Of a DNA stretch of 64,000 nucleotides, positions 1 through 64,000 are shown piece by piece. Position 1 is the first letter of the stretch. Each line of letters opens with the position of its first letter. The translations under genes were made by a program, and so were the position numbers. The stretch spans positions 167,136 to 231,135 of the forward strand of contig JAHEDK010000002.1 of NCBI GenBank assembly GCA_024641245.1, given 5' to 3'. This DNA is from Actinomycetes bacterium (GTDB lineage Bacteria; Actinomycetota; Acidimicrobiia; Spongiisociales; JAHEDJ01). The notes under the pieces are model-generated. The model was not told where the DNA came from. It made no database searches and was given only the letters and a program-made list of their open reading frames with translations.

Positions 1-816
1 GACGCCACACAGGTCGACATCGCTTTCATGGCGGAGTTGCAGCGCGACAACCGCAACCTCGGTGCGGAAGAGGTAACCCCGGCACTGCTGGCAATCCCCA
101 CCGACAAGCCACTCGTTGGAGATGCACAACACATCCTCAACGATTGGGCAACCATCGACGCCTACCAGCAGAGCGCTGATCTCCCGGGCGCCGCCTTGTA
201 TGCCGCGATATGGAGGAACGTGCTCCGGCTCACCTTCCACGACGAGATGCCGGAACGGTTCTGGCCAGACGGAGGCAGTCGCTGGTTCGAAGTGGTCAAC
301 AGCTTGCTCCGGCAACCGGCCAATGCCTGGTGGGACATAGCCTCCACCTCAGATGTGGAGGGTCGAGATGAGATCCTCGAGTTCGCCATCATCGCCGCGA
401 TGAACGAGTTGCGCGACGAACTCGGTGACGACCCGACTGAATGGCGATGGGGCGACCTGCACGAAGCGACCTTCCGGAATGCGACGTTCGGAGAGTCTGG
501 GATCCCTCCCCTGGAGTGGTTGTTCAATCGTGGCCCGTACGCAGTGGGCGGCGGCGGATCGATCGTTAACGCCACGAGTTGGAACGCCGCCGACGGCTAT
601 GAGGTCGTAGCACTGCCTTCGATGCGGATGATCGTCGATCTGTCCAACTTCGAGCGGTCGCGAACAGTCCACCCGACCGGTCAATCCGGGCACATCTACC
701 ACCCCCACTACATCGATATGGCAGAGTCATGGGTGCTCAACGACCTGCACCCGATGCATTGGGATCGCGGCTCGGTCGAAGCCGATGCGGAGGGAACGCT
801 GACGCTGAAGCCTTGA
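1..816 (+). CDS. penicillin acylase/amidase (peptidase S45) family protein, C-terminal part; 5' end lies outside the window
   Basis: Frame 1 is open from base 1, with no stop before the ORF-track ATG at 28. The C-terminal region resembles penicillin amidase family proteins (e.g. HPTGQSGHIYHPHYIDMAESW). Confidence 0.75.
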   Translation, partial: DATQVDIAFMAELQRDNRNLGAEEVTPALLAIPTDKPLVGDAQHILNDWATIDAYQQSADLPGAALYAAIWRNVLRLTFHDEMPERFWPDGGSRWFEVVNSLLRQPANAWWDIASTSDVEGRDEILEFAIIAAMNELRDELGDDPTEWRWGDLHEATFRNATFGESGIPPLEWLFNRGPYAVGGGGSIVNATSWNAADGYEVVALPSMRMIVDLSNFERSRTVHPTGQSGHIYHPHYIDMAESWVLNDLHPMHWDRGSVEADAEGTLTLKP

Positions 817-875
817 GAGCAGTAGGCAGTAGGCAATAGGCAACGGGTGTCTGGTGGATACGCGATACTGGGTGC

Positions 876-1748
876 GTGCGCGAGTACGAATCACCGAAGC
901 CGGCGGAACAGGAATACGGCACCTCGGACCTAGCCGACCGCCTCGACGCGATGAACATGGAGTCGGTCGAGCGGGTATTGCGGCGCGCGATACAGCTTCA
1001 GTTCGACGACGAGCACGGCCCGGACACGCTCAGTCCAGAACACATCGAGCGCATCGCCGGGGAGATCGGCATCGACCCTGCCCACGTCCGCCGGGCTCTC
1101 TTCGAAGAGGCCACCGCCTCCGAGCAAGTCGAAATGACACCTCTCGATCGGTTCCTGGCCCCGGTGCGCATGAAGGAACGCACCATGGTCGTGGGCGACC
1201 TCGCTGAGGTCACCAACACGGTCGACACCTGGCTCGAGAAGCACGAGGGGCTCCAGAAGCGGCGCCTGCACGGACGCGGGATCGTCTGGGAGAAGGATCC
1301 GTCGCCGGTCGCCTCGATTCGCATGGGACTCCACCTCGGCAAGGGCAGCGGAGCCTTGCGGGCGGTCGGACCGGTGACCCATCACGTTCACAGCGTCGAG
1401 CCCGGGAAGCATCTCGTCACGCTCGAAGCCGACACGAGCATCATCGGGAAGACTGCCAAAGGCCTCCTGGCGGCCGGCGCCGGATTGTCGGTTGTGCTGG
1501 CACTGGTGCTCGGCATCATGGGTGCCGGATGGGCCGCGCTTGGCGGCGCGGCGGTGGCGCTCGCCGTGTTCGGTGGCATAGCGGTCACCACGGCCAGACT
1601 GTGGTCCGGTCGCGTTCGCAACGGGCTCAAGCGTGCCCTCGACGCGATTCGCCTGCCGGACGTCAATCGTGTTCACGAATCGATCCTCGATCGGATCGAA
1701 CGGGCGCTCTCCACCGTTCGAGGGCGCGACACTCGCTCCAGGTATTGA
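876..1748 (+). CDS. hypothetical membrane protein (two C-terminal hydrophobic segments)
   Basis: 290-aa ORF with coding-like composition. It has a Gly/Ala/Leu-rich TM pair (LLAAGAGLSVVLALVLGIMGAGWAALGGAAVALAVFGGIAV). The start is uncertain (GTG 876 or ATG 951). No family recognised. Confidence 0.5.
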   Translation: MREYESPKPAEQEYGTSDLADRLDAMNMESVERVLRRAIQLQFDDEHGPDTLSPEHIERIAGEIGIDPAHVRRALFEEATASEQVEMTPLDRFLAPVRMKERTMVVGDLAEVTNTVDTWLEKHEGLQKRRLHGRGIVWEKDPSPVASIRMGLHLGKGSGALRAVGPVTHHVHSVEPGKHLVTLEADTSIIGKTAKGLLAAGAGLSVVLALVLGIMGAGWAALGGAAVALAVFGGIAVTTARLWSGRVRNGLKRALDAIRLPDVNRVHESILDRIERALSTVRGRDTRSRY

Positions 1749-2032
1749 GACCGAATCAGGCGGCGTACCATGGTGATAACAGAAAGGTCGTCGCCGTGAA
1801 GAAGCTACTCATCATCCTCGTCATAGGCGCCATCATTGCCCTCGTCATCAAGAAGGGCTGCGCCGACTCCACCTAGCAGGGCTGCGAGGGAGACGCACGA
1901 GGTAACCGGCTCGAGTTCAGGAGACCGAGCATCGGGTTCTCACTGAGGTTCCGTGGAAGCCTGTTCACCACAACGTTGCCGGTCGAAGCACCGACCGGAA
2001 TCTCTCGAGACAGATGTGGGTTGACTCCCGAC

Positions 2033-2545
2033 ATGGACGAAAAGACACTTGCGGACTTCCGCCGCTCAAGAGACGAGTTCCTCGGCTCGAGCCGTCGGTC
2101 ACCCCTCCCTCGCCACCTGCGTCGTGACTTTGGCGGCCTGGACTACTTCGAGGGCAACGGTGCACTCGACCTCCATCTCGACTACCACCCGGTGGAGCCG
2201 ACTCCGGTCGAGATAGGAACATCGGACGGACACGTTCGTACGTACTATCGAGCTGCCAAGCTCAGCTTCAACATCGAAGGTGAGCCGGTCGAATTGACTG
2301 CGCTGCGCTCGCCCGGCCATCCCGGCCTATTCCTACCCTTCAGGGACGCTACCTCGGGTAGCGAGAGCTACGGGGCCGGACGCTACCTGGACCTCGAAGA
2401 CCCTGTCGACGGAAAGCTCCACGTCGACTTCAACCTGGCATACAACCCCTACTGCGCCTACTCAGATGACTACTCCTGCGCACTTCCACCCCATGAGAAC
2501 TGGCTGACGGTGCCCATCCGAGCCGGGGAGAGAAGCTTCAAGTAG
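2033..2545 (+). CDS. DUF1684 domain protein
   Basis: Motifs GRYLDLE...DFNLAYNPYCAYSDDYSCALPPHENWL are typical of DUF1684. I prefer ATG 2033 (MDEKTLADF) to the track start at 1976. Confidence 0.75.
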   Translation: MDEKTLADFRRSRDEFLGSSRRSPLPRHLRRDFGGLDYFEGNGALDLHLDYHPVEPTPVEIGTSDGHVRTYYRAAKLSFNIEGEPVELTALRSPGHPGLFLPFRDATSGSESYGAGRYLDLEDPVDGKLHVDFNLAYNPYCAYSDDYSCALPPHENWLTVPIRAGERSFK

Positions 2546-2718
2546 TGAAGCCACCTGCCATGTAGAGGGATATGAAGCAGAACAACGGCCGCGCCATACG
2601 TGACACGTGAGGGAATTCAACCGCATCACAACGCTGTCCGCGAAGTGATGGTGCTGGCGTGACCAACCCCCGCCGGAAAGCGTAGGGTGAATCGCGTCAC
2701 ACCTTGAGGAGGTAGACC

Positions 2719-3357
2719 ATGGTCACGTCTTCCGAGCCCTTCGCTGCTCGCCTGGACATCGACTACCCCGAAACGCTCGACAGGTTCACGACGTTCTTCC
2801 GGCTGATCTGGATCATCCCGATCGGTATCATCCTTTCCCTGCTCACCGCAACCGGCAACGAAACCGTGGCCGAGACCGGCGAACACATCGAACGGACGGG
2901 CCTCGGTATCACCGGAGGGCTCGCTCTCGCAACGATGCTGATGATCGTGTTTCGGATGCGGTACCCACGCTGGTGGTTTGACTTCGCTCGCGAGCTGACC
3001 CGCTTCGGAGCGCGGGTCGCTGCCTATTTCTTCTTGCTCACCGATCAGTACCCCTCGACCGTTGACGAGCAAGCGGTGCACCTCGAGATCGATTACCCCG
3101 ACGCGGAGCGAGACCTCAATCGCTGGCTGCCACTGGTGAAGTGGCTGCTGGCCATCCCCCACTACATCGTGCTCGCCGTACTGGCAGCCATCGGGATGGT
3201 CGTCTGGGTCATTGCCTGGTTCGCCATCCTCTTCACGGGACGCTATCCCCGCCCGCTCTTCGACTATCTGGTGGGCGTCGGCCGATGGGGACTGCGAGTG
3301 GAGGCGTACGCGTTCCTGCTGGTTACCGACGAATATCCGCCGTTCAGCCTCAAATAG
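2719..3357 (+). CDS. DUF4389 domain membrane protein
   Basis: GAGGAGG lies upstream of the ATG. The repeated pattern RLIWIIP...YPRWWFDF...FLLTDQYP / LLAIPHYIVL...GRYPRPLFDY...FLLVTDEYPPF is typical of DUF4389. Confidence 0.7.
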   Translation: MVTSSEPFAARLDIDYPETLDRFTTFFRLIWIIPIGIILSLLTATGNETVAETGEHIERTGLGITGGLALATMLMIVFRMRYPRWWFDFARELTRFGARVAAYFFLLTDQYPSTVDEQAVHLEIDYPDAERDLNRWLPLVKWLLAIPHYIVLAVLAAIGMVVWVIAWFAILFTGRYPRPLFDYLVGVGRWGLRVEAYAFLLVTDEYPPFSLK

Positions 3358-4285
3358 GCCGTATCTCGCCCCTGTCGCGCCCGAGGAAGGCCTCAATGGC
3401 TCTGATCATGTGACCGGCATGCGTGAGGGGAGCTTCATGGCGAGCTCCGACCAGTTCCACCACCTCTGGATCGCGCAGCAGCGAGGCCAGTTCGTACTGG
3501 ATTTCGGGAAACATCAATTGATCCTCGGTGTTGATTATCACCAGGGCGGGTTGTTCCAGTTTGCCGATCCATGGGCGTGCATCGAAGCGGTTGACGGCTG
3601 CGCCTGCCAGCCAGTAGAGGTCGGGGTCCCGGTTCTGAAACTGCCAGTAGGCCCAGCGCAAGTGCCTGGGAAGCACCGCCCCGACGTTCGCAAGGTAGGC
3701 GGTTCTCGCCCGGGTGCCTTCGGACCTGCTGAGGCGATCGAAGGCCCTGGCCAGCACGATGACTCCCCCTCCCACGAATCGCTCGGCCGCCGAACGAGCA
3801 GGCCCGGCAGACGTGCCGGCCAGGATCAGCTTGTCGACTCGCTGTGGATGCCGGTGGGCCAGTTCGAGGGCGGCCAGTCCGCCCATCGAGTACCCGGCAA
3901 CGGAGGCCTGGTCGATTCCCAGCGCGGTCATGATGCCGGCCAGATCGTCGGCGAGGTCGGCGATCTCATAACGGGCTCGCAACAGATCCGACTTCCCGGT
4001 GTTCCGGCCGTCCGGCACGATCACCCGGTAGTTCTTGGCGAGCCTGCCGATCAACTTCCACCACACGACGAGACCATGATCCCCCCAGCCGTGGACGAGC
4101 ACCAGCGGCGGAGCTACCGGGTTGCCGGCCTCCCGAACGAAGAACTCATTGTCGCCGACGAACACAGACCGCCCGGGCAGGCGGAGCGGGTGTTCTTGCG
4201 CTTCGGCCGGTTTGAGTTGTGGCTCGGGGCCCAGAAGTCTCCAACCGGCCCACAACAAGATGAGCCGCTTCATCCAGCGCATCAT
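3350..4285 (-). CDS. alpha/beta hydrolase
   Basis: HGWGDH oxyanion region and nucleophile elbow GYSMGG. It is translationally coupled to the upstream ferredoxin-like gene (overlap 4282-4285). Confidence 0.85.
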
Positions 4286-4731
4286 CGTGGCCCGCCCAGC
4301 GCGTCGCGGGCAAACACGTACTCATCCACAGGCCGGCCTTCAATCAGGTGCTCCTGGATGATCCGTTCCATGACCTCGGTCGTGACCGACCGGTACCAGA
4401 CGCCATCCGGATAGACGACGGCGATGGGTCCTTGCTCACAGATGCGGAAGCAGTCGGCCTTGGTCCTCAGCGCCACGGCCCCCCCGTCGATTCTTCCGAC
4501 CGGGGGCGGTTCGCCCATCGACCCCCGCCACGGGGGAGGCGCACTCGCCAACTCCAGGTCCTTCATGCGCCGCTTCACGTACTCCCATACCCTCGATGAC
4601 TCCTCATACGTCGAGCAGCGCGGCGTCGTCTGTTCTGCGCACAGGAACAAGTGGCGGCGCAAACCGCCGATGGATAGTGCCGAGGCGATCTTCTGCAGCC
4701 GTTCGTCGAGATGAAGCGGTCGGTCACTCAT
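4282..4731 (-). CDS. thioredoxin-like [2Fe-2S] ferredoxin family protein
   Basis: Pattern HLFLCAEQ...PRC...[20 protein letters not shown] matches thioredoxin-like 2Fe-2S ferredoxin domains. Confidence 0.6.
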
Positions 4732-4859
4732 GAGCCGTTCACGATACCGGGTTGACGGCGGGGCCTCGCCGGGTCTTGATGAAAAGCCGAGCGACTGACG
4801 GAGACGGTCGCGATCCGACCCGGCCGACTGCGCGGCCGATCGGTCTGATCGCAGCCCCT

Positions 4860-5906
4860 TCAGCTCAGGAGGCGGATGCCCGCTCCGGCCACGATTGACC
4901 CGATCACGGCCGCCGCTTCGGTCCGTTCGGCCTCGAGGGCAGCGAGAAGGAAGTCCAGACGATCGGGGTGGACCGAGATCAGCAGACCTCCCGACGTCTG
5001 TGCGTCGGCGAGTACATCTCTGAGTGGTGACCCGACGTCGCCGAAATCCACGTGATCGATCACGGCGGACATATTCCGTATGGACCCACCCGGCAGGATG
5101 CCCTGGGTGGCGAGGTCGAGCACCCCTTCGATCAGTGGAACCGAGGCGGCGTGGACCTCGGCGCCCACTTCCGCCGCCGATACCATCTCATGCAGATGGC
5201 CGAGCAGTCCGAAGCCGGTGACGTCCGTAGCCGCGTTGACCCCGACCGACGTCATGGCTCGGGCGGCCCCTTCATTGAGGGCGGCCATCACTTCGATGGC
5301 CCGCCTCTCCACCCCGGGATCCACACGGCCGTTCTTGATCGCTGTGGCGATGATGCCGGTACCCAGCGGTTTGGTCAGGACGAGTACATCGCCGGGTTGG
5401 GAGCCGGAGTTGGTGACGAGGCGGTCGGGCTCCACGATCCCGGTGATGGCAAAGCCGTACTTCGGTTCCGGATCGTCGATCGAGTGACCACCGACGAGCG
5501 TGCACCCCGCCAGTTCGAGCACAGCCGCGCCGCCGGCGATCACCTCTTCGAGCAAGTCGAAAGGCAGCGTGTCACGGGGCCATCCGACCAGCTGCAGGGC
5601 GGTGAGCGGAGTCCCTCCCATCGCGTACACGTCGGATAGGGCGTTGGCAGCCGCAATACGGCCCCAATCGTAAGGATCATCGACAACCGGGGTGAAGAAG
5701 TCGACCGTCTGGACGAGAGCCGTACCGCCGGGCTCGACGAACACGGCCGCATCGTCACTGGTCTCGAAGCCGACCAGGAGGTCCGGATGACGGGTGACCG
5801 GTGAGTTGCGCAAACGGCGCAGGACCTGCGCCAGCTCGTCAGAACCGAGCTTGCACGCTCAGCCGCTTCCGTGTGAGTACTGGGTCAGACGCGGTTTCAA
5901 GTCCAT
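4860..5906 (-). CDS. selD: selenide, water dikinase (selenophosphate synthetase), selenocysteine-containing form; in-frame TGA at 5861-5859
   Basis: The track ORF 4860..5813 has a SelD/AIR-synthase-like body ([12 protein letters not shown]..., GGHSIDD). The same frame continues upstream through one TGA to ATG 5906, which is preceded by AGGAGG. The N-terminus reads [21 protein letters not shown]. This matches the SelD catalytic loop, with TGA at the Cys/Sec position. Confidence 0.85.
5816..5832 (-). promoter_or_regulatory. SECIS-like hairpin downstream of the selD TGA
   Basis: The mRNA forms GGCGCAG-GUC-CUGCGCC starting 24 nt after the UGA. Its apex resembles the E. coli fdhF SECIS apex GCAGGUCUGC. 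Confidence 0.5.
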
Positions 5907-6034
5907 CTTGGGCACCTCCTTCCTGGTCGCGAGCTGCTGGTCGCTCGTCAAGATGCCAGTTTGGCACGGCCCGGGAATACGGATGCCGTTTGCCTCTGGT
6001 CCCACTCGCTCGGTCTTGAGAAGCTGATCAGGTC

Positions 6035-6553
6035 ATGTCGCCTTTTTCACGCGCTCGAGGCTCTCTCATGGTGAAGGGAGAGTTGCAGGTGCAGGCAGAT
6101 GACGAGCAAGCCTTCACTCGTTTCGTCAAAGAGACGGAACCGCGGCTCTCCTATGCGCTGGCCGCCGCCTACGGGCCGGAGGTCGGCGCGGATGCAACCG
6201 CGGACGCCCTCACCTATGCGTGGGAGAACTGGGACAAGGTTCGGGTCATGAACAATCCAGCCGGCTATCTCTACCGGGTCGGCCAGAGCCGCTCTCGAAT
6301 CTACAGACGGCCACACCTGCTGTTTCCGGGCGTGGCGCCGTTGGAAATTCACGATGTGGAACCCGGACTACCCGGCGCACTCGAGTCCCTCACCCGCAAC
6401 CAGCGGGTGGCGGTAGTACTACTCAACGCACTCGAATGGACCGAGAACGAGGCCGCCGAGTTCCTCGGGGTCTCCCGTTCGACCGTTCGCACCCATGCAG
6501 AACGTGGAATGAACCGGCTGCGTGCCGCCCTGGAGGTGACCGTCGATGCCTGA
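6035..6553 (+). CDS. ECF-type RNA polymerase sigma-70 family factor
   Basis: Region 2 (ADALTYAWENWDKV...NPAGYLYRVGQSR) and region 4 HTH (LTRNQRVAVVLLNALEWTENEAAEFLGVSRSTVRTHAERGMNRL). The start could instead be ATG 6068. Confidence 0.85.
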   Translation: MSPFSRARGSLMVKGELQVQADDEQAFTRFVKETEPRLSYALAAAYGPEVGADATADALTYAWENWDKVRVMNNPAGYLYRVGQSRSRIYRRPHLLFPGVAPLEIHDVEPGLPGALESLTRNQRVAVVLLNALEWTENEAAEFLGVSRSTVRTHAERGMNRLRAALEVTVDA

Positions 6554-7433
6554 CGTCGAAGTTCAACTGCGCACGTACTTCGATTCGAACGTCGAACGAA
6601 TCGACGCCGAAGATGTGGTAGCCGGAACTCGAGTCACCAGTCAGCTGAAGCGCTGGGACGTCCGGGCACGACACCCAATCCGGGTCGCTTCCGCATCTGC
6701 CGTGTTGATGACGGCCGCTATCGGCGCAGTCGCCGTCGGAGCCTGGGCGCTCGGGCGAGGGGGAAGCCGGATTGGAGAGGCCGTTACCACCCCCACTGCT
6801 GCACAACCGTTCGACACCATCGTCTGGCCCATATCGCTGATTGCCGCAGGCGTGGCGATTGCCGCGGCCGTTGTACTGATGACGAAGATGAGAAAGGGAA
6901 ACTCCATGGATACTCTGGAACGCCAAACACCCGAGGTGCGCATCGAGCACCTCCGCAAATCGAATCGCGGCCTGATAATCGCGCTGGTCGTGACAGTGCT
7001 GGCCCTGGCCGGCCTGGGCGGCTGGGTATTGTTCGACAAGGTGCTCGACACCGGCATCGAAGCCGACGTCCAGGCGCTGCTGGACGAGTTCCTCGCCAAC
7101 GCCAACGCGGGCGATCTCGAGGCGAACACCGATCTGTTCACATCCAGGGCGGCCTACATCGAGGGAGACGGCACCGTCTACCCGGCGCAGGACATCCCCG
7201 CGCACTGGGCAGACCTCGAAAGCCGCCTCGGGCAGTTCACCGGTGAGCAACTCGGTGATCCGCTGATCATCGAGGATCCCGATGCCAATCGCTACTTCGT
7301 TTCCATGCCGGGACAAGTCGGCTGGGGACGGGATCCCTACTTCAAGCACTTCCTGACGTTCGTCCTCACCGAGGTCGATGGGGAACTGAAGATCATCAGC
7401 CAGATGGTCAGTCCCCTCGACAACTGGCGCTAA
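6546..7433 (+). CDS. putative anti-sigma factor / membrane protein with NTF2(SnoaL)-like C-terminal domain
   Basis: 8-bp overlap with the sigma factor gene (start ATG 6546-6548; sigma stop TGA 6551-6553). It has two TM segments followed by an extracytoplasmic domain. The functional call rests on position only. Confidence 0.45.
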   Translation: MPDVEVQLRTYFDSNVERIDAEDVVAGTRVTSQLKRWDVRARHPIRVASASAVLMTAAIGAVAVGAWALGRGGSRIGEAVTTPTAAQPFDTIVWPISLIAAGVAIAAAVVLMTKMRKGNSMDTLERQTPEVRIEHLRKSNRGLIIALVVTVLALAGLGGWVLFDKVLDTGIEADVQALLDEFLANANAGDLEANTDLFTSRAAYIEGDGTVYPAQDIPAHWADLESRLGQFTGEQLGDPLIIEDPDANRYFVSMPGQVGWGRDPYFKHFLTFVLTEVDGELKIISQMVSPLDNWR

Positions 7434-7442
7434 TCCGTCCAG

Positions 7443-7470
7443 AGCCCGGTGGAAGGGGGTCCACCGGGCT
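7443..7470 (+). terminator. stem-loop terminator after the anti-sigma gene
   Basis: AGCCCGGTGGA-aggggg-TCCACCGGGCT (11-bp perfect stem) followed by CTTCTCGTTCTT. Confidence 0.5.
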
Positions 7471-7477
7471 CTTCTCG

Positions 7478-7524
7478 TTCTTGCGTCAGAGCCAGGCGCC
7501 ACGCGCCCAGAATTGACGCAAGAA
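7478..7524. repeat. REP-like palindromic element, copy A (TTCTTGCGTCA-N25-TGACGCAAGAA)
   Basis: Perfect 11-bp inverted arms. The spacer has its own GGCGC-cac-GCGCC stem. Same family as the copies at 51747, 52756 and 52825. Confidence 0.85.
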
Positions 7525-7538
7525 CGGTTAGGCGAGAG

Positions 7539-8456
7539 TCACCGGCCGGCGTCGAGCGGCACCTCCACCTCCGCTACCCCCCTCAGCTGAACCGACGCCA
7601 CCGCTCCCACGATCAGGACCATGCCGGCAATCTGAACAGAGGCCATCTTCTGGGCAAACATCATCCAGGCGGCGACGGCACCGATGACGGGTTCGGCCGT
7701 TGCGATGACGCCGACGAAGCCGGCGGAAGCTCGCCGCAATGCCTGGAGTTCGAGCATGAAGGGAATCGCCGTTCCGATGATGCCCAACCACGCCAACTCG
7801 ACCCAGACCCTCGGCGACAGGTCGGTCGGAAAGGACCACACCGGCTGAATTCCGGCCCACATCAGCGCCGAAATGGCGAACCCGTAGGCCATGATGCCTG
7901 ACGGCGGCATCGTTTGGCCGAGCCTCTCACCGATAATCAGATACGCGGCGAACGTCAGCGCTGCTGCCAACCCGGCCCCGACGCCGATGAGGTCGATGTC
8001 GGACACCCGCCACACCTCGGCAATGAGACCGGTCCCGATCAGCGCCACGTATGCCGCCCACCAGGTCGACCGACGAATGACTCTTCGTTCAACCCATCTC
8101 ATCCACAACAACACAACGATCGGCGCCAGGAACTGAAGTGTCATACCGGGCCCCACGCCGATGCGGTCGACCGCCTCGTAGTAAGCCGCGTTCACCGCCG
8201 TGAGACTCGCCCCGAACAGAAGCAACAGGGTCCACGAGGCTCGTGCATCCAGCTTTCCCCGAAACCACGCGTACGGCAGCAGTACGACAACGGCCACCAT
8301 CGCCCTCGACTGGGCTGCCCTCGCCGCGCTGATTTCGACGAGGGCGTCGCTGGCGATCGCACCGCTCACGCCGAAGAGCAGCGCGGCGGTAAACGCGTAC
8401 GCAAAGGCCGAACCTCGGATGTTTGTCTCGTGCACAGGGCTATCCTGCCCCGCCAT
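7539..8456 (-). CDS. EamA/DMT family transporter
   Basis: Ten predicted hydrophobic helices in the two-EamA-domain pattern. The track start (8456) overlaps the greA ATG, so GTG 8435 is an alternative start. Confidence 0.8.
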   Translation of the reverse strand: MAGQDSPVHETNIRGSAFAYAFTAALLFGVSGAIASDALVEISAARAAQSRAMVAVVVLLPYAWFRGKLDARASWTLLLLFGASLTAVNAAYYEAVDRIGVGPGMTLQFLAPIVVLLWMRWVERRVIRRSTWWAAYVALIGTGLIAEVWRVSDIDLIGVGAGLAAALTFAAYLIIGERLGQTMPPSGIMAYGFAISALMWAGIQPVWSFPTDLSPRVWVELAWLGIIGTAIPFMLELQALRRASAGFVGVIATAEPVIGAVAAWMMFAQKMASVQIAGMVLIVGAVASVQLRGVAEVEVPLDAGR

Positions 8457-8931
8457 GACCGATCAGACCACTTGGCTCACTCCTGCTGCACACAAGAAAC
8501 TCCAGGAGGAGTTCGAATCCCTCACCACCGAGGGCCGCATACACATCGAAGAACGCATCGCGGAAGCCCGCTCGCACGGCGACATCCGAGAGAATGCCGA
8601 CTACGACGCGGCGAAGAACGAACAGGGGATGATGGAAGCGCGGATTCGGCAACTGCGCCACCTGCTCGACACGGCCGAGATCCGTGAAGCCGAGGACAGT
8701 GGCGTTGTGCAGGTCGGCACGATCGTCACGGTCGTCGATTCAGATGGCAGTTCGACGGAGTATTTCGTCGCGCCGACCGAGAATCGAATCCCCGGGTTTC
8801 TGCTCGCCTCACCAACCGGACCGCTCGGAAGCGCTCTACTCGGTGCCGCGATCGGCGACCAGGTCAGCTATAAGGCCCCCGGCGGAACCTTCACCGTCAC
8901 AGTGGAAGCCGTTCGACCGTTCGAAAATTGA
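8455..8931 (+). CDS. greA: transcription elongation factor GreA
   Basis: MTDQTTWLTPAAHKKLQEEFESL...HGDIRENADYDAAKNEQGMMEARIRQL is the classic GreA N-terminal coiled coil. The ATG at 8455 lies inside the longer track ORF 8200..8931. Confidence 0.9.
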   Translation: MTDQTTWLTPAAHKKLQEEFESLTTEGRIHIEERIAEARSHGDIRENADYDAAKNEQGMMEARIRQLRHLLDTAEIREAEDSGVVQVGTIVTVVDSDGSSTEYFVAPTENRIPGFLLASPTGPLGSALLGAAIGDQVSYKAPGGTFTVTVEAVRPFEN

Positions 8932-9054
8932 ATTACCGAGCGGTTCTAGGTTCCAACACTGCACGGAGAGATCCCCCGCCCAGGGTCAATTGCCAAGGGC
9001 CTCCTGCTGCCCGGTTAGCCTGAACCCGATCGACCCCGGCTTTGAGGCCCGCGT

Positions 9055-10461
9055 ATGAAACTTCGTCTCCACAGTCCCCGCGAGCTCGCCACCAGGCTCA
9101 GATTGACCGCGCGCCGCAACCCCGAAGAGGTAGAGGAATACCTCGATACCCACCATGAGGAATGGGAAGCGCTGGCGGAGGCGGACCCGCACGATGCCGC
9201 CGACATCCTCGAGGAACTAGGCGAACAAGCGGCCACCGACCTCATCGCCGATCTCGATCCGGACGACGCCGCCGACGTCCTCGAGGAAATGCGGGACGAC
9301 CTAGCTGCCGACATCCTCGAGGAGATGGACCCGGAGGATGCAGCTGATGTCCTCGAGGAGATGCCCGCCGACGAGGCAGTCGACATCATTCATCGCCTCG
9401 ATCCGGAAGCGCGGATGGAGCTCATCGCCAAGCTCGAGCCGTACTTCACCGACGAAGTCAGACAGTTGCTCGAGTACCCGACGGACACCGTCGGGGGCCA
9501 TATGACTTCATCGTTCGCCTCGCTGCCGCTCGGCATGACCGCAGGTGAGGCGATCGAGCGCATCCGGCAGCTGAACGAAGAGCTCGAAGATCTCTCCTAC
9601 GTCTACATCGTCGATGACGACCGCAAGCTCGTTGGTGTCTTGTCGTTCCGGGAACTGGTGTTCAATCGGCCGGGTGCCGGCCTCGCCGACGTGATGATCC
9701 CGAATCCCATTGGCGTCACTCCCCTCACCGATCGCGAAGAGGCCGCAGAGCTGGCCCAGCGCTACCACCTCTTCAGCCTCCCCGTCGTCGACGACAGTGG
9801 ACGGCTGATCGGCCGGCTCCCCAATGAGGAAATCATGGAGGCGATCCAACTGGAGGCCTCCGAGGACTTCGCGCTGGCGACCGGTGCCGGTGCCCACGAG
9901 ACGGTCTTCACGCCCGTGTTGGGCTCGGTCCGGATGCGGCTCCCCTGGCTCAGTCTCAACCTACTCTTCGCCCTGGTGGTCACATTCGTGATCGAACACC
10001 AAACAGGGATCATCAGTGAGGAGCCCATCCTGGCGGCGTTGATGCCCGTGATCGCCGGGCTCGGCGGCAACAGTGGGTTCCAGAGCCTGGCCGTGGTGAT
10101 CAGGGCCCTCGCCACCGATGACGTCCCGGGTGCTCAGATCTTTTCGGTGATGGGTAGACAACTCGCCATTGGTGTCCTGAACGGAGTGAACCTGGCGGTA
10201 ATCGCCGGGGCCCTCGCCATGTTCCTGATCAACACCGGCGTCTTCAACTCCAACTCGTCGCCCATCACGATGGGGCTTGCGGTGGGCATCGCCGCCTTCG
10301 GAAACGTGACTGTTGCCGGCTTCGCAGGGTCCGGCATACCACTTCTGCTGAGGAAACTTGGACTCGATCCTGCCCAGGCCTCGAGCATCTTCCTGACGTT
10401 GATCACCGACGTCGTCGGCTTCGGTGGGTTCCTGGCCATATCGGCCGCGATCTTGAGCTGA
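9055..10461 (+). CDS. mgtE: magnesium transporter MgtE
   Basis: Acidic MgtE N-domain repeats (DAADILEE/DAADVLEEM), a CBS pair, and a C-terminal five-TM MgtE domain (GLGGNSGFQS...DVVGFGGFL). Confidence 0.9.
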   Translation: MKLRLHSPRELATRLRLTARRNPEEVEEYLDTHHEEWEALAEADPHDAADILEELGEQAATDLIADLDPDDAADVLEEMRDDLAADILEEMDPEDAADVLEEMPADEAVDIIHRLDPEARMELIAKLEPYFTDEVRQLLEYPTDTVGGHMTSSFASLPLGMTAGEAIERIRQLNEELEDLSYVYIVDDDRKLVGVLSFRELVFNRPGAGLADVMIPNPIGVTPLTDREEAAELAQRYHLFSLPVVDDSGRLIGRLPNEEIMEAIQLEASEDFALATGAGAHETVFTPVLGSVRMRLPWLSLNLLFALVVTFVIEHQTGIISEEPILAALMPVIAGLGGNSGFQSLAVVIRALATDDVPGAQIFSVMGRQLAIGVLNGVNLAVIAGALAMFLINTGVFNSNSSPITMGLAVGIAAFGNVTVAGFAGSGIPLLLRKLGLDPAQASSIFLTLITDVVGFGGFLAISAAILS

Positions 10462-10602
10462 ACGCGGAAATCCGGGTCTCGGGGACCCGTTCATAGTTCT
10501 GGTTACAGAACCCGAGTTGATTGCTTCGACGTGAAGAGGTGTTTTCAGCGTGCCGGCACTCGCAAGCCTGAGCCGTTGCCCTCCGAATCGGCGTTATCCC
10601 TT

Positions 10603-12186
10603 CTAGCCCGTACGGCCCGGGAATTCCACAATGTCGGCGGTTCGGCTCATCAATCGATCGACCTCGATCATGGCTCGCACGACATTGGCATCGAACCGGC
10701 TGCCGGCGTGGGCACGCAACTCGGCAAATGCCTGCTCCGGCACCATCCGCGGCCGGTGTGGGCGGTCGGAGGTCATCGCGTCGTACGCGTCCGCCACCAA
10801 AACGATTCTGGCGAACAGCGGAATGTCCGCTTCCTTCAACCGGCGTGGATACCCCTCGCCGTCAAGTTGTTCGTGATGACATAACACGGCATTGGCAACG
10901 TCTTCGTGCACAGCTTCGGCTATCAAATCGAACCCGCTGGCCGCATGCGCGCGGATAGCCGCCCAATCCTCATCATTGAGTGATTCGGTCTTGAGTAACA
11001 CCGAATCGGGAACGGCTAGCATCCCGACATCGTGAAGTAGCCCCGTCAATCTGAGCCGTTCGAGCTCGAAAACCTTCAGTTCCAGAACCGTTCCAATCTG
11101 TGTCGACAGCTCCGCAACCCGCACCGAGTGATCGGCCAGCCACGGCGCCCGCATGCGCAAGGCGGCGAGCAACGTTCCAACAACGGGCGTCATCGAGGTG
11201 AGCGACCGGCCCGAGCCGGCAAACGCCGGGGCGCCACCACTCAGCTTCGTGCAATTCTTGCCCGCCCGCTTGGCCGAGTACAGCGCCCGGTCGGCGGCTT
11301 CGACGATGTCCTTGGCCGACTGTGCATCATGTGGGAAGACCGAAACACCGAGGCTGACCGTCACCTGCCCGACACCAGACATGGGCTGGTCGGCAACTGC
11401 CAGACGGATACGCTCTGCCGCCTGGATCGCCCCTTCGGCATCCGTTTCCGGCATGATGATCCCGAATTCTTCACCTCCAACACGGCAGGCGATGTCGACC
11501 TCCCGGATCTGCCTCCGAAACGCTTCACCCATTCCCCGCAGCACAGCATCGCCGGTGCTGTGACCGTAGTTGTCGTTGACCGCCTTGAAATCATCGATGT
11601 CTGCCATGACTACGGCCAGCGGACGGTCGTAGCGACGGGCGCGCTCGAGTTCCTCACTCAGTCGATCAAAGAAGTATCCATGATTCTTGAGGCCGGTTAG
11701 CCAATCGGTGACTGAGAGCGCCTGCAACTGCGTTACCGATTGTTCGAGTTCCTCGTTCCGCTCCCGCTCACGCTCATAGAGCCGGCTGATCTCCTCGAGC
11801 ACCGGTCTACTGGCCTCGGCCGAGAGAAGGCCGGAACCACTGGAAACAGCCCGGATCGCGCCGATCAGATCTGCAGGCTTGCCTTTCACGACATAGGCGG
11901 CAGTGCCGGTGGATACCATTTCGCCGAGATGGGCTACATCACCGAACGAGGCGATCGCGACAATCTCGAGGCGTTGAGCTGAGAGGTCGCGCAACCGCCT
12001 GGCTGCCGTAACAGCCCCCATACCGGGGAGCGCGACGTCGATGACGGCCACCGTCGGGGACATGACGCGAGCGCGCTGGATGGCTTCCTCACCGGTGGAG
12101 GCTTCCCCAACGACTTCGAAACCGGCTCCTGCCAGCACACTTGCCGTGGCGGCACGAGCAGTTGCATCGTCGTCGACGAGCATCAC
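10603..12186 (-). CDS. response regulator receiver - GGDEF - HD-GYP domain protein (c-di-GMP turnover)
   Basis: REC domain (LVDDD...VAVIDVALPGM), GGDEF domain (RVGGEEFGIIM), and HD-GYP domain (HDVGMLAVP...HHEQLDGEGYPRRL). Confidence 0.9.
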   Translation of the reverse strand: MMLVDDDATARAATASVLAGAGFEVVGEASTGEEAIQRARVMSPTVAVIDVALPGMGAVTAARRLRDLSAQRLEIVAIASFGDVAHLGEMVSTGTAAYVVKGKPADLIGAIRAVSSGSGLLSAEASRPVLEEISRLYERERERNEELEQSVTQLQALSVTDWLTGLKNHGYFFDRLSEELERARRYDRPLAVVMADIDDFKAVNDNYGHSTGDAVLRGMGEAFRRQIREVDIACRVGGEEFGIIMPETDAEGAIQAAERIRLAVADQPMSGVGQVTVSLGVSVFPHDAQSAKDIVEAADRALYSAKRAGKNCTKLSGGAPAFAGSGRSLTSMTPVVGTLLAALRMRAPWLADHSVRVAELSTQIGTVLELKVFELERLRLTGLLHDVGMLAVPDSVLLKTESLNDEDWAAIRAHAASGFDLIAEAVHEDVANAVLCHHEQLDGEGYPRRLKEADIPLFARIVLVADAYDAMTSDRPHRPRMVPEQAFAELRAHAGSRFDANVVRAMIEVDRLMSRTADIVEFPGRTG

Positions 12187-12264
12187 TCGAATGTCCAGTG
12201 CAGTCCTCCGCGTCGATAGCTTCTGTGTTCCTATCGGCGCGAAACCGGCGATCGTTGAGGAACT

Positions 12265-12801
12265 CTATGAACCGATCTCGTAGCCTGGCACATCCTGGAA
12301 TGGGCCTTCGAAAGAGACCGACGTCCCGTCGACGAGCTTCAGCAGATAGTGGGCCTCGAGATCGGCCTTCTGGTCGTCGGTGAGATCGGCCGGGTCGGCG
12401 AGTACTAGTTCGAGCACCGAAGCGTCGTCGATCACGTGTGCCTCGGCGACGGGGCCGAACGTGTCAACGACATCGAGGATGAGCTGTTCTAGGTCGTGGT
12501 CCGTCACACCACTGCTGACGTCATCCAGGACGATCACGAGAAGATCACCGTTGTCACCGGGACTCCGATGGACGATCTCGTAAGTCGGCAGCGCGGCGAC
12601 CTCGAGCGTAGTAGTGGTCGAGTCACCTTCGTCTCCCTGTGTGTCGACTCCGTCCGCGTCGCCGGAGGTGTCGCCGCTCAGGATGCTCGTAGACGTCGCA
12701 GACGCCTCATCCGTGAGGGTCGTCGTGCTCTCGTCGTCTCCGCTGCACGCGGCTGCTGCCAGGAGAGCGATCAGAAATGGGATCAGAATTCGTATGCGCA
12801 T
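12265..12801 (-). CDS. hypothetical lipoprotein, acidic
   Basis: Signal peptide with lipobox MRIRILIPFLIALLAAAACSG when started at ATG 12801. No family recognised. Confidence 0.5.
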   Translation of the reverse strand: MRIRILIPFLIALLAAAACSGDDESTTTLTDEASATSTSILSGDTSGDADGVDTQGDEGDSTTTTLEVAALPTYEIVHRSPGDNGDLLVIVLDDVSSGVTDHDLEQLILDVVDTFGPVAEAHVIDDASVLELVLADPADLTDDQKADLEAHYLLKLVDGTSVSFEGPFQDVPGYEIGS

Positions 12802-12873
12802 GACCCTCCAACGTACACGACCATCGCCAAAGTTCCCTATCAACCTGCGTGCGGGAGGGGTAGGATCTGACAG

Positions 12874-14187
12874 GTGAGGCGGATTTGCTGGGAATTCGTG
12901 CTGGTTTTACTCGTGTTTGTTGCGTCGACGGGTCCTGTTGTCGCGCAAGAAACGACAGATCTGCCGACCTGCGCCCCGATCACGCTTGAGGACCTGTTTC
13001 CCGAGTTGTATGCACCGGAGGAACCGGCGGCGGATGACTCGGCTGCCGAAGCCCCGGTGGCGGCGGAAGAACCGCCCGCTGATGCACCGCCGGTAGAGGA
13101 GCCACCCGCGGATATACCGCCGGCAGGCGAGCCTCCTGCCGAAGCTCCACCCCCCGTCGAGGAACCGGCTGAACCCGCCTGCACGCCATTCGTCTACAAC
13201 CTCGACTACCCGGTGGCCGGCAAGTCGGTGGCGGTGTCCTCGTTCGGCGCAGATCGCTCCGACCACCAGCACGCCGGCAACGATATCGCGGCGGCGTCTC
13301 TCACCCCGGTAGTGGCTGCGGCAAGCGGACGGGTTTCCTGGGTCGCTCCGGAGTGCTGCGCGCTGGCCATCCGCCATGACGACGGCTGGACGACCTGGTA
13401 CATCCACCTCAACAACGATACGTTCGGCACAGATGACGGCCTCGGGTGGGGGATCGCGCCGGGGCTGGCGGTGGACACACCGGTTGTGGCCGGACAAATC
13501 ATCGGCTGGGTCGGCGATTCCGGCAATGCCGAAGACTCGCAGCCGCATCTCCATTTCGAGTTGCGGGATCCGTCGGGAACTGCAGTCGACCCGGCGTCCA
13601 GCCTCTCGGCAGGCCGGCAGCGAACGGAGACCCAGGACTTCCGGGGACCATTCGCCGACGACGATGGAAGCCCGTTCGCAGAGGCGATCTCGACACTGAC
13701 ATCGGTGGGGCTTCTAGCGGGATGTGGCGACGATCCGGCCGCCTTCTGCCCCGATACACCGATGACCGGCCTCGAGATTGCCACTCTGGTAGAGCGCATC
13801 ACCGACCTCGACATCACCAACGTACGCCTGGCGAGAAGTCCGGAAGGTCCCTGGCAAGACAGGATGAGGGCGCGAACCGGTTTCGTCCGGCCACCCCGCG
13901 CGTTGTCATCGTGCGCCCTCAGGGCGTTCTGCACCGACGCTCTCATCACCTTTGAAGATCTGAGAGAGCTTGCGGCCCTCCTACAGGAAATGACCTCAAC
14001 CGACCTCGACACGCTCATGACCGTCGAGGATCTGGCGGGTTCGCTGTTGGAGCAGAGCGATGGCAGCACACCGCTCGCCTACTGCAACGCCTCTCTCACC
14101 CGCTACGTTACGAATGGAGAAATGGCAGAGATGATCGCCAGGGCGCTGGGACTGGTCGGCCCACCGCCGTGTGATCAGATCGAGTGA
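12874..14187 (+). CDS. M23 family metallopeptidase with Pro/Glu/Ala-rich linker
   Basis: Signal peptide, PEPA-rich low-complexity linker, and M23 motifs HAGNDIAA and SQPHLHFELRD. Confidence 0.8.
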   Translation: MRRICWEFVLVLLVFVASTGPVVAQETTDLPTCAPITLEDLFPELYAPEEPAADDSAAEAPVAAEEPPADAPPVEEPPADIPPAGEPPAEAPPPVEEPAEPACTPFVYNLDYPVAGKSVAVSSFGADRSDHQHAGNDIAAASLTPVVAAASGRVSWVAPECCALAIRHDDGWTTWYIHLNNDTFGTDDGLGWGIAPGLAVDTPVVAGQIIGWVGDSGNAEDSQPHLHFELRDPSGTAVDPASSLSAGRQRTETQDFRGPFADDDGSPFAEAISTLTSVGLLAGCGDDPAAFCPDTPMTGLEIATLVERITDLDITNVRLARSPEGPWQDRMRARTGFVRPPRALSSCALRAFCTDALITFEDLRELAALLQEMTSTDLDTLMTVEDLAGSLLEQSDGSTPLAYCNASLTRYVTNGEMAEMIARALGLVGPPPCDQIE

Positions 14188-15008
14188 GCAGCTGCCAGAA
14201 CGCGCTCCCTGAACGCTGCTCCCAATGCAGGCGTCACCGATCCGCCGGCGAACCTACGCTCCCCCACCCGGCTGACCGGCATCACCTCTTTCACGGTCGA
14301 CAGGACGAAGAACTCTTGCGCACGCTCGAGTCGTACGATCGGGAACCGGCCCTCCCGCACTTCGATACCGAGATCGGCAGCCACCTCCATGGTCACCGTT
14401 CGAGTGATCGAGCTGAGAATGCCGAGATCGAGTGAAGGGGTCTCAACCACTCCGTCGACGACCCAGCCGACCGAATTCGTCGGACCCTCGAGCATGATCC
14501 CTTCCCGACTGATCAGCAATGCGTCGTCGAATCCTGCGGATTTCGCCATGCGCACGGACGCCATGTTTGGTCCGTATGACAGGCCCTTCACTCCTGCCAG
14601 CTCCCATGGAAACCCACCAGAGTGCCATGGGGCTGATATCTCAATCAGCGCCATGGACGGCGGAAGGATCGGCAGTTCCTCCCAAAAGACGATCAGCCTC
14701 GGTGGGGCGTCGATGTGGGCATCGGTACCGCCCCTGGTGGCGATCACGCGCACCACACAGTCCCCACCGTCGGCGGCGGCAGTCGCTACCCAATCGGTGA
14801 TCAAGCTTCGATCCGGCAGCATCGCCTCCATACCGAGAACAGCCGCGCTGTTCATGAGCCGATCGAGGTGAGCGTCGACGGCGAAGGCGACACCATCGTA
14901 TGACCGGAGAGCCTCAAAGCAGCCATCACCTCGTACGACTCCCCAGTCGAACACGGAGATGGAGGCAGTAACGGGGTCGACCTCTTTGCCATCGATCAGG
15001 ACTCGCAT
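14175..15008 (-). CDS. aminotransferase class IV (branched-chain amino acid aminotransferase / aminodeoxychorismate lyase family)
   Basis: Class IV fold motifs (FDWGVVRGDGCFE, EGPTNSV, SSITR). I prefer ATG 15008 (MRVLIDGKEV). Confidence 0.8.
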   Translation of the reverse strand: MRVLIDGKEVDPVTASISVFDWGVVRGDGCFEALRSYDGVAFAVDAHLDRLMNSAAVLGMEAMLPDRSLITDWVATAAADGGDCVVRVIATRGGTDAHIDAPPRLIVFWEELPILPPSMALIEISAPWHSGGFPWELAGVKGLSYGPNMASVRMAKSAGFDDALLISREGIMLEGPTNSVGWVVDGVVETPSLDLGILSSITRTVTMEVAADLGIEVREGRFPIVRLERAQEFFVLSTVKEVMPVSRVGERRFAGGSVTPALGAAFRERVLAAAHSI

Positions 15009-15111
15009 GCGTGAGAGGCTAGCGCTGGTGGGGAAGAGGCAGAAGGCCATCAGCCCCACGGAGGTGGCGGAGGAACTCGGTACTGCGGCGATCTCCGTGT
15101 GTTCGGAATCA

Positions 15112-16821
15112 CTAGCGGCCCTGATACCCGTTCGTGATCGGGAGCCTGCGGTCCTTTCCGAACGCTTTCGTCGTGATCTTCACGCCCGGGGCAGCCTGCC
15201 GCCGTTTGTACTCGTTCTGGTCGACCAAGCGCGCCACGCGGGCAACGACGTCCGGGGCGAAGCCACGAGCAACTACACCGGCTACCGACAGGTCATCCTC
15301 GACGTATGCTCTCAGAATCCCATCGAGCTCGTCGTAATCGGGAAGGCTGTCGCTATCCAGTTGGTCGGGACGCAACTCAGCCGACGGAGGTTTCTCGATG
15401 ATGGAAGGAGGGATCACCTCGCGCTCAGTGTTACGCCATAAGGCCAGGCGGTAGACAAGGGTCTTGAGGACGTCTTTCAGGACCGCGTATCCGCCTGCCA
15501 TGTCCCCGTAGAGAGTGGCATAGCCGACCGCCATCTCAGACTTGTTTCCGGTCGCCACGACCATCCCTCCGAATTTGTTGGAGACCGCCATGAGGATGGC
15601 GCCCCGGATCCGGGCCTGCAGGTTTTCCTCGGCCACTCCAAACGGCTCTCCTGCAAACACGGGCATCAGCGTGCGGAGATAGGCCTCGAACACGTCGTCC
15701 ATCGGCACGACCTCAAAGCGAATCCCCAATCGTTCGGCGAGGTCACGTGAGTCGGTAACCGAACCATCGGAACTGAAGCGAGAAGGCATTGAGATCCCCA
15801 GCACATGCTCTGGCCCCAGGGCATCGGCGGCGATGACTGCAGTCAGTGCGGAATCGATGCCCCCGGAGAGCCCGATTACTACATGGTGGAAGCCGTTCTT
15901 GCGTACATAATCACGCAGTCCAACCACAAGCGCCCCGTAGACCTCCGCCTCGGGTGGTTCGAGTAGCGGGACCGGCGCAACCGGTTCGAGTGGGCGACGT
16001 TCGGCCCGGTCGGATGAGATCGAGTCGATGACGCGATTCGATCGCCTGTCGGAGATCGGCACGTCAACGACAAAGAAGTGCTCGACGAACTGGGGTGCCC
16101 TGTAGAGAAGAGTCCCGTCGGCTGTCAGCACGAGACTGGCACCATCGAAGACCAACTCGTCCTGCCCCCCGACCTGATTGACGTATACCAGAGGAACGCC
16201 TGCCTCGAGGGCGCGCTGCCGCAACATCTCTTCGCGCTCGGTGGCCTTGCCGTAATGGAACGGCGAGGCGTTGATGTTCAGCAAAACCTGTGCCCCACCG
16301 GCTGCTTGTTGCGCTGGAGGCCCGTCGGCAACCCAGATGTCCTCGCAGACGGAGACGCCCGCGGCAACTCCGTCCAATCCCCACAGGGCAGCTTCGTTGC
16401 CGCCGCGGATGAAGTAGCGGGTCTCGTCGAATACGCCGTAATCGGGCAGCAGGACCTTGTGATACACCCCCCGCACCGCGCCGTCGTACAGAAGTCCTGC
16501 TGCATTGGCCAGCGTTCGCTCCATTGCATCGCCGGTGGGAACGCGTCCGCCCCCTGCCCTATCGACGAATCCGACCACCGTCACTGCTCGGCGGGAAGCC
16601 GAAGCCAGACGGTGGAGCACCTCGAGGTTGGCGTCGATGAACCCCTGCCGCAGCAACAGGTCCTCGGGCGGGTAGCCGGTGATGGCCAGCTCAGGCAGGA
16701 CCAGCACATCTGCCTGCTGTTCCTCGGCCCTGGACATTGCTTCGAGGATCTTCACTTCATTGCCCGGGAGGTCGCCGACAACCAGATCGAGTTGCGCACC
16801 CGCTACGCGAAGGTTTTGCAT
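15112..16821 (-). CDS. nadE: glutamine-dependent NAD+ synthetase
   Basis: N-terminal CN-hydrolase domain (LPELAITGYPPEDL...CEDIW) plus a C-terminal NAD synthetase domain with P-loop GLSGGIDS. Confidence 0.9.
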   Translation of the reverse strand: MQNLRVAGAQLDLVVGDLPGNEVKILEAMSRAEEQQADVLVLPELAITGYPPEDLLLRQGFIDANLEVLHRLASASRRAVTVVGFVDRAGGGRVPTGDAMERTLANAAGLLYDGAVRGVYHKVLLPDYGVFDETRYFIRGGNEAALWGLDGVAAGVSVCEDIWVADGPPAQQAAGGAQVLLNINASPFHYGKATEREEMLRQRALEAGVPLVYVNQVGGQDELVFDGASLVLTADGTLLYRAPQFVEHFFVVDVPISDRRSNRVIDSISSDRAERRPLEPVAPVPLLEPPEAEVYGALVVGLRDYVRKNGFHHVVIGLSGGIDSALTAVIAADALGPEHVLGISMPSRFSSDGSVTDSRDLAERLGIRFEVVPMDDVFEAYLRTLMPVFAGEPFGVAEENLQARIRGAILMAVSNKFGGMVVATGNKSEMAVGYATLYGDMAGGYAVLKDVLKTLVYRLALWRNTEREVIPPSIIEKPPSAELRPDQLDSDSLPDYDELDGILRAYVEDDLSVAGVVARGFAPDVVARVARLVDQNEYKRRQAAPGVKITTKAFGKDRRLPITNGYQGR

Positions 16822-16862
16822 AGGCGTAGCTTAGGAACGCGTCAACCAACGCAAGGGCGGGA

Positions 16863-19790
16863 ATGAACGGCAATCGGTCACCATCGCGATACGGCATCTG
16901 GCCTGAACTCGCCCTGCGCCTTGCGCGGGCCGGGTGGCTCACCAACGGTGTGGTCGACGAACCGGCCGTTCCCCTCTTGCGCGCCGTCCGTTCTGGGCCC
17001 GATCCGGAGGGTGCACTCGAGCGGATCGCCGCCATCCTCGAGCGAGATCCGGGGGTCGCCGCCCGGACCCTGGAGGATCTCCAGTTCGGTCTCGCACTGG
17101 TGGCTGTGGCAGGAGCCAGCCGGGTTCTCTCTCAACGAGTGCTGCTCGAGCCGGCCATGCTGCCGGGACCGCACGATTCCTCTCCCCGGCCGCCCGATTT
17201 GCATGACATGCATCCCGAAGCCCTGAGAGCCGTCCGGCGCTTTGTTCAGACCTCGATGCTCGGAATCGCCGTGCGCGACCTCATGGGCTACGACGACCTG
17301 CCCGCCGTCGGTAGAGCACTGGCGGTGCTGGCAGACTCGGCGGCGACGTTCGCACTCGAATCCGCCCATAACCAGGTGCGCACAGCGCCGCGCTACGCAG
17401 ATATGCCACCCGTCCCTATCGCGGTCATAGCTATGGGGAAATGGGGTGGCCTGGAACTCAACTACTCCTCGGATATCGACGTTCTGTTCGTTCACGGCAA
17501 CCCCTCGTCCCTGGATGCCGGGCGCGCAACTGAGTACGCCGGAAGAGTCAGCGCGACCTTCATGGCCACACTCTCCCAGGTCACCGCCGATGGTTCCGCC
17601 TATCGAGTCGACGCCGATCTTCGACCGGAAGGGAAGAACGGTCCGCTGGTGCGCACCGTGGAGTCGTACCGCGCCTATTACGAGCGCTGGGCCAGCACCT
17701 GGGAGTTCCAGGCCCTCATCAAAGCCCGCCCGGCGGCCGGTGATGTGGCGCTCGGTGCTTCCTTCCTGGCCGCCATCGAACCGTTTGTCTATCCGGAGAC
17801 ACTCGACCCATCGGCCGTGCGAGAGGTCCGGGAGATGAAGGGACGCATCGAGGGACGAGCCGCCGAACAGGGAATCGACGAGGCCGAGATCAAGCGTGGA
17901 ATCGGGGGAATCCGGGACGTCGAATTCGCGGTGCAACTGCTGCAGTTGGTGCACGGGAGATTCGATCCCCACTTGCGTTCGCCCAACACGCTGAGGACCC
18001 TTCGCACACTCGCCGATGAAGGGTATGTCGGCCGGCCAGACGCAGAGGCAATGGCAACCGCCTACGTGTGGTTGCGCACCCTCGAACACCGGATCCAGCT
18101 GGTGGACCTTCGCCAAACCCACATGCTCCCCATACCCGCCTCTGAGCGCGAACGTCTCGCCAAGGCGATGACCTACCGGGACGGCGCCGCGGGATCCGCC
18201 CTAGCCTCATTCGAGCGTGATCTCGTCACGCACCGGAGCGTGGTGCGAACCATTCACGAGCGCCTGTTCTACCGCCCGCTGCTCGAGGCCTTTGCCGCCT
18301 CCCCGACCATCGCACTCACACCAGAAGGTGTGGCGCGCCAACTCTCGGCCCTCGGGTTCCGGGACGTTTCCGGGGCGCGTCGGGCGGTGGTGGATCTAAC
18401 CGCAGGTCTGTCGAGGCGTTCGAAGCTCATGCAGCAAACGCTCCCTCTGTTGCTCGAGTGGCTGTCACGGTCGCCGGATCCCGATCTGGGTCTCGAGCAA
18501 CTTCGCGTTCTAGTCACGACCACGAAGGACAACGCACCGCTGGTCGCGATACTTCGTGACAATCCGGTGGCGGCGGAGCGACTGTGCTATCTGCTCGGGG
18601 CCAGCCGCGTTGCCGGTAGGTTCATCGACCGCATCCCGCGCTTCCTCCCGGAACTCGGTGACGACAGTCGCATTCGCCGACCTATGAACCCGGCTGAGGT
18701 GAGAACGGACGCAGTCGAGTACGTCATGTTGCGTCCGACACATGAACGCCGATTGAACGCATTACGGAGATACGTCCGCAGCGCAACGCTGCGCATTGTG
18801 GCCAGGGATCTGCTCGACCTGGGCGGGGAACTACCGCCGGCCAGGGAGCTCTCGGACCTGGCGGACGGAGCCGTCGGCGCTGCCTTGCAGATTGCAGGGG
18901 ATGAATTCAGAGGTACGCCAAGTGCCGGGCTTCCATTCTCAGTCATTGCCATGGGCAAATGGGGAGGTCGGTTTCTCGACTACCCATCTGATCTCGATGT
19001 TCTCTTCGTCTACGAGGCCGCCGAAAACCTCCACGGGGAGCCTGCTCGCAGAGCTGCCGACGAACTCGCCCGCCGGTTCAGCGCCGCGCTGGGAAAGGTG
19101 ACCCCGGAAGGCATTGCCTTTAGAGTCGATCCCGGGCTGCGGCCCGAGGGCAAGGACGGCCCCCTCGCCCGCACACTGGACGGATACCGACAGTATTACG
19201 AGCGCTGGTCGGCGGTGTGGGAACACCAGGCGCTCATCAGGGCCCGCTGTGTGGGCGGCGATGCGGAACTTGGCGAACGATTCGTTGCCATGGCAGGGGA
19301 ATTCGCATTTCCGGATCGACTCTCATCGGAGGCCGTCCGCGAGATCCGCACGATGAAGGCTCGTATCGAGGCCGAGCGGATACCTCCCGGCGAGGATCCC
19401 GACTTCCATTTCAAACTGGGCAGAGGAGGTCTGGTCGATGTCGAATTCCTCGTGCAACTACTGCAGATGCGCCGCGGAGCGGTGGTGCCGGCCTTGCGCG
19501 CTCCGGCGACGCTCGAGGCTATAGCCGGAGCCGTCGACGCGGATCAGCTGACTGCCCAGGAAGGCGACAGCCTCACGGCGGCCTACCAGTTCTGCACGAA
19601 GATCCGCAACCGCCTCTACATCCAGACGGGCAGGGACATCGGCTCGCTGCCGACCGATCCGACCGAGCTCGCCCGCCTCGCCTTGTCACTCGGCTATCGA
19701 GGAGGCTCGGTCGGCAAGCTGCGTGAGGACTACCGCAGGGTGACGCGCCGGGCCCGTCGAGTCTTCGAACGACGATTCTATGAGGATTGA
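16863..19790 (+). CDS. glnE: bifunctional glutamine synthetase adenylyltransferase/adenylyl-removing enzyme
   Basis: Two repeated nucleotidyltransferase halves (AMGKWGGLELNYSSDIDVLFV / AMGKWGGRFLDYPSDLDVLFV, each followed by DADLRPEG / DPGLRPEG). Confidence 0.9.
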   Translation: MNGNRSPSRYGIWPELALRLARAGWLTNGVVDEPAVPLLRAVRSGPDPEGALERIAAILERDPGVAARTLEDLQFGLALVAVAGASRVLSQRVLLEPAMLPGPHDSSPRPPDLHDMHPEALRAVRRFVQTSMLGIAVRDLMGYDDLPAVGRALAVLADSAATFALESAHNQVRTAPRYADMPPVPIAVIAMGKWGGLELNYSSDIDVLFVHGNPSSLDAGRATEYAGRVSATFMATLSQVTADGSAYRVDADLRPEGKNGPLVRTVESYRAYYERWASTWEFQALIKARPAAGDVALGASFLAAIEPFVYPETLDPSAVREVREMKGRIEGRAAEQGIDEAEIKRGIGGIRDVEFAVQLLQLVHGRFDPHLRSPNTLRTLRTLADEGYVGRPDAEAMATAYVWLRTLEHRIQLVDLRQTHMLPIPASERERLAKAMTYRDGAAGSALASFERDLVTHRSVVRTIHERLFYRPLLEAFAASPTIALTPEGVARQLSALGFRDVSGARRAVVDLTAGLSRRSKLMQQTLPLLLEWLSRSPDPDLGLEQLRVLVTTTKDNAPLVAILRDNPVAAERLCYLLGASRVAGRFIDRIPRFLPELGDDSRIRRPMNPAEVRTDAVEYVMLRPTHERRLNALRRYVRSATLRIVARDLLDLGGELPPARELSDLADGAVGAALQIAGDEFRGTPSAGLPFSVIAMGKWGGRFLDYPSDLDVLFVYEAAENLHGEPARRAADELARRFSAALGKVTPEGIAFRVDPGLRPEGKDGPLARTLDGYRQYYERWSAVWEHQALIRARCVGGDAELGERFVAMAGEFAFPDRLSSEAVREIRTMKARIEAERIPPGEDPDFHFKLGRGGLVDVEFLVQLLQMRRGAVVPALRAPATLEAIAGAVDADQLTAQEGDSLTAAYQFCTKIRNRLYIQTGRDIGSLPTDPTELARLALSLGYRGGSVGKLREDYRRVTRRARRVFERRFYED

Positions 19791-19877
19791 TCCCGGCGAC
19801 GCGGGCCGACCCTGAAGCCGATACCATTGCGTCCCCGCCGGTTTTGTCACTCCGTCGGCGCGGTCAGGAAGGCAGCG

Positions 19878-21053
19878 ATGAATACCGATGTGAAGCGACT
19901 ACAGAAGATCGTCCGCGAGATCGCTCCGACCGCCATTGATCTCCGCAGGAAGATCCACGCCAATCCCGAACTGGGAAATGCAGAGCACGAAACGACGGCG
20001 CTGGTTGATGCGACACTGCGCGACGTCGGTATCCGGCCACGAGTCCGACTCGGGCACACCGGACTGACGGCTGATCTCGGAGAAGGAGGCACCCTGGTCG
20101 GGTTCCGTGCAGATCTCGACGCGTTGCCGATCACCGAGGCAACCGGCCTTTCGTTTGCCTCGACCAACCCCGGCGTGATGCACGCATGCGGACACGACGG
20201 CCACACCGCCATCGGCCTCGGCATTGCCCTCGCCTTGTCGGAGTACGGGAAGTTGCCGGGGCGAGTCCGATTCATATTCCAGCCTGCTGAGGAGATCTTC
20301 CCGGGTGGTGCCTTCGACATGGTGCGCGAGGGCGTGGTCGAAGATGTCTCTGCGCTGATTGCCTTTCACATGGATCCGACGCTGGCTGCCGGAAAGGTGG
20401 GCCTCAAGATTGGAGCCATCACGAGCTCGTCTGATCGCTTCGAGATCACGATCAGCGGACCGGGAGGTCACACAGCACGACCTCATGAAACGGTCGACGC
20501 CGTATATGCCGCCGGACGGGTGGTGACCGAACTGCCAACGCTCCTCAACCGGACGCTCGATGCCAGGACGCCGATGTCGCTCGTTTTCGGGACAATCCAC
20601 GGAGGCAAGGCCGACAACGTCATACCGACCAGCGTGACAATGACGGGAACGGTTCGCATCCTGGACAAGGGCACGTGGGATTCAATGCCGGATCGCGTGC
20701 AGACGCTTGTTCGGGAGATCGTGGCACCGGTCCACGCCACCGCAGATGTGCACTACCAACGGGGAATACCCCCGGTGATCAACGATGCCGGCGTGCTGTC
20801 CGAGGTCGAGTTCGCCATTCACGAGGTACTCGGGACCCAGGCTGTAGCGGCGACGCATGCCAGCCTCGGGGCGGAGGATTTCGCTCGCTTCCTCGACCTC
20901 GTGCCCGGAGCGTTGCTTCGCCTCGGTTCTGCGGGATACGACGGGAAGGTCGACCTGCACTCCGCCGCATTCGACATCAACGAAGACGCAATCGAGCACG
21001 GAATCCTGGTCGGCGCGGCGAGCCTGCTGCGATTGATGCAGTGCAAGTGGTAG
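19878..21053 (+). CDS. M20 family amidohydrolase (N-acyl-amino acid amidohydrolase/hippuricase type)
   Basis: HACGHDGH and FQPAEE motifs. ATG 19878 has a GGAAGG RBS. Confidence 0.85.
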   Translation: MNTDVKRLQKIVREIAPTAIDLRRKIHANPELGNAEHETTALVDATLRDVGIRPRVRLGHTGLTADLGEGGTLVGFRADLDALPITEATGLSFASTNPGVMHACGHDGHTAIGLGIALALSEYGKLPGRVRFIFQPAEEIFPGGAFDMVREGVVEDVSALIAFHMDPTLAAGKVGLKIGAITSSSDRFEITISGPGGHTARPHETVDAVYAAGRVVTELPTLLNRTLDARTPMSLVFGTIHGGKADNVIPTSVTMTGTVRILDKGTWDSMPDRVQTLVREIVAPVHATADVHYQRGIPPVINDAGVLSEVEFAIHEVLGTQAVAATHASLGAEDFARFLDLVPGALLRLGSAGYDGKVDLHSAAFDINEDAIEHGILVGAASLLRLMQCKW

Positions 21054-21170
21054 GGAATCGCGTCACCACTCGTTCATCGATTGCCATTGTCGTTTGGCGA
21101 CTGGGCCTGCCAAACCCCAGAACCCAGAACCTAGAACTCAGAACGGGCTCCAGGTACCAGGTACCAGATG

Positions 21171-22193
21171 TCAATCCGCCAGCTTGAACCCCTCCGCGGA
21201 TAGGGCATGGCTCAGAGCTTCCGCCTCGCCGGGGCGAACAGAAAGCGTCAAGACACCTCCGCCACCCTGCGGACCGTGGCGAAGTTGGAGGTCACGCACA
21301 TCAACGGAGCTGAGGGCAAGTGCGCGGCCGACCGCCGCCAGTTCACCGGGATGGTCTTCGAGAATCACCCGTACTGCCATGACCGGCGGGGCGAGTGTCC
21401 GGCGCAAATCCCTCGCTCGCTCCAGGAACTGCATCACGCTCGACTCCGACTCCACATCGTCTGCGATTTCGCCGAGGCGGAGCGCGAAACTCCGGAGTTC
21501 GGAAACAACCGCCGCTCGGTTCTCCCCCAACAACTCCGACCACAGCGCCGGATCTGACAACGCCACCCGCGTCAAGTCGCGGAAGCTACCGGCCGCTAGG
21601 GGAAGAGCCTCGGTATGGCGCTCGGCCTCACCGAGCAGGGTGGCGGCGAGGACCTGCGGGAGGTGACTGACGATCGCCACGGCTAGATCGTGATCGGCAG
21701 CAGACATGCGAACCGGGTTTGCACCCAGCGACACAACGAGGTTCTCCACCCGACTCAGATCGTCGGGGTCGGCGCCATCCTCGACAACGACCCAGCTCGC
21801 CCCACGAAACAAGGCACCCGAGGCGGCACCGGGACCCGATTGTTCGCGCCCGGCCATCGGGTGGGTGCCGACGAAATGATCGAGATGGTTCGCCGCCCGG
21901 CAGATCGGATCCTTCACACCGGCAACGTCGATCACCAGCCCATCCGTGGAGAGGTCGCCGATAGTGGCGATGACGGCGCGGGGTGGACCGGCCAGCACGA
22001 TCAAGGCCGCGCCCTGGATCGCGGCAACCGTCGATGGGGCGGAGGCATCGAGCGCGCCCGCCTCGAGGGCGGTGATGAGCGCTGAGTCGTCCGGGTCCCA
22101 GCCCGTCACATTCCATCCGGTCTGCCGCAGCGCCAGGCCGATTGATGCGCCGATCAAACCCGTTCCGACCACGGCTGCCGATCGAGCCGTCAC
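21171..22193 (-). CDS. tyrA: prephenate dehydrogenase with C-terminal ACT-like domain
   Basis: N-terminal GTGLIG Rossmann fold, HPMAG motif, and a C-terminal ACT-like segment. Coupled to the upstream DAHP synthase (overlap 22190-22193). Confidence 0.85.
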   Translation of the reverse strand: MTARSAAVVGTGLIGASIGLALRQTGWNVTGWDPDDSALITALEAGALDASAPSTVAAIQGAALIVLAGPPRAVIATIGDLSTDGLVIDVAGVKDPICRAANHLDHFVGTHPMAGREQSGPGAASGALFRGASWVVVEDGADPDDLSRVENLVVSLGANPVRMSAADHDLAVAIVSHLPQVLAATLLGEAERHTEALPLAAGSFRDLTRVALSDPALWSELLGENRAAVVSELRSFALRLGEIADDVESESSVMQFLERARDLRRTLAPPVMAVRVILEDHPGELAAVGRALALSSVDVRDLQLRHGPQGGGGVLTLSVRPGEAEALSHALSAEGFKLAD

Positions 22194-23212
22194 CCCTGGA
22201 GACCGACCGCCGCAACAAGCTTGCGGATCGACACCATCAACTCGGCGAACTCCTCGGGCAGCAAGGCCTGGGCTCCATCGACTTTGGCGAGTTCCGGATC
22301 GGGATGAACATCCACCATGAACCCGTCGGCGCCGGCCGCCACCGCCACCCTCGAAAGTGGAGCGACGAGATAGCGATGACCGGCTGCGTGGGACGGATCG
22401 ACGATCACAGGGAGATGCGAAAGGCTCTTCAATATCGGCACCGCCGTGATGTCCAGCGTGTTGCGCGCCGCAGTCTCGAAGGTTCTGATTCCGCGCTCGA
22501 CCATGATGATCTCGTGATTGCCCTCTTTATAGATGTATTCGGCGGCGTTCAACCACTCCTCGATCGTGGCGGTGAACCCTCGCTTGAGCATCACCGGTCT
22601 GGCTTGCCGCCCTACCTCGGTGAGCAGCGTGTAATTGGCCATATTGCGGGTCCCAACCCGCAGAATGTCGGCATACGAGGACACCAGCTCGATGTCGCGC
22701 GGATCGAGTATCTCGGCGACGAACGGCATGTCGAATTCCTCGCGAGCTTCGGCCAGCATCTCGAGCCCGGCCTCGCCGAGACCCTGAAACGAGTACGGCG
22801 AAGTGCGGGGTTTGAACGCATCTCCGCGCAGGACCGTCGCCCCCGCCTTCTTCACGGCCTCGGCGGCCCTGAACAGGAGGTCGCGGCTCTCAACCGCACA
22901 CGGGCCCGCAATCGCCGTGAAGGTACCGCCCCCGATCGCAACGCCGCGCGTATCGATCACCGTGTCTTCCTCCTGGAAGTCACGGCTCACGAATTTGAAG
23001 GGTTTGAGAACGGGCACGGCTCGCTCGACACCCGGCATCGCCTCCCAGGGGAGCTGCTGGATGAGGACGCGATCACCGAGTGCTCCGATGACGGTCCTCA
23101 GTCGACCCTCAGAAATATGCGCCTGTGAGTCGATACTCTCCAAACGCTCCACTACGTGGGCGATGTCGGCAGGGGTCGCGTCTTTCTTCATGACGATGAT
23201 CATGGCGCTCAT
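22190..23212 (-). CDS. 3-deoxy-7-phosphoheptulonate (DAHP) synthase, type I-beta with N-terminal ferredoxin-like regulatory domain
   Basis: [18 protein letters not shown] and VDPSH motifs. The N-terminal ~70 aa resemble the ACT/FL regulatory domain of Thermotoga-type enzymes. Confidence 0.9.
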
Positions 23213-23493
23213 TGTCGCAGCGTTTCATCACCTGCGGGATCGCCGAACCCGCTGTCGGCCAGTGCAAGTGCGCGTATAGTCGCTCCGTGCGGCATCGCGG
23301 CCCGGAGCCCCTCGGCCACTTCATCGACAACGCGTGGATCCCACAGGCTGAACAACACAGCTCCGGTTTCATCACCACCAAACAATGCCAGCCTGCATTG
23401 CGGATCTTCGACGAACTCGTCGGTCAACTCCTGCAGCCAATCGGCCGGCAGATCGGGAGGTGACTCGAGAAGGAGCGCTCGCATCTGCGGCAT
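23209..23493 (-). CDS. hypothetical protein coupled to the DAHP synthase
   Basis: Coding-like ORF that overlaps the downstream gene start by 4 bp. No family recognised. Confidence 0.4.
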   Translation of the reverse strand: MPQMRALLLESPPDLPADWLQELTDEFVEDPQCRLALFGGDETGAVLFSLWDPRVVDEVAEGLRAAMPHGATIRALALADSGFGDPAGDETLRQ

Positions 23494-23540
23494 GGTAACG
23501 ACCGAATGAACCCGTCGTCCGGACACGTACACTTGAGCGC

Positions 23541-24488
23541 ATGAGGCGGATCATGGTGACGGGAGCGGCGACGTGGACGGGCGGCCGCCTCATTCAGAGA
23601 CTCGAGGGTCAACCCGACGTCGAGGTCATCGCAGTCGACGAGTTGCGCCCGAGCGTCGAGTTCAGCTCGCCGATGCACGAACTGGCCATCGACGAACTCG
23701 AGTTCGCTCACTTCTTCCTGGACGCCCGGCCACATGCGTTGGTCCATCTGCAAGCCGTCGATCGGGCGGCGATCCTCGGGCGAGAGAAATCGCACAGCCG
23801 CGTCGTGATGGGTGCACATGGATTGTTCGGCGCCCTGCAGCGATGCACAACGGTCGAGACGGTAGTCATGAAGTCTGATTCCGCGTTCTACGGATCGGGA
23901 CCACGGCAACCCTCCATCCTGACCGAATCAACCGAACCGAGGCGCACAGCCAGCGCCCACACCAGAAGTATCCGCGACATCGAGGAGCTCCTCGCCGAGG
24001 TAGCCGGCGACCTTCCCGCGGTGACCTTCACGACTCTGCGCATCGCCCCCATCATCGGAGCGGAGATCGGGAACCCGATCAGCCGATACCTCCAACTGCC
24101 CGTCGTTCCAACCCTCCTGGGATACGACCCGCGGATGCAGGTCATCTTCGAAGAGGACGCAGTCTCAGCCCTCTTGCATGCTGTGGCCCGGCCGGTTTCC
24201 GGGACCTTCAATATCGCCGCCGATGGTCAGCTGTACCTCAGCCGGATCCTCAGATTGGGCCGCCGCCTCGCCCAACCGCTTCCCGCCCCGCAGCATCGGG
24301 CAACCATGCGGGCACTGCGAGCACTCGGCAACCCATTCCCCGGCAATCTCGAGGACTACCTTCGAAACGGCCGCGTCATGGACACGACGCTGATGAAAGA
24401 ATCGTTCGGGTGGAAACCAAAGCTCACCGCCCGTCAAGCCGTCCTGGCCTCCTATGGGCGCGTCCGCAGTCCCGGGACATCGTCGTGA
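23541..24488 (+). CDS. NAD-dependent epimerase/dehydratase (SDR) family protein
   Basis: N-terminal VTGAATWTGGRL Rossmann motif. Length and layout are those of extended SDRs. Confidence 0.75.
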   Translation: MRRIMVTGAATWTGGRLIQRLEGQPDVEVIAVDELRPSVEFSSPMHELAIDELEFAHFFLDARPHALVHLQAVDRAAILGREKSHSRVVMGAHGLFGALQRCTTVETVVMKSDSAFYGSGPRQPSILTESTEPRRTASAHTRSIRDIEELLAEVAGDLPAVTFTTLRIAPIIGAEIGNPISRYLQLPVVPTLLGYDPRMQVIFEEDAVSALLHAVARPVSGTFNIAADGQLYLSRILRLGRRLAQPLPAPQHRATMRALRALGNPFPGNLEDYLRNGRVMDTTLMKESFGWKPKLTARQAVLASYGRVRSPGTSS

Positions 24489-25684
24489 GCGACTCAATCT
24501 CCGGTCTGCTAGGACGTTTGAGCCGGGACGAACTCAGGGCATTCGCTCGCGCCGCCGATATTCGCGGGCGCTCAACGATGACGAAGGAACAGCTCATTGC
24601 TGCACTGCAACTGGCCCTGCAGCCCCCACCCGAGGAATCCGAGAGAGTGCGAGCTTCGATGCCGTCACTGCCGGATCTGTCCGAAGCGCGCCGCCGCCGG
24701 ATTTCCGCCGGCCGTCGGTTCGAGTGGATGGTTGACAGGCGCAGATCGTGCACGCTGCGGACTATCGAGGGCTTCTCCTGCGGCCTTCCTGCCATTGCCG
24801 AACACGAGCGCTGCGCACTCCATGGGGGGATCGACATCTCCGACCTGGCGGTGCCGGCCGCCGGCCATCTCGGGGCAGACACCTGGCCCGCCCTAATCCG
24901 CCATCTCCTGCTTGCTTCGTACGACAACGATGCCCTCGGGCTCGACCCCGTCGTATCGGAGATGATCTGGCACATTGCCAACTTCCTCTACTTCGAGTAC
25001 TTCAGGGTGGAGGTCGAGGGAATCGAGAACGTGCCGGCAAAGGGGGCAGGCGTCCTGGTGAGCAACCATGCCGGCGCCTTCATCCCCTACGACGGGATGA
25101 TGCTGCAACTCGCCGTCGTCAACGAGGCCGAACTCCCCAGGCGGGTCCGCGTGGTCGGGACCGAGATCCTCAACCTCGTTCCCTTCCTCTCGCACCTCTA
25201 CCGGAAGGCCGGGGCGGCCTTTGCCAGCAAAGAGGACGCTCGCTGGGTACTCAATCACGGCTACCTGCTCGGTGCCTTTCCTGAGGGCGTTCCGGCCTTC
25301 CAGAAACCGCACGCCGAGGCATACCAACTCCGCAGGTTCGGCCGGGGAGGGTTCGCCGCGCTCGCTATCGAGGCCGGAGCTCCGATCATCCCGGTCGCCA
25401 TCGTCGGATCTGAAGACGTCCATCCGGCGCTCTTCAGCTCTCGTCGCCTGGCTCAGTTGTTCAAGCTGTTCTTCCCGCAGCAGCGGGTCGAGGAGATCGG
25501 TGTATTCCTCAACCCGATTCCTCTGCCCGTCAAGTGGCGAATCAGATTTCTCGAGCCCATCGAGATGCCAGGACCCGGCGTCCCGACCGATCGGCTCACA
25601 GTCCTCGAAATCGCCGAGCAGACTCGCGAGGTCATTCAGCTTGCCCTCGACGACATGCTGGAAGACCGCGGTTCGGTCTTCTGA
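24485..25684 (+). CDS. lysophospholipid (1-acyl-sn-glycerol-3-phosphate) acyltransferase with N-terminal Rho_N-like domain
   Basis: GTGA overlap with the epimerase stop. The N-terminus LSRDELRAFARAADIRGRSTMTKEQLIAAL is Rho-N/SAP-like. The acyltransferase H-box is VSNHAGAFIPYD and there is an FPEG motif. Confidence 0.75.
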   Translation: MSDSISGLLGRLSRDELRAFARAADIRGRSTMTKEQLIAALQLALQPPPEESERVRASMPSLPDLSEARRRRISAGRRFEWMVDRRRSCTLRTIEGFSCGLPAIAEHERCALHGGIDISDLAVPAAGHLGADTWPALIRHLLLASYDNDALGLDPVVSEMIWHIANFLYFEYFRVEVEGIENVPAKGAGVLVSNHAGAFIPYDGMMLQLAVVNEAELPRRVRVVGTEILNLVPFLSHLYRKAGAAFASKEDARWVLNHGYLLGAFPEGVPAFQKPHAEAYQLRRFGRGGFAALAIEAGAPIIPVAIVGSEDVHPALFSSRRLAQLFKLFFPQQRVEEIGVFLNPIPLPVKWRIRFLEPIEMPGPGVPTDRLTVLEIAEQTREVIQLALDDMLEDRGSVF

Positions 25685-25736
25685 ACCGGTTCGGGAGCAG
25701 CTCACGGCCTTAGTCGGGTCGCTGTACGGGCGCCGC

Positions 25737-25765
25737 TTGCAATAGTTAGCAGCCTGCGTTATATT
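25737..25765 (+). promoter_or_regulatory. sigma-70-type promoter TTGCAA-17 nt-TATATT that places the predicted TSS on the GTG start (leaderless mRNA)
   Basis: -35 TTGCAA (25737-25742) and -10 TATATT (25760-25765), separated by a 17-nt spacer. GTG 25772 lies 7 nt after the -10 and there is no RBS. Confidence 0.45.
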
Positions 25766-25771
25766 GCTAAT

Positions 25772-26155
25772 GTGAGTGATAAACAGGAAGAGAGCTCGGG
25801 AATAGCCGAACTCGGGACGTTCATCCGCCAGCAACGCGAACGTTCCAAGATGTCACTTCGAAGACTGGCCGACCGGGCGGGGATTTCGAATCCTTACCTC
25901 AGCCAGATCGAACGAGGGTTACGGAAACCATCGGCCGAAATCCTGAAATCACTCGCACGGGAGTTGTCGATACAGGCGGAATCGATGTACGTGAGGGCAG
26001 GATTGCTCGACGAAGGCTTCTCACCCCCGACGGTTGTCGAGGCGGTCGAGGCAGACCCGACATTGAGCACCCGTCACAAACAAGTATTGCTCGAGCTCTA
26101 CCGGACTCTCATCGAGGTCGGTGGGGTCGAGCCGGACAATAAGGAGACACCATGA
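25772..26155 (+). CDS. XRE-family helix-turn-helix transcriptional regulator
   Basis: HTH_3 motif LGTFIRQQRERSKMSLRRLADRAGISNPYLSQIERGLRKPS. Confidence 0.85.
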   Translation: MSDKQEESSGIAELGTFIRQQRERSKMSLRRLADRAGISNPYLSQIERGLRKPSAEILKSLARELSIQAESMYVRAGLLDEGFSPPTVVEAVEADPTLSTRHKQVLLELYRTLIEVGGVEPDNKETP

Positions 26156-26712
26156 TCGAAACGAAGAAGGCGTTCTACGCCGCCGTCGGCGCCCCGCTGG
26201 TCGGTTTGAAGCGGACCGGTGATGCACTGAAGGAACTCTCAGACAAGCTGACCGAGCGGTTTGGTGACGTGAGCGAGAAGCTCACCGACGATGCTCGCAA
26301 GGAGTTCGACCTCTGGGCCGACGAAGGCGAGAAACTCATCGGCAAGATCTCCGAGCAGAAGGTCGTTGAAGACCTGAGTGCCCGGGTCGATCTCGACGAG
26401 ATCCAGGAACGCGTCGGAAAGCTGCGGGACCAACTCGAGGACATCCTCACCTCGTGGCGCGAATCGTTCTCACCGAGCGAGACGATCGAGAAGCCGGTGG
26501 TCGAGGTCGAGAAGAAGCCGGTTGCCAAGAAGCCGGCGGCCAAGACCGCGGCGGCGAGAAAGCCGGCCGCCAAGACGGCTCCGACCAGGAAACCTGCTGC
26601 CAAGAAGGCTCCCGCGTCGAAACCCGCCGCCAAAAAGCCCGTAGCCAAGGCAACCACAGCCAAGAAGCCCGTAGCCAAGAAGCCGGCCGCCAAGGCAACC
26701 GCAGCCAAGTAG
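26152..26712 (+). CDS. HbhA-like (heparin-binding haemagglutinin-like) protein with Lys/Ala/Pro-rich C-terminal tail
   Basis: ATGA overlap with the XRE gene. The protein has a coiled-coil N-domain (YAAVGAPLVGL...) and a tail of KKPVAKKPAAK-type repeats. An XRE regulator followed by hbhA is the arrangement I recall in mycobacteria. Confidence 0.55.
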   Translation: MIETKKAFYAAVGAPLVGLKRTGDALKELSDKLTERFGDVSEKLTDDARKEFDLWADEGEKLIGKISEQKVVEDLSARVDLDEIQERVGKLRDQLEDILTSWRESFSPSETIEKPVVEVEKKPVAKKPAAKTAAARKPAAKTAPTRKPAAKKAPASKPAAKKPVAKATTAKKPVAKKPAAKATAAK

Positions 26713-26735
26713 CGGATCGTCCCGGCATGAACGTT

Positions 26736-26761
26736 GTTGAGGGCCCCTCGGGGCCCTCAAC
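26736..26761. terminator. bidirectional stem-loop between convergent genes
   Basis: GTTGAGGGCCC-ctcg-GGGCCCTCAAC (11-bp perfect stem). A second hairpin, CCGGTGCC-agac-GGGCACCGG, lies at 26790-26810. Confidence 0.5.
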
Positions 26762-26817
26762 TCGAAGAGAGTGTGCCGTCGATGCACGGCCGGTGCCAGA
26801 CGGGCACCGGCCCGTTT

Positions 26818-27222
26818 CTAATGCTTGACCAGAGGATCGAGGTCTTTGGCGAACTCGATCCAGCGTGAGACCATCGATTCGGTGGGAAGCCGCCGGACGA
26901 GCTTCTTCTTCTCGTTGATCTCGACCATCTTGTTCGTGAGAGAGGTCGCATTCCGGCGGCGGAGTTCCTTGATCGTGTCGACACCAGCAGCCTCGAGCAG
27001 ATCGGAGTACTCGCCGCCGATTCCTTTGCATCTCATCAAGTCGGCGCGGTTGACCCATTCGAGGATCTGCTTCTCGGTGAATCCGGTGGCGGCGGCCAAC
27101 GCTTTGCGACCATTGCGATCGGCGGCTCGCTTCATGAGCGCTTCGGTCGTTCGTATCCCGTTCTTCCTCAGCTTCGTAGCAGTGCGTTGCGCGATCCCCT
27201 CAACGGCGTCGATTGACGGCAC
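26818..27222 (-). CDS. DUF4332 domain protein
   Basis: Helix-hairpin-helix-like repeats (IEGIAQRTATKLRKNGIRT / CKGIGGEYSDLLEAAGVDT) are typical of DUF4332. Confidence 0.7.
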   Translation of the reverse strand: MPSIDAVEGIAQRTATKLRKNGIRTTEALMKRAADRNGRKALAAATGFTEKQILEWVNRADLMRCKGIGGEYSDLLEAAGVDTIKELRRRNATSLTNKMVEINEKKKLVRRLPTESMVSRWIEFAKDLDPLVKH

Positions 27223-27315
27223 TCCCGCTCCTTTCCCGGTGACTCATCGAGATAGCTCCTCGCCTCGCCGAGGCCTCTTCTCGCCGGCCAGCCTACCGAA
27301 TTCGCCAACCACCCG

Positions 27316-27906
27316 TCAGCTGCGTGGTTGGAGTTCGGCGACGTCGTCCGGCGTGTCGACGTCGCGTGGTGGCATGTGCTCGACCCATACCTCACGTACC
27401 CATTCCGGGTGGGCCTGCAAGAGCCGCTGCGCTCCGGTGTCGCCTTCGAGGCTCATCAGCCGGGTCCAAAGTGAGCGGTCGACGATGACCGGGTTCGACC
27501 ACGTGTACCGGTACCTGGGGACAACGGCCGGCCGTTTCTCTCGTTTGACCACGGTGAGCATCTCAGCGACAACGTCTGCACGAATATCGGGCTGGTCGCC
27601 CATCACGAGCAAGACCTTGTCGGCTCGCGAATCCCTCGTCAGGGAGTCCAGACCCACTCGAAGCGACGAGGCGATGCCTTCCTCGTACTCATCGTTGATC
27701 ACCACGGAAGAATCGCCGAAGGCTACACCATCGAGCACAGCCTCAGCTTCGTGACCGATCACAACCCAGATCTCATCGATTCCAAACGATCGCGTACGCT
27801 CTATAACATGCCCGAGCAACGTTCCCTCTCCCCATGGAAGCAGTTGCTTGGGCGACCCCAGACGGGTGGAGGAGCCTGCGGCGAGAATGAGCGCGGCGAC
27901 CGACAT
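27316..27906 (-). CDS. MobA/MocA-like nucleotidyltransferase (molybdenum cofactor cytidylyl/guanylyltransferase family)
   Basis: N-terminus MSVAALILAAGSSTRLGSPKQLLPW when started at ATG 27906. The track's longer N-terminal extension looks non-coding. Confidence 0.75.
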   Translation of the reverse strand: MSVAALILAAGSSTRLGSPKQLLPWGEGTLLGHVIERTRSFGIDEIWVVIGHEAEAVLDGVAFGDSSVVINDEYEEGIASSLRVGLDSLTRDSRADKVLLVMGDQPDIRADVVAEMLTVVKREKRPAVVPRYRYTWSNPVIVDRSLWTRLMSLEGDTGAQRLLQAHPEWVREVWVEHMPPRDVDTPDDVAELQPRS

Positions 27907-27961
27907 CGAATCCCTTCGGTGTGACGAGGCACCACTATACGGCCGGCGCAACCACCCGGAA

Positions 27962-29014
27962 TCAGTCGGCGGATGGCAGGCTCGACGACCTGCCCGTGCC
28001 GGTGGCGTGCCGGACGAGGACCATCTCCGCCAGAATCTCCACCGCCGTTTCGCGGGCACCATTGGCTCCGAGGTCGAGTCCGATCGGCCCGTGAATCCTT
28101 TCCAGCGCAGATGGTGGTACTCCAGCCCCGGCTAAACGTTCCAGTCGCTTGGCGTGCGTTTTGCGGCTGCCCATCGCGCCCAGATATCGAACATCTCTGG
28201 CAAGCGCAGCCTGGACCACCGGATCTTCGTACCGGGGATCGTGCGACAGTACAACCACGAAGGTGCGCTCATCAAGGGCCAGCCGGTCCACGACTTCCTC
28301 GGGCCAGGCGGTGATGACTTCCCGAGCATCAGGAAACCGATCTGGAGTTGTGAACGCCGACCGCGGATCGCACACGGTCACGGAGAAACCGGCGCAAGCC
28401 GCCAGCGCACTCAGAGTCTGGCCGATTTCAACGGCACCGAAGATCACCAACCTCGGCGGCGGAGCAACGGGTTCGACGAACACTTCACTTCCGGCCACCG
28501 AGGTGATCGTGGGATGCTCGGTGTCCATCACGAGCCGGACCAAGGGCAGGATCGCCTCCACCACCTCCTCGGAGAGGTCCGTCGCGATCAGACCGAGTTC
28601 GTGATCGAAAATACCCCGCGTTCCTGCGCTCGGCCCGTCGACGACGGAGGCGAGCGACCCGGACCGCTGAGAAGCAACGTATTTCCCGACCTCGTCGATC
28701 CGAAACCGATCTATGAACACATCGATGACGCCGCCACAGGACAACCCGACCTCGAATGCAGCCTCATCCGATATGCCGTAGCCGACGAGCTTGCTTTGGC
28801 CGCTCTCGAGCACCTGCTGAGCATGTAGGAACACGTCGTTCTCGACGCATCCGCCCGAGACGGAGCCCTCCATGTCACCGGCCGACGACACCAGGAATCT
28901 GCTGCCGAGCGGTCGGGGCGCCGGACCCTGAACGCGAACGAGGGTGGCGGCCGCGACGGCCTTCCCTTCGGCCTCCCACCGCCGGGCCACCTCGACGCTC
29001 CGTACGAGGTCCAC
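27962..29014 (-). CDS. XdhC/CoxI family molybdoenzyme maturation protein
   Basis: XdhC_CoxI N-domain (ATLVRVQGPAPRPLGSRFLV...GSVSGGCVE) and a C-terminal Rossmann-like domain (LVIFGAVEIGQ). GTG 29014 avoids overlap with the upstream M15 gene. Confidence 0.8.
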   Translation of the reverse strand: MDLVRSVEVARRWEAEGKAVAAATLVRVQGPAPRPLGSRFLVSSAGDMEGSVSGGCVENDVFLHAQQVLESGQSKLVGYGISDEAAFEVGLSCGGVIDVFIDRFRIDEVGKYVASQRSGSLASVVDGPSAGTRGIFDHELGLIATDLSEEVVEAILPLVRLVMDTEHPTITSVAGSEVFVEPVAPPPRLVIFGAVEIGQTLSALAACAGFSVTVCDPRSAFTTPDRFPDAREVITAWPEEVVDRLALDERTFVVVLSHDPRYEDPVVQAALARDVRYLGAMGSRKTHAKRLERLAGAGVPPSALERIHGPIGLDLGANGARETAVEILAEMVLVRHATGTGRSSSLPSAD

Positions 29015-29019
29015 CCGGA

Positions 29020-30225
29020 TCAGCCCTCGAGGAGATGATCGGGGACGTGGTTCCACTCGAAATGACCGCCGTCCGTGTAGGTCCAACCGCCACCCCAGGC
29101 AAAACCCCATTTCTGAAAGATGGCGGCGATATCAGGATCCATACCGATCCGGCCCCCATATGGGTTGTCACTCGGATTGATGTCGATGGCTATGCCCCAC
29201 GTGTGGCGGGAGACGGCGCCCCCTTTGTCCCCCCCACGGATCAGGCGCGGGTTGAAGCAACCGCCGGCGATCTGGAAATCCTGCCGATCGATGTGCGCCC
29301 ACAGGCCTTCATTGATGAGCTCATCGATAGCGGAGCGCAGATAGGGGACGACGACACGATGGCAGCGGAACGGCCCGAGTAGCGGGAGGGTGACGTTGAC
29401 GATGTTCTCGTCTTTCCATGTCTGGTCAATCACGACCCGATCGCCGTCGCCGGTGGGTCGGTAGGAGAACTCACCGAACTTCTCTTTGACGAGCACCGTC
29501 GGCATGACCCCGTCTGGGTCGGCCGGATCATCGCGACTTGAAATCCTCAGCCTGATGTCGGGAAGGCGTGTCCAGAGATCGATCACGATTTCGTCCTGAG
29601 CGCGAAATCCCCATACCGCCATCGACGACTTGCGCTCGAATCCAAAGGACGCCGCAACGGCCTCTGAGAAGACGAGTTCGCTCCACCAGACGGCCTCGTC
29701 CGGGGCGATGGCGCCTACGACCAATCGCTGCCTCGAGCCGTCCCATCCGACGAACTCGACATCGTCGCCGACCTGTGCACCGCGCAGATTCGCCGACGTC
29801 TCCCCGAATACGAGGGTGCCCGCGCGCAGCGCGGCGGCGACGTCACCTCCGATCAGCGGCGCAGCACGGCCCGGGTCGACCGCCAGCGAGGACATGGGGA
29901 TGAAGTAGCCGGGATCGGGCTCCTGTACGACAACTCCGGCGCGATAGACGCCGGTGAGCTGAATCGTCCCACGATGGAGCGCAACAGATCGAGCACCGTG
30001 CTCCGCTGCCACGCCGACGACAGCCAGTTCGGCTTCTGTTGACAGTCCCCCCGGCTCAGTTACACCGATCACCGCGGATCCCAGGGTCCCGCTGGCGGCG
30101 ACCGCGGGAGCCAGCGGTAGACCGAGAACCATCGCCAGCACCATGGCCACGGAAATCGTCGCACGTAAGTGGATGCCCACCGGACGGGCGAAAGCAGCCG
30201 CCCCGGCTGAAGTCCCGAGTTTCAC
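29020..30225 (-). CDS. secreted M15 family (D-Ala-D-Ala carboxypeptidase/VanY-like) peptidase
   Basis: N-terminal signal/TM segment. The C-terminal motif is SRHTWGIAIDIN...FQKWGFAWGGGWTYTDGGHFEW. Confidence 0.75.
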   Translation of the reverse strand: MKLGTSAGAAAFARPVGIHLRATISVAMVLAMVLGLPLAPAVAASGTLGSAVIGVTEPGGLSTEAELAVVGVAAEHGARSVALHRGTIQLTGVYRAGVVVQEPDPGYFIPMSSLAVDPGRAAPLIGGDVAAALRAGTLVFGETSANLRGAQVGDDVEFVGWDGSRQRLVVGAIAPDEAVWWSELVFSEAVAASFGFERKSSMAVWGFRAQDEIVIDLWTRLPDIRLRISSRDDPADPDGVMPTVLVKEKFGEFSYRPTGDGDRVVIDQTWKDENIVNVTLPLLGPFRCHRVVVPYLRSAIDELINEGLWAHIDRQDFQIAGGCFNPRLIRGGDKGGAVSRHTWGIAIDINPSDNPYGGRIGMDPDIAAIFQKWGFAWGGGWTYTDGGHFEWNHVPDHLLEG

Positions 30226-30264
30226 AAGGCCAGCGTACCCTCCACCAAGTCGACAAGAACTGTT

Positions 30265-30375
30265 TTCTCAGCAATACAAGAGCGCGAAAACGCGCCACAG
30301 CATTGCGGAGAAAGCGTGTAGGAGATTCTCAGCAATACAAGAGCGCGAAAACGCGCCACAGCATTGCGGAGAAAG
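30265..30375. repeat. two perfect 50-bp direct repeats (30265-30314 and 30326-30375) separated by 11 bp
   Basis: Both copies read TTCTCAGCAATACAAGAGCGCGAAAACGCGCCACAGCATTGCGGAGAAAG. Each contains the hairpin GCGCG-aaaa-CGCGC. Confidence 0.95.
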
Positions 30376-30378
30376 TGT

Positions 30379-31620
30379 CTATCTCAGGCGGAATCGGGCG
30401 ACCGTCTCAACATGGAATGATTGCGGGAACATGTCGACCGGAACCGCGTAATCGAGGTTGTAACCCATCTCCCCGAGCAGCCGGGCATCACGGGCCAGGC
30501 TGGCAGGATCACAGGCAACGTACGCGATCGTCCGCGGCGTCGATCTGGTGATCGAAGCAACGCCGTCGGCGCCCAGACCCGACCTAGGTGGATCACAGAC
30601 GACCACCGTCCACTCGCCCCGGGTGAATCCATCAACCGTCGAAGCCACGACCTCCACCTCGATGCCTGCCGTTGCGCGGTTGTGAACAAGGTCGTCGACA
30701 GCCATTCCTGCGGACTCGACCGCCAGCACGCGTCCTGCGCTCCGCCCCACCGTCAAGCTGAAGAGGCCTCCGCCGGCATACGCATCGAGCAATGTGTCAG
30801 CAGGCGTGACCCCGAGGGCAGCACGTACGAGGTCCACCAGAACTTCCGCGCCCGCAGTGTTGTTCTGAAAGAAAGCCGAAGCCGTCACCCGGAACGCCGT
30901 GTCACCAATCGTCTCTCTGAGAAAGGGATCACCGCTGATCGCTTCGGGGCGCCCCCGCCTGACCCTGCACACCGGGAACGACCAATCGTGTGCGGCCTCA
31001 GGAACGGGGCCCGACACGACCGCCAACCGATCACCGGTATTGATCCCCGCCCGAAGAGTGACGCGATGCATCGGACTGAGGTCGCCCATCTCATCGAGCA
31101 TGGCGCGGAGGGGCTCCGCCAGCAGCGGGCATTCATCCAGCATCTCGAGCTCGCGCGTGCGCCGAAGGTGCAGGGCGGGTCGACCTTGTTGAACGCGGAA
31201 GTCCATTCGATTTCGATAGCCGAACGCAGGGCCGGGCGTCACCGTCTGGCGAACATCGGGATCGTCGATCTTCCCGAGGTGGCGCAGTTGGCCGATCACA
31301 ACGCCGCGTTTCCACACCGCCTGGATCTCACGGGCGGCGAACTGCCACTGGCACCCACCGCAGCGACCGAAGTGCCGACAGGCCGGGGCTATTCGATCTT
31401 CGGAAGGTTCCACGATCGACAGGAGCGCAGCTCGCGACCAGGAACCGCGCTCTTCGAGGACCTCGACATCAACGACTTCCTCGGGAAGCGCGCCGTCCAC
31501 AAACACGGCTTTTCCGTCGAGGCGGCCGACGGCCTCACCTCCGTGCGCCATGTCGTGAATGCGGATCGTGGTCAGGGCAACACCTCGTCGAGGATCTCCA
31601 CCAGCGAACCCTGCAGCCAC
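30379..31620 (-). CDS. TRAM-domain class I SAM-dependent RNA (uracil-5-)-methyltransferase (RlmD/RumA family)
   Basis: N-terminal TRAM domain, Fe-S Cys cluster (CRHFGRCGGCQWQ), SAM motif (LDAYAGGGLF), and C-terminal catalytic YVACDP. Confidence 0.85.
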   Translation of the reverse strand: MAAGFAGGDPRRGVALTTIRIHDMAHGGEAVGRLDGKAVFVDGALPEEVVDVEVLEERGSWSRAALLSIVEPSEDRIAPACRHFGRCGGCQWQFAAREIQAVWKRGVVIGQLRHLGKIDDPDVRQTVTPGPAFGYRNRMDFRVQQGRPALHLRRTRELEMLDECPLLAEPLRAMLDEMGDLSPMHRVTLRAGINTGDRLAVVSGPVPEAAHDWSFPVCRVRRGRPEAISGDPFLRETIGDTAFRVTASAFFQNNTAGAEVLVDLVRAALGVTPADTLLDAYAGGGLFSLTVGRSAGRVLAVESAGMAVDDLVHNRATAGIEVEVVASTVDGFTRGEWTVVVCDPPRSGLGADGVASITRSTPRTIAYVACDPASLARDARLLGEMGYNLDYAVPVDMFPQSFHVETVARFRLR

Positions 31621-32024
31621 GACAAGTAGTCGAAGAGCGCCTGATCCGATTCCCGCTCAGCGCCGCCGGGTAGCTCTGCGCGCGCCGATTGCACGAGACG
31701 CGCTTCGGTCAATACCCGAAGCCACGCCTCCGCCTCCGCGGTGGAAAGCACAACACCCTCGACGCCTCCTTCCACGGTCAGCGCGAAGGCGGATCGATCG
31801 GCCGCCCGACCGTGCTGCAGTTCGCTCTCCAACAGCCGGCAGAACTCGGCGTCGGCTTCGTCATCAAGGGGATACGCCCGCAACGCCAGGCGCTCGGCCG
31901 CCGGATCCGGGTCGAACCTGCCAACAGAATCGAGCAAGGTCGGGACGAGTGATAGCAACTCGACTTCCCAGGGAGCCAGCGTCATTCGGACCCCACCCGC
32001 GCACGGCGCAAAAGGTTCACTCAT
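31572..32024 (-). CDS. DUF2017 domain protein
   Basis: Acidic ~150-aa protein directly downstream of and overlapping clpS. This is the usual actinobacterial clpS-DUF2017 pairing, as far as I recall. Confidence 0.65.
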   Translation of the reverse strand: MSEPFAPCAGGVRMTLAPWEVELLSLVPTLLDSVGRFDPDPAAERLALRAYPLDDEADAEFCRLLESELQHGRAADRSAFALTVEGGVEGVVLSTAEAEAWLRVLTEARLVQSARAELPGGAERESDQALFDYLSWLQGSLVEILDEVLP

Positions 32025-32251
32025 GCCCGCTCCAGCGTTGCGTCTAGGCCATGGACTCTTAGCCGGAAGCAGGTCAGTTCAACGTGTTCGCGGGCACCGG
32101 CGGCCACGGCGGCGCTCCCGCGGCGGTGAATGTCGAGCATCAGAGAAGTGGCATCGCTCCTGGTCAGATTGAGAAGGCGCCGGAAAACATAGGCAACGTA
32201 GGCGGCCAGATTGACCTCGTCGTTCCACACGATCACATTCCACGTTTCCAT
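32021..32251 (-). CDS. clpS: ATP-dependent Clp protease adaptor ClpS
   Basis: WNVIVWNDEVNLAAYVAYVFRRLLNL...A..LMLDIHRRGSAAV matches the ClpS core. Confidence 0.9.
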   Translation of the reverse strand: METWNVIVWNDEVNLAAYVAYVFRRLLNLTRSDATSLMLDIHRRGSAAVAAGAREHVELTCFRLRVHGLDATLERA

Positions 32252-32260
32252 ACCGCGACG

Positions 32261-32515
32261 CTAGTGGACTGGTGGGCGGCGGGTCGCCGGCTGCGCCGGC
32301 GGCTGTAGGCATCTCGCCACCGCCCGCACCCGCGACTCTTCGATCGACATCTCGAAATCGACGCGCGCCACCCGCCATTCCCGGCCGAACTTGACGGCAG
32401 GCAGACGACCGGAACGCAGCACACCGGACACGACGAAGGTCGACACATCCATGCAGTAACAGATATCGGCAACCGACAACCATTCTCTGGCAATAGCAAC
32501 CTCGATGTGATTCAT
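32261..32515 (-). CDS. excisionase/MerR-type helix-turn-helix DNA-binding protein
   Basis: LSVADICYCMDVSTFVVSGVLRSGRLPAVKFGREWRV is an HTH_17-like motif. I prefer ATG 32515. Confidence 0.65.
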   Translation of the reverse strand: MNHIEVAIAREWLSVADICYCMDVSTFVVSGVLRSGRLPAVKFGREWRVARVDFEMSIEESRVRAVARCLQPPAQPATRRPPVH

Positions 32516-32639
32516 AGCGCCAGGCGCAGTCCCGCCGGCGGCTCTACGGCAAGCGCCGCTCACCTCGCGAAAACCCACCTTCACTCATTCCTCATCGACA
32601 CTGTTGTATATCGTATTCTATCGCTATCTGCCCTCAAGG

Positions 32640-32957
32640 ATGCACAGCATGGATCCACTAAGACATCCGGACCTCATCGAAGTATCTCGCCACCTTCGCC
32701 GGCAATGGGAACGAGTAGTCGAAGCAGAGCAGGCGGCCGCCCGGGCAACGTGGTTACGCCGGCGCACGCTGAGAGATCGCCTGATCGACGCCGAGGACCG
32801 TGGAGAGCAAGCAACCCTTTGGTGCATTGACGGCCGGGCCTCCACCGGCCTCGTGGGTGCGGTCGGTTCGGATCATGTCGTGTTACTCACAGGCGATCGG
32901 AGCCGTTTCGTCCTCCTGCACCAGATCGTCGCGGCCGGATTCGAAGCCGCCGAATGA
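32640..32957 (+). CDS. hypothetical protein
   Basis: ORF coupled by ATGA overlap to the following ParA-like gene. No family recognised. Confidence 0.35.
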   Translation: MHSMDPLRHPDLIEVSRHLRRQWERVVEAEQAAARATWLRRRTLRDRLIDAEDRGEQATLWCIDGRASTGLVGAVGSDHVVLLTGDRSRFVLLHQIVAAGFEAAE

Positions 32958-33988
32958 ACCGCCCACGCATGGCCACGGTCCTGTCGGCGCGGGAATGGGA
33001 GCCGAGGCTGGTAGATGCAGCCCGGCGCGATCCGATCGTGAGGATCGTGCGTCGGGCGTATGAACCACAAGACCTGGAGCGCGCCGCACCACTCGACATC
33101 GTGGTGGTTGGATCCGAAACCTCATGGATAACATCCAATCGGATCCGGTTGATACGCCGGAGCGGAACGCACGTCATCGGCGTCTATCCAACAGGCGACG
33201 GACCTGGGCACGAACTCCTTCGTCGAGGCGGCGTCGACGTCGCATTGCCGGACACAACCACCCCGGAAGACCTGTTGAGTGCAGCGTCGGTGGTCGCGGC
33301 GCAGTCCCTAGCTCCGGTAGGCCGGGGCCGGCTCATCTCAGTCACGGGCCCGAGGGGGGCTCCGGGTCGAACAGAAATCGCCGTCTCCGTCGCGTACGCC
33401 ATCGCCGAACGCATCTCGACCGCGATCGTCGACCTCGACACCGAAGCCCCCGGGGTCACCTTCCGGATGGGGTTCGAACCCGGCGCCAACCTCATTGATA
33501 TCGCCGACGCCATCCGCACGACAGATCGACTCGTGGCACGGGATATCCGCCCGAACCTGACGGCGATCGGTGGGCCCGTCCCGCTCCGGACCGACCCCTC
33601 AAACAGGCTCGGAATCGCCGCACTCCTCGACGCCGTCCTGGCAGCATTCCCAGTCACCGTTGCGGATATCGGGCCGTGGAGGCCGGATCACTCGATCCTG
33701 GCCACCAGCGACGCGGCCGTCGTTGTATGTGACGCCTCCCCCATGAGTCTCATCAGAGCAGTGCAGTTCGTTCGCGACTGGGAGGGGCCAATTCCATACG
33801 TTGTCATCAATCGCGTCGGATCTGCGCAGGAGGAGGACATTCTTCGTTCTGCAAGAAGAGCAATGGGATTGGAGCCCCACACCCTCATTCCTGAGCTCTC
33901 GATTATCGATGGACGGGAAGGGCCGGCGCTCCGGCATCTCCTCGAATCCCTCGCAATCGACCTCCTGGCCGGCCCGCTCGATCTATGA
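32954..33988 (+). CDS. ParA/MinD-like (Ssd/CpaE/TadZ-like) protein with degenerate Walker A
   Basis: N-terminal receiver-like domain followed by a ParA-like domain. The segment ISVTGPRGAPGRTEIAVSVAYAIA occupies the P-loop position but lacks the signature lysines. Confidence 0.55.
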   Translation: MNRPRMATVLSAREWEPRLVDAARRDPIVRIVRRAYEPQDLERAAPLDIVVVGSETSWITSNRIRLIRRSGTHVIGVYPTGDGPGHELLRRGGVDVALPDTTTPEDLLSAASVVAAQSLAPVGRGRLISVTGPRGAPGRTEIAVSVAYAIAERISTAIVDLDTEAPGVTFRMGFEPGANLIDIADAIRTTDRLVARDIRPNLTAIGGPVPLRTDPSNRLGIAALLDAVLAAFPVTVADIGPWRPDHSILATSDAAVVVCDASPMSLIRAVQFVRDWEGPIPYVVINRVGSAQEEDILRSARRAMGLEPHTLIPELSIIDGREGPALRHLLESLAIDLLAGPLDL

Positions 33989-34101
33989 TCGGCGACGGCC
34001 CGGAGTCACAACTTCAAGGGCCGTTGGACCCTGTGCCGCGTTGACCTTTGGCAATACGGTGAAGGGCGGAGAGGAACAACTCAACTACATCGGGAGCCGC
34101 T

Positions 34102-34584
34102 GTGGCAGGAATGAGCCGTCGGACTTTCTTGAGTCGCGCCACCGCGTCGATTGTCGGCGGGATCGGCGCGCTGATGGGCATCCCCACGGTTGCCTATCTC
34201 ATTTCTCCTGCCAAGGCTCGCGGTGGTCTTGGAGTCGAGGCGATCCCGCTCGGGCCTACCAACAAAGTGCCAATCGGGGAACCCACCCTCTTCAAAGCAA
34301 CCATCGAGCGCAAGACCGGATGGGTCACGCAGGCCGAAGAGCTCGCCTTCTACGTCTTCACAGAAGACGGGCGCAACTTCACGGCACTGTCCAACGTTTG
34401 CACGCACCTTGGCTGCCGGGTGCGGTGGGTCGGCAACGAGAAACAGTTCTTCTGCCCTTGCCACAATGCCGTCTTCACCGAAACCGGGAAAGTGGTTTCG
34501 GGCCCACCGCCCAGAGCCCTAGACCAGTACGAGCTGTCGGTTGAAGGTGACCAGTTGTTCGTCGTCGGGAAGGTCGAAGCATGA
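34102..34584 (+). CDS. qcrA: Rieske [2Fe-2S] subunit, complex 1 (Tat signal)
   Basis: Twin-arginine signal MSRRTFLSRA. The Rieske boxes are CTHLGC and CPCHNAVF. Confidence 0.9.
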   Translation: MAGMSRRTFLSRATASIVGGIGALMGIPTVAYLISPAKARGGLGVEAIPLGPTNKVPIGEPTLFKATIERKTGWVTQAEELAFYVFTEDGRNFTALSNVCTHLGCRVRWVGNEKQFFCPCHNAVFTETGKVVSGPPPRALDQYELSVEGDQLFVVGKVEA

Positions 34585-35270
34585 TCCAGAAGCTCAGTGC
34601 TTGGTTCGAAGAGCGGATGGGATGGAAGCCGATCTGGACGGCACTGGCGCTCCGCAACATCCCCAAGGTCAACTGGCTGTACACGCTGGGCAGCGCCACG
34701 CTCCTCGTCACAGTGAACCAGATTCTGACCGGCATCCTCCTCACCATCTACTACGTCCCCAGCCCTCAGGATGCCTACAACAGCGTTGCCTTCATAACGA
34801 ACGAGATCACTGCCGGCTGGCTCATCAGAGGGCTGCATCATTGGGGTGCCAGTGCGATGGTCGTCCTGGCCGGACTCCACATGCTGCGGGTGGTCTTCCA
34901 CGGCGCCTATAAGTTCCCCCGCGAAATCACCTGGTTCACCGGACTCGGCCTCCTGGCCGTGACGATGGCCTTCGGATTCACCGGGTACTTGCTGCCGTGG
35001 GATCAGAAGGCTTACTGGGCTACCACGGTGGGTACCCGAATGCTGGAGGTGACACCCGTCATCGGTGATTGGCTGCTCCGGATCGCCCGCGGTGGGGAAG
35101 AGCTGTCGGCCGTGACGCTCACCCGGTTCTACGGAACCCATGTATGGGTGCTCCCGTCGGTGCTCCTGCTACTCCTGGGTATCCACCTCTTTCTGGTCGT
35201 CCGCGTCGGCATCAGCGCACCTCCGACACCCAAGGAGACAGACGAGAAGCCCAAAGTGTGGTTCGAATAA
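34581..35270 (+). CDS. qcrB: cytochrome b6-type subunit, complex 1 (four-helix, split cytochrome b)
   Basis: The haem ligand pairs are LHHWGASAMVVLAGLH (i/i+14) and THVWVLPSVLLLLLGIH (i/i+15), as in b6/Bacillus QcrB. Overlaps the Rieske gene by 4 bp. Confidence 0.9.
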   Translation: MIQKLSAWFEERMGWKPIWTALALRNIPKVNWLYTLGSATLLVTVNQILTGILLTIYYVPSPQDAYNSVAFITNEITAGWLIRGLHHWGASAMVVLAGLHMLRVVFHGAYKFPREITWFTGLGLLAVTMAFGFTGYLLPWDQKAYWATTVGTRMLEVTPVIGDWLLRIARGGEELSAVTLTRFYGTHVWVLPSVLLLLLGIHLFLVVRVGISAPPTPKETDEKPKVWFE

Positions 35271-37669
35271 TGAAACGCGAAGAACGCTCCAAATACCTCG
35301 AGGAGTACGCAGAGGACAAGAAGAAGGGCATCCCGTTCTTCCCGGACGCCGTGTTCAAGGACGTCCTGGTTGCATTGATCGTGTTGATCATTCTCATCGG
35401 CCTCGCCTACTTCGCAGGCGCCCCGCTCGAAGAACGTGCGAATCCATCCGACAGCGACTACACACCTCGACCGGAGTGGTACTTCCTCTGGCTCTTCCAA
35501 CTGCTCAAGTACTTTCCGGGCAACCTCGAGTTCGTCGGCGTCATCCTCCTGCCTGCCCTCGGATTCGCCATCCTCTTCGCCATGCCGTACCTGGACAGGA
35601 CCAAGCTCCGTCACTTCCGCAACCGCAGTTGGGTGATGGCATCAACCGGCGTCGCCGTGGTAGCCATGGGGTTTCTCACAGTCCAATCCATCAGGGAGAC
35701 CCCGGCGCCGGCCGACGTGAGCGGCACCATCAACGCCGCCGTTCTCTTCACCGAGAATTGCTCCGTATGCCACGGCACATCGATCGATGTCCCGACCGGG
35801 ATAAACCTGCATGAGACGATTGCCGGGGGTCACGAGGGGATGCCGGCCTTCGCAGCCACTCTGTCGACCGATGAAATCGATGCCCTCGCAGGATTCCTGG
35901 TCTCTCCGCAGGGAGGGGCGATATTCACCGCCAACTGCGCGGCATGCCACGATTCGAGTGACCTCGCCGCCGCCACCCCGTTCCAGCTCCAGGACGCCCT
36001 GAATCAAGGCACCGCCTACGCGCCGCATGATGGACTCGACATACCCGACTGGTCCGAGGTCCTCTTCGGCCAGGATCGAACCGCGCTCCTCAACTTCTTG
36101 CTTGCTCCGGACGGCCAGCGCCTCTACACGCTCTACTGCTCCGAATGTCACGGAACCTCGATCAGCTGGGAAGGGGAACGAGACGAACTCGAAGCGCTCA
36201 TCCGCCAGGGCGGCAACCACCTCGAGATGACCCAGTGGAGGGACGTGCTGCCGGAGGACCAGATCACCGAACTCGCTCTGTTCGTCGTCGAACCATCCAC
36301 GGCTCCCGGGGGCGAGCAACTGTTTGCACAGCACTGCTCGAGTTGTCACGGCGTGCGGGTGCCGAGCGCTCCCGACATAGAAACCGCCTACAACATCATC
36401 GCCGACGGTGCAGAGCACCGATCGATGCCTGTCTGGGGCGACGTTCTCACCGAGGAGCAGCTAACCGCACTCACAACCTACACGCTCGAAGCCAGTCGCG
36501 GCACACCGGTCATCGTCGGCCAGCAACTGTTCGGTCAATTGTGCTCGTCGTGCCACGGTGACTTCGGTGAAGGCGGCCCGAACCCCGCCGACCCCATCAG
36601 AATCATCCCTCCGATCAGTACGGCGAGCTATTTGGAGACCCGGGACGACGCCACGTTGCGCGCCATCATCTCAAAGGGTCAGTCGGACCAGGGCATGTCG
36701 CCTTTCCTGGAGAGCGAAGGTGGACCGCTGACCGAGGACGAGGTGAATGCCGTGGTTGCGTTCCTCCGTTCGTGGGAATCGGATCCGCCGGTCGATTTGC
36801 CGCCCGATCTTGCCCGTGGACCCGTCGCGGGTGGAAGCGTGCAGGTGTATGCGGCGTTCTGCGCCCAATGCCACGGAGCAGATGGGGCAGGCGGCCCCGA
36901 TTTGGTCGGTCCTTCCTTGACCTCGGCAGAATTCCAGGATTCCTTCACCGATGAGCAACTGCACGAGGCCATCGACCTCGGCCATGCTGCTACTTCGATG
37001 ATCGCCTGGGGCGAGGTCCTCACCGCCGATCAGATCCAGGGACTCGTCGACCACATCCGCTCGCTGGGCGGACGCGGTACCCTGCAGACGATCGTCTACG
37101 AACGCGACATTGCTCCGATCTTCCAGGCGTCTTGCGCCGGTTGCCACGGGTCGTCGGGGGGTTGGGATGCATCCACCATGGAGTCCGTGATCGGCAGCGG
37201 AAGCAGCGGGCCGGCCGTCGTCGCCGGCGATCCCGACGGGAGTCATCTCGTGCAGCGCCTTCGTGGCGAGGGCAACTTGATGCCCCCGGCCGGAGCGCTG
37301 CCGGACAACCAACTCGATCTGATCGTGCAATGGATTGCCGGGGGAGCAACCGCCGAAGTGACAACAGGCGACGCGCAATCCGGCGGCGGCGACATCGGTG
37401 ATTACACGTGGACGAAGGATGTCCAGCCGATCCTGCAGGCCAGTTGCGCGGCCTGCCACGGATCGTCCGGGGGTTGGTACGCGGGGACGTACAGCTCCAC
37501 GATCAACAGCGGCGACAGCGGTCCGGCCGTCGTCCCTGGGAATGCCGACGACAGTTCGATGATCCAACGACTGCTCGGCAACGGCAACCTGATGCCGCCG
37601 GGAGCTCCGCTTTCGGAAGAACAGATCGCCGTCCTGATCTACTGGGTCAACAGCGGCGCCAAGGAATAG
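35270..37669 (+). CDS. qcrC: subunit IV (cytochrome b C-terminal, PEWY) fused to eight cytochrome c domains (six class-I-like plus two PSCyt1-like)
   Basis: ATG 35270 overlaps the cytochrome b TAA stop. The N-terminus has three TM helices with RPEWYFLWLFQLLKYF. Eight CXXCH motifs follow: CSVCH, CAACH, CSECH, CSSCH, CSSCH, CAQCH, CAGCH, CAACH. The last two domains have the 'planctomycete cytochrome c' pattern (CxxCHG...GPAVV.G.....S.L.QRL......MPP...L....I..WI..GA). Confidence 0.85.
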   Translation: MKREERSKYLEEYAEDKKKGIPFFPDAVFKDVLVALIVLIILIGLAYFAGAPLEERANPSDSDYTPRPEWYFLWLFQLLKYFPGNLEFVGVILLPALGFAILFAMPYLDRTKLRHFRNRSWVMASTGVAVVAMGFLTVQSIRETPAPADVSGTINAAVLFTENCSVCHGTSIDVPTGINLHETIAGGHEGMPAFAATLSTDEIDALAGFLVSPQGGAIFTANCAACHDSSDLAAATPFQLQDALNQGTAYAPHDGLDIPDWSEVLFGQDRTALLNFLLAPDGQRLYTLYCSECHGTSISWEGERDELEALIRQGGNHLEMTQWRDVLPEDQITELALFVVEPSTAPGGEQLFAQHCSSCHGVRVPSAPDIETAYNIIADGAEHRSMPVWGDVLTEEQLTALTTYTLEASRGTPVIVGQQLFGQLCSSCHGDFGEGGPNPADPIRIIPPISTASYLETRDDATLRAIISKGQSDQGMSPFLESEGGPLTEDEVNAVVAFLRSWESDPPVDLPPDLARGPVAGGSVQVYAAFCAQCHGADGAGGPDLVGPSLTSAEFQDSFTDEQLHEAIDLGHAATSMIAWGEVLTADQIQGLVDHIRSLGGRGTLQTIVYERDIAPIFQASCAGCHGSSGGWDASTMESVIGSGSSGPAVVAGDPDGSHLVQRLRGEGNLMPPAGALPDNQLDLIVQWIAGGATAEVTTGDAQSGGGDIGDYTWTKDVQPILQASCAACHGSSGGWYAGTYSSTINSGDSGPAVVPGNADDSSMIQRLLGNGNLMPPGAPLSEEQIAVLIYWVNSGAKE

Positions 37670-37811
37670 TCAATACGAAGCACTCAACACGAGGTGCGGC
37701 GTTCGGCCCGTCGCGATTCGACACTCCGTCGGGTCGGGTTGCTACTCTCCACCGCACCCCGGCGCCGAGCCGGGAGTCGTACAGTAGGGTGTCGACGACG
37801 GAGCATCTGGT

Positions 37812-39608
37812 ATGGAGAAACTTCACTTCTTCGACGAGAACATCCCCTGTCTCGCCGCCTGTCCGGTCAACACGAATGCCGGCATGTACGTTGCCGCCAT
37901 CGCAGACGGACAGGATGAACTGGCCTATCTAACCGCTCGCCTCCCCAACCCGTTCGCCTCCGTCTGCGGTCGGGTTTGTGCGGCGCCATGCGAGGACGCC
38001 TGTCGGCGCGGCGAAATCGACAAGCCCATCGCCATCCGGGCGCTCAAGCGATTCGTCACCGATCAATTCGGCGTCGAATCCGGCATGGATACCTACCGGC
38101 AGGTCGCCGCCCCTGCTCTCGAGTCGCGATCACAAAGCGTCGGGATTGTCGGAGGGGGCCCGGCCGGCCTGGCCGCCGCCCACGACCTCCGCCGCCTCGG
38201 CTACGGCGTCACGCTGTACGAAGCCACCGGTCAGCTCGGCGGCATGATGCTGCTGGGGATCCCCGAGTACCGCCTTGATCGATCCCTCCTGGCGGCGGAG
38301 ATCAAGGCCATCACCGACCTGGGCGTCGAGGTTCGGTTGAACACGAAACTCGGCGATGGCATCACGCTCGATGACCTCCGCCGGCAGCACGATGCCCTAT
38401 TCGTGGCCATCGGGGCGACCCTCGGACGCGGACTCGACCTCGAAGGCCACGACGCAGACGGGGTGTTGAAGGCGATCGAGTACCTGATCAACGCCAACCA
38501 GGGGTTCGCAACCGACGTCGGTCAGAAGGTGGTCGTAATCGGTGGCGGCGACGTGGCGATGGATGCAGCAAGGACCGCGCTACGAGCTGCAACCTACGAT
38601 GAGATCGCCCGCCGCCATGCCGAATACGACGAAGAGGACGGGCGCTCATCCATGACGGAAGCCCTCGACGTGGCTCGCACGGCTGCCCGGACTGGTGCTC
38701 AGGACATAACCATCATGTCACTCGAGGCCAAACACGAGATGCCGGCGTCGGAGTTCGAGGTCGAAGAGGCCGAGCACGAGGACATCAAGTTTGTCAACCG
38801 GCGCGGTCCCGCCCGGATACTCACCGCCGATGGCAAGGTCACCGGCATCGAGACGATCGGGGTCACGCGCGTTTTCGACGAGAACGGCCGGTTCTCCCCT
38901 GAATTCGACGATGCAGATCGGCTGACGCTGGAGGCAGACACCATCATCATGGCTATCGGCCAGGCGATCGATGTTGAGGCACTGGGAGCGAACGGCCCTG
39001 AGTTGAGTCCTCGCAAGACAATCCAAGTGGGTGAGGACAGCCTGGCGACTTCGCTTCCGATGGTATGGGCCGGCGGCGATGCAGCCAGGGGCCCGCGCAC
39101 TCTCATCGATGCGATCGCAGACGGCCGGATTGCGGCCCGTGAGATCCACGAGGCGTTTGGCGGCAGCTTCGCCGAGCAGGATACCGGAACCATGGTGCAA
39201 CTGGACCAGTTCCACCGTCTCGACGACATCTACGACCGGGTCCCCCGGGTCGCCGTGCCCACGCTGCCGACGGACCGGCGCATCGGTCTGGCAGAAGTCG
39301 AAACAGGGTTCACCGTCGAAGAGGCCAGGTGTGAGGCACAGAGGTGTCTGCGCTGCTTCGCCAACATCCTGCTCGATACCGACATTTGTGTTTTATGCGC
39401 GCTGTGCGCCGACGTCTGCCCGCTCGACCTGATTTCGCTGGTTCCCTCGGAGGACATTCACCCAGACGAGCCGGGTGGCACGGCGTTAATGTTGAACGAG
39501 CAAAGCTGCATCCGTTGCGCGCTGTGTATTGAGCGATGCCCGACAGATGCACTGTCGATGGGACTGTGGACCGGAGTGGGAGTGCCGAAATTGGGAGCAC
39601 CGGTATGA
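37812..39608 (+). CDS. GltD-like FAD/NAD(P)-binding Fe-S oxidoreductase with C-terminal 2x[4Fe-4S] ferredoxin domain
   Basis: N-terminal GltD-type cluster region (CLAACPVNTN...FASVCGRVCAAPCEDACRR). Dinucleotide folds VGIVGGGPAGLAAA and VVVIGGGDVAMDAA. C-terminal CLRC...CVLCALCADVCP...CIRCALCIERCP. Confidence 0.85.
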   Translation: MEKLHFFDENIPCLAACPVNTNAGMYVAAIADGQDELAYLTARLPNPFASVCGRVCAAPCEDACRRGEIDKPIAIRALKRFVTDQFGVESGMDTYRQVAAPALESRSQSVGIVGGGPAGLAAAHDLRRLGYGVTLYEATGQLGGMMLLGIPEYRLDRSLLAAEIKAITDLGVEVRLNTKLGDGITLDDLRRQHDALFVAIGATLGRGLDLEGHDADGVLKAIEYLINANQGFATDVGQKVVVIGGGDVAMDAARTALRAATYDEIARRHAEYDEEDGRSSMTEALDVARTAARTGAQDITIMSLEAKHEMPASEFEVEEAEHEDIKFVNRRGPARILTADGKVTGIETIGVTRVFDENGRFSPEFDDADRLTLEADTIIMAIGQAIDVEALGANGPELSPRKTIQVGEDSLATSLPMVWAGGDAARGPRTLIDAIADGRIAAREIHEAFGGSFAEQDTGTMVQLDQFHRLDDIYDRVPRVAVPTLPTDRRIGLAEVETGFTVEEARCEAQRCLRCFANILLDTDICVLCALCADVCPLDLISLVPSEDIHPDEPGGTALMLNEQSCIRCALCIERCPTDALSMGLWTGVGVPKLGAPV

Positions 39609-40342
39609 CATTGGGCCAACGAATCCGCGAAAGCACGATAGGTCGTTCGATCTGGCGCGCCACCGACCGAACCACCGAACGCGACCAGGCGGCCGGTCAC
39701 TGGGCGAACTTCTTTCTGCACATCTACCCGGTGAAAGTGCGCAAGAAGGAGATCACGTTCCGCTATTCCTGGTATCTAGGTGTGGCGTCGGTGGTCCTGT
39801 TCGGATCGCTGATCGTTTCGGGCATCTACCTGATGTTCTTCTACGTCCCGTCGCCTGCCCAGGCCTACGGCGACATCCTCAACCTGCAAACGCGGGTCGC
39901 GTTCGGACAGTACATCCGCAACGTGCACCGCTGGTCGGCTCACCTCATGGTGCTGGTGGTGGCCGCGCACATGGCCCGGGTGTTTTATCGAGGGGCATAC
40001 AAGAAACCCCGCGAATTCAACTGGGGTATCGGCGTGATCCTCCTCGTGCTCACGCTGCTCCTTTCGTTCACCGGCTACCTGCTCCCCTGGGACCAGCTCG
40101 CCTACTGGGCGGTCACGGTCGGCACCGAGATGGCCGCCTTCGTCCCGCTGATCGGGGACACCGTCAAGGAAATGATGCTGGGTGGGCCGGTGGTTGCTTC
40201 GTCGACGCTGCTGCGGTTCTACGTTCTGCATGTCGCCGTTCTGCCCACGGCTGTCGTTCTCCTCATCACAATCCATATGTGGAGATGGCGCAAAGACAGC
40301 ATGCTCGACGCGGCGAAGGAGGGTGTTGATGTCGACGCCTAG
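39605..40342 (+). CDS. cytochrome b6-type subunit, complex 2
   Basis: ATGA overlap with the oxidoreductase gene. The His pairs are VHRWSAHLMVLVVAAH (i/i+14) and LHVAVLPTAVVLLITIH (i/i+15). Confidence 0.9.
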   Translation: MTLGQRIRESTIGRSIWRATDRTTERDQAAGHWANFFLHIYPVKVRKKEITFRYSWYLGVASVVLFGSLIVSGIYLMFFYVPSPAQAYGDILNLQTRVAFGQYIRNVHRWSAHLMVLVVAAHMARVFYRGAYKKPREFNWGIGVILLVLTLLLSFTGYLLPWDQLAYWAVTVGTEMAAFVPLIGDTVKEMMLGGPVVASSTLLRFYVLHVAVLPTAVVLLITIHMWRWRKDSMLDAAKEGVDVDA

Positions 40343-40865
40343 ACCAGATCAGGAAAATCCTGAGATCGTCGCCGGACAACGGGTGCTCGGGGTTGTTCCA
40401 GGCAAGCCGCCGGGCGGCGACCGCAAGGTTCTGAGCGAGCAGGAACCGGTCATGGTCTGGCCGCACCTACTCGTCCGCCACGGGGTGGCGGCGCTGGTGG
40501 TCATCGCCGTCGTTCTGGTGCTTGCCATATTCTTCGATGCCCCGCTGCGTGAGATCGCCAACCCCACGCTGACGCCCAACCCGGAAAAGGCCCCCTGGTA
40601 TTTCGCGGCGCTCCAGGAGCTGCTCTCGATGTTCCATCCGCTGGTGGCCGGTGTGCTGGTCCCGGGCGCCATCGTCCTCGGGCTCTTCGCGCTTCCGTAT
40701 GTGGATCGGACTTCGACGATCGAGCCGCGGTTCCGCAAGGTGGCGGTGGCGACGTTCACGATCTTCATGGTCGTGTGGATAGTCCTGACGGTTATCGGAT
40801 TCGCCTTCCGCGGCCCCAACTGGGGTTGGGTGTGGCCATGGCAAGAGTGGTACGGAGAGCTATGA
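40329..40865 (+). CDS. subunit IV-like (cytochrome b C-terminal) protein, complex 2
   Basis: Three TM helices. EKAPWYFAALQELLSMF aligns with the PEWY region, so the motif reads APWY here. I prefer ATG 40329 inside the track ORF. Confidence 0.8.
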   Translation: MSTPRPDQENPEIVAGQRVLGVVPGKPPGGDRKVLSEQEPVMVWPHLLVRHGVAALVVIAVVLVLAIFFDAPLREIANPTLTPNPEKAPWYFAALQELLSMFHPLVAGVLVPGAIVLGLFALPYVDRTSTIEPRFRKVAVATFTIFMVVWIVLTVIGFAFRGPNWGWVWPWQEWYGEL

Positions 40866-41368
40866 GCAACGGAATCGGTCGGAGAGAATTCCTATCCCGG
40901 GCCTGGAAGTGGGGTGCCGCCCTCATCGGTGTCGCCGGCGGTTGGACCACGTGGGATATCCTGCAGCCCCGGGTCACCGGAGGCTTTGGTGGCGTCATCA
41001 AGACCAAGGCAGCCGACACAGTGCCGGACACCAACGTCGAATCCATCCGGGCCGCCAGAACCTACCTGACGAAGATCGACGGGCAGGTTGTAGCCCTCTC
41101 CGAGAAATGCCCGCACCTCGGTTGCCGGGTGCCGTGGTGTGATTCGTCCGGACAGTTCGAGTGCCCGTGCCACGGCTCGGTCTTCAACCGGGCGGGCGAG
41201 TACCGCGCAGGGCCCGCTCCCCGCGGAATGGACCGCTACGAGTTCGAGACGATCGACGGCATCGTCTACGTAGACACCGGAGCACCGGTATCCGGGCCGG
41301 CAATCGGTGTGGAGACCCTCAACGAACCCGTACGAGGGCCATCGTGTGAGGACAGCTCCCATGGGTGA
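40862..41368 (+). CDS. Rieske [2Fe-2S] subunit, complex 2 (Tat signal)
   Basis: GRREFLSRAWKWG Tat-like signal. The Rieske boxes are CPHLGCRV and CPCHGSVF. ATGA overlap with the preceding gene. Confidence 0.9.
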   Translation: MSNGIGRREFLSRAWKWGAALIGVAGGWTTWDILQPRVTGGFGGVIKTKAADTVPDTNVESIRAARTYLTKIDGQVVALSEKCPHLGCRVPWCDSSGQFECPCHGSVFNRAGEYRAGPAPRGMDRYEFETIDGIVYVDTGAPVSGPAIGVETLNEPVRGPSCEDSSHG

Positions 41369-41825
41369 GCGTCCGGTTGACCAGGAACTCGAACAGTCGA
41401 CCGTCAGATGGATGCAGGCCGGACTGGCCCTGATGGTCGTCCTGGTGCTGGCGTTTCCCGCCTACCGGCTCCTCGAACCTACCAACCGCGAAGAAGCACG
41501 CGACCTCTTGACGGAAGAACTCGCCGTCCAGGGCGAAGAGCTATTCGCGGGGCAGTGCGCCTCCTGTCACGGCGAAAAGGGGCTGAATGGACCGATCGGT
41601 CCGTCGCTCAACTCGAAGCAGTTCCTGGAGGCGGCCACCGACAGCCAGATCATCAGCCTCGTCTCGGTCGGCGTCCCGGGCTCTCAGATGGGCGCCTACT
41701 CGATCGACTTCGGAGGCCCACTGACACTCGAGCAAATCACCGGCATCGCAACCTATCTGCGCTCGCTGGAGAAAGACGCCCCGGACAATCCTGACTGGCG
41801 AGCAGTAGTAACGCCGGGGAGCTAG
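41361..41825 (+). CDS. membrane-anchored monohaem class I cytochrome c, complex 2
   Basis: N-terminal TM anchor, CASCHG, and the distal Met region GVPGSQMGAY. Confidence 0.85.
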   Translation: MGERPVDQELEQSTVRWMQAGLALMVVLVLAFPAYRLLEPTNREEARDLLTEELAVQGEELFAGQCASCHGEKGLNGPIGPSLNSKQFLEAATDSQIISLVSVGVPGSQMGAYSIDFGGPLTLEQITGIATYLRSLEKDAPDNPDWRAVVTPGS

Positions 41826-41852
41826 TCGCGGGTTGCTAGTCGCGGGTTGCTA
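41821..41852. repeat. tandem 14-mer GCTAGTCGCGGGTT x2.3 spanning the cytochrome c stop codon
   Basis: GCTAGTCGCGGGTT GCTAGTCGCGGGTT GCTAG. The first TAG (41823-41825) is the stop codon. Confidence 0.9.
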
Positions 41853-41948
41853 GCTCACAGGCGACCCTCTCGCGCGTTTCTCCCCCGCACCGGCGGGGGA
41901 GATGCCGAGGTCCACGAGGCAGAGGGGGTTACTCGCGACCGCGACCCG

Positions 41949-42371
41949 CTACGCGTCCGTCGGGACCTCGTAGGGGTGCCCTTCGTCCTCGGGCGCTTGG
42001 TACTGCTCGTCGTGTTTGACGACCAGCTGGTCGCTGCGGAAGACGTCACCGTCCCAGGCGCCTTCGACGATCGCACCGACGCCTTCGCGGAACAGTTCCG
42101 GTGGGGCTCCCTGGTGCACGATGTGCACTTCATGGGCACCGTCGGACACGGTGAACTCGACTCCATCCGAGGTGGCAACCAGTGTCCCGACTTCGACCTG
42201 ACCGCCGAGCCGGAACCGCTCACCATCGGGGAACTGAGCCCTCTGCTCGATAGCTTCGTTGGGGGTCAAGTAGTAGACGAGGTTCTCGCCGAGGCTGAGA
42301 AACACCATCCATCCGATGATCACAACGATCGCTCCGATGGCGGGAAGTACGAACCAGCGATATCGAGTCAT
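41949..42371 (-). CDS. ccmE: cytochrome c maturation haem chaperone CcmE
   Basis: N-terminal anchor, OB-fold, and the haem-binding motif LVVKHDEQY (compare E. coli VLAKHDENY). Confidence 0.9.
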   Translation of the reverse strand: MTRYRWFVLPAIGAIVVIIGWMVFLSLGENLVYYLTPNEAIEQRAQFPDGERFRLGGQVEVGTLVATSDGVEFTVSDGAHEVHIVHQGAPPELFREGVGAIVEGAWDGDVFRSDQLVVKHDEQYQAPEDEGHPYEVPTDA

Positions 42372-42372
42372 G

Positions 42373-42486
42373 TCAGCCCTCCACCCGGCGGCGGACGCTG
42401 CGCAGGCGCACAGTCAAGAACACCGCATATCCGATCATGAAGCCGTACACCACCGTGTAGGCAAAAACGACCCATCCGTTAGACAT
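42373..42486 (-). CDS. ccmD: CcmD-like small membrane protein (37 aa), not in the ORF track
   Basis: The minus-strand ORF reads MSNGWVVFAYTVVYGFMIGYAVFLTVRLRSVRRRVEG. It sits between ccmC and ccmE, overlapping the ccmC stop by 8 nt and ending 1 nt before the ccmE ATG. One TM helix plus a basic tail is the CcmD layout. Confidence 0.55.
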   Translation of the reverse strand: MSNGWVVFAYTVVYGFMIGYAVFLTVRLRSVRRRVEG

Positions 42487-43204
42487 CTCGCACCTTCTCG
42501 AGGTTGGGAGCCGTGATGGCGGCACCGGCGGGCGTGGCATCAGCGGCGGCGGATTGTTCTTCGAGTTGTTCCTCGCCCCTGGCGATGGCCGTCTTGACGC
42601 TCATGAAGGCGAGATAGACCACGGTGAACGCTCCAACGTTGCTGAGCAACGCCAGCAGGATCTCTCCATCGATCGGAGAATCCGGTCGCACCACCGTGAT
42701 CCCCTGGTGCAACGTGCGAACGATGATCACCGAAACGTAGGACAGCGGCACGAGGAAGAAGGCCACGATGCCCAGCACCGCGGATCTCGTCGCCCGCATG
42801 GCCGGGTCGGGAATGCTGCGGCGCAAAGCCAGGTAACCGAGGTAGACGAAGAACATGAGGGCCGTCGTCATCATGCGGGCATCGCCCCAGTCCCAGAACG
42901 TCCCCCACACCGGGTAACCCCAGATCATGCCGGTCATGAGCGCCAGCGCGGTGAAGAACACGCCGACCGAGACGCTGGACTCGGCGATTCGATCGTAAAC
43001 GGGCTTGCGTCTCGCCAGCCACAGGATCGAGGCGGCGAACGTCACAAGAAACGAGAGGTAGGCAAGCCACGCCGAAGGTACGTGCACGTACATGATGCGG
43101 GTGTAGTCGCCCTGCAACTGATCGAGCGGCGCCTGGCCACCGAAGTAGAAGCCGACCAGCACCGCTGCCAGTGCGATCAACCCGAGTATTCGATGTCTAT
43201 TCAA
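42479..43204 (-). CDS. ccmC: haem exporter/haem handling protein CcmC
   Basis: WWD motif WGYPVWGTFWDWGDARM with flanking His residues, and six TM helices. Confidence 0.9.
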   Translation of the reverse strand: MNRHRILGLIALAAVLVGFYFGGQAPLDQLQGDYTRIMYVHVPSAWLAYLSFLVTFAASILWLARRKPVYDRIAESSVSVGVFFTALALMTGMIWGYPVWGTFWDWGDARMMTTALMFFVYLGYLALRRSIPDPAMRATRSAVLGIVAFFLVPLSYVSVIIVRTLHQGITVVRPDSPIDGEILLALLSNVGAFTVVYLAFMSVKTAIARGEEQLEEQSAAADATPAGAAITAPNLEKVRDV

Positions 43205-43881
43205 CGTGAGGCCTCCTCGAGGAATCGGGCGGTCAGCACACCTACCACTGCCAGCCCGAGTACCACGGCAAGTAGCAGAAGGATGGGAGTGAGGATACTT
43301 GACTTCTGAGCCAACGCTTCATACGTCTGTGATGCTCCGACGAGCAGCGGCAACGCCAGCGGTGCCACCAGCAGCGGTGCCAGCGTGTTACGAGAGCGCA
43401 GACCGGCCGTGATACCGGAGGCGAGCGTACCGATGAGCGCCAGGCCGACGGCCATCAGCAGAAGGACCAAAATCAGGATCGCCCACCCCTCTACCGGGTC
43501 CGGGTTGTAGAGGATGATCGTGGCGGGCGCAAGCACTCCTTCGAACACGAGCAACAGGAGGACGCTCGCCACAACCCTGCCCGCGAACTGCGCGGCCGGG
43601 TCCACGCCGAGCAACACCATCATCTCGCGATTGGCCGAACTCTCTGTGGCCGACTGGCGGAACGTGACCAGCATCCCGAACAGCAGGGTCACGACCCAGA
43701 ACATGCCCGGTCCGATCGAGGCGATGAGTGGACGGTCGGTCCCGATCGCCAGCGGGATGAGCAGCAGCGCAACCGCTCCAAACGGGATCGTGATGTTCAG
43801 GACCTCGCCGGTCCGTCCTTCGACCCGCAGATCCTTCAACCCGATCTCATATGCCTGGCCCCAGAACGACGGACCGCTCAT
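43201..43881 (-). CDS. ccmB: haem exporter membrane protein CcmB
   Basis: Six-TM CcmB-like protein lying between ccmA and ccmC, with 4-bp overlaps on both sides. Confidence 0.85.
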   Translation of the reverse strand: MSGPSFWGQAYEIGLKDLRVEGRTGEVLNITIPFGAVALLLIPLAIGTDRPLIASIGPGMFWVVTLLFGMLVTFRQSATESSANREMMVLLGVDPAAQFAGRVVASVLLLLVFEGVLAPATIILYNPDPVEGWAILILVLLLMAVGLALIGTLASGITAGLRSRNTLAPLLVAPLALPLLVGASQTYEALAQKSSILTPILLLLAVVLGLAVVGVLTARFLEEASR

Positions 43882-44534
43882 GATGAGCTCCCCGCGATCA
43901 CGATCCCACCCGTCAGCTCATAGGTCGATTGCACCAGCGGCAGCATGCGATCGAGTTCGTGGGACACGAAGACGGCGGCGCCACCACGGGAACGGACGTT
44001 CTCGACAACTGCGTCGACGAGTTGTCCGGCCTCTCGATCTAGTCCGGCGTGGGCCTCATCGAGCAGCAGTAGGTCGGGCCTGGTGAGAATCACCCTGGCG
44101 AACTCAACTCGCCGCTGCATACCATGCGACGACTGCTCCGCCCGCCGGTGCTTCGCCCCACCCAGCCCGACCACGTCGAGCATCTCATCTACCCGCTCGT
44201 CAGTGTGGCCCGACAACCGGGCGACGAAGGCGAGATTCTCACGCAGCGTCAACTGCGGGTAGAGCGCCGGTTGATGGCCGATCAGCGCGATCCGGCGCCG
44301 GATCGCAAACGCCGTCGCTTCGCCCATCTCGGTGCCGAACACCGCCACCGAGCCCTCCGTCGGTCGCAGCAACGTGGCCAGCACCCGGAGCAGCGTCGAC
44401 TTTCCCGAACCATTCGGCCCAACGATCCCGGCTGCCTCCCCGGACGGTACCGCCAGCTCCACGCCCTTCAATACCGGCACCCGGCCGTATCGAACGGCGA
44501 CGCCGTGCAGCTGCACTGTGGGAGGTGTGGACAT
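43878..44534 (-). CDS. ccmA: haem exporter ATP-binding protein CcmA
   Basis: Walker A GPNGSGKST, ABC signature SHGMQRR, and Walker B LLLLDEA. I prefer ATG 44534. Confidence 0.9.
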   Translation of the reverse strand: MSTPPTVQLHGVAVRYGRVPVLKGVELAVPSGEAAGIVGPNGSGKSTLLRVLATLLRPTEGSVAVFGTEMGEATAFAIRRRIALIGHQPALYPQLTLRENLAFVARLSGHTDERVDEMLDVVGLGGAKHRRAEQSSHGMQRRVEFARVILTRPDLLLLDEAHAGLDREAGQLVDAVVENVRSRGGAAVFVSHELDRMLPLVQSTYELTGGIVIAGSSS

Positions 44535-44804
44535 GACAGACGAGTGTACGCACGCAGCTTCGGGCGCCGAAACGCGACCCCGGATAAACACCACCCGTTC
44601 TCTCCCTTTCGCCACCTTTTCAGGGTTTTATGGCGGGTTTCAACCCAGGCAGGGCCCAAGTGCCCCAGGGCGCGAGGACTTTGCGCTGTTGGTGTGTTTC
44701 CGATATACCCGTATCCTCTGCAATGAGAAACGGGGGACCGACCCTGAATCGCCGCCGGAACGGCTCATTCACACGGTGATCCCCATGGAGGAAGGCACAG
44801 CAAA

Positions 44805-46844
44805 ATGAACGCGACCCTCGGGTATCTCTCGATCCTGGCCGCAGTGGTGGGAGCGCTCGGTATCACCGTGCGGGGTTTCATCGCGATGCGTGATCCGGAG
44901 CGGGCGAACAAAGGGTATCTGGGGTTGCCCGTCATACTGTTCGTGTCCGGAGCCGTCGGCGCAATGTTCTTCCTGGAACTCGGGCTTCTCACCGACGACT
45001 TCTCGATCAAGTACATCGCCAACAACTCCTCGACCACCACCCCGTTTCTCTTCAAGGTCGCCTCTGGATGGGCATCGCTGGAGGGATCGATCGTTTTGTG
45101 GGGTCTGGTCCTGGCCGGCTTCACATTCGCCGTATACGCACGGTTCTTCAGAAGCGAAAGCGGCGACCGGCTCGCAGCAGGGGCTCTGGCGATCATGGGG
45201 CTCATCTCTCTTTACTTCTTCGGGCTAATGGCCACAATCTCCGACCCATTCGCTCGCTGCGTGCAAACGTTCAGCGACGGTGTCGGTTGTGTGACCGGCG
45301 AGAACGCGATCCTCGCCAACGTGATCTCCTCCCCGATCGAAGGGCGCGGCGCCAACGCACTGCTCCAGAACCATTGGCTCATGGCCCTGCATCCACCAAC
45401 GCTCTACGTCGGCTATGTCGGGCTCAGCGTCCCCTTTGCGTTTGCCATCTCGGCGCTCCTCCTCAAAACCACCGGGGCGGCCTGGCTGACCCGGACCCGC
45501 AACTGGACGGTGTTCGCCTGGATGTTCCTCACTGCCGGCATTGTTCTCGGTGGGCTCTGGTCGTATGAGGTGCTCGGCTGGGGCGGCTACTGGGCATGGG
45601 ACCCGGTTGAGAACGCCTCCTTCATGCCGTGGCTGGTCGCGACTGCCTTCTTGCACTCGTCTGTCGTGCAGGCGAGGCGCGGGATGCTGCAGTCGTGGAA
45701 CTTCGTCCTCGTCATCACGACCTTCGCGCTCACGATTCTCGGCACCTTCTTGACCCGCTCCGGCGTAATCGTTTCGGTTCACAGCTTCTCGCAGTCCGCC
45801 ATCGGGCCTGCCCTGTTGATCTTCCTGGTGGTCGTGCTGCTGGGATCGCTCGGGCTCTTCGCGTCAAGGGCTCACACCATCGCCTCTTCTCCCCGGCTCG
45901 ATTCACTCAGCAGCCGGGAAGGGGTGTTCTTGTTCAACAACCTTCTGCTCACCGTGTTCGCGTTCATGGTGCTGACAGGGACGCTCTACCCGCTCTTCGT
46001 TGAGGCGTTCTCCGACTCGACGGTGGGCGTCGGTCGTCCGTTCTTCGATCGCATGGCGATCCCGTTGTCCTTCCTGTTGCTGCTGGCGATGGGCATCGGA
46101 CCGGTCTCGCCCTACCGGGCGGCGAGCGCCCGCGTCGTGTGGGAGCGGATTCGCTGGCCCGTCCGGGTTGCCCTCGGCGCCGCCGCGCTGGCCGTCGTGT
46201 TCGGCTATCGGAACTCGTTCCTGCTGCTCGGTGTTCTGGCCGCCGTGTTCGTCATGGGCGTGATCATCCGCAACCTCTACGACGCCGCCCGGACCAGGGC
46301 AGACAAACTCGGTATCGGACGGAGACAGGCCGCCGCCCGGATCATGCGCGGCGACCCGCACTATTGGGGTGGCCAGATCTCCCACCTGGGCGTTGCGATA
46401 CTGGCACTGGGCATCGCCTTCTCAGCCAACCTGTCGGAGACCGCCACGGTGACCATCGACGCCGGAGATACGGTCAACTTCGCCGGCTTCGAGGTGACCT
46501 ACGAACAGGAGTTCAGCCGCCAGGAACCGGGCCGGTTCGTCACCGGAGCAGACATCACGGTGACCCGGGACGGGTCGGTCGTCGGTACGTACCAGCCACG
46601 GCTGAATCAGTACGGCAACACGCGGGAATCGATCGCCACCCCAGAGGTCGACACCATGTTCTCAGGCGACCTGTACCTCTCGCTCCGCAGCATCGATCCT
46701 TCATCCGTGACCCTCGAGGTCTATTGGTTCCCGTTCATCTGGCTCATCTGGGTTGGAGGCTTCCTGGCGGCCGCCGCCGGGGTCTGGGGATTCGCGGTCA
46801 AGAAGCCCGAACGTTCGGTTGCACGGGACGACACGCGTGTCTGA
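44805..46844 (+). CDS. ccmF: cytochrome c haem lyase subunit CcmF
   Basis: Large polytopic protein with the WWD motif WGGYWAWDPVENAS. GGAGGAAGG RBS. Confidence 0.9.
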   Translation: MNATLGYLSILAAVVGALGITVRGFIAMRDPERANKGYLGLPVILFVSGAVGAMFFLELGLLTDDFSIKYIANNSSTTTPFLFKVASGWASLEGSIVLWGLVLAGFTFAVYARFFRSESGDRLAAGALAIMGLISLYFFGLMATISDPFARCVQTFSDGVGCVTGENAILANVISSPIEGRGANALLQNHWLMALHPPTLYVGYVGLSVPFAFAISALLLKTTGAAWLTRTRNWTVFAWMFLTAGIVLGGLWSYEVLGWGGYWAWDPVENASFMPWLVATAFLHSSVVQARRGMLQSWNFVLVITTFALTILGTFLTRSGVIVSVHSFSQSAIGPALLIFLVVVLLGSLGLFASRAHTIASSPRLDSLSSREGVFLFNNLLLTVFAFMVLTGTLYPLFVEAFSDSTVGVGRPFFDRMAIPLSFLLLLAMGIGPVSPYRAASARVVWERIRWPVRVALGAAALAVVFGYRNSFLLLGVLAAVFVMGVIIRNLYDAARTRADKLGIGRRQAAARIMRGDPHYWGGQISHLGVAILALGIAFSANLSETATVTIDAGDTVNFAGFEVTYEQEFSRQEPGRFVTGADITVTRDGSVVGTYQPRLNQYGNTRESIATPEVDTMFSGDLYLSLRSIDPSSVTLEVYWFPFIWLIWVGGFLAAAAGVWGFAVKKPERSVARDDTRV

Positions 46845-47250
46845 TTCGATTCGCAAGATCGCGGCGGCGGTGGTGACTATCGGCCTGGCGGTTGTCGTCG
46901 TAATCGGCCTCATCCAGGGCGACCGAACCGATGAAGATCGCGCCCGGTCCATCGGCTCCAGAGTGAAGTGTCCCGTTTGCCAGGGCGTAGCCATTGCCGA
47001 TTCTCCTTCGGAAACTGCCAGAGCGATGATGGACGTCGTCGAAGAGCGAATCGCAGACGGGTGGTCGGACAGACAGATCATCGACTACTTCGCGGAGCGC
47101 TACACCGACAGCATCGTCATCGACCCGCCCTTCAGCGGGAATACGCTGCTCGTCTGGCTGCTGCCGATCCTGGCAGTAGTCGCAGGCTTCTTCATGATCT
47201 TCTCCCGGCGCAAGACGCCGGTGCCAAAACCCGATGAGGTGAAACAGTGA
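46837..47250 (+). CDS. ccmH: cytochrome c biogenesis protein CcmH
   Basis: The CXXC motif is KCPVCQG, followed by the conserved SDS..A..M segment and a C-terminal TM helix. GTG 46837 overlaps the ccmF stop. Confidence 0.85.
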   Translation: MSDSIRKIAAAVVTIGLAVVVVIGLIQGDRTDEDRARSIGSRVKCPVCQGVAIADSPSETARAMMDVVEERIADGWSDRQIIDYFAERYTDSIVIDPPFSGNTLLVWLLPILAVVAGFFMIFSRRKTPVPKPDEVKQ

Positions 47251-48080
47251 GCAACTTCAACCAGGAGTCATACGATCGGGCGGTCGCCCGCAAGGAACTG
47301 GCCTTGACCGATCTCGAAGAGCTGGCCCAGCAGGTGGACGACGGTGAGATCGACGCGCCCACCGCGGCAGGACTCCGGAGCGGCTACGAGGCTGAACTCG
47401 GCGCGGCCGAAGCCGAACTGGCCAGACTCGGTCCACCGCCCACTCCCAAGAAGTCGCCCGGTCAAGCGTCGACCAAACGTGCGCCGAGCGAGAACGGACG
47501 GCCGGCCCGGAAGTCGAGCGACTTGAATACTCGTCTGCTGGTCGGCGCCGGCATTCTCATCGTCGCCCTCGTCGTGATTCTCATCTCGGTCCAGAATTCG
47601 GCGCAGCCGGATCCGGCCGCGATGGGCACCCAGGTGACGACGGCAAGCGGCGAGGACCCCTGCGCGGAGCTGGCCGACGCGTTGACCAGTCACTCCGACA
47701 ACGGCTTTCGTCTCGCACTGGCCGACTGCTACGCAGACGTCGGAAACGCCATGTCGGCGATCGAGCACTACCGGGCCGTCGCCGATGCCGAAGGTGCCGC
47801 CGACGGCGAGGTCGCACGGGCAAACGTGGGACTCGGCTTCCTCAACCTTCAAATCGGTGAGCTCGCCAAGGCCGCCGACTACATGCGCGTGGCGCTCGAG
47901 CGCGACGCCGCCAACGTCGAAGCTCAATACTTCCTGGGCATGATGCTCGTCTACGACCTCGGCGATCCGGCCGCAGGAGCCCCATATCTCGAGTCGGTAC
48001 TCGCAACTCCCGACCTGCCGGAGACGGTGATCCTCGAAATCCAGGCAGCGCTCGATGTCGCGGCGGGCGAGGGCTCATGA
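47247..48080 (+). CDS. CcmI/NrfG-like TPR protein (single TM, extracytoplasmic TPR domain)
   Basis: Coupled to ccmH and to the thioredoxin gene. The C-terminal TPR-like repeats are ADCYADVGNAMSAIEHYRAV and GFLNLQIGELAKAADYMRVAL. Confidence 0.55.
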   Translation: MSNFNQESYDRAVARKELALTDLEELAQQVDDGEIDAPTAAGLRSGYEAELGAAEAELARLGPPPTPKKSPGQASTKRAPSENGRPARKSSDLNTRLLVGAGILIVALVVILISVQNSAQPDPAAMGTQVTTASGEDPCAELADALTSHSDNGFRLALADCYADVGNAMSAIEHYRAVADAEGAADGEVARANVGLGFLNLQIGELAKAADYMRVALERDAANVEAQYFLGMMLVYDLGDPAAGAPYLESVLATPDLPETVILEIQAALDVAAGEGS

Positions 48081-48685
48081 CCAACACGGACCTCGCCGTC
48101 GAGCCGACCCCGGAAGCACCGCAACGCAACCTCAAACTGTGGATAACGACCGGCCTGGCGGCGGTGGCCTTCATCGCGCTCGCCCTCGTGTTCAACAGCC
48201 GGTTTGGCGTTGACCCCCGGGTCGTCGAATCCCCGCTCATCGGGCAACCCGCCCCGAACCTCGAACTCGAGGTTCTCGAGCAGGACGCCATCTCTGGCCC
48301 CATGGCAATGTCGGAATTTCGCGGCAGCGTGGTCGTGGTCAACTTCTTCGCCTCTTGGTGCATCCCCTCCTGTCGCGATGAGCACCCCCATCTCACCGCG
48401 GCCGCCGCCGACTACGCCGACCGCGGCGTCCGGTTCGTTGGAATAGCCACCAGCGACACACCCGAAGACACACGCGGGTTCCTCGACGCGCTCGGGTGGG
48501 GAACCAACTACACCTACCTCAACGATCCCGATGCCAGGGCAGGAGTCGAGTTCGGCACATTCGGAGTTCCCGAAACGTTCGTGATCGACCGGGAGGGGCT
48601 CGTCACGCACAAGTTCACGGGGCCGGTCACATACGATGAACTGGTCGTCGAGTTGGAGAAGGCGTTGACCGAGACGGGTTCATGA
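48077..48685 (+). CDS. ccmG: TlpA/CcmG(DsbE)-like thiol:disulfide oxidoreductase with atypical WCIPSC active site
   Basis: N-terminal anchor and thioredoxin fold. VVVNFFASWCIPSCRDEHPHL aligns with CcmG WC(A/P/V)PCR.EHP but carries one extra residue. The GVPETFVIDREG cis-Pro loop is present. Confidence 0.8.
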   Translation: MTNTDLAVEPTPEAPQRNLKLWITTGLAAVAFIALALVFNSRFGVDPRVVESPLIGQPAPNLELEVLEQDAISGPMAMSEFRGSVVVVNFFASWCIPSCRDEHPHLTAAAADYADRGVRFVGIATSDTPEDTRGFLDALGWGTNYTYLNDPDARAGVEFGTFGVPETFVIDREGLVTHKFTGPVTYDELVVELEKALTETGS

Positions 48686-48794
48686 CGGCGTGCCCGGGAC
48701 AAATGGCCCCACCGTCGAGGCACTAGGCTCCTATGCGCCGCCGGAAGGTCGGGCGAACATTGGTCCGGCGTAGGATCCTGCAGGGGAGACAGGG

Positions 48795-49484
48795 ATGCAG
48801 AGAACAAACGAGCTGACACAAGGCGCGCGGCGGCTGGCCTGGTTGACACTTTTGACGCTCGCATGGTTGTTGTGGATGAGTCAGGCGGCCGCCCACGCCC
48901 AGGAACTCCCGGTACGGGATGATCCGTTCTGGAAGACGGACACCTGCCTCGGCTGCCATCAGCAGTCGGACCTGTCGGTGACGCTGCCATCCAACGAGAC
49001 GCTGCGCCTCGCCGTGTATAGAGGCGCGTACGAAGATTCGGTGCATGGTCGAACAGGAGTGGCCTGCCGCAATTGCCATCTCGACATCACGGGGTATCCG
49101 CACCCTGATCTCACCGCCGGAAGCCTGGCCGAGTTCTCAGAACAGCAGGCCAGTTCTTGCGAGATGTGTCACCGTGACCACTACGGCAAAGTGGCGGATG
49201 AGCTGCATGAGGAGTCCGGTGGGTTGCTGTGCTTCGAGTGTCATGATCCGCACACCACCGGCACCGGCTCCGTCTCGGCAGAAGTGCAAGCCTCCTGCAA
49301 CGCCTGCCACTCCGAGGGTATCGCCATTCCTGTCGAGGGGATTCATGCCGCGCCCGAGGTACCTGTCGCGGAGACCACAAGCGGCGTTACAATCCTGCTC
49401 ATCCTCGGCGGAATCTTCGTCGGTTTCGTCGTCCTCGTCTGGCTGGCGACGGTGGCTTGGCGTGTCGTGCGCGACCGAAGCTGA
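48795..49484 (+). CDS. pentahaem cytochrome c with signal peptide and C-terminal TM anchor
   Basis: Five CXXCH motifs: CLGCH, CRNCH, CEMCH, CFECH, CNACH. The C-terminal helix is ILLILGGIFVGFVVLVWLATVAW. The N-terminal half is paralogous to the 61800 gene. Confidence 0.85.
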   Translation: MQRTNELTQGARRLAWLTLLTLAWLLWMSQAAAHAQELPVRDDPFWKTDTCLGCHQQSDLSVTLPSNETLRLAVYRGAYEDSVHGRTGVACRNCHLDITGYPHPDLTAGSLAEFSEQQASSCEMCHRDHYGKVADELHEESGGLLCFECHDPHTTGTGSVSAEVQASCNACHSEGIAIPVEGIHAAPEVPVAETTSGVTILLILGGIFVGFVVLVWLATVAWRVVRDRS

Positions 49485-49625
49485 TCGGGCCCGTTTCCGC
49501 AGGTTAGCTTGTAGCAATTCCCAATCTTGTGCGCCCTTTCACATGGGTCGAATGACCCTACGCGATCTGCGCGCGGATCCGTCATCATGTCGGTACACGA
49601 GTCGAGTAGCTCCCGGGGAGGAAGC

Positions 49626-51698
49626 ATGAGTCGATTTCGACACACACGCTTGGTTGTGCTTGTCGCCCTGCTGATGGTCTTAGCGGCCTGCACGAGCAGC
49701 GCCGACGACACCACCACTACGGGAGCGGAAGGGTCAACGCCCACGACAGCTCCACCGGTCGTCGAGCCGGCGGAATCCGAGCTCGTGGTTCCGTTCCTAG
49801 CGGCCTGGGTCGGTTCTGGACACAACGACGCGACTGCTGAAGCCTTCGTGCACTGGAATGAGGACGACCCCCAGGTCATTCCGACCAGTTGCGCGAAGTG
49901 CCACAGCACCCCCGGTCACCTCGATTTCCTCGGAGCCGACGGCAGCCCGTTCGGCAGCGTTGAAGCCGACGCCCCCATCGGGACCACGATCCAATGCGAA
50001 GCGTGCCACAACGATGTCACGATCTCCCTGGACAGCGTCGTGATGCCATCGGGTCTCGAACTCACCGGCCTCGGCGACGAATCCCGTTGCATGAACTGCC
50101 ACCAGGGCAGGGAGTCCAAGATCAGCGTGGACGCATCGATTACCGAAGCGGGCGTCGAAGAGGACACCGTCTCCGAGGATCTGGGTTTCCGGAACATCCA
50201 CTACTTCGCGGCTGCCGCCACCAAATACGGTACCGAAGCCAAGGGTGGCTATGAGTACGAGGGCAAGACGTACGATGCGTTCTTCGTCCACGTCGAGGGA
50301 TACTCGACCTGTATTCAGTGCCATGATCCGCACACGCTGGAACTGAAGATCGCCGAATGCTCGACATGCCACACCGGTGTCGCCACGGTTGAGGATCTCC
50401 GAGATGTCCGTATGCCGGGATCACTCGTCGACTTCGACGGAGACGGGAATCTCGAAGAGGGCATCTACTACGAACTCGAGGGCGTGCGGGGACTCTTGCT
50501 CCAGGCCATTCAGGCGTATGCCTCCGAGGTGGCGGGAACCGGCATCACCTACGATGCCAACGCCTACCCGTACTTCTTCGATGAGGCCGGCAAGGGCTTT
50601 GGCGCGTGGACCCCGCGTCTGCTCAAAGCGGCGTACAACTATCAGGTGTCCCTCAAGGACCCGGGAGCATTCGCGCACGGTGGCAAGTACATCCTCGAGT
50701 TGATGTACGACTCGATCGAGAACCTCAACGAAGCCATCTCGTCGCCCATCGACATGACGGCGATGCACCGAATCGACCACGGGCACTTCGCCGGGTCCGA
50801 GGAAGCCTTCCGGCACTGGGACGAGGATGGCGCCGTGCCGGCTTCGTGCTCACGGTGCCACTCGGCTGGAGGCGTGCCGCTGTATCTGCAGGAAGGCGTG
50901 ACGATAACCCAGCCAACTTCCAACGGGTTCAACTGCTCGACGTGCCACAACAGCACGAGCGAGTGGACCCGGTATGAGGTCCTCGATGTGACCTTCCCGA
51001 GCGGTGCGACTATCGACAGCGGCGACCAGAACGCCAACCTTTGCATGACCTGTCACCAGGGCCGTGAATCCGGCGCAAGCGTCGACCGGCGGATCGGAGA
51101 CACCGGGGCGGATACCGTCAGCGACACACTTGGCTTCATCAACGTGCACTACCTGCCGGCGGGCGCCACGCTCTTCGGCAGCGAGGCAGCGGGTGGCTAC
51201 CAGTACGCCGGGCAGACCTATGCCGGAGCCAACGATCACCCCATCGCCACGTGCACGGGTTGCCACAGCGCCCACACACTACAGGTTGAGGTTGAGGCCT
51301 GCGGGGGTTGCCATCAGGGGACGAACTCTGAAGAAGACCTGCAGGACATCCGCATCACCGCCGGCGACTTCGATGGTGACGGCGACGAGGCCGAGGGCAT
51401 CGCCGGAGAGGTCGAGACCATGCGCGAAGCCCTGCTGGCGGCGATGCAGGCGTATGCGGACGCCACGGACGGCGTGAGCCCGATCGTGTACGACGCCCAC
51501 GCCTATCCGTACTTCTTCAACGACGCCGGTGAGAGCTATTCGACCTGGACGCCGCGTCTGCTGAGGGCCGCCTACAACTACCAGTACGCAACGAAGGACC
51601 CTGGTGCGTTCGCCCACAACCCGGCCTACGTGCTCGAGTTGTTGTATGACTCGCTGGCGGACATCGGCGCCGACGTGACGGGGCTGATCAGGCCGTAG
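49626..51698 (+). CDS. decahaem cytochrome c lipoprotein, internally duplicated (2 x 5 haems)
   Basis: Lipobox LLMVLAAC after ATG 49626 (RBS GGGGAGGAAG). Ten CXXCH motifs. The two halves align (e.g. YPYFFDEAGKGFGAWTPRLLKAAYNYQVSLKDPGAFAH versus YPYFFNDAGESYSTWTPRLLRAAYNYQYATKDPGAFAH). Confidence 0.85.
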   Translation: MSRFRHTRLVVLVALLMVLAACTSSADDTTTTGAEGSTPTTAPPVVEPAESELVVPFLAAWVGSGHNDATAEAFVHWNEDDPQVIPTSCAKCHSTPGHLDFLGADGSPFGSVEADAPIGTTIQCEACHNDVTISLDSVVMPSGLELTGLGDESRCMNCHQGRESKISVDASITEAGVEEDTVSEDLGFRNIHYFAAAATKYGTEAKGGYEYEGKTYDAFFVHVEGYSTCIQCHDPHTLELKIAECSTCHTGVATVEDLRDVRMPGSLVDFDGDGNLEEGIYYELEGVRGLLLQAIQAYASEVAGTGITYDANAYPYFFDEAGKGFGAWTPRLLKAAYNYQVSLKDPGAFAHGGKYILELMYDSIENLNEAISSPIDMTAMHRIDHGHFAGSEEAFRHWDEDGAVPASCSRCHSAGGVPLYLQEGVTITQPTSNGFNCSTCHNSTSEWTRYEVLDVTFPSGATIDSGDQNANLCMTCHQGRESGASVDRRIGDTGADTVSDTLGFINVHYLPAGATLFGSEAAGGYQYAGQTYAGANDHPIATCTGCHSAHTLQVEVEACGGCHQGTNSEEDLQDIRITAGDFDGDGDEAEGIAGEVETMREALLAAMQAYADATDGVSPIVYDAHAYPYFFNDAGESYSTWTPRLLRAAYNYQYATKDPGAFAHNPAYVLELLYDSLADIGADVTGLIRP

Positions 51699-51707
51699 CG
51701 TGACAGA

Positions 51708-51733
51708 GGGGGCCGGGCACACACCCGGCCCCC
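51708..51733 (+). terminator. stem-loop terminator after the decahaem gene
   Basis: GGGGGCCGGG-cacaca-CCCGGCCCCC followed by TCGTTGTT. Confidence 0.55.
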
Positions 51734-51746
51734 TCGTTGTTCCCCC

Positions 51747-51794
51747 TTCTTGCGTCACTTTGGGGCTCGATGTGCCCGGAAGTGACGCAAGAAG
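51747..51794. repeat. REP-like palindromic element, copy B (TTCTTGCGTCAC-N23-GTGACGCAAGAA)
   Basis: 12-bp perfect inverted arms. It abuts the stop codon of the DUF559 gene. Confidence 0.85.
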
Positions 51795-51796
51795 TC

Positions 51797-52708
51797 TCAA
51801 GCAGCCTGGTGGATCGCGGCCAGGACTTCCGCAACAACGGAATCCGGCCGGCCAATCAGGTCCCACCAGGTGTATCGAAGCGTTCTCCAGCCGAGTAGCT
51901 CTGTCTGGTTCTGGATCACGCGGTCTCTGCGAAACGTGGGGCGATCCATGTGAAACGCTTCGGAGTCGAGTTCGATCCGCAGGCGGTGCTCGATGAAGGC
52001 GAAGTCGGCCCGGCATACGAACGTCCCGTCAGGGTTTCTGATCTCCACCTGTGGCGTCGGTTGCGGCGTACGGAGCCCCCACGACCGGCGAAACAGATCT
52101 TCCAGTTCGCTCTCGGTGACGCCATCCCAGTGGAGCCGCTGCTCGACGAACGGCCGTATGACCCCGACTCCCCTGCGGCCGCGCCTGGCGACCCGGCCGA
52201 CCAGCGCGGCAACACCTTCGAGCGTAAAGCTCCGAGTTCTCAGACCTCTATCGAGAGCCGACTCGACCAGCCACGGCGCGCTGGCGCCCAGATCGACGAC
52301 CGTTCGGACCGGAGTGGTCACCGGGATACCCGAGACCTCCGCCGAGTCCTCGGGAGCGAGATCGGTCGACTCGTGAACGACGAACTCCTGATGCGCCCGA
52401 TTCCAGCGGGGCATCACTACCTCGATGCGCGGAGGCTTGCGATCAACCAGGCCGTGCAGGAATGCAGCGGTCTGGTGGGAGGCCAGCGCCAGATCGCCTG
52501 CGGTCGTGGTCGCGATGAGCACGGCCTGATGCCAGTCGCGCGGCACGGCGGGGAAAACGTACGTGCGGTAGGCCACCCGCTCGAGCACTCCGCGGGACGT
52601 CAAACCTTTCAACTGATCTGAGCTGAGCCCTGCCTCAATGACAGCAGCACGATCGACTACGCCGTGTCGCAAGGCGGCCCTCTGAGTGAGAATCTGCAAC
52701 GGTGTCAT
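51797..52708 (-). CDS. AbiEi_4-like N-terminal domain plus DUF559 (Vsr-like endonuclease fold) protein
   Basis: N-terminal HTH-like segment (RHGVVDRAAVIEAGLSSDQLKGLTSRGVLERV). The C-terminal segment ADFAFIEHRLRIELDSEAFH...LGWRTLRYTWWDL is typical of DUF559. The start is ATG 52708 or 52720. The longer track extension runs over the palindromic repeats. Confidence 0.75.
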   Translation of the reverse strand: MTPLQILTQRAALRHGVVDRAAVIEAGLSSDQLKGLTSRGVLERVAYRTYVFPAVPRDWHQAVLIATTTAGDLALASHQTAAFLHGLVDRKPPRIEVVMPRWNRAHQEFVVHESTDLAPEDSAEVSGIPVTTPVRTVVDLGASAPWLVESALDRGLRTRSFTLEGVAALVGRVARRGRRGVGVIRPFVEQRLHWDGVTESELEDLFRRSWGLRTPQPTPQVEIRNPDGTFVCRADFAFIEHRLRIELDSEAFHMDRPTFRRDRVIQNQTELLGWRTLRYTWWDLIGRPDSVVAEVLAAIHQAA

Positions 52709-52755
52709 GCCCAACACCATCAAGGTTGGGTGTGACAAATCCCGAACCCAGTGAA

Positions 52756-52800
52756 CTTGCGTCAGAAACGGGCGCCGGCCGCCCCAAACTGACGCAAGAA
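52756..52800. repeat. REP-like palindromic element, copy C1 (CTTGCGTCAG-N23-CTGACGCAAG)
   Basis: 10-bp perfect arms. The spacer contains GGGCG-ccggc-CGCCC. Confidence 0.8.
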
Positions 52801-52824
52801 AGGGATAGGGGCGCCACCTTCTCG

Positions 52825-52871
52825 TTCTTGCGTCAGTGTTCCGAGCAACGGGCCCAGAAGTGACGCAAGAA
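52825..52871. repeat. REP-like palindromic element, copy C2 (TTCTTGCGTCA-N25-TGACGCAAGAA)
   Basis: 11-bp perfect arms. The left flank CTTCTCGTTCTTGCGTCAG is identical to copy A. Confidence 0.85.
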
Positions 52872-52939
52872 TGAGGAGAGACAGAGAAGTGGGGAGCCTT
52901 TCGGCTCCCCACTTCGGGTGTTCGTTAAGCGACTCTTGT

Positions 52940-53935
52940 CTACGGCAGGCGGCCTGCTCCGTGGCAACTCACGCAGAGGGCATCCGGGATGTTCTTCAGC
53001 AAGTACGCCTTGGTAGACGTATGCGGATAGTCGAAGGATGTCCCATCATCGGGATTGCCGTGGCAGCGCGTGCAGCGCGGATGGTTGTTGTGCGTTTCCG
53101 AGTCCACTCTTGGCTCGTGGCACGATCCGCACCACGCATCCGACCCATCCCGTCCGTCCCACACCAGTGGTGCGTTGGCGAACTGGAAGTTCGGGTTGCG
53201 CGACAACAGCTTGTACCCGTAGGCGTACGAAGTGAAGGCATCACCGTCGGAGTCCTCGAGCGTCGCGTAAGCACAGGCAGCGTTGAATCCGTCTCCAAGC
53301 ACCACCGCGCCATCAGCGGCTGCGCACCAATGCCAGACACCTTCGGCCCCGTCGAAATCGAGGGCCAAAGGAGCACCCCTGCTACCAGCGGCAACAGTTG
53401 TGCCCTCATCGGCAGGGTATACCCACTTGTTGATCAATTGGCCGAAGTCACCGTGTGGCGTGTGGCAGGTGCCGCACGACAACGAGCCTTCGACGGCCGA
53501 GTTCGTAGTACGGCCGTCATACCCGAAAATGAACGCACCATCAGGGCTCACCGAAGCCCCCGGCGTGTGTCCGTTCCCCAGGTTGGAGCTGTACACAGCC
53601 CGATCCGAGGCGGTACCCGACGGCGCTGCCGCCGACCAACCAGGTCGCGGACCTGTGGGATCGGCGCCCATATAGCTATGGCAGGTCGCACAGACGGCCT
53701 CGATGCTGGACAACGCCATCAACGCGTAGGCGCCGGCGGCGTCGTGCACGTCGTGACACTGCAGGCAGAAGTCCGTCGAGGCGCTGTAGCCACCGTGGGG
53801 CGACACGTTGCCGTCATAGGGATCTCCTAGTGCTGGTGGCTCCGTCGGCGTCTGCGCGACGGCAGCCGTCATCGGCACCAACAACGCAGCCACCATGCAG
53901 ACAACGAGACCGACGGTTCGTATTCGTCGTCTCAA
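52940..53935 (-). CDS. secreted hexahaem cytochrome c
   Basis: Six CXXCH motifs: CLQCH, CATCH, CGTCH, CGSCH, CTRCH, CVSCH. I prefer TTG 53935, which follows GGAGGAGGG and gives the signal peptide (M)RRRIRTVGLVVCMVAALLVPMTAAVAQ. Confidence 0.8.
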   Translation of the reverse strand: MRRRIRTVGLVVCMVAALLVPMTAAVAQTPTEPPALGDPYDGNVSPHGGYSASTDFCLQCHDVHDAAGAYALMALSSIEAVCATCHSYMGADPTGPRPGWSAAAPSGTASDRAVYSSNLGNGHTPGASVSPDGAFIFGYDGRTTNSAVEGSLSCGTCHTPHGDFGQLINKWVYPADEGTTVAAGSRGAPLALDFDGAEGVWHWCAAADGAVVLGDGFNAACAYATLEDSDGDAFTSYAYGYKLLSRNPNFQFANAPLVWDGRDGSDAWCGSCHEPRVDSETHNNHPRCTRCHGNPDDGTSFDYPHTSTKAYLLKNIPDALCVSCHGAGRLP

Positions 53936-54249
53936 TTCACCCTCCTCCCGATCGGGCGCTAGCCCGACGTCATGGGAGCCGACCGCTCCCTCCAGTCCCT
54001 TTCCAAACCGTTCCCCGTGCCGCCCTGCGACTCGGGGTGCCCAATCAACGATCAGGATAATCAGACCTTTTAGGTCAAAATATGCCGATAGCACTTGGCG
54101 TATTCATCACTCTATGTGTTTGTCGACACGGCGTCAAGTTGGAGAAGGGCCCCATAACGACAGGGCCGTTCGGCCCTATCAACGAGGCACACCGCACTAC
54201 CGAAATCGGCCGGAACAGGTATTATTTATCTCAGGGTGGCGGAGGATAA

Positions 54250-55752
54250 TTGACCAAACTCGTCAAGTTTCGAGTAATGGGTGTATTTCGTCAGCGGATC
54301 GTGCTTGCGACCACGCTGAGCGTTTTCTTCGGCGTTCTCACGTTCCTGCCGGCTGCAGCCGGGCCCGGCCAACCCGCGGACGCAGCAGCAAGTTCGATGC
54401 CCCTCACAATCCTTGCGATGGCGCAGGCAGCTGAGTTCCCGGATCCCCACGGCCTCCTCAACGCCAACAGCAACGGGTGTCTCTCCTGCCACGACACACA
54501 CGACGCGCCCGGGCCGGCGTTGCTGGCAACTGCCACCGAAAAGGAAGCCTGCTACCGGTGTCACGATGGGAGCGGTGCCACGGCCAACATCCGGGCAGCA
54601 TTCGGTGAGTCGATACTCGGGGAGAGTACCCAACGTTCATACCATCCCCTCCCCCACGCGCTCGACGGATACTCGGTAACTTGTGGCGACTGCCACACGC
54701 CGCATCAGGCTCGATCCGAGTTCACGAAGCTCCTGCGTATCAACGACGGTTCCGGCGGCTGGGTCTACTCGCCGACCGACACACCGATTGGCAACACCTA
54801 CTGCTACCGGTGCCACGGCACCGATTCTCCATTCCCCGCACCATTCGGCGATCAGACCACGTTCGAGGGAGGCGTACACCAGGTGCTCGGTGGCGATCCT
54901 CCCTCGGGATCGGGCATCCAGTGCGTGAACTGTCACGACGGCCACGGTTCGGCCTACCCGGGCCTCTCGCAACAAGAGGCCACCTGCTTCACCTGCCACA
55001 ACACGGCAACGCCCAACACCAACCCCGATCTGCCCTTCGACACCACCGAACTCGAGTACGCCTTCACGGCCGTAGCCAACGACTACGACGCCACCGACGC
55101 CGACGGCTTGATTCGCATCTACCACCACCCCATCGGCGACGATGAACAAGACGGCGGGAGCCGTCGGGTCGAGTGCGCCTCATGCCACAACGCTCATCGA
55201 GTTGACCGCGACTACTCAGGAACTGGGAGCAAGATTTCGAATCCGGGAGACACCCGGGGGGACGTCGCCATTACGTGGACGGACGGCACGTTCACCCGGG
55301 GCACCATCTCACAGTTTTGCGTTGCGTGTCACCAGGACCCGGCCACGACCGCTCCAATCAACGCCGGCACCTGGGTCCCCTACGACATACGGCTCACCGA
55401 CGACTCAGCCGTCCTCAACGGGAGCGGCGGACCCCACGACACTTTCGACGCAACGTACTATTTCACCAACGAACGGTCTGACCACGGTGCGGGCGCCCAA
55501 CTCGCCTGCACCGCCTGCCACGACCCGCATGGCTCATCGAACGCCTACATGTTGCGCGAGAATGTGATCAGCCCTGGCGGAGCGGGTGTGCCCGCCGGCA
55601 CCGTCGGCCCTCGGGTGACCGGATTCGTCGATGAGGACACCCCAGAACAACAGACAATCCTCTCGGGCTTCTGTGGCAGCTGCCACGGCGATCACCACAC
55701 CCCCAACAGGCTCTGCACACAGTGCCACAATCACGGATCGCCGCGGTTCTGA
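54250..55752 (+). CDS. secreted undecahaem cytochrome c
   Basis: Eleven CXXCH motifs. The signal peptide is FRQRIVLATTLSVFFGVLTFLPAAA. The TTG start is preceded by GGCGGAGGA. Confidence 0.85.
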   Translation: MTKLVKFRVMGVFRQRIVLATTLSVFFGVLTFLPAAAGPGQPADAAASSMPLTILAMAQAAEFPDPHGLLNANSNGCLSCHDTHDAPGPALLATATEKEACYRCHDGSGATANIRAAFGESILGESTQRSYHPLPHALDGYSVTCGDCHTPHQARSEFTKLLRINDGSGGWVYSPTDTPIGNTYCYRCHGTDSPFPAPFGDQTTFEGGVHQVLGGDPPSGSGIQCVNCHDGHGSAYPGLSQQEATCFTCHNTATPNTNPDLPFDTTELEYAFTAVANDYDATDADGLIRIYHHPIGDDEQDGGSRRVECASCHNAHRVDRDYSGTGSKISNPGDTRGDVAITWTDGTFTRGTISQFCVACHQDPATTAPINAGTWVPYDIRLTDDSAVLNGSGGPHDTFDATYYFTNERSDHGAGAQLACTACHDPHGSSNAYMLRENVISPGGAGVPAGTVGPRVTGFVDEDTPEQQTILSGFCGSCHGDHHTPNRLCTQCHNHGSPRF

Positions 55753-55936
55753 TGACAGACCCGACCTCCATCACCCGGCGAATGCCATTGGGCCCTACAG
55801 GACACAATTCGACCGCGGGTACCGTCGCGTTAGGACCCGCGGGTGCTGTCAGGAACCGCGGATTGGGCCACATGGGAGAGAGGCGAGGGCCCGCAATGGT
55901 TTGTGAATGCCGTGAGTGGTCGAGAGGGGGCCCACG

Positions 55937-56362
55937 GTGTTGATCACCCGCGAGGTCGACTACGCCGTGCGCTGTGTTCTCGACGTAGCCCGCACCGGGC
56001 ACACCTCCACCGGAGCAGTCGCCGAACGGGCCGGGATACCCCCATCGATCCTCGGGCGCATCGTGGCGGCTGTATCGAAAGCCGGCATACTCACTACCAG
56101 ACGAGGAGTCAAAGGCGGCATCGATCTTGCGCGCGATCCAAGCGAGATCAGCCTGCTTGACGTCATAGAGGCGGTGCAAGGTCCGCTCTTCGTCAACATC
56201 TGCTGCGAGCATCCCGAAACCTGTGACGCCGCTACCAACTGTCCGATCCGACCCGTCTGCGAGGACGCCTTCGACGAGCTGAGACGGGTCTTCTCGGTGA
56301 CCTACGACACATTGCTCAACGGCGGCCACGTTCCTCTCCGCCCGTTCGTCCAAGAGGAGTAG
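55937..56362 (+). CDS. Rrf2 family transcriptional regulator with CX5CX5C(X5C) Fe-S-type cysteine cluster
   Basis: VLITREVDYAVRCVLDVA...winged HTH, then CCEHPETCDAATNCPIRPVC, spaced as in IscR/NsrR-type cluster ligands. Confidence 0.85.
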   Translation: MLITREVDYAVRCVLDVARTGHTSTGAVAERAGIPPSILGRIVAAVSKAGILTTRRGVKGGIDLARDPSEISLLDVIEAVQGPLFVNICCEHPETCDAATNCPIRPVCEDAFDELRRVFSVTYDTLLNGGHVPLRPFVQEE

Positions 56363-56423
56363 GCGTGTATTACCTGGGGACCATTGCGGCCTATAGCGCA
56401 CCCCATCTCGTCGGGTTTTCGCG

Positions 56424-57296
56424 ATGAAGCGACGAACCCAGCTTTACGCGCTCGGCGGACTCCTCATTGTTGTTTCGTTTGCCGCCTGGCGGTTGACGGA
56501 CGATCCGGCAATCGAACCACCGCTGATCCCGATCGCAGCAACCGCCGTGGTCGCAGACTCCGACTTCGACGCGTGCCTCGAGTGCCACGACGACATCGAG
56601 CAATCCCTCCAAGCCGGACTGGTGCAACTCATCGGATTTCGACACGAAGAGCACTTCTCGAATTCCGGCGACGTCGGTTGCGGCAACTGCCACGGTCTCG
56701 ACACGCACGATCGCACCCCGCCGCAGGCACCGACCATGGAGGATTGTTTTTCGTGCCACCTCGACGCCGGGCCGGCTGCCGAGTTGCCGTGTCTCCGCTG
56801 TCACGACAACGCCACTGTGCCACCGCCGCAGAGCCACTTCACCTCAGAGTGGCGCGACGTTCACGGCTCCGGCGCCCTGCTCAGCCAGTCGCTGTGCGAG
56901 ACCTGCCACTCGCGACAAGATTTCTGCACGGCGTGCCACGGTGTCGATATTCCGCATCCAGACGGATGGACCGGCTATCCACACGCACGTGCGACGTTCG
57001 ATTCGGGCATCGAGTCGTGTGCACGCTGCCACGAGCGCGGTCCGGAACTGACGGCTCGCGACGAATGTGACGGCTGCCACCATCCGCAGAACCCCGCAGA
57101 ACCCATCTGGAAGGATGCTCACCCAGAGGTGGTCCGAAGCCAGGGTGGCTCGACGTGCTTCGAGTGCCACGACCCCAACACATGCGCCACATGTCACACA
57201 TCGGGAGTTGAAGACTTCTCCGCCGATCTCAACCGGCTCGAAGTGCCCGGCCCACCAAAGGTCACGGAGTCACCGCCCGAGGACGGTGACTCGTGA
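56424..57296 (+). CDS. membrane-anchored decahaem cytochrome c
   Basis: N-terminal TM helix (LYALGGLLIVVSFAAW) and ten CXXCH motifs in 290 aa. Contains the repeated module CxxCH-x3-4-CxxCHG.DIPHPD.W. Confidence 0.85.
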   Translation: MKRRTQLYALGGLLIVVSFAAWRLTDDPAIEPPLIPIAATAVVADSDFDACLECHDDIEQSLQAGLVQLIGFRHEEHFSNSGDVGCGNCHGLDTHDRTPPQAPTMEDCFSCHLDAGPAAELPCLRCHDNATVPPPQSHFTSEWRDVHGSGALLSQSLCETCHSRQDFCTACHGVDIPHPDGWTGYPHARATFDSGIESCARCHERGPELTARDECDGCHHPQNPAEPIWKDAHPEVVRSQGGSTCFECHDPNTCATCHTSGVEDFSADLNRLEVPGPPKVTESPPEDGDS

Positions 57297-58309
57297 GTCT
57301 GTCCCCGGTACCCATCGGACCGGCGGGACGCTCGCCCGGAATCCCATTCCCGGCACCACCGACCGCCCTCCGGCGATTCTCAACGCAACCACCGCCACCT
57401 CCCGACGGCGAGCCATCTCGCCGTCCCGAGCTTCGTGCCCTCGGTGACGGGGCGGGCTCGGGAAGGGACAACAGGGCATCGGAGCCACGCGGGTCTCGCT
57501 GGCTTCGGCGCCTCGTCATCATCGTCGCGACCGTCGGCGCCCTCGTATTCGTCGCCTCCTGGAGCTACGCCTCGTCATCGCGCAACATGTGCGGAAGCTG
57601 TCATAGCGTCTCGGCGGCTGCAGAATCCGCCGGTGATTCGGTGCACGCAGATATCCCGTGCCTCGCCTGCCACAGGCAAGCGGGCATCGTCGGAGCGTTC
57701 ACCTACCTCCCTGTGCTGCTGCGCGAGTCTGTTCACGAGCTGACTGGACTCTCTATCGCCGAAGGAGTGCTCGACCCCGTCGGATGTGGTTCTTGTCACT
57801 CTTTCCTATCCGACGCGGCGGCGCGAGGCGATCATCCGGACGAGACAGCAGAATGCTCGTCCTGCCACGGCAACGTAGCCCACCCGGGAGCCGGGACGGC
57901 TCCGGAAGGGGACGGCCATCCGTCCGGGTTCTTCGCTTTCCACGGCCGGGATTCCGTCGCTTCGCCCGGATCATGCGCAGAATGCCATAAGAACGACTTC
58001 TGCTCGGCCTGCCACTTCCGCACGGAGTATCCGCATCCGGAAACCTGGACGTCGCTCCATGGTCCGGCGTCAATCGAAGGCGGCCCCGCTGCTTGTGTGA
58101 TGTGCCACGAGCCCACGTACTGTTCGAGCTGTCACGGCGCCGACATCCCCCATCCGGACAACTGGTTCGAGATCCATCATCGGGCAACCGACCCGGCAGT
58201 CGGGTCGGCCTGCCTATCGTGCCATGCAGCCTCCGAGTGCTCCTCCTGCCACGTCCGGCACTCAGTTCACAACGAGCAAGGGCTCTACCAGTGGGACCTC
58301 AAGCCATGA
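57293..58309 (+). CDS. membrane-anchored decahaem cytochrome c with Pro/Arg-rich cytoplasmic N-terminus (NapC/NirT-like layout)
   Basis: 4-bp overlap with the upstream gene. The TM helix LVIIVATVGALVFVASW is followed almost immediately by the first haem motif (SSSRNMCGSCHS). Ten CXXCH motifs in total. Confidence 0.85.
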   Translation: MSLSPVPIGPAGRSPGIPFPAPPTALRRFSTQPPPPPDGEPSRRPELRALGDGAGSGRDNRASEPRGSRWLRRLVIIVATVGALVFVASWSYASSSRNMCGSCHSVSAAAESAGDSVHADIPCLACHRQAGIVGAFTYLPVLLRESVHELTGLSIAEGVLDPVGCGSCHSFLSDAAARGDHPDETAECSSCHGNVAHPGAGTAPEGDGHPSGFFAFHGRDSVASPGSCAECHKNDFCSACHFRTEYPHPETWTSLHGPASIEGGPAACVMCHEPTYCSSCHGADIPHPDNWFEIHHRATDPAVGSACLSCHAASECSSCHVRHSVHNEQGLYQWDLKP

Positions 58310-59157
58310 AAGGCATCCGGGTGCTCATGACTGTGGTCCTCACTCTCGTACTCGCTGAGGTGACGCTCGTGGCCTTCGTGACCTTCTCCGAGGATGCCCG
58401 GGGCGCGGTCACCGACGCGTGGGCCAAGACCGTGAACGCGTGGGCCGGCTCGGAGGAGCGGGCAGGCAATTTCGAGCTGCTCCTGTCGTCTGCAGACGAG
58501 TTCGCTGCTGAATGGGTCCAGCCATTGTGGAGCGCGCCGGAGGCGGCTCCGGCCGGCACCGGATTCTCCGAATGCGTGACCTGCCACACGGATTACGCCG
58601 AACGTCGCCTGTTCACCGGCGTCTTCATGAATCATCCACTGCATTCGGAGTTGGGAATCGCGTGCGCCGAATGCCACACCGACGTTGCGCATCCCCTCCC
58701 TCTCCCTCCGGCCGAAGAGACTTGTGCAGGGTGCCACAATCAAGTCGAACGAGACGGCCCGGCCTCCGACTGTAGCTATTGCCACAAACCTGGCTCGCTG
58801 GCGCACTATCAGTCACTTGGCGTTCCCGACGGAGCCGCCAACTGCAGCACCTGCCACCTTCCGGATTCGTTCGGGCACACCGATCAGCACGCCTTGACGG
58901 TTACTCCAAGCTTCGATGGAACCGATTCCGCCGTCTGCCTCAACTGCCATCAGGCGGCCGCCTGCGCTCGATGCCATGATTCCTCCCACCCGGCCGACTG
59001 GGTATCCCTTCACGGCGCAGAGGTCCAGGACGCCGGTACCGGCGCCGGCTCCTGCGCGGCGTGTCATTCGACAAACTGGTGCGCTGGAGCCTGCCACCTG
59101 AGTGGAACTCTCCAGGGCGGCAGGCTGCTCCCCCTACCGATCGGAGACGATGACTGA
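58306..59157 (+). CDS. membrane-anchored octahaem cytochrome c (plus one CX3CH motif)
   Basis: ATGA overlap, with ATG 58306 inside the longer track ORF. N-terminal TM helix. Eight CXXCH motifs and a C-terminal CAGACH. Confidence 0.85.
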   Translation: MKGIRVLMTVVLTLVLAEVTLVAFVTFSEDARGAVTDAWAKTVNAWAGSEERAGNFELLLSSADEFAAEWVQPLWSAPEAAPAGTGFSECVTCHTDYAERRLFTGVFMNHPLHSELGIACAECHTDVAHPLPLPPAEETCAGCHNQVERDGPASDCSYCHKPGSLAHYQSLGVPDGAANCSTCHLPDSFGHTDQHALTVTPSFDGTDSAVCLNCHQAAACARCHDSSHPADWVSLHGAEVQDAGTGAGSCAACHSTNWCAGACHLSGTLQGGRLLPLPIGDDD

Positions 59158-59819
59158 TGGCGAATCGACGAACCTTGCTCGTGCTCGTGGGCACGATCGG
59201 TGCGGTGGCAGCTGCTGCGGCCATCTGGATCGTAGGCGGCGCCGATCCGGATCCACTCATCGCCGAGGTGGATGGGATTCCGATCCGGCAATCACAAGCG
59301 GACTCGCGGATTGAAGGCATCGCCTCGATTCACGGCGACATCACGACGACGCTCGGTAGCGAGTGGAGAGCCACCGTGCTGCAGTCCCTCGTCGATGACG
59401 TGATCGTTCAGATCGAAGCCGACCGGAGATCCCTCGAACCGACCGATGCCGATCTCGAACAAGCAGTCGCCGATACCAAGGCAATGGTGGGTACCGATGC
59501 GGACTGGGAGATCTGGCTTACGGACCAGGGGCTCGACGACGAGGAAGTTGAGCGGCGCCTGACCACCCAGATCAGGACCAACCGTGTGTACGACGCGGTC
59601 ACCGCCGATGTGACTATCGCGCGCACCGACCTCGAGGCCTACTACGAGGCGAACCTCGACCAGTTCACCGTCGACGGCGCCGTCAGAGAACTCTCCGAGG
59701 TCGAAGAGCAAATCAAGGTGGCCGTTGAAAGCATGATGCGAGATCGCGTCTACGCCGAGTGGATCGACGCCCGCCGGGCCGAAGTCATCCTGGAGGTGGT
59801 GCACGATGACTGGCGATAG
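59157..59819 (+). CDS. membrane-anchored SurA-N-terminal-like chaperone domain protein (no PPIase domain seen)
   Basis: TGATG overlap with the octahaem gene. A TM anchor is followed by IAEVDGIPIRQSQADSRIEGI..., resembling SurA_N/PrsA N-domains. The call is tentative. Confidence 0.5.
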   Translation: MANRRTLLVLVGTIGAVAAAAAIWIVGGADPDPLIAEVDGIPIRQSQADSRIEGIASIHGDITTTLGSEWRATVLQSLVDDVIVQIEADRRSLEPTDADLEQAVADTKAMVGTDADWEIWLTDQGLDDEEVERRLTTQIRTNRVYDAVTADVTIARTDLEAYYEANLDQFTVDGAVRELSEVEEQIKVAVESMMRDRVYAEWIDARRAEVILEVVHDDWR

Positions 59820-60480
59820 GCAACCCGCCGACAGGGAGCAGAATGTCAACGTCCTCCTGGTCATTGTCGGCTTGTTGACGCTCCTCGTGGTCGGGCTCGG
59901 TGCAGCCGTTGTCTTCATCCAACTCAACTCCGATCCGGTCCCCCAGACGGTTGCCGAACGGGACCTCAATCTCTGGCTGCGCCTCGCCGACGACAATCCT
60001 GATGCCGTATGGGCACAGGTCGGCCTGGGGCAAGCACACCTGGCAGGCCAGGATATGGAGGCCGCCCGGGCTGCCTTCGCAGCGGCCCTGGCCATCGATC
60101 CGGCTTCGCCGGAAGCACTGTTCCAGATGGGGCTCCTCGTCCGAGCAGAGGATCCGAATCTGGCCGTCGATTACCTTCGGCGAGCCGTCGAAGCCGCAAC
60201 GGGAGCAGACAAGGCGCGCCCGAACCTGGCGCTCGGAGATCTTCTGATGGAGCGAGGCGACTGGGAAGCGGCGCGGCTGGCCTATGAGTCGTCCATAGCC
60301 AATCTCCCCTTCCTATTGCCCGCGCACCTGGGACTTGCCCGGTCCCTCGAAGCGCTCGGTGACTCCGACGGTGCCCTTGCCGCCTACCTCCAGGCCTCGG
60401 CCTTCGATCCGACGGATCCCGAGATCAAGGAGGCGATCACTCGCCTCGGAGGCACCCAACCCGAGACAACGAACCCGTAG
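59806..60480 (+). CDS. membrane-anchored TPR repeat protein
   Basis: TM helix followed by TPR-like repeats (AQVGLGQAHLAGQDMEAARAAFAAALAIDP..., LALGDLLMERGDWEAARLAYESSI..., HLGLARSLEALGDSDGALAAYLQASAFDP). Confidence 0.7.
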   Translation: MTGDRQPADREQNVNVLLVIVGLLTLLVVGLGAAVVFIQLNSDPVPQTVAERDLNLWLRLADDNPDAVWAQVGLGQAHLAGQDMEAARAAFAAALAIDPASPEALFQMGLLVRAEDPNLAVDYLRRAVEAATGADKARPNLALGDLLMERGDWEAARLAYESSIANLPFLLPAHLGLARSLEALGDSDGALAAYLQASAFDPTDPEIKEAITRLGGTQPETTNP

Positions 60481-60488
60481 GAGCACCG

Positions 60489-61655
60489 ATGGACAGACCA
60501 CCACCAGGACCGATTGCGCACCAGCCACCGCCGTCTCCAGCGCCGGAATCGGGCAATGCCACCCAGACCACTCGCCGCCTAATGATCGGCATGATCATCG
60601 TGCTGTCACTCGCTGCCATCGGCCTGCTCATCCTCCTCCTGTTGCTCCTTCGATCCGGGGAGGAGCCCCAGTCGCTGGCGATGCCCGACGATTGCCCGCT
60701 CGACATCTCCCGCTCGGTATACGGATACGGAGCGGAGTTGGATCAGTTGCTCAACAAGCCGCTGGCCGTCACATTCGACGGCAGTGAGAACCTCTGGGTC
60801 TCCGATACCGGGAACGGGCGGGTCCTGGCACTCGACACCGATGGGAACCTTCTCAGAATCATCGGCACCGAGGAGGGGGCCGGCCGAATGTTCAGCCCGT
60901 ATGGCCTCGCCTTCGATGAGACCTACCAACGGCTCTACGTTGCCGACTGGACAGCCCGATTCGTGTTCATCTATTCGCCGGACGGGCGGTACATCGAGCG
61001 CATACCCGCAGATGACCAGGATTTGACGATCTTCGGCGAAGCCGGGTTCACGCCGTTCCATGTCGAGGTATGGGGGGCGCAGATAATCGTCTCCAGCAAC
61101 GATGGGCTGTATTTCTTCGACCGGGCGGGGCATGTCACCGACCACTGGGGCCAACGTGGGGCTGAGGCCGGGGAGTTTGCGTTCCCCGATGCCTTCGACA
61201 TCGACCGCACCGCCGGAACGTTCTACGTCGCGGACACTCTCAATCGTCGGGTCGTCGCACTCGATTCCGCAGGCGAAGTCCTGTGGATCTCCGGCCGGCC
61301 AGACCAGGCAGGGGCAATCACCGGGTTCTGGCAGCTCCCGCGGTCTATCACCGTCGGGCAGGACGGAAATGTGTACGTCGTCGACACATTCAGGGCGCAG
61401 GAGAAGTGCTCCGGGATGGGACACGTTGTGGTGCTCGATCCCGGCGGCGAACTCGTCTCCGAATTTGGAGCGGCCGGCAGCCAGGAATGGGCGTTCAGTT
61501 TCCCGGAGAAGCTCGCAATCGGTCCAAACGGTACATTCGGGCTCGCTGACCGAGAAAAGGGTCGCGTGGTGGTGTTCGACGTTGGACAGCTTCCACCGGC
61601 CGACGAGTCCGAGGCGGACAAGTACCTGCAATCGTTCACCCGCTTCGATGATTGA
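60489..61655 (+). CDS. membrane-anchored NHL-repeat beta-propeller protein
   Basis: TM helix followed by about six NHL-like repeats (PLAVTFDGSENLWVSDTGNGRVLALD, PYGLAFDETYQRLYVADW, PDAFDIDRTAGTFYVADTLNRRVVALD, PRSITVGQDGNVYVVDT, PEKLAIGPNGTFGLADREKGRVVVFD). Confidence 0.8.
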   Translation: MDRPPPGPIAHQPPPSPAPESGNATQTTRRLMIGMIIVLSLAAIGLLILLLLLLRSGEEPQSLAMPDDCPLDISRSVYGYGAELDQLLNKPLAVTFDGSENLWVSDTGNGRVLALDTDGNLLRIIGTEEGAGRMFSPYGLAFDETYQRLYVADWTARFVFIYSPDGRYIERIPADDQDLTIFGEAGFTPFHVEVWGAQIIVSSNDGLYFFDRAGHVTDHWGQRGAEAGEFAFPDAFDIDRTAGTFYVADTLNRRVVALDSAGEVLWISGRPDQAGAITGFWQLPRSITVGQDGNVYVVDTFRAQEKCSGMGHVVVLDPGGELVSEFGAAGSQEWAFSFPEKLAIGPNGTFGLADREKGRVVVFDVGQLPPADESEADKYLQSFTRFDD

Positions 61656-61799
61656 GGGTGACGGACCCGGGCCGAAGGCCCAATCATCAAAGGTGTTCCT
61701 GACCCTTTAGTAAGTGACTCAGGTCCCTGGAGCGGCCGGCAGGTCATGCGATAGCTTGACGAGGAGAGATCGGACCAACAACCGATCCCGGAGAGATCG

Positions 61800-62909
61800 A
61801 TGCGCACCAAGCTGCAAGGGTTCGCTCTGTGGGGGATGCTGTTCTTTGCCGTCGTCGGACTCACGGCCCTGTCGGCCGACCCGGCCTCAGCGCAGGATTC
61901 CGCCGACTCGGAAGTCAACAACTACTGCCTGGGATGCCACGAATCCGGGAACATCATTCTCACGTTCCCGTCGGGGGAGATGCTTCCCGCCGTGGTGCCG
62001 CGTACCGTTTTCGACGCCTCTATCCACGGTCAGGTCGGCCTCACCTGCATCGCCTGTCATACCGATATCGGGCAGTACCCACACGACCCCATGTCGGCCG
62101 TCACCCGGCGAGACCTGGCGATCGAGTTGTACACCACGTGCTTCAACTGCCACGAGAGCGAATACACCGACACGCTCGACAACATGCACACCGAAGCTCT
62201 CGCCGGCGGCAACCGGGAAGCCGCCGTCTGCACCGACTGCCACGGCGCTCACAACGTCACCCACCCCAGCGTCGACACAACGGCCATCCCGCGCACCTGC
62301 CGGAACTGCCACTCCGAGATCTACGACCTGTACGCCGGCAGCATCCACGGTGCCGCCCTACTCGAACACGACAATCAGGACGTTCCAAGCTGCACGAGTT
62401 GTCACGGCGTCCACAGTGTTGAAGGACCCTCGCACTCGCAATTCCACCTGTTCTCACCGAAAATCTGCGAGGACTGCCACGCCGATGAAGCTCTCATGGG
62501 CAAGTACGGGATCAGCACGGCGGTCTTCGACACCTACGTAGCCGATTTCCACGGCACGACGGTCATGCTCTTCGAGGAACTGGCGCCCGACCAGAAGACC
62601 AACTCGCCGGTCTGTATCGACTGCCACGGCGTGCACAACATCCTGGCCGCCAACGAGGTCGACTCGACCGTCTACAAGGAGAACCTGCTCCTCACCTGTC
62701 AGCGGTGCCACCCAGACGCCACCGCCAACTTCCCCGACTCGTGGATGAAGCACTACCAACCGACCTCCGACCAGGCGGTCCTTGTCTGGCTGGTCAATTG
62801 GTTCTACCGACTCGTCATCCCCGGCGTCGTGGGGGGCATGCTCGTCTGGGTGACGATCGACGGCATTCGCCACTTGCAGCATCGACGGAAGGCGGCCGAG
62901 AGTGTCTGA
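61800..62909 (+). CDS. nonahaem cytochrome c with signal peptide and C-terminal TM anchor
   Basis: Nine CXXCH motifs: CLGCH, CIACH, CFNCH, CTDCH, CRNCH, CTSCH, CEDCH, CIDCH, CQRCH. The C-terminal helix is LVIPGVVGGMLVWVTIDGI. Confidence 0.85.
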   Translation: MRTKLQGFALWGMLFFAVVGLTALSADPASAQDSADSEVNNYCLGCHESGNIILTFPSGEMLPAVVPRTVFDASIHGQVGLTCIACHTDIGQYPHDPMSAVTRRDLAIELYTTCFNCHESEYTDTLDNMHTEALAGGNREAAVCTDCHGAHNVTHPSVDTTAIPRTCRNCHSEIYDLYAGSIHGAALLEHDNQDVPSCTSCHGVHSVEGPSHSQFHLFSPKICEDCHADEALMGKYGISTAVFDTYVADFHGTTVMLFEELAPDQKTNSPVCIDCHGVHNILAANEVDSTVYKENLLLTCQRCHPDATANFPDSWMKHYQPTSDQAVLVWLVNWFYRLVIPGVVGGMLVWVTIDGIRHLQHRRKAAESV

Positions 62910-64000
62910 CGTCCTTGAGCGCGCAGCAGTCGACGTCGAACTGGACGATCGGATACTGCGTTTTGGAAAGGCGGATCGCATCGAGCATGCGGTCCAGGTA
63001 ATCAGCTTCGCCGGCCTCGGCCTCACTGGGCTGATCCAGAAGTTCTTCGAGTCGGCGATTTCTCAGTGGTGGATTGAGTTCCTTGGTGGGTTGCCACAGG
63101 TGCGCGTCATTCATCGCTGGCTGGCGACCATCCTCATGCTCGCCGTCATCTGGCACTTCGGTAAAGCCGGATATCGCACGTACGTCGAACGGCGACCGCG
63201 AGCCATGGTCCCGAGCAAGCGCGACTGGATTGCCATCAAGGAATCGATCGCGGTGCTGGCGGGACGGCGTCACGAACCTGTGAAACAAGGTCGATTCACG
63301 TTCGCGGAGAAGGTCGAGTACTGGTCGTTCGTCTGGGGCACCGTCTTGATGATCGCCACCGGCTATATGCTGTGGAACCCGATTTCCACCGCCAAGTTCC
63401 TCCCCGGTGATTTCATCCCGGCCGCCAAAGCGGCACACGGTGGAGAAGCGATCCTGGCTGTGCTGGCCATCCTCGTCTGGCACATCTACCACGTGCACAT
63501 CAAGCATTTCAACAAGAGCATCTTCACCGGCTACATCAGCCGGGCAGAGATGATCGAAGAACATGGCCTCGAACTCGAGGCGATGGAGGCGGGCAAGACC
63601 GGTCCGCAGGCGACACAAGCCGAGATTGTGGAGCGGCGGCGCAAGTTCCTTCCCGCCTTCGGTGTTGTGGCGGTCCTCATGATGGCCGGCATCTACTGGT
63701 TCGTGAGCTTCGAGGATACGTCGATCGCCACCATCGAGCCCATCGAAAACGTGGTGGCATACAAGCCACTGCCTCCTGAACAGCAGAGCGGCCCGGCGCT
63801 TTCTGGTGACAATCCGCTCCCGACCATCGTCATCCCCGACACCACCCTCCCCACCGAGACGACGGTGCCGCAGGGTGAAGTCACATGGGCCACGGTTGGG
63901 CCCGTTCTGGCCGATAGCTGCGGTACGTGCCATTCGGCCTCGAACTCCATGGGCGGGCTCGACCTTTCGTCGTACGAGGGGGCGCTGGGTTCCGAGGGAG
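62902..64000 (+). CDS. FdnI/HydC-type dihaem cytochrome b fused to a C-terminal PSCyt1-like cytochrome c domain; 3' end outside the window; absent from the ORF track
   Basis: My own translation of frame 1 from GTG 62902, which overlaps the nonahaem stop by 8 nt: VSDVLERAAVDVELDDRILRFGKADRIEHAVQVISFAGLGLTGLIQKF...IHRWLATILMLAVIWHF...FTFAEKVEYWSFVWGTVLMIATGYMLW...AAHGGEAILAVLAILVWHIYHVHI...VGPVLADSCGTCHSASNSMGGLDLSSYEGAL. There is no stop up to base 64000. Confidence 0.8.
   Translation, partial: MSDVLERAAVDVELDDRILRFGKADRIEHAVQVISFAGLGLTGLIQKFFESAISQWWIEFLGGLPQVRVIHRWLATILMLAVIWHFGKAGYRTYVERRPRAMVPSKRDWIAIKESIAVLAGRRHEPVKQGRFTFAEKVEYWSFVWGTVLMIATGYMLWNPISTAKFLPGDFIPAAKAAHGGEAILAVLAILVWHIYHVHIKHFNKSIFTGYISRAEMIEEHGLELEAMEAGKTGPQATQAEIVERRRKFLPAFGVVAVLMMAGIYWFVSFEDTSIATIEPIENVVAYKPLPPEQQSGPALSGDNPLPTIVIPDTTLPTETTVPQGEVTWATVGPVLADSCGTCHSASNSMGGLDLSSYEGALGSEG

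What the first reader, a model, noticed from the sequence alone, without database searches (positions are those of the whole stretch)
56424..61655. Six translationally coupled single-pass membrane proteins: three haem-dense cytochromes followed by SurA-like, TPR and NHL-propeller proteins
Seen directly: the gene junctions overlap or nearly abut. The coordinates are 57293/57296, 58306/58309, 59155/59157 and 59806/59819, with an 8-nt gap before 60489. All six products start with one TM helix, so their domains are predicted to face outward.

The three cytochromes carry 10, 10 and 8(+1) haems in 290, 338 and 283 aa, about one haem per 30 residues. They share a module: CxxCH-x3-4-CxxCHG(V/A)DIPHPD(G/N)W...H.RAT. 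Examples are CETCHSRQDFCTACHGVDIPHPDGW and CVMCHEPTYCSSCHGADIPHPDNW, so they are paralogues.

The middle cytochrome places its first haem motif directly after the TM helix, as NapC/NirT/CymA-type quinol dehydrogenases do. It also has a 75-aa Pro/Arg-rich cytoplasmic head.

The inference is a membrane-tethered haem conduit with dedicated folding or scaffolding partners (chaperone-like, TPR and six-bladed propeller proteins). The role of the propeller is unknown. It could be substrate or mineral binding, cell-wall anchoring, or an enzymatic function.
Basis: partly seen in the sequence, partly recalled or inferred. Interest (0 to 1): 0.65.

Follow-up and report, generated by a model that had tools for sequence, protein, structure and literature searches.

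The report
Conserved actinobacterial membrane-anchored multihaem cytochrome operon
Six tightly packed genes encode three haem-packed, membrane-anchored cytochromes plus a chaperone-like, a TPR and a propeller protein, and this set recurs in the same order in dozens of uncultured Actinomycetota, making it a likely but untested route for moving respiratory electrons out of the cell.

Summary
Six + strand genes (56424-61655) overlap or nearly abut. They encode cytochromes with 10, 10 and 9 haem sites (the ninth is CX3CH), a SurA-N-type chaperone without a PPIase domain, a TPR protein and a six-bladed NHL propeller. Each has an N-terminal hydrophobic anchor.

In about 80 related loci from Actinomycetota MAGs and metagenomes, SurA follows C3 in 47 of 49 informative cases, and TPR follows SurA in 31 of 35.

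The six genes are the core of a larger conserved unit: [ccm]-Rrf2-HemA-NapC-like hexahaem-[Rieske/cyt b]-C1-(small TM protein)-C2-C3-SurA-TPR-NHL-[nonahaem + cyt b561 | ccmA...].

The C2 family profile matches the quinol dehydrogenase NrfH over its TM helix and all four haems (E=4e-10). C1 is a colinear paralogue that lacks the membrane-proximal haem.

Best reading: a quinol-linked, membrane-tethered 29-haem module of an actinobacterial extracellular electron-transfer chain, with a PpiD-like holdase and a TPR/NHL pair for maturation or scaffolding. Function and direction of electron flow are inferred only. Similar MHC + NHL + TPR (+ PPIase) clusters are described in other phyla, so this is a new variant of a known kind.

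The parts
55916..56362 (+). Rrf2-family regulator with a Cys96/97/103/109/115 cluster; conserved immediately upstream of the cassette
   Evidence: PF02082 at 95.8 bits. Cysteine positions. My HMM annotation places Rrf2 upstream of the cassette in more than 25 related loci.
56424..57296 (+). C1: decahaem c-type cytochrome, 290 aa, with an N-terminal 17-aa hydrophobic anchor. Colinear paralogue of C2 that lacks C2's membrane-proximal haem.
   Evidence: 10 CxxCH. 9 invariant distal His plus invariant Met105. hhalign against the C2 family gives probability 99.6%, E=4e-24. Orthologues in L009/L020 carry a lipobox instead of a helix.
57293..58309 (+). C2: decahaem, 338 aa. Pro/Arg-rich cytoplasmic head (1-73), TM helix (74-96), NrfH/NapC-like tetrahaem module with its first CxxCH at residue 100, then three dihaem modules. 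Candidate quinol dehydrogenase.
   Evidence: Family profile hits NrfH 2j7a_C at E=4e-10 over NrfH residues 5-155. PF03264 scores 21.7 bits against a cut-off of 24.1 for this protein, but is matched by 6 of 9 relatives. 11 invariant non-motif His.
58306..59157 (+). C3: nonahaem (8 CxxCH plus an invariant CX2-3CH), 283 aa. About 25-aa TM anchor with a conserved mid-membrane Glu18, then a 60-aa haem-free linker.
   Evidence: Best solved-structure sequence match is the ACIII ActA pentahaem 6lod_A, E=1.2e-8, over residues 105-147.
59157..59819 (+). TM-anchored SurA/PrsA-type chaperone core (N and C segments) without a parvulin PPIase domain, 220 aa
   Evidence: PF13624 at 33.6 bits, above the 27.2 cut-off, and no Rotamase hit. 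Family profile hits LIC12922 3nrk at 2e-8, plus PrsA, the SurA N-domain and trigger factor. It is the next recognised gene after C3 in 47 of 49 informative loci.
59806..60480 (+). TM-anchored TPR protein, 224 aa
   Evidence: Several TPR Pfam families pass their cut-offs. The CcmH/CycH TPR family scores only 24 bits against a cut-off of 42. TPR follows SurA in 31 of 35 informative loci.
60489..61655 (+). NHL six-bladed beta-propeller, 388 aa, with a 30-aa Pro-rich cytoplasmic tail and a 24-aa TM helix preceded by TRR
   Evidence: PF01436 at 59.5 bits. Sequence matches to solved TRIM, PknD and Pizza NHL propellers over residues 75-364. Six blades can be read directly in the sequence. No invariant His, Cys or Met among 11 orthologues.
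61800..62909 (+). Neighbour, next transcription unit: nonahaem cytochrome with a C-terminal TM helix (C4)
   Evidence: 9 CxxCH and a C-terminal hydrophobic segment. The same family flanks the cassette in L003, L010/L046, L020, L021, L023, L064 and L074.
62854..64000 (+). Neighbour: cytochrome b561 / Ni_hydr_CYTB membrane protein, running off the window end. With C4 it forms a CbcL-like split pair.
   Evidence: PF01292 at 47.3 bits. Co-occurs with C4 in L020, L021, L023, L074, L083 and L084.

Best explanation
The six genes form one operon. It encodes the membrane-proximal section of a multihaem-cytochrome electron-transfer chain on the outer face of the cytoplasmic membrane. The host is an uncultured actinobacterium, probably an Acidimicrobiia.

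Proposed roles (inferred unless marked otherwise):
- C2 is the entry or exit point to the quinone pool. Shown: its TM helix plus first four haems form an NrfH/NapC-type quinol dehydrogenase module by sequence. Six further haems extend away from the membrane.
- C1 and C3 are anchored beside C2 and widen or lengthen the haem path. Shown: C1 is a colinear paralogue that has lost the quinol-proximal haem, and C3 is a nonahaem. Together the three carry 29 haems. They would pass electrons to or from the larger lipoprotein and secreted cytochromes encoded nearby, and hence through the wall.
- The SurA-type protein is a PPIase-less, TM-anchored holdase. It probably keeps these very haem-dense apoproteins competent for System I (Ccm) haem attachment as they leave the Sec translocon, by analogy with PpiD.
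- The TPR and NHL proteins behave as a pair in the gene-content data. They most likely scaffold or position the complex rather than catalyse anything, because the propeller has no conserved cofactor ligands.
- An Fe-S-type Rrf2 regulator upstream probably controls the unit.

The direction of electron flow (quinol oxidation for Fe(III), Mn or electrode reduction, versus electron uptake) cannot be decided from sequence.
For: - Gene structure and motifs.
- Paralogy and colinearity of C1 and C2.
- C2 to NrfH over the TM helix and four haems: E=4e-10. PF03264 is matched by 6 of 9 C2 relatives. CxxCHxM, the NrfH haem-1 Met, is present in 7 of 9 relatives.
- Nearly complete bis-His (plus Met) ligand sets suit electron transfer rather than catalysis.
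- Anchors are conserved in all six families, with a lipobox substitution in C1 of L009/L020.
- The chaperone core lacks a parvulin domain.
- The NHL family has no invariant His, Cys or Met.
- Synteny: order C1-(X124)-C2-C3-SurA-TPR-NHL in about 80 loci. SurA is next after C3 in 47 of 49 cases and TPR next after SurA in 31 of 35.
- Conserved flanks are HemA, a NapC-like hexahaem, Rieske/cyt b and ccm genes. In L009 and L020 the ccmA start overlaps the NHL stop.
- The window itself carries System I ccm, two Rieske/cyt b complexes and five more multihaem cytochromes.
- Precedents: in Thermincola a membrane-anchored decahaem (ImdcA) with an uncleaved signal peptide is proposed to oxidise quinol (PMC7911101). 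In Dethiobacter, NHL and TPR proteins sit in EET clusters and are proposed to mediate complex assembly (PMC10376724).
Against: - There is no experimental or expression data; every relative is a MAG or metagenome contig.
- The window's own C2 falls just below the Pfam NapC/NirT cut-off (21.7 against 24.1 bits). It has Val where NrfH and most relatives have the haem-1 Met.
- NrfH's Lys82/Asp89 region is gapped in the alignment.
- Most related cassettes also carry a separate NapC-like hexahaem and/or a Rieske/cyt b complex, so C2 need not be the quinol site there.
- All three cytochromes are tethered, so they cannot simply stack end to end across a thick wall.
- Two C3 haems lack a conserved intrachain distal ligand, which leaves room for a catalytic or inter-subunit site.
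- SurA-TPR-NHL are missing in cis in the L003 group and L064. TPR-NHL are missing in L011, L053/L063 and L071, so they are not strictly required next to the cytochromes.
- AlphaFold2 models were too poor to test the folds.
Confidence: 0.6

Rival explanations
1. A soluble-substrate respiratory enzyme on the NrfHA pattern. C2 is the NrfH-like quinol dehydrogenase, and C3 (or C1) is a catalytic multihaem reductase or oxidase for a small molecule such as nitrite, hydroxylamine, sulfite or tetrathionate. It would not be an extracellular electron conduit.
For: C2's N-terminal module is homologous to NrfH, which partners a catalytic multihaem enzyme. C3 has 9 haem sites but only 6 invariant distal His plus Met108, so up to two haems could be five-coordinate. 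The last C3 site is a variable CX2-3CH.
Against: No CxxCK or other known catalytic haem signature is present. Pfam, NCBIfam and solved-structure searches give no match to NrfA, HAO, Otr, MccA or cytochrome c552 for C1 or C3. Best matches are electron-transfer cytochromes: c7-type domains, GSU1996 and ACIII ActA. The neighbours are further large multihaem cytochromes, not substrate-specific enzymes.
Confidence: 0.12
2. SurA-TPR-NHL are general accessory factors of the actinobacterial System I cytochrome c maturation machinery. They would be a holdase, a CcmI/NrfG-like apocytochrome adaptor and a propeller. They sit next to C1-C3 only because all cytochrome genes cluster, and are not dedicated partners of these three cytochromes.
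For: In L009 and L020 ccmABCDEFH follows NHL directly, with overlapping stop and start codons. ccm genes lie just upstream in L013-L017, L025, L053, L062, L073 and L075. There are weak TPR_CcmH_CycH hits (24-25.6 bits). HemA is adjacent in most loci.
Against: The trio's position is fixed relative to C3, not to ccm, which may lie upstream, downstream or about 8 kb away as in this window. The window already has a CcmI-like TPR gene after ccmH, at 47247-48080. The TPR_CcmH_CycH score is far below its 42-bit cut-off. Lineages lacking TPR-NHL or the whole trio at this site still keep C1-C3.
Confidence: 0.15
3. One of the cytochromes polymerises into an extracellular or wall-spanning haem filament. 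The chaperone, TPR and propeller proteins would then be its assembly system, analogous to the machinery reported for Geobacter OmcS nanowires (recalled from memory; not found in the paper library).
For: The accessory categories are the same: a prolyl-isomerase-family chaperone, a beta-propeller and TPR. The missing intrachain ligands for two C3 haems could be supplied by a neighbouring subunit, as in known cytochrome filaments. In Thermincola, the wall cytochrome CwcA is modelled as an OmcS-like polymer (PMC7911101).
Against: C1, C2 and C3 all keep conserved membrane anchors. Solved-structure sequence searches show no similarity to OmcS, OmcE or OmcZ. No usable structural model was obtained. 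The literature comparison could not be verified here.
Confidence: 0.08

Closest known systems
NrfH / NapC / NirT / CymA membrane-anchored tetrahaem quinol dehydrogenases (PF03264; structure 2j7a chain C)
   Same: C2 has one N-terminal TM helix followed within about 4 residues by the first CxxCH. Its four N-terminal haem motifs align with the four of NrfH (profile E=4e-10). Most C2 relatives carry NrfH's CxxCHxM.
   Different: C2 carries six extra haems (three dihaem modules) and, in this lineage, a 73-aa Pro/Arg-rich cytoplasmic head. The window protein has Val instead of the haem-1 Met and scores below the Pfam cut-off. The Lys82/Asp89 segment of NrfH is not alignable.
Thermincola potens/ferriacetica Gram-positive EET chain: ImdcA, PdcA, CwcA, OcwA (PMC7911101, PMC6703420)
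   Same: A decahaem held in the cytoplasmic membrane by an uncleaved N-terminal segment is proposed to oxidise menaquinol and feed further multihaem cytochromes across a wall that has no outer membrane.
   Different: No sequence relationship was detected. Here three paralogous anchored cytochromes are encoded together with chaperone, TPR and NHL genes. No OmcS-like wall cytochrome or OcwA-like terminal reductase was identified in the cassette. The phylum is Actinomycetota, not Bacillota.
EET gene clusters combining multihaem cytochromes with NHL, TPR and/or peptidyl-prolyl isomerase genes. Examples: Dethiobacter alkaliphilus clusters (PMC10376724), 'Ca. Tenderia electrophaga' Uet cluster (bioRxiv 10.1101/2022.05.06.490989), Desulfovibrio ferrophilus DFE_0451/0463 (PMC9769857), SEEP-SRB1 operon (as cited in PMC12246660).
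   Same: The same mix of gene categories: a CymA/NapC-like cytochrome, several multihaem cytochromes, NHL propeller(s), a TPR protein and a PPIase-family chaperone. The same untested proposal applies, that the NHL and TPR proteins organise the complex.
   Different: Those in diderm bacteria include an outer-membrane beta-barrel or porin and a true PPIase domain. Here every product is anchored in the cytoplasmic membrane, the chaperone lacks the PPIase domain, and the gene order is fixed across a different phylum.
PpiD-YfgM, the TM-anchored SurA-like chaperone and TM-anchored TPR protein at the E. coli SecYEG translocon (own knowledge, not tested here)
   Same: An adjacent pair of single-pass N-in/C-out proteins, one with a SurA-N-type chaperone domain and one with a TPR domain, both facing the extracytoplasmic side.
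   Different: PpiD keeps an inactive parvulin domain. No YfgM-type Pfam family was matched. The association here is with cytochrome and ccm genes. The resemblance is one of architecture only.
Geobacter CbcL, Cbc and Rieske/cyt b-linked multihaem quinol oxidoreductases
   Same: The flanking nonahaem + cyt b561 pair (61800-64000) and the Rieske/cyt b genes that precede C1 in many related loci play the same formal role as the Cbc complexes. They are alternative quinone-pool couplings for EET.
   Different: These are neighbours, not part of the six genes. In CbcL the haem c and b domains are fused, whereas here they are separate genes.

Membership tests
NapC/NirT/NrfH quinol dehydrogenase (C2) | Single N-terminal TM helix with the first CxxCH immediately after it | tested here: met
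   TM at 74-96 and first CxxCH at residue 100. Conserved in 13 orthologues.
NapC/NirT/NrfH quinol dehydrogenase (C2) | Four haem motifs colinear with those of a solved member | tested here: met
   The A2 profile aligns to NrfH 2j7a_C residues 5-155, covering all four CxxCH, with E=4e-10.
NapC/NirT/NrfH quinol dehydrogenase (C2) | Passes the Pfam PF03264 gathering score | tested here: not met
   21.7 bits against a cut-off of 24.1 for the window protein. 6 of 9 relatives match at E<=0.01, best 6.6e-6.
NapC/NirT/NrfH quinol dehydrogenase (C2) | NrfH-type CxxCHxM (Met ligand of haem 1) and the Lys82/Asp89 quinol-site residues | tested here: inconclusive
   The window has CGSCHSV (Val), while 7 of 9 relatives have Met. 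The Lys82-Asp89 segment falls in an alignment gap.
NapC/NirT/NrfH quinol dehydrogenase (C2) | Quinol oxidation or quinone reduction activity | not testable with these tools
   Needs the purified holoprotein.
SurA/PrsA/PpiD periplasmic chaperones (gene 4) | SurA N-terminal chaperone domain | tested here: met
   PF13624 at 33.6 bits, above 27.2. Profile hits to LIC12922, PrsA, the SurA N-domain and trigger factor.
SurA/PrsA/PpiD periplasmic chaperones (gene 4) | Parvulin-type PPIase domain | tested here: not met
   No Rotamase family at E<=0.01. The 220 aa are filled by the anchor plus the N and C chaperone segments.
CcmI/CycH/NrfG apocytochrome-binding TPR proteins (gene 5) | Match to the CcmH/CycH TPR family above its cut-off | tested here: not met
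   PF23914 at 24 bits against a cut-off of 42. The solved-structure profile search returns only generic TPR proteins.
NHL-repeat six-bladed beta-propeller (gene 6) | NHL repeats forming a six-bladed propeller | tested here: met
   PF01436 at 59.5 bits. Matches to six-bladed TRIM, PknD and Pizza6 chains over residues 75-364. Six repeats are readable in the sequence. No structural model was made.
Porin-cytochrome / Uet-type EET clusters of diderm bacteria | Outer-membrane beta-barrel gene next to the cytochromes | tested here: not met
   All six cassette genes and the conserved flanking genes are assigned to other families. None is a beta-barrel.
Cytochrome nanowire families (OmcS/OmcE/OmcZ) | Sequence or fold similarity to a filament-forming cytochrome | tested here: not met
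   No such chain appears among the sequence hits to solved structures for C1, C2 or C3. Fold comparison was impossible because model pLDDT was 42-47.

The most novel reading that the evidence does not exclude
The cassette is the core of a previously undescribed, phylum-wide actinobacterial respiratory supercomplex for extracellular electron exchange. A Rieske/cyt b or NapC-type quinone module would feed three co-anchored paralogous cytochromes (29 haems). Some haems might be ligated across subunits, and a conserved intramembrane Glu in C3 might hold the TM bundle together. The complex would be built by its own extracytoplasmic assembly line: a PPIase-less PpiD-like holdase plus a TPR-NHL pair coupled to System I Ccm. 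This would be a monoderm counterpart of the nanowire and porin-cytochrome assembly systems of Proteobacteria.
Probability: 0.3. Interest if true: 0.75.

Novelty: new variant of a known kind. Interest (0 to 1): 0.55.

Why it matters
Multihaem-cytochrome electron export is well worked out for Shewanella and Geobacter, and partly for a few Firmicutes. Surveys report almost no recognisable EET genes in Actinobacteria and suspect a search bias against Gram-positive systems (bioRxiv 10.1101/2022.03.26.485925).

This cassette, with its rigidly conserved neighbourhood in dozens of sediment and other environmental Actinomycetota contigs, gives a concrete marker set for finding such organisms. It also defines a set of proteins to express and test.

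It is also a clean natural case in which a chaperone core, a TPR protein and an NHL propeller travel with very haem-dense cytochromes and with the Ccm machinery. That makes the long-standing question of what NHL and TPR proteins do in EET clusters directly testable.

Tried and rejected
- AlphaFold2 on C2 (9-sequence alignment) and C1 (8 sequences) gave mean pLDDT 47 and 42. I did not run fold searches, because the matches would be meaningless.
I used the C2 alignment instead.
- Literature searches for the Geobacter OmcS companion cluster found nothing in the held library. That comparison rests on memory only.
- The promoter/terminator consensus scan of 55700-62000 found nothing above shuffle expectation and no internal terminator on the + strand. 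A GGGCCGAAGGCCC stem after the NHL stop has no T-run.
- A search for an Rrf2 operator palindrome between 55740 and 56440 gave only weak, unconvincing inverted repeats.
- An apparent TPR-NHL fusion in L016 is just a missing stop codon between two complete genes. It would invert the propeller's topology, so I treat it as an assembly error or recent lesion, not as fusion evidence.
- No NapC-like hexahaem (NNT6) or X124 homologue exists in this window.
The Acidimicrobiia assignment rests on the nearest named relatives.
- I considered a catalytic role for the propeller. I rejected it as the lead idea because no His, Cys or Met is invariant.

Full report
**What is in the sequence.**

Six ORFs lie head to tail on the + strand between 56424 and 61655.
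- GTGA at 57293-57296.
- ATGA at 58306-58309.
- TGATG at 59155-59159.
- A 14-nt overlap at 59806-59819.
- An 8-nt gap before 60489, with an AGGAG Shine-Dalgarno sequence in it.

GC3 is 0.71-0.76 in all six genes, against a window GC of 0.63. No promoter-like or terminator-like site above shuffle expectation interrupts the run. A 144-nt gap separates the last gene from the next gene at 61800.

The products are as follows.

| Gene | Length | Features |
|---|---|---|
| C1 | 290 aa | 10 CxxCH |
| C2 | 338 aa | 10 CxxCH |
| C3 | 283 aa | 8 CxxCH plus CAGACH |
| Gene 4 | 220 aa | SurA_N_3 domain, no parvulin domain |
| Gene 5 | 224 aa | TPR |
| Gene 6 | 388 aa | NHL-repeat propeller |

Outside the anchors there is one haem site per 24-28 residues.

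The three cytochromes are true paralogues. Pairwise identity is 26-31%, with E-values of 1e-8 to 1e-18 after composition correction. The C1 and C2 family profiles align over 242 columns at 99.6% probability.

That alignment shows C1 is colinear with C2, including the anchor. However, C1 lacks C2's first, membrane-proximal haem motif. C1's first motif aligns with C2's second.

The extra site in C3 is real. Cys259, Cys263 and His264 are invariant, and four orthologues (L002, L003, L009, L020) have a plain CxxCH there.

Distal-ligand bookkeeping across orthologues:

| Protein | Haems | Invariant distal ligands |
|---|---|---|
| C1 | 10 | 9 His plus Met105 |
| C2 | 10 | 11 His |
| C3 | 9 | 6 His, plus Met108 in 10 of 12 orthologues |

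So these are essentially low-spin electron-transfer cytochromes. Up to two haems in C3 have no conserved sixth ligand within the chain.

**Anchors.**

Across 9-17 orthologues per family, the N-terminal hydrophobic stretch is conserved in position and length:
- C2: 18-23 aa.
- C3: about 25 aa, with a conserved Glu in the middle (12 of 12 orthologues once the distant L018 is excluded).
- SurA-like: 21-28 aa.
- TPR: at least 23 aa.
- NHL: 21-26 aa.

Each stretch is preceded by Arg/Lys and followed directly by charged residues, with no conserved small-x-small cleavage site.

C1 has the shortest stretch (17-23 aa). In the L009/L020 clade it is replaced by a lipoprotein box (AAGC, VAGC). So tethering of C1 is conserved even though the means differ.

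No dedicated topology predictor was available.

C2's 73-residue Pro/Arg-rich head (16 Pro, 12 Arg) is present in the closest relatives. In others it is absent, or replaced by an acidic Glu/Pro tail.

**Conservation.**

Word-indexed searches of 5.8 billion proteins found only 11, 5 and 14 relatives of C1, the chaperone and C2 respectively. The nearest named ones are from Acidimicrobiia and Actinomycetota MAGs.

Contigs carrying these relatives repeat the gene order. A scan of GTDB species genomes found nine loci. The close relatives all come from Actinomycetota MAGs, including one Solirubrobacterales; the two most distant hits are a Coriobacteriaceae and a Desulfatiglandales MAG. A metagenome scan added 66 more loci.

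I annotated all loci with HMMs built from the families. The order is almost invariant:

[ccmE/A/B/C/F] - Rrf2 - HemA - NapC-like hexahaem - [Rieske - cyt b - cyt b SUIV/monohaem c] - C1 (sometimes duplicated) - a 110-125-aa single-TM protein (X124) - C2 - C3 - SurA - TPR - NHL - [nonahaem + cyt b561, or ccmA...].

The counts are:
- SurA is the next recognised gene after C3 in 47 of 49 loci where a next gene can be seen.
- TPR follows SurA in 31 of 35 loci.
- 24 of 30 loci with at least 2.6 kb downstream of C3 carry SurA-TPR-NHL in order.
- Several loci are near-identical duplicates, so the number of independent lineages is lower, roughly 50.

The exceptions are informative:
- L011, L053/L063 and L071 have SurA but no TPR or NHL.
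- The Coriobacteriaceae locus L018 has TPR-NHL next to C2- and C3-like genes but no SurA.
- In the L003 group and L064, the nonahaem C4 follows C3 directly.

TPR and NHL therefore behave as a pair. None of the three accessory genes is strictly obligatory in cis.

The window belongs to a subtype (with L002, L003, L007, L008, L010/L046) in which Rrf2 directly precedes C1. In this subtype HemA, the hexahaem and X124 are absent from the operon.

**What the parts are.**

*C2.* The family profile matches the solved quinol dehydrogenase NrfH (2j7a chain C) over its whole length, that is, the TM helix and all four haem motifs (E=4e-10). Six of nine family members hit Pfam NapC/NirT. The window protein just misses the cut-off at 21.7 against 24.1 bits. 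Seven of nine relatives have NrfH's CxxCHxM; the window protein has Val at that position.

*C3.* The best match among solved structures is the TM-anchored pentahaem ActA of alternative complex III.

*C1.* The best match is the Geobacter dodecahaem GSU1996.

*Chaperone.* The family profile hits LIC12922, PrsA foldases, the SurA N-domain and the trigger-factor C-domain. Both the N-terminal segment and a C-terminal segment align, with no parvulin domain between them. It is therefore the chaperone core alone, on a TM anchor.

*TPR protein.* It is generic. The CcmH/CycH TPR family scores 24 bits against a cut-off of 42.

*Propeller.* It matches six-bladed NHL domains from TRIM proteins, M. tuberculosis PknD and the designed Pizza proteins. 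Among 11 orthologues it has no invariant His, Cys or Met. Its invariant residues are Gly, Asp, Arg and aromatics typical of the fold. That argues for binding or scaffolding rather than redox chemistry.

**Context in the window.**

The first 33 kb hold ordinary chromosomal genes: MgtE, GlnE, NAD synthase and DAHP synthase. From about 34 kb onward the window is a cytochrome island:
- Two Rieske/cyt b complexes. One has its subunit IV fused to seven monohaem c domains.
- A full System I ccm set: ccmABCE on the - strand, and ccmF, ccmH, a CcmI-like TPR gene and a thioredoxin on the + strand.
- Four further multihaem cytochromes with 5, 10, 6 and 11 CxxCH motifs, including a 723-aa lipoprotein.
- The Rrf2 gene and the six-gene cassette.
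- A nonahaem with a C-terminal TM helix, followed by a cyt b561-type membrane protein.

The components that flank the cassette directly in other genomes are all present here, only more spread out.

**How it most likely works.**

*Shown:*
- The operon structure.
- The haem counts and ligand sets.
- Paralogy of the three cytochromes.
- Homology of C2 to NrfH.
- Conservation of the anchors.
- The chaperone-core architecture.
- The absence of conserved cofactor ligands in the propeller.
- The synteny with haem synthesis, ccm, Rieske/cyt b and NapC-like genes.

*Inferred:*
- C2 exchanges electrons with the menaquinone pool through its membrane-proximal haem.
- C1 and C3 sit beside it as a hetero-oligomer carrying 29 haems. 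They relay electrons to the larger lipoprotein and secreted cytochromes and hence through the envelope.
- The TM-anchored chaperone core holds the very haem-dense apoproteins for Ccm as they emerge from Sec. This is an architectural analogy to PpiD, with the neighbouring TM-anchored TPR protein recalling YfgM (own knowledge, not tested).
- TPR and NHL act together to position or stabilise the complex.

The closest functional precedent is Thermincola. There the decahaem ImdcA keeps its signal peptide as an anchor and is proposed to oxidise quinol (PMC7911101).

The direction of electron flow is open. The Rieske/cyt b linkage and a His/Met haem in C1 fit electron uptake as well as export.

**Rivals.**

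1. An NrfHA-like soluble-substrate enzyme. It is suggested by the NrfH homology and the two unligated C3 haems. It lacks any catalytic haem signature and any match to known catalytic multihaem families.
2. The trio as general Ccm accessories. It is suggested by ccmA overlapping the NHL stop in L009 and L020. However, the trio tracks C3 rather than ccm, and the window has its own CcmI-like gene.
3. A filament-forming cytochrome with its assembly system. The anchors and the lack of similarity to known filament cytochromes argue against it. I could not test the fold.

**Comparison with what is known, and novelty.**

Clusters combining a CymA/NapC-like cytochrome, several multihaem cytochromes, NHL and TPR proteins and sometimes a PPIase are already described:
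- Dethiobacter (PMC10376724).
- 'Ca. Tenderia'.
- Desulfovibrio ferrophilus.
- SEEP-SRB1.

In those papers too, the NHL and TPR proteins are only proposed to organise the complexes.

What is new here is the lineage (Actinomycetota), the fixed architecture, the fact that every product is anchored in the cytoplasmic membrane, the PPIase-less chaperone, and the tight linkage to HemA, System I ccm and Rieske/cyt b. I found no description of this cassette in the searchable library. One survey explicitly notes the apparent lack of EET genes in Actinobacteria and suspects a search bias.

I rate it a new variant of a known kind, of moderate interest.

**Limits.**
- There are no expression or biochemical data.
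- The AlphaFold2 models were unusable, with pLDDT of 42-47.
- The envelope type of these lineages is unknown.
- The HMM-based synteny table uses my own family models and stop-to-stop ORFs. It also includes some redundant contigs.

Noticed in passing
window 61800-62909 and 62854-64000: A nonahaem cytochrome with a C-terminal TM helix is followed by, and overlaps, a cyt b561/Ni_hydr_CYTB membrane protein. Together they look like a split CbcL-type quinol oxidoreductase. The same pair flanks the cassette in L020, L021, L023 and L074 and appears in L083/L084; the nonahaem alone is seen in L003, L010/L046 and L064.
   Followed up: partly
window 55916-56362: The Rrf2 regulator has a Cys96/97/103/109/115 cluster, a likely Fe-S sensor. 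An Rrf2 gene sits upstream of the cassette in more than 25 related loci, usually followed by hemA (glutamyl-tRNA reductase). No convincing operator palindrome was found.
   Followed up: partly
window 58306-59157 (C3 residues 6-28): The C3 anchor has a Glu (E18) in the middle of the membrane-spanning segment, conserved in 12 of 12 orthologues once the distant L018 is excluded. This suggests a specific helix-helix contact or a protonatable site. No partner basic residue was identified.
   Followed up: no
window 56424-59157: Haem and ligand bookkeeping: C1 has 10 haems with 9 His plus Met105, C2 has 10 haems with 11 His, and C3 has 9 haems with 6 His plus Met108. Two C3 haems therefore lack a conserved intrachain sixth ligand, while C2 has a spare His. 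This is compatible with cross-subunit ligation or with five-coordinate haems.
   Followed up: partly
window 60489-60650 (NHL N-terminus) and orthologues: A conserved (S/T)-R-R-(L/M)-L motif lies directly before the NHL anchor helix in nearly all orthologues. It could be a Tat-type twin-arginine signal-anchor, as in Rieske proteins, or simply positive-inside charges. The helix is unusually hydrophobic for a Tat substrate.
   Followed up: no
window 41949-48685: A complete System I cytochrome c maturation set is present: ccmE, ccmC, ccmB and ccmA on the - strand, and ccmF, ccmH, a CcmI-like TPR gene and a thioredoxin on the + strand. To my knowledge Actinomycetota usually use System II. In L009 and L020 the ccmA start overlaps the NHL stop codon.
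   Followed up: partly
window 34102-37669 and 39536-41825: There are two Rieske/cyt b6-type complexes. In the first, subunit IV is fused to seven cbb3-type monohaem c domains (866 aa, 8 CxxCH). A GltD-like FAD/NAD(P) oxidoreductase with 4Fe-4S domains (37812-39608) lies between the two complexes.
   Followed up: no
window 51797-52912 (- strand): An AbiEi-antitoxin / REase_MTES_1575-like gene sits inside the cytochrome island, between two multihaem cytochrome genes. It may be a remnant of a mobile or defence element.
   Followed up: no
window 49527-51698: A 723-aa decahaem has a lipobox (LAAC) and an obvious two-fold internal repeat. Cytochromes with 11, 6 and 5 CxxCH motifs lie at 54250-55752, 52940-54094 (- strand) and 48795-49484. 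These are candidate downstream partners of the cassette.
   Followed up: no
L001 3230-3604; L013, L015-L017 and about 35 metagenome loci: A conserved 110-125-aa single-TM protein with no Pfam match (X124) lies between C1 and C2 in most related cassettes. It is absent from this window's subtype.
   Followed up: partly
L016 13714-15702: The TPR and NHL genes lie in one frame with no stop codon between them. Both are complete, and a fusion would invert the propeller's topology. This is probably an assembly error rather than a real fusion.
   Followed up: yes

What the first reader, a model, noticed from the sequence alone, without database searches (positions are those of the whole stretch)
61800..64000. 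Split CbcL-like module (nonahaem cytochrome c coupled to an FdnI-type cytochrome b), with the b gene invisible in the ORF track
Seen directly: the nonahaem gene ends at 62909. A GTG at 62902 opens a frame-1 ORF that runs without a stop to base 64000. The track instead lists a 372-aa antisense ORF at 62815-63933.

My translation shows four TM helices with the His pattern of formate dehydrogenase gamma / hydrogenase cytochrome b subunits: RIEHAVQV, IHRWLATILMLAVIWH, AAHGGEA and VWHIYHVH. A Pro/Thr-rich linker follows, then a CGTCHS...GGLDLSSY cytochrome c (PSCyt1-like) domain.

From memory, Geobacter sulfurreducens CbcL is a fusion of an FdnI/HydC-type dihaem cytochrome b with a nine-haem periplasmic domain. 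It acts as an inner-membrane quinol oxidase for low-potential extracellular acceptors.

The inference is that this pair is a split analogue and a candidate entry point from the quinone pool into the multihaem network. A PSCyt1 domain also ends the complex-1 subunit IV fusion, which hints at a shared docking or electron-acceptor partner.
Basis: partly seen in the sequence, partly recalled or inferred. Interest (0 to 1): 0.7.

Follow-up and report, generated by a model that had tools for sequence, protein, structure and literature searches.

The report
Split CbcL-type quinol–cytochrome module
Two overlapping genes at the end of the window encode a nine-haem cytochrome c and a membrane cytochrome b that together are a two-piece relative of Geobacter's CbcL, the protein that passes electrons from membrane quinol to acceptors outside the cell; this two-piece form is common in Acidimicrobiia and Anaerolineae but is not called CbcL in the literature I could search.

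Summary
A nine-CXXCH cytochrome c gene (61800-62909) overlaps by 8 nt a GTG-started gene (62902 onward) that runs off the window. The 372-aa antisense ORF is a shadow: its GC3 is atypical and it has no Pfam match.

A near-identical contig completes the second gene at 500 aa. It has an FdnI-fold dihaem cytochrome b (4 TM), a fifth TM helix, a disordered Pro/Thr linker and two PSCyt1/FoxE-like monohaem c domains.

Both genes are collinear homologues of CbcL:
- Nonahaem versus Desulfuromonas thiophila CbcL: E 5e-30.
- b domain versus CbcL-type b domains: hhalign probability 99.9%, E 5e-35.
- All nine CXXCH motifs, the anchor helix, the b helices and the last helix align. The gene boundary falls in CbcL's linker.

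The pair is adjacent in every testable locus (88 b genes in 82 loci), mostly Anaerolineae and Acidimicrobiia. No formate dehydrogenase or hydrogenase catalytic gene is adjacent. Fused relatives also exist.

Most likely function, inferred only: a 13-haem menaquinol:cytochrome oxidoreductase feeding extracellular electron transfer.

The other PSCyt1 pair in the window is 30% identical and has Met where this one has His.

Verdict: a new variant of a known kind, of moderate interest.

The parts
61800..62909 (+). Nonahaem cytochrome c gene (369 aa), the counterpart of the CbcL c domain plus anchor helix. Signal-like segment at aa 1-31. Nine CXXCH motifs plus nine further invariant His.
   Evidence: ORF and translation. 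Nine CXXCH and nine extra His are invariant in 28 homologues. Collinear with D. thiophila CbcL, E 5e-30.
62775..62858 (+). C-terminal membrane-anchor helix of the nonahaem subunit (about aa 326-353), followed by a basic tail on the cytoplasmic side.
   Evidence: AF2 model places a long helix at aa 327-368. It aligns with the anchor helix between the c and b domains of CbcL. No conserved His in this helix.
62902..62909 (+). Eight-nucleotide overlap between the GTG start of the b gene and the TGA stop of the nonahaem gene. Translational coupling is likely.
   Evidence: Sequence. The same start is used in the database protein P0001. The same 8-nt overlap occurs in L006, L008 and L010. The relative frame varies across the family, so each gene has its own start.
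62902..64000 (+). Cytochrome b / PSCyt1 gene, aa 1-366 of 500. It is cut by the window end; by the L002 coordinates the stop lies about 404 nt beyond it.
   Evidence: Translation. Complete gene in L002 at 2906-4408. 100% identical to P0001.
62959..63513 (+). FdnI/HydC-fold dihaem cytochrome b domain (aa 20-204, TM1-TM4). Invariant His at 29, 71, 85, 179 and 194, plus H199 nearly invariant.
   Evidence: Pfam PF01292, 47.5 bits. FdnI 1kqf_C by profile and by fold. hhalign to CbcL-type b domains 99.9%. Invariant residues.
63631..63711 (+). Fifth TM helix (about aa 244-270), which places the C-terminal c domains outside the membrane. Counterpart of the last helix of CbcL.
   Evidence: AF2 helix at aa 239-277. 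Charge distribution follows the positive-inside rule. Aligns with the last CbcL helix.
63712..63882 (+). Pro/Thr/Ser-rich disordered linker (aa 271-327).
   Evidence: 21 of 57 residues are P, T or S. pLDDT is below 50 for aa 277-290 and 298-324.
63883..64000 (+). Start of the first PSCyt1/FoxE-like monohaem c domain (CGTCH at 63919-63933). The rest of it and the second domain lie beyond the window.
   Evidence: Pfam PSCyt1, 53.1 bits, two stretches in the full-length protein. FoxE 5mab, E 1.2e-8.
62815..63933 (-). Antisense 372-aa ORF. It is a shadow of the real gene, not a gene.
   Evidence: GC1/2/3 of 0.76/0.47/0.61, against 0.62/0.44/0.77 for the sense frame. No Pfam family.
48795..51698 (+). 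Pentahaem (229 aa, similar to the N-terminal half of the nonahaem) and 723-aa decahaem cytochromes. In four relatives (L008, L006, L058, L010) a large multihaem cytochrome of about 706-755 aa sits directly upstream of the pair; the pentahaem counterpart was seen only in L008. Likely electron-transfer partners (context).
   Evidence: HMM hit of 48795-49484 to the nonahaem profile, E 5.7e-39. Pfam. Synteny in L008, L006, L058 and L010.
55937..61655 (+). Same-strand cluster directly upstream: Rrf2 regulator, three multihaem cytochromes (one NrfH-like), a SurA-like protein, a TPR protein and an NHL-repeat protein (context).
   Evidence: Gene calls on L001, which is identical to the window over the overlap. 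Pfam and NCBIfam.

Best explanation
The two overlapping genes encode the two subunits of a CbcL-family bc-type cytochrome in a probable Acidimicrobiia bacterium, which would have no outer membrane.

Subunit 1 is an exported nine-haem cytochrome c, with all haems predicted to be bis-His. It is held on the outer face of the cytoplasmic membrane by a C-terminal helix.

Subunit 2 is an FdnI-fold four-helix dihaem cytochrome b. It is followed by a fifth helix, a flexible Pro/Thr tether and two small FoxE/PSCyt1-type monohaem c domains that are also predicted to be bis-His. That makes 13 haems in all.

Proposed mechanism, inferred and not shown:
1. Menaquinol is oxidised at a site near the cytoplasmic-side b haem, at the position of the FdnI quinone site. 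The invariant EKxEYW motif lies there.
2. Electrons cross the membrane through the two b haems.
3. They are handed to the nonahaem chain and/or the tethered monohaem domains.
4. From there they pass to the other multihaem cytochromes encoded nearby, and on to extracellular acceptors of low potential.

By analogy with CbcL, protons would be released to the cytoplasm. The step would then conserve no energy but would be helped by the membrane potential.

What is shown: gene structure, domain content, conserved ligand residues, homology to CbcL and FdnI, and strict conservation of the gene pair. What is inferred: physical association of the two subunits, quinol as substrate, direction of electron flow and the partners.
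For: - Gene structure and the completed 500-aa product.
- Nine CXXCH plus nine further invariant His in the nonahaem, and no invariant Met. CbcL likewise has nine bis-His haems (PMC9129911).
- b domain: Pfam PF01292 above its cut-off. FdnI 1kqf_C at E 5.9e-16 with all four haem-ligand His aligned. The fold match to 1kqf_C is the only significant PDB hit.
- Homology to CbcL: BLAST E 5e-30 for the c part; 28% identity over 590 collinear columns including the anchor and last helices; hhalign 99.9%, E 5e-35 for the b part. CbcL-type b domains score higher than FdnI.
- The His pattern H(TM1), H(TM2), H-x14-H-x4-H (TM4) is shared with CbcL-type b domains.
- Pairing: 88 of 94 b genes in 82 related loci were scored as having the nonahaem gene directly upstream on the same strand. 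Five of the other six sit at contig starts with no upstream DNA; the sixth (L051) has the nonahaem upstream but failed the script's distance test because the b ORF call ran on upstream.
- Fused c-b proteins exist in the same family, for example P0297 with 52% identity in the b part.
- In the three relatives whose neighbours were checked against Pfam (L006, L007, L008) there is no FDH or hydrogenase catalytic gene. The neighbours are multihaem cytochromes, ccm genes and haem-biosynthesis genes.
- A protein with three TM helices and seven haem motifs lies next to the pair in L008, L006 and L010. It is 38% identical (E 1e-123) to the gene next to a Geobacteraceae cbcL in L090.
- Topology is N-in, C-out, with basic residues concentrated in the predicted cytoplasmic loop between TM2 and TM3 and at the cytoplasmic end of TM5.
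Against: - There are no experimental data for any member of this split family.
- The FdnI architecture natively reduces quinone with electrons that come from outside, so the direction of flow is open.
- The window offers other routes from the quinone pool: two petB/petD sets and an NrfH-like multihaem cytochrome.
- No multimer model could be made. The nonahaem AF2 model is poor (pLDDT 66) and has no significant structural match.
- The comparison was with Desulfuromonadales CbcL relatives, recovered through OCR fragments of a published alignment. It was not with GSU0274 itself.
- The His in CbcL's anchor helix has no counterpart here.
- The quinone type of the organism is unknown.
Confidence: 0.68

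Rival explanations
1. Same complex, opposite direction. It would be a quinone reductase that takes electrons from outside (Fe(II), reduced humics, a syntrophic partner or a cathode) through the c haems. It would reduce menaquinone at the cytoplasmic side, as FdnI does, and so build proton-motive force as half of a redox loop.
For: - FdnI, the only solved relative, works in this direction (established knowledge of Fdn-N).
- The C-terminal domains are homologous to FoxE, a periplasmic Fe(II) oxidase (PMC10654088).
- CbcL homologues MtoC and MtrH are assigned to Fe(II) oxidisers (PMC6295460).
Against: - All eleven c haems have invariant His, and no invariant Met, at the distal-ligand positions. 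FoxE's Met is replaced by His. This points to low potentials, like the CbcL c domain at -194 mV (PMC9129911).
- Reducing menaquinone with Fe(II) at neutral pH leaves little driving force to work against the membrane potential.
- Bis-His ligation does not fix the potential, and the complex could be reversible.
Confidence: 0.2
2. An ordinary gamma (cytochrome b) subunit of a formate dehydrogenase, hydrogenase or thiosulfate reductase, as many database annotations say ('cytochrome b subunit of formate dehydrogenase').
For: - Source annotations of the homologues.
- Weak NCBIfam matches to FdnI models, 45-56 bits.
Against: - These scores are far below the equivalog cut-offs of 115.85-341 bits.
- No catalytic subunit gene was found next to the pair in L006, L007 or L008, the relatives whose neighbours were checked against Pfam.
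- The upstream partner is always the nonahaem cytochrome.
- The protein carries its own c-type domains.
Confidence: 0.03
3. The nonahaem protein is a catalytic multihaem enzyme of the NrfA/HAO kind, acting on a nitrogen or sulfur compound, and uses the cytochrome b as its quinone link.
For: A short stretch (aa 70-135) matches NrfA nitrite reductases at E 2e-6. There are weak NrfB/DmsE family matches.
Against: - There are nine invariant distal His for nine CXXCH haems, and no CXXCK motif or obviously open coordination site.
- The NrfA match covers a common two-haem packing module only.
- The closest full-length relative is the non-catalytic CbcL c domain.
Confidence: 0.04

Closest known systems
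CbcL (GSU0274) of Geobacter sulfurreducens and its Desulfuromonadales relatives: an inner-membrane bc cytochrome needed for acceptors between about -100 and -210 mV
   Same: - Nine CXXCH haems in an outward-facing domain, all predicted to be bis-His.
- An anchor helix, an FdnI/HydC-type dihaem b domain and an extra final helix, six TM helices in all.
- The order c then b is the same, and homology is collinear over about 590 residues.
- No FeS, flavin or molybdopterin partner.
- An ImcH-like gene lies next to it in some genomes of both groups.
   Different: - It is split into two genes at the linker between the anchor helix and the b domain.
- It carries one to four extra PSCyt1/FoxE-like monohaem domains after the last helix, two in this protein.
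- There is no conserved His in the anchor helix.
- There is an extra invariant His (H85) at the cytoplasmic end of b TM2.
- Identity is only about 26-30%.
- The hosts are Acidimicrobiia and Chloroflexota rather than Desulfuromonadia.
CbcBA of G. sulfurreducens: separate dihaem cytochrome b (CbcB) and seven-haem CbcA with a C-terminal anchor
   Same: A two-subunit layout: a multihaem cytochrome c anchored by a C-terminal helix, plus a separate four-helix dihaem b of the Ni_hydr_CYTB superfamily.
   Different: - Nine haems here against seven in CbcA.
- CbcB is reported to have three His ligands, with the fourth supplied by CbcA's C-terminal domain (10.1101/2021.04.15.440034). Here the b subunit holds all four, and the anchor helix has no conserved His.
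- CbcBA and CbcL are reported to share no sequence homology, and this pair aligns with CbcL.
- I did not compare it directly with CbcBA.
FdnI, gamma subunit of E. coli formate dehydrogenase-N (PDB 1KQF chain C)
   Same: - A four-helix bundle with two b haems.
- All four His ligands align.
- The fold match has TM 0.79 normalised to FdnI.
- The partner subunit is anchored by a single C-terminal helix, as FdnH is.
   Different: - There is no FdnG/FdnH partner; the partner is a multihaem cytochrome.
- There is an extra fifth helix and c-type domains.
- NCBIfam scores are far below the equivalog cut-offs.
- The likely direction of flow is the opposite one.
FoxE of Rhodobacter ferrooxidans SW2 (PDB 5MAB) and Pfam PSCyt1 (PF07635)
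   Same: The two C-terminal domains match both FoxE haem domains (E 1.2e-8) and PSCyt1 (53 bits).
   Different: - The distal ligands of FoxE are Met (PMC10654088). The aligned positions here are invariant His in a GGHPG motif.
- These domains are tethered to a membrane cytochrome b, not a free periplasmic protein.
- There are no foxY or foxZ neighbours.

Membership tests
CbcL-type bc cytochrome | Nine CXXCH c-haem motifs in an outward-facing N-terminal domain | tested here: met
   Nine CXXCH in 61800-62909, invariant in 28 homologues. All nine align with those of D. thiophila CbcL.
CbcL-type bc cytochrome | All c haems bis-His: conserved extra His and no conserved Met (PMC9129911) | tested here: met
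   Nine further invariant His (76, 95, 130, 151, 183, 205, 251, 279, 318) and no invariant Met outside the membrane. This is sequence-level evidence only; it was not checked by spectroscopy.
CbcL-type bc cytochrome | HydC/FdnI-type dihaem b domain homologous to that of CbcL | tested here: met
   PF01292 above its cut-off. hhalign against 12 CbcL-type b domains gives probability 99.9%, E 5e-35 over 217 columns. BLAST gives 70-99 bits against 48 bits for FdnI.
CbcL-type bc cytochrome | c and b domains fused in one polypeptide | tested here: not met
   Two ORFs with an 8-nt overlap in different frames. The same split is seen in four independent assemblies and at all 88 pairs found in 82 related loci, with no fusion among them. 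Fused relatives do exist elsewhere in the family.
CbcL-type bc cytochrome | Six TM helices: anchor, four b helices and one final helix | tested here: met
   One helix in the nonahaem subunit and five in the b subunit. All six align with the D. thiophila CbcL helices.
CbcL-type bc cytochrome | A candidate b-haem His in the first (anchor) helix (10.1101/2021.04.15.440034) | tested here: not met
   CbcL relatives carry FW(L/I)HS in the anchor helix. The anchor helix of this family has no conserved His.
CbcL-type bc cytochrome | Needed for reduction of low-potential extracellular acceptors; menaquinol oxidase activity | not testable with these tools
   This needs genetics or biochemistry. It is supported only by context: many multihaem cytochrome genes, ccm genes, and an ImcH-like neighbour in relatives.
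FdnI (formate dehydrogenase-N gamma subunit) | Four-helix dihaem b with His ligands on TM1, TM2 and TM4 (two) | tested here: met
   H29, H71, H179 and H194 align with FdnI H18, H57, H155 and H169 (the FdnI residue numbers are from memory). Foldseek 1kqf_C, E 2.8e-7.
FdnI (formate dehydrogenase-N gamma subunit) | Score above the NCBIfam equivalog cut-off | tested here: not met
   54.9 bits against 339, 50.8 against 115.85, and 44.6 against 341.
FdnI (formate dehydrogenase-N gamma subunit) | Encoded next to FdnG/FdnH-type catalytic and FeS subunits | tested here: not met
   None in L006, L007 or L008 within 8-10 kb. The upstream gene is always the nonahaem cytochrome.
CbcBA | Seven-haem CbcA whose C-terminal domain supplies the fourth b-haem His | tested here: not met
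   Nine haems. The anchor helix has no conserved His, and the b subunit has all four ligands.
CbcBA | Sequence homology to CbcB and CbcA | not tested
The literature says CbcBA and CbcL share no sequence homology (10.1101/2021.04.15.440034).
PSCyt1 (PF07635) / FoxE-like cytochrome c domain | Pfam score above the gathering cut-off | tested here: met
   53.1 bits against 22, two stretches in the full-length P0001. Only 16.7 bits in the truncated window copy.
PSCyt1 (PF07635) / FoxE-like cytochrome c domain | FoxE-type His/Met haem ligation | tested here: not met
   The FoxE Met positions align with invariant His387 and His479 in GGHPG motifs. FoxE ligands are taken from PMC10654088.

The most novel reading that the evidence does not exclude
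This split CbcL relative would be the main gate from the quinone pool to extracellular electron transfer in bacteria without an outer membrane: Anaerolineae and other Chloroflexota, and Acidimicrobiia. Its tethered bis-His FoxE-like domains would stand in for the free periplasmic shuttle cytochromes of Geobacter. Its frequent neighbour, an ImcH-like protein with seven haem motifs, would make CbcL plus ImcH an old two-gate module shared with Desulfuromonadia. If so, the pair would be a genetic marker, and a testable mechanism, for the long-suspected electroactivity of Anaerolineae in digesters and sediments.
Probability: 0.3. Interest if true: 0.7.

Novelty: new variant of a known kind. Interest (0 to 1): 0.5.

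Why it matters
CbcL is one of the few proteins known to link the quinone pool to extracellular electron transfer, and it has been studied almost only in Geobacter and its relatives. A 2018 survey counted no CbcL homologues in Actinobacteria or Chloroflexi (PMC6295460).

This work shows a two-gene form of the same machine, with added tethered cytochrome domains:
- It forms 173 clusters at 50% identity with E <= 1e-30.
- Most carriers are Anaerolineae and Acidimicrobiia. They include a cultured strain, Bellilinea caldifistulae GOMI-1, and a MAG assigned to Anaerolinea thermophila.

These genes are currently labelled 'formate dehydrogenase gamma subunit' or 'cytochrome b/b6 domain protein', which hides a probable respiratory function.

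The finding gives a concrete gene pair to test for iron, humic or electrode respiration, or for electron uptake, in two abundant and poorly understood groups. The natural series of split and fused forms may also help show how the c and b modules of CbcL dock.

Tried and rejected
- **AlphaFold database search (afdb50).** I wanted it to find CbcL directly, but the library was not available.
- **Getting a CbcL sequence.** No tool fetches proteins by accession. I took OCR fragments of CbcL from the supplement of PMC9129911 and used them as a query. This returned only partial CbcL-type proteins. From one of them I reached the D. thiophila cbcL locus (L089). That gene carries a frameshift, and I rebuilt it by hand with two X residues at the junction. 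GSU0274 itself was never compared.
- **P0258 on L088.** It looked like a split Desulfuromonadales cbcL. The contig is full of broken genes and is probably an error-prone assembly, so I did not use it as evidence for splitting.
- **Nonahaem structure.** The AF2 model is poor (pLDDT 66). Foldseek against the PDB found nothing significant; the best hit was MtrA at E 0.24. The PDB sequence profile gave only a short NrfA module.
- **Promoter and terminator scan.** No promoter-like site was found. The three terminator-like hits are on the minus strand and are no more than chance would give (3 found against a shuffle mean of 1.5).
- **Programmed frameshift producing a fused protein.** Rejected, because the frame of the b gene relative to the nonahaem gene varies: 55 loci at +2, 30 at +1 and 4 at 0.
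- **Literature.** Five searches for a prior description of this pair in Chloroflexi, Acidimicrobiia or Gram-positive bacteria found none. The library does not hold most subscription journals.


Full report
**1. The observation**

The ORF at 61800-62909 (+) encodes 369 aa with nine CXXCH motifs, a signal-like N-terminus and a C-terminal hydrophobic helix. A GTG at 62902 lies 8 nt before the end of that gene and opens a frame with no stop up to base 64000 (366 codons).

The ORF list shows only the antisense ORF 62815-63933, because ORFs that run off the window are not listed. That ORF is a shadow. GC at codon positions 1/2/3 is 0.62/0.44/0.77 in the sense frame, as in neighbouring genes, and 0.76/0.47/0.61 in the antisense ORF. 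The antisense product matches no Pfam family.

**2. Completing the gene**

The exact nonahaem protein occurs on four other assembled contigs. L001 matches the window without a mismatch over 12.2 kb. L002 differs at 1 of 2201 overlapping bases.

L002 carries the whole second gene, which is 500 aa and 100% identical to database protein P0001. Its parts are:
- A cytochrome b domain, Pfam Ni_hydr_CYTB, 46-47 bits against a cut-off of 30.1.
- A fifth TM helix.
- A linker of about 55 residues rich in Pro, Thr and Ser. It is disordered in the AF2 model.
- Two PSCyt1 domains, 53.1 bits against a cut-off of 22.

The charge distribution fits an N-in, C-out topology, which puts the c domains outside the membrane where c-type haems are attached.

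**3. Conserved residues**

In 36 homologues of the b protein the invariant His are H29 (TM1), H71 and H85 (TM2), H179 and H194 (TM4) and H221, with H199 nearly invariant. Each c domain has an invariant CxxCH and an invariant His in a GGHPG motif.

In 28 homologues of the nonahaem, the nine CXXCH motifs and nine further His are invariant. No Met is invariant outside the membrane helix. All eleven c haems are therefore predicted to be bis-His.

**4. Solved relatives**

A profile search of the PDB found two relevant relatives.
- E. coli FdnI (1kqf_C), E 5.9e-16, with the four haem-ligand His aligned.
- FoxE, the dihaem Fe(II) oxidase of Rhodobacter ferrooxidans (5mab), E 1.2e-8, covering both C-terminal domains.

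FoxE's distal ligands are Met (PMC10654088), and the aligned positions here are the invariant His. The AF2 model of the b protein (pLDDT 80) matches only 1kqf_C significantly in the PDB: E 2.8e-7, TM 0.79 normalised to FdnI.

**5. The test against CbcL**

[quoted passage not shown] All nine c haems are bis-His, with an apparent potential of -194 mV (PMC9129911). It operates at about -100 to -210 mV (PMC13591261).

No tool fetches a protein by accession and the AlphaFold library was not available. I therefore took OCR fragments of CbcL from a published alignment and used them as a search query. That search and the two locus look-ups that followed returned:
- real CbcL-type b domains (P0241, P0243, P0258 and others);
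- a Desulfuromonadales partial that spans the end of the c domain, the anchor helix and the b domain (P0275);
- the cbcL locus of Desulfuromonas thiophila (L089), whose gene is broken by one frameshift.

The results were:
- Nonahaem against D. thiophila CbcL: 26% identity over 332 residues, E 5e-30.
- b protein against CbcL-type b domains: 70-99 bits, against 48 bits for FdnI.
- Profile against profile: probability 99.9%, E 5e-35 over 217 columns.
- Global alignment of nonahaem plus b (aa 1-290) against the rebuilt CbcL: 28% identity over 590 columns. All nine CXXCH motifs, the anchor helix, the four b helices and the final helix are in register. The gene boundary falls in the linker between the anchor helix and the b domain.

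The TM4 His pattern (H-x14-H-x4-H) is shared with CbcL-type b domains.

There are also differences. CbcL's anchor-helix His has no counterpart here. H85 is extra. CbcL ends after its last helix, whereas this family continues into PSCyt1 domains.

**6. Distribution and linkage**

- The b protein has more than 2500 database relatives and the nonahaem more than 6900. Both searches were capped at 8000 candidates, so these are lower bounds.
- By my reading of the record titles, the best 80 loci comprise 72 Chloroflexota, 6 Acidimicrobiia or Actinomycetota, 1 Planctomycetota and 1 unclassified. The Chloroflexota are mostly Anaerolineae. They include the isolate Bellilinea caldifistulae GOMI-1 and a MAG assigned to Anaerolinea thermophila.
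- The closest named relatives of the window proteins (93% and 83% identity) are from Acidimicrobiia MAGs.

In 82 loci, 88 of 94 b genes were scored as having the nonahaem gene directly upstream on the same strand. Five of the other six lie at contig starts with no upstream DNA. In the sixth (L051) the nonahaem is upstream, but the b ORF call ran on upstream and failed the script's distance test. None of the 88 pairs is fused.

The frame of b relative to the nonahaem gene varies, so a programmed frameshift is unlikely. Among these b proteins, 12 have no PSCyt1 domain, 68 have one and 14 have two or more.

An exhaustive search of cluster representatives found 173 clusters at E <= 1e-30. Five of the best 150 are genuine c-b fusions, for example P0297 with nine CXXCH motifs and 52% identity in the b part. 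Splitting and fusion are therefore both found within one family.

**7. Neighbours**

No formate dehydrogenase or hydrogenase catalytic gene lies near the pair in the relatives whose neighbours I checked.
- In L006 the neighbours are ccm genes, multihaem cytochromes and a convergent NapC/NirT-type cytochrome.
- In L007 they are multihaem cytochromes and two-component regulators.
- L008 is the closest species genome, at 77% identity. Its downstream genes are a convergent 500-aa NapC/NirT-type cytochrome, pheA and the haem-biosynthesis genes hemACDBLE.

That 500-aa protein has three N-terminal hydrophobic helices and seven haem motifs: six CXXCH plus one C-G-E-T-C-H. It is 38% identical over 499 residues (E 1e-123) to the gene next to a Geobacteraceae cbcL in L090. 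This matches the published description of ImcH (PMC6295460), but I did not compare it with GSU3259.

In the window the pair ends a same-strand cluster: Rrf2 regulator, three multihaem cytochromes, SurA-like, TPR and NHL-repeat proteins.

In relatives, a large multihaem cytochrome of about 706-755 aa lies directly upstream of the pair (L006, L008, L010, L058), preceded in L008 by a pentahaem. In the window the equivalent genes lie about 10 kb away at 48795-51698.

**8. The PSCyt1 hint**

The 866-aa product of 35069-37669 is a petD-like domain followed by seven cbb3-type c domains and two PSCyt1 domains. However, its PSCyt1 tandem is only 30% identical to the one studied here, and it has Met (NLMPP) where this protein has His. 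The two tandems probably differ in potential, so a shared partner is not indicated.

**9. Mechanism**

Shown: the gene structure, the domains, the ligand residues, the homology and the strict pairing of the two genes.

Inferred:
1. The two proteins form one complex, with the anchor helix packing on the b bundle as FdnH does on FdnI.
2. Menaquinol is oxidised near the cytoplasmic-side b haem. The invariant EKxEYW motif aligns with the FdnI segment that I recall as lining its quinone site (from memory).
3. Electrons cross the membrane through the two b haems and leave through the nonahaem chain and/or the tethered domains. They then pass to the neighbouring multihaem cytochromes and on to acceptors outside the cell.

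As argued for CbcL (10.1101/2022.08.31.506072), this geometry would release protons to the cytoplasm. It would conserve no energy at this step, but the membrane potential would help push electrons onto low-potential haems.

In cells without an outer membrane there is no enclosed periplasm for free shuttle cytochromes. Tethered domains make sense for that reason; this is an inference.

The main rival is the same complex running in reverse as a quinone reductase for electron uptake. The native direction of FdnI, the homology to FoxE and the CbcL relatives MtoC and MtrH all point that way. The all-His ligation argues against it but does not exclude it.

**10. Verdict**

It is a split relative of CbcL with added PSCyt1 domains. 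I file it as a new variant of a known kind.

Within the searchable literature I found no description of it. One survey counted no CbcL homologues in Actinobacteria or Chloroflexi (PMC6295460).

Interest is moderate. The finding is not surprising in kind. It is useful because it gives a testable gene pair for extracellular electron transfer in two abundant groups, and at least one carrier is in culture.

Noticed in passing
window 48795-51698 and 51800-61655; L008 5784-8768; L006 4544-6664; L058 6186-8441; L010 6344-8611: In four relatives a large multihaem cytochrome of about 706-755 aa lies directly upstream of the nonahaem/b pair; L008 also has a pentahaem before it. In the window the equivalent pentahaem and 723-aa decahaem are separated from the pair by about 10 kb. 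That stretch holds an AbiEi-like gene, five more multihaem cytochrome genes, an Rrf2 regulator and SurA-like, TPR and NHL proteins. It looks like an insertion or rearrangement.
   Followed up: partly
L008 11721-13223 (-); L006 9679-11238 (-); L010 11692-13245 (-); L090 962-2533; L088 5272-6798: A NapC/NirT-type cytochrome of about 500-520 aa, with three N-terminal TM helices and seven haem motifs, lies next to the pair in Acidimicrobiia-like and other relatives. It also lies next to Desulfuromonadales cbcL, at 38% identity (E 1e-123). It is ImcH-like by architecture. A copy may lie just past the window end. None was found inside the window.
   Followed up: partly
window 34581-37669 and 39536-40865: There are two sets of cytochrome b6-type genes (petB-like plus petD-like). 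The first petD-like protein (866 aa) is fused to seven cbb3-type c domains and two PSCyt1 domains with Met ligands. Similar proteins of about 700 aa lie 3-5 kb downstream of the pair in many Anaerolineae loci, for example L054 14137-16242.
   Followed up: partly
L084 6834-8668; also L025, L042, L052, L056, L059, L060, L068, L075, L079, L082: Many Anaerolineae loci carry a second pair in tandem just upstream: another nonahaem gene followed by a bare cytochrome b of about 242 aa, with no fifth helix and no PSCyt1 domain.
   Followed up: no
L054 11169-12860: Directly downstream of the pair, a 563-aa protein combines a NapC/NirT-type N-terminus with a C-terminal PSCyt1 domain. Similar hits of about 565 aa recur in many Anaerolineae loci.
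   Followed up: no
L002 4409-4569; L005 2232-2391: Two independent Logan contigs both end about 160 nt after the stop codon of the b gene. The assembly breaks at the same point, possibly at a repeat or at strain variation.
   Followed up: no
L089 3697-5540: The cbcL gene of the Desulfuromonas thiophila genome is interrupted by a single frameshift near locus position 4990 and is called as two proteins (434 and 179 aa). This is either a sequencing error or a pseudogene.
   Followed up: partly
window 60489-61655: A membrane-anchored NHL-repeat beta-propeller protein lies directly upstream of the nonahaem gene. Its best NCBIfam match is to ScyF-like proteins, far below the cut-off. Its role among the cytochromes is unknown.
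   Followed up: no
L089 9392-10540: The same D. thiophila locus has a second c-then-b gene pair about 4 kb downstream of cbcL: a 345-aa multihaem cytochrome followed by a Ni_hydr_CYTB protein.
   Followed up: no
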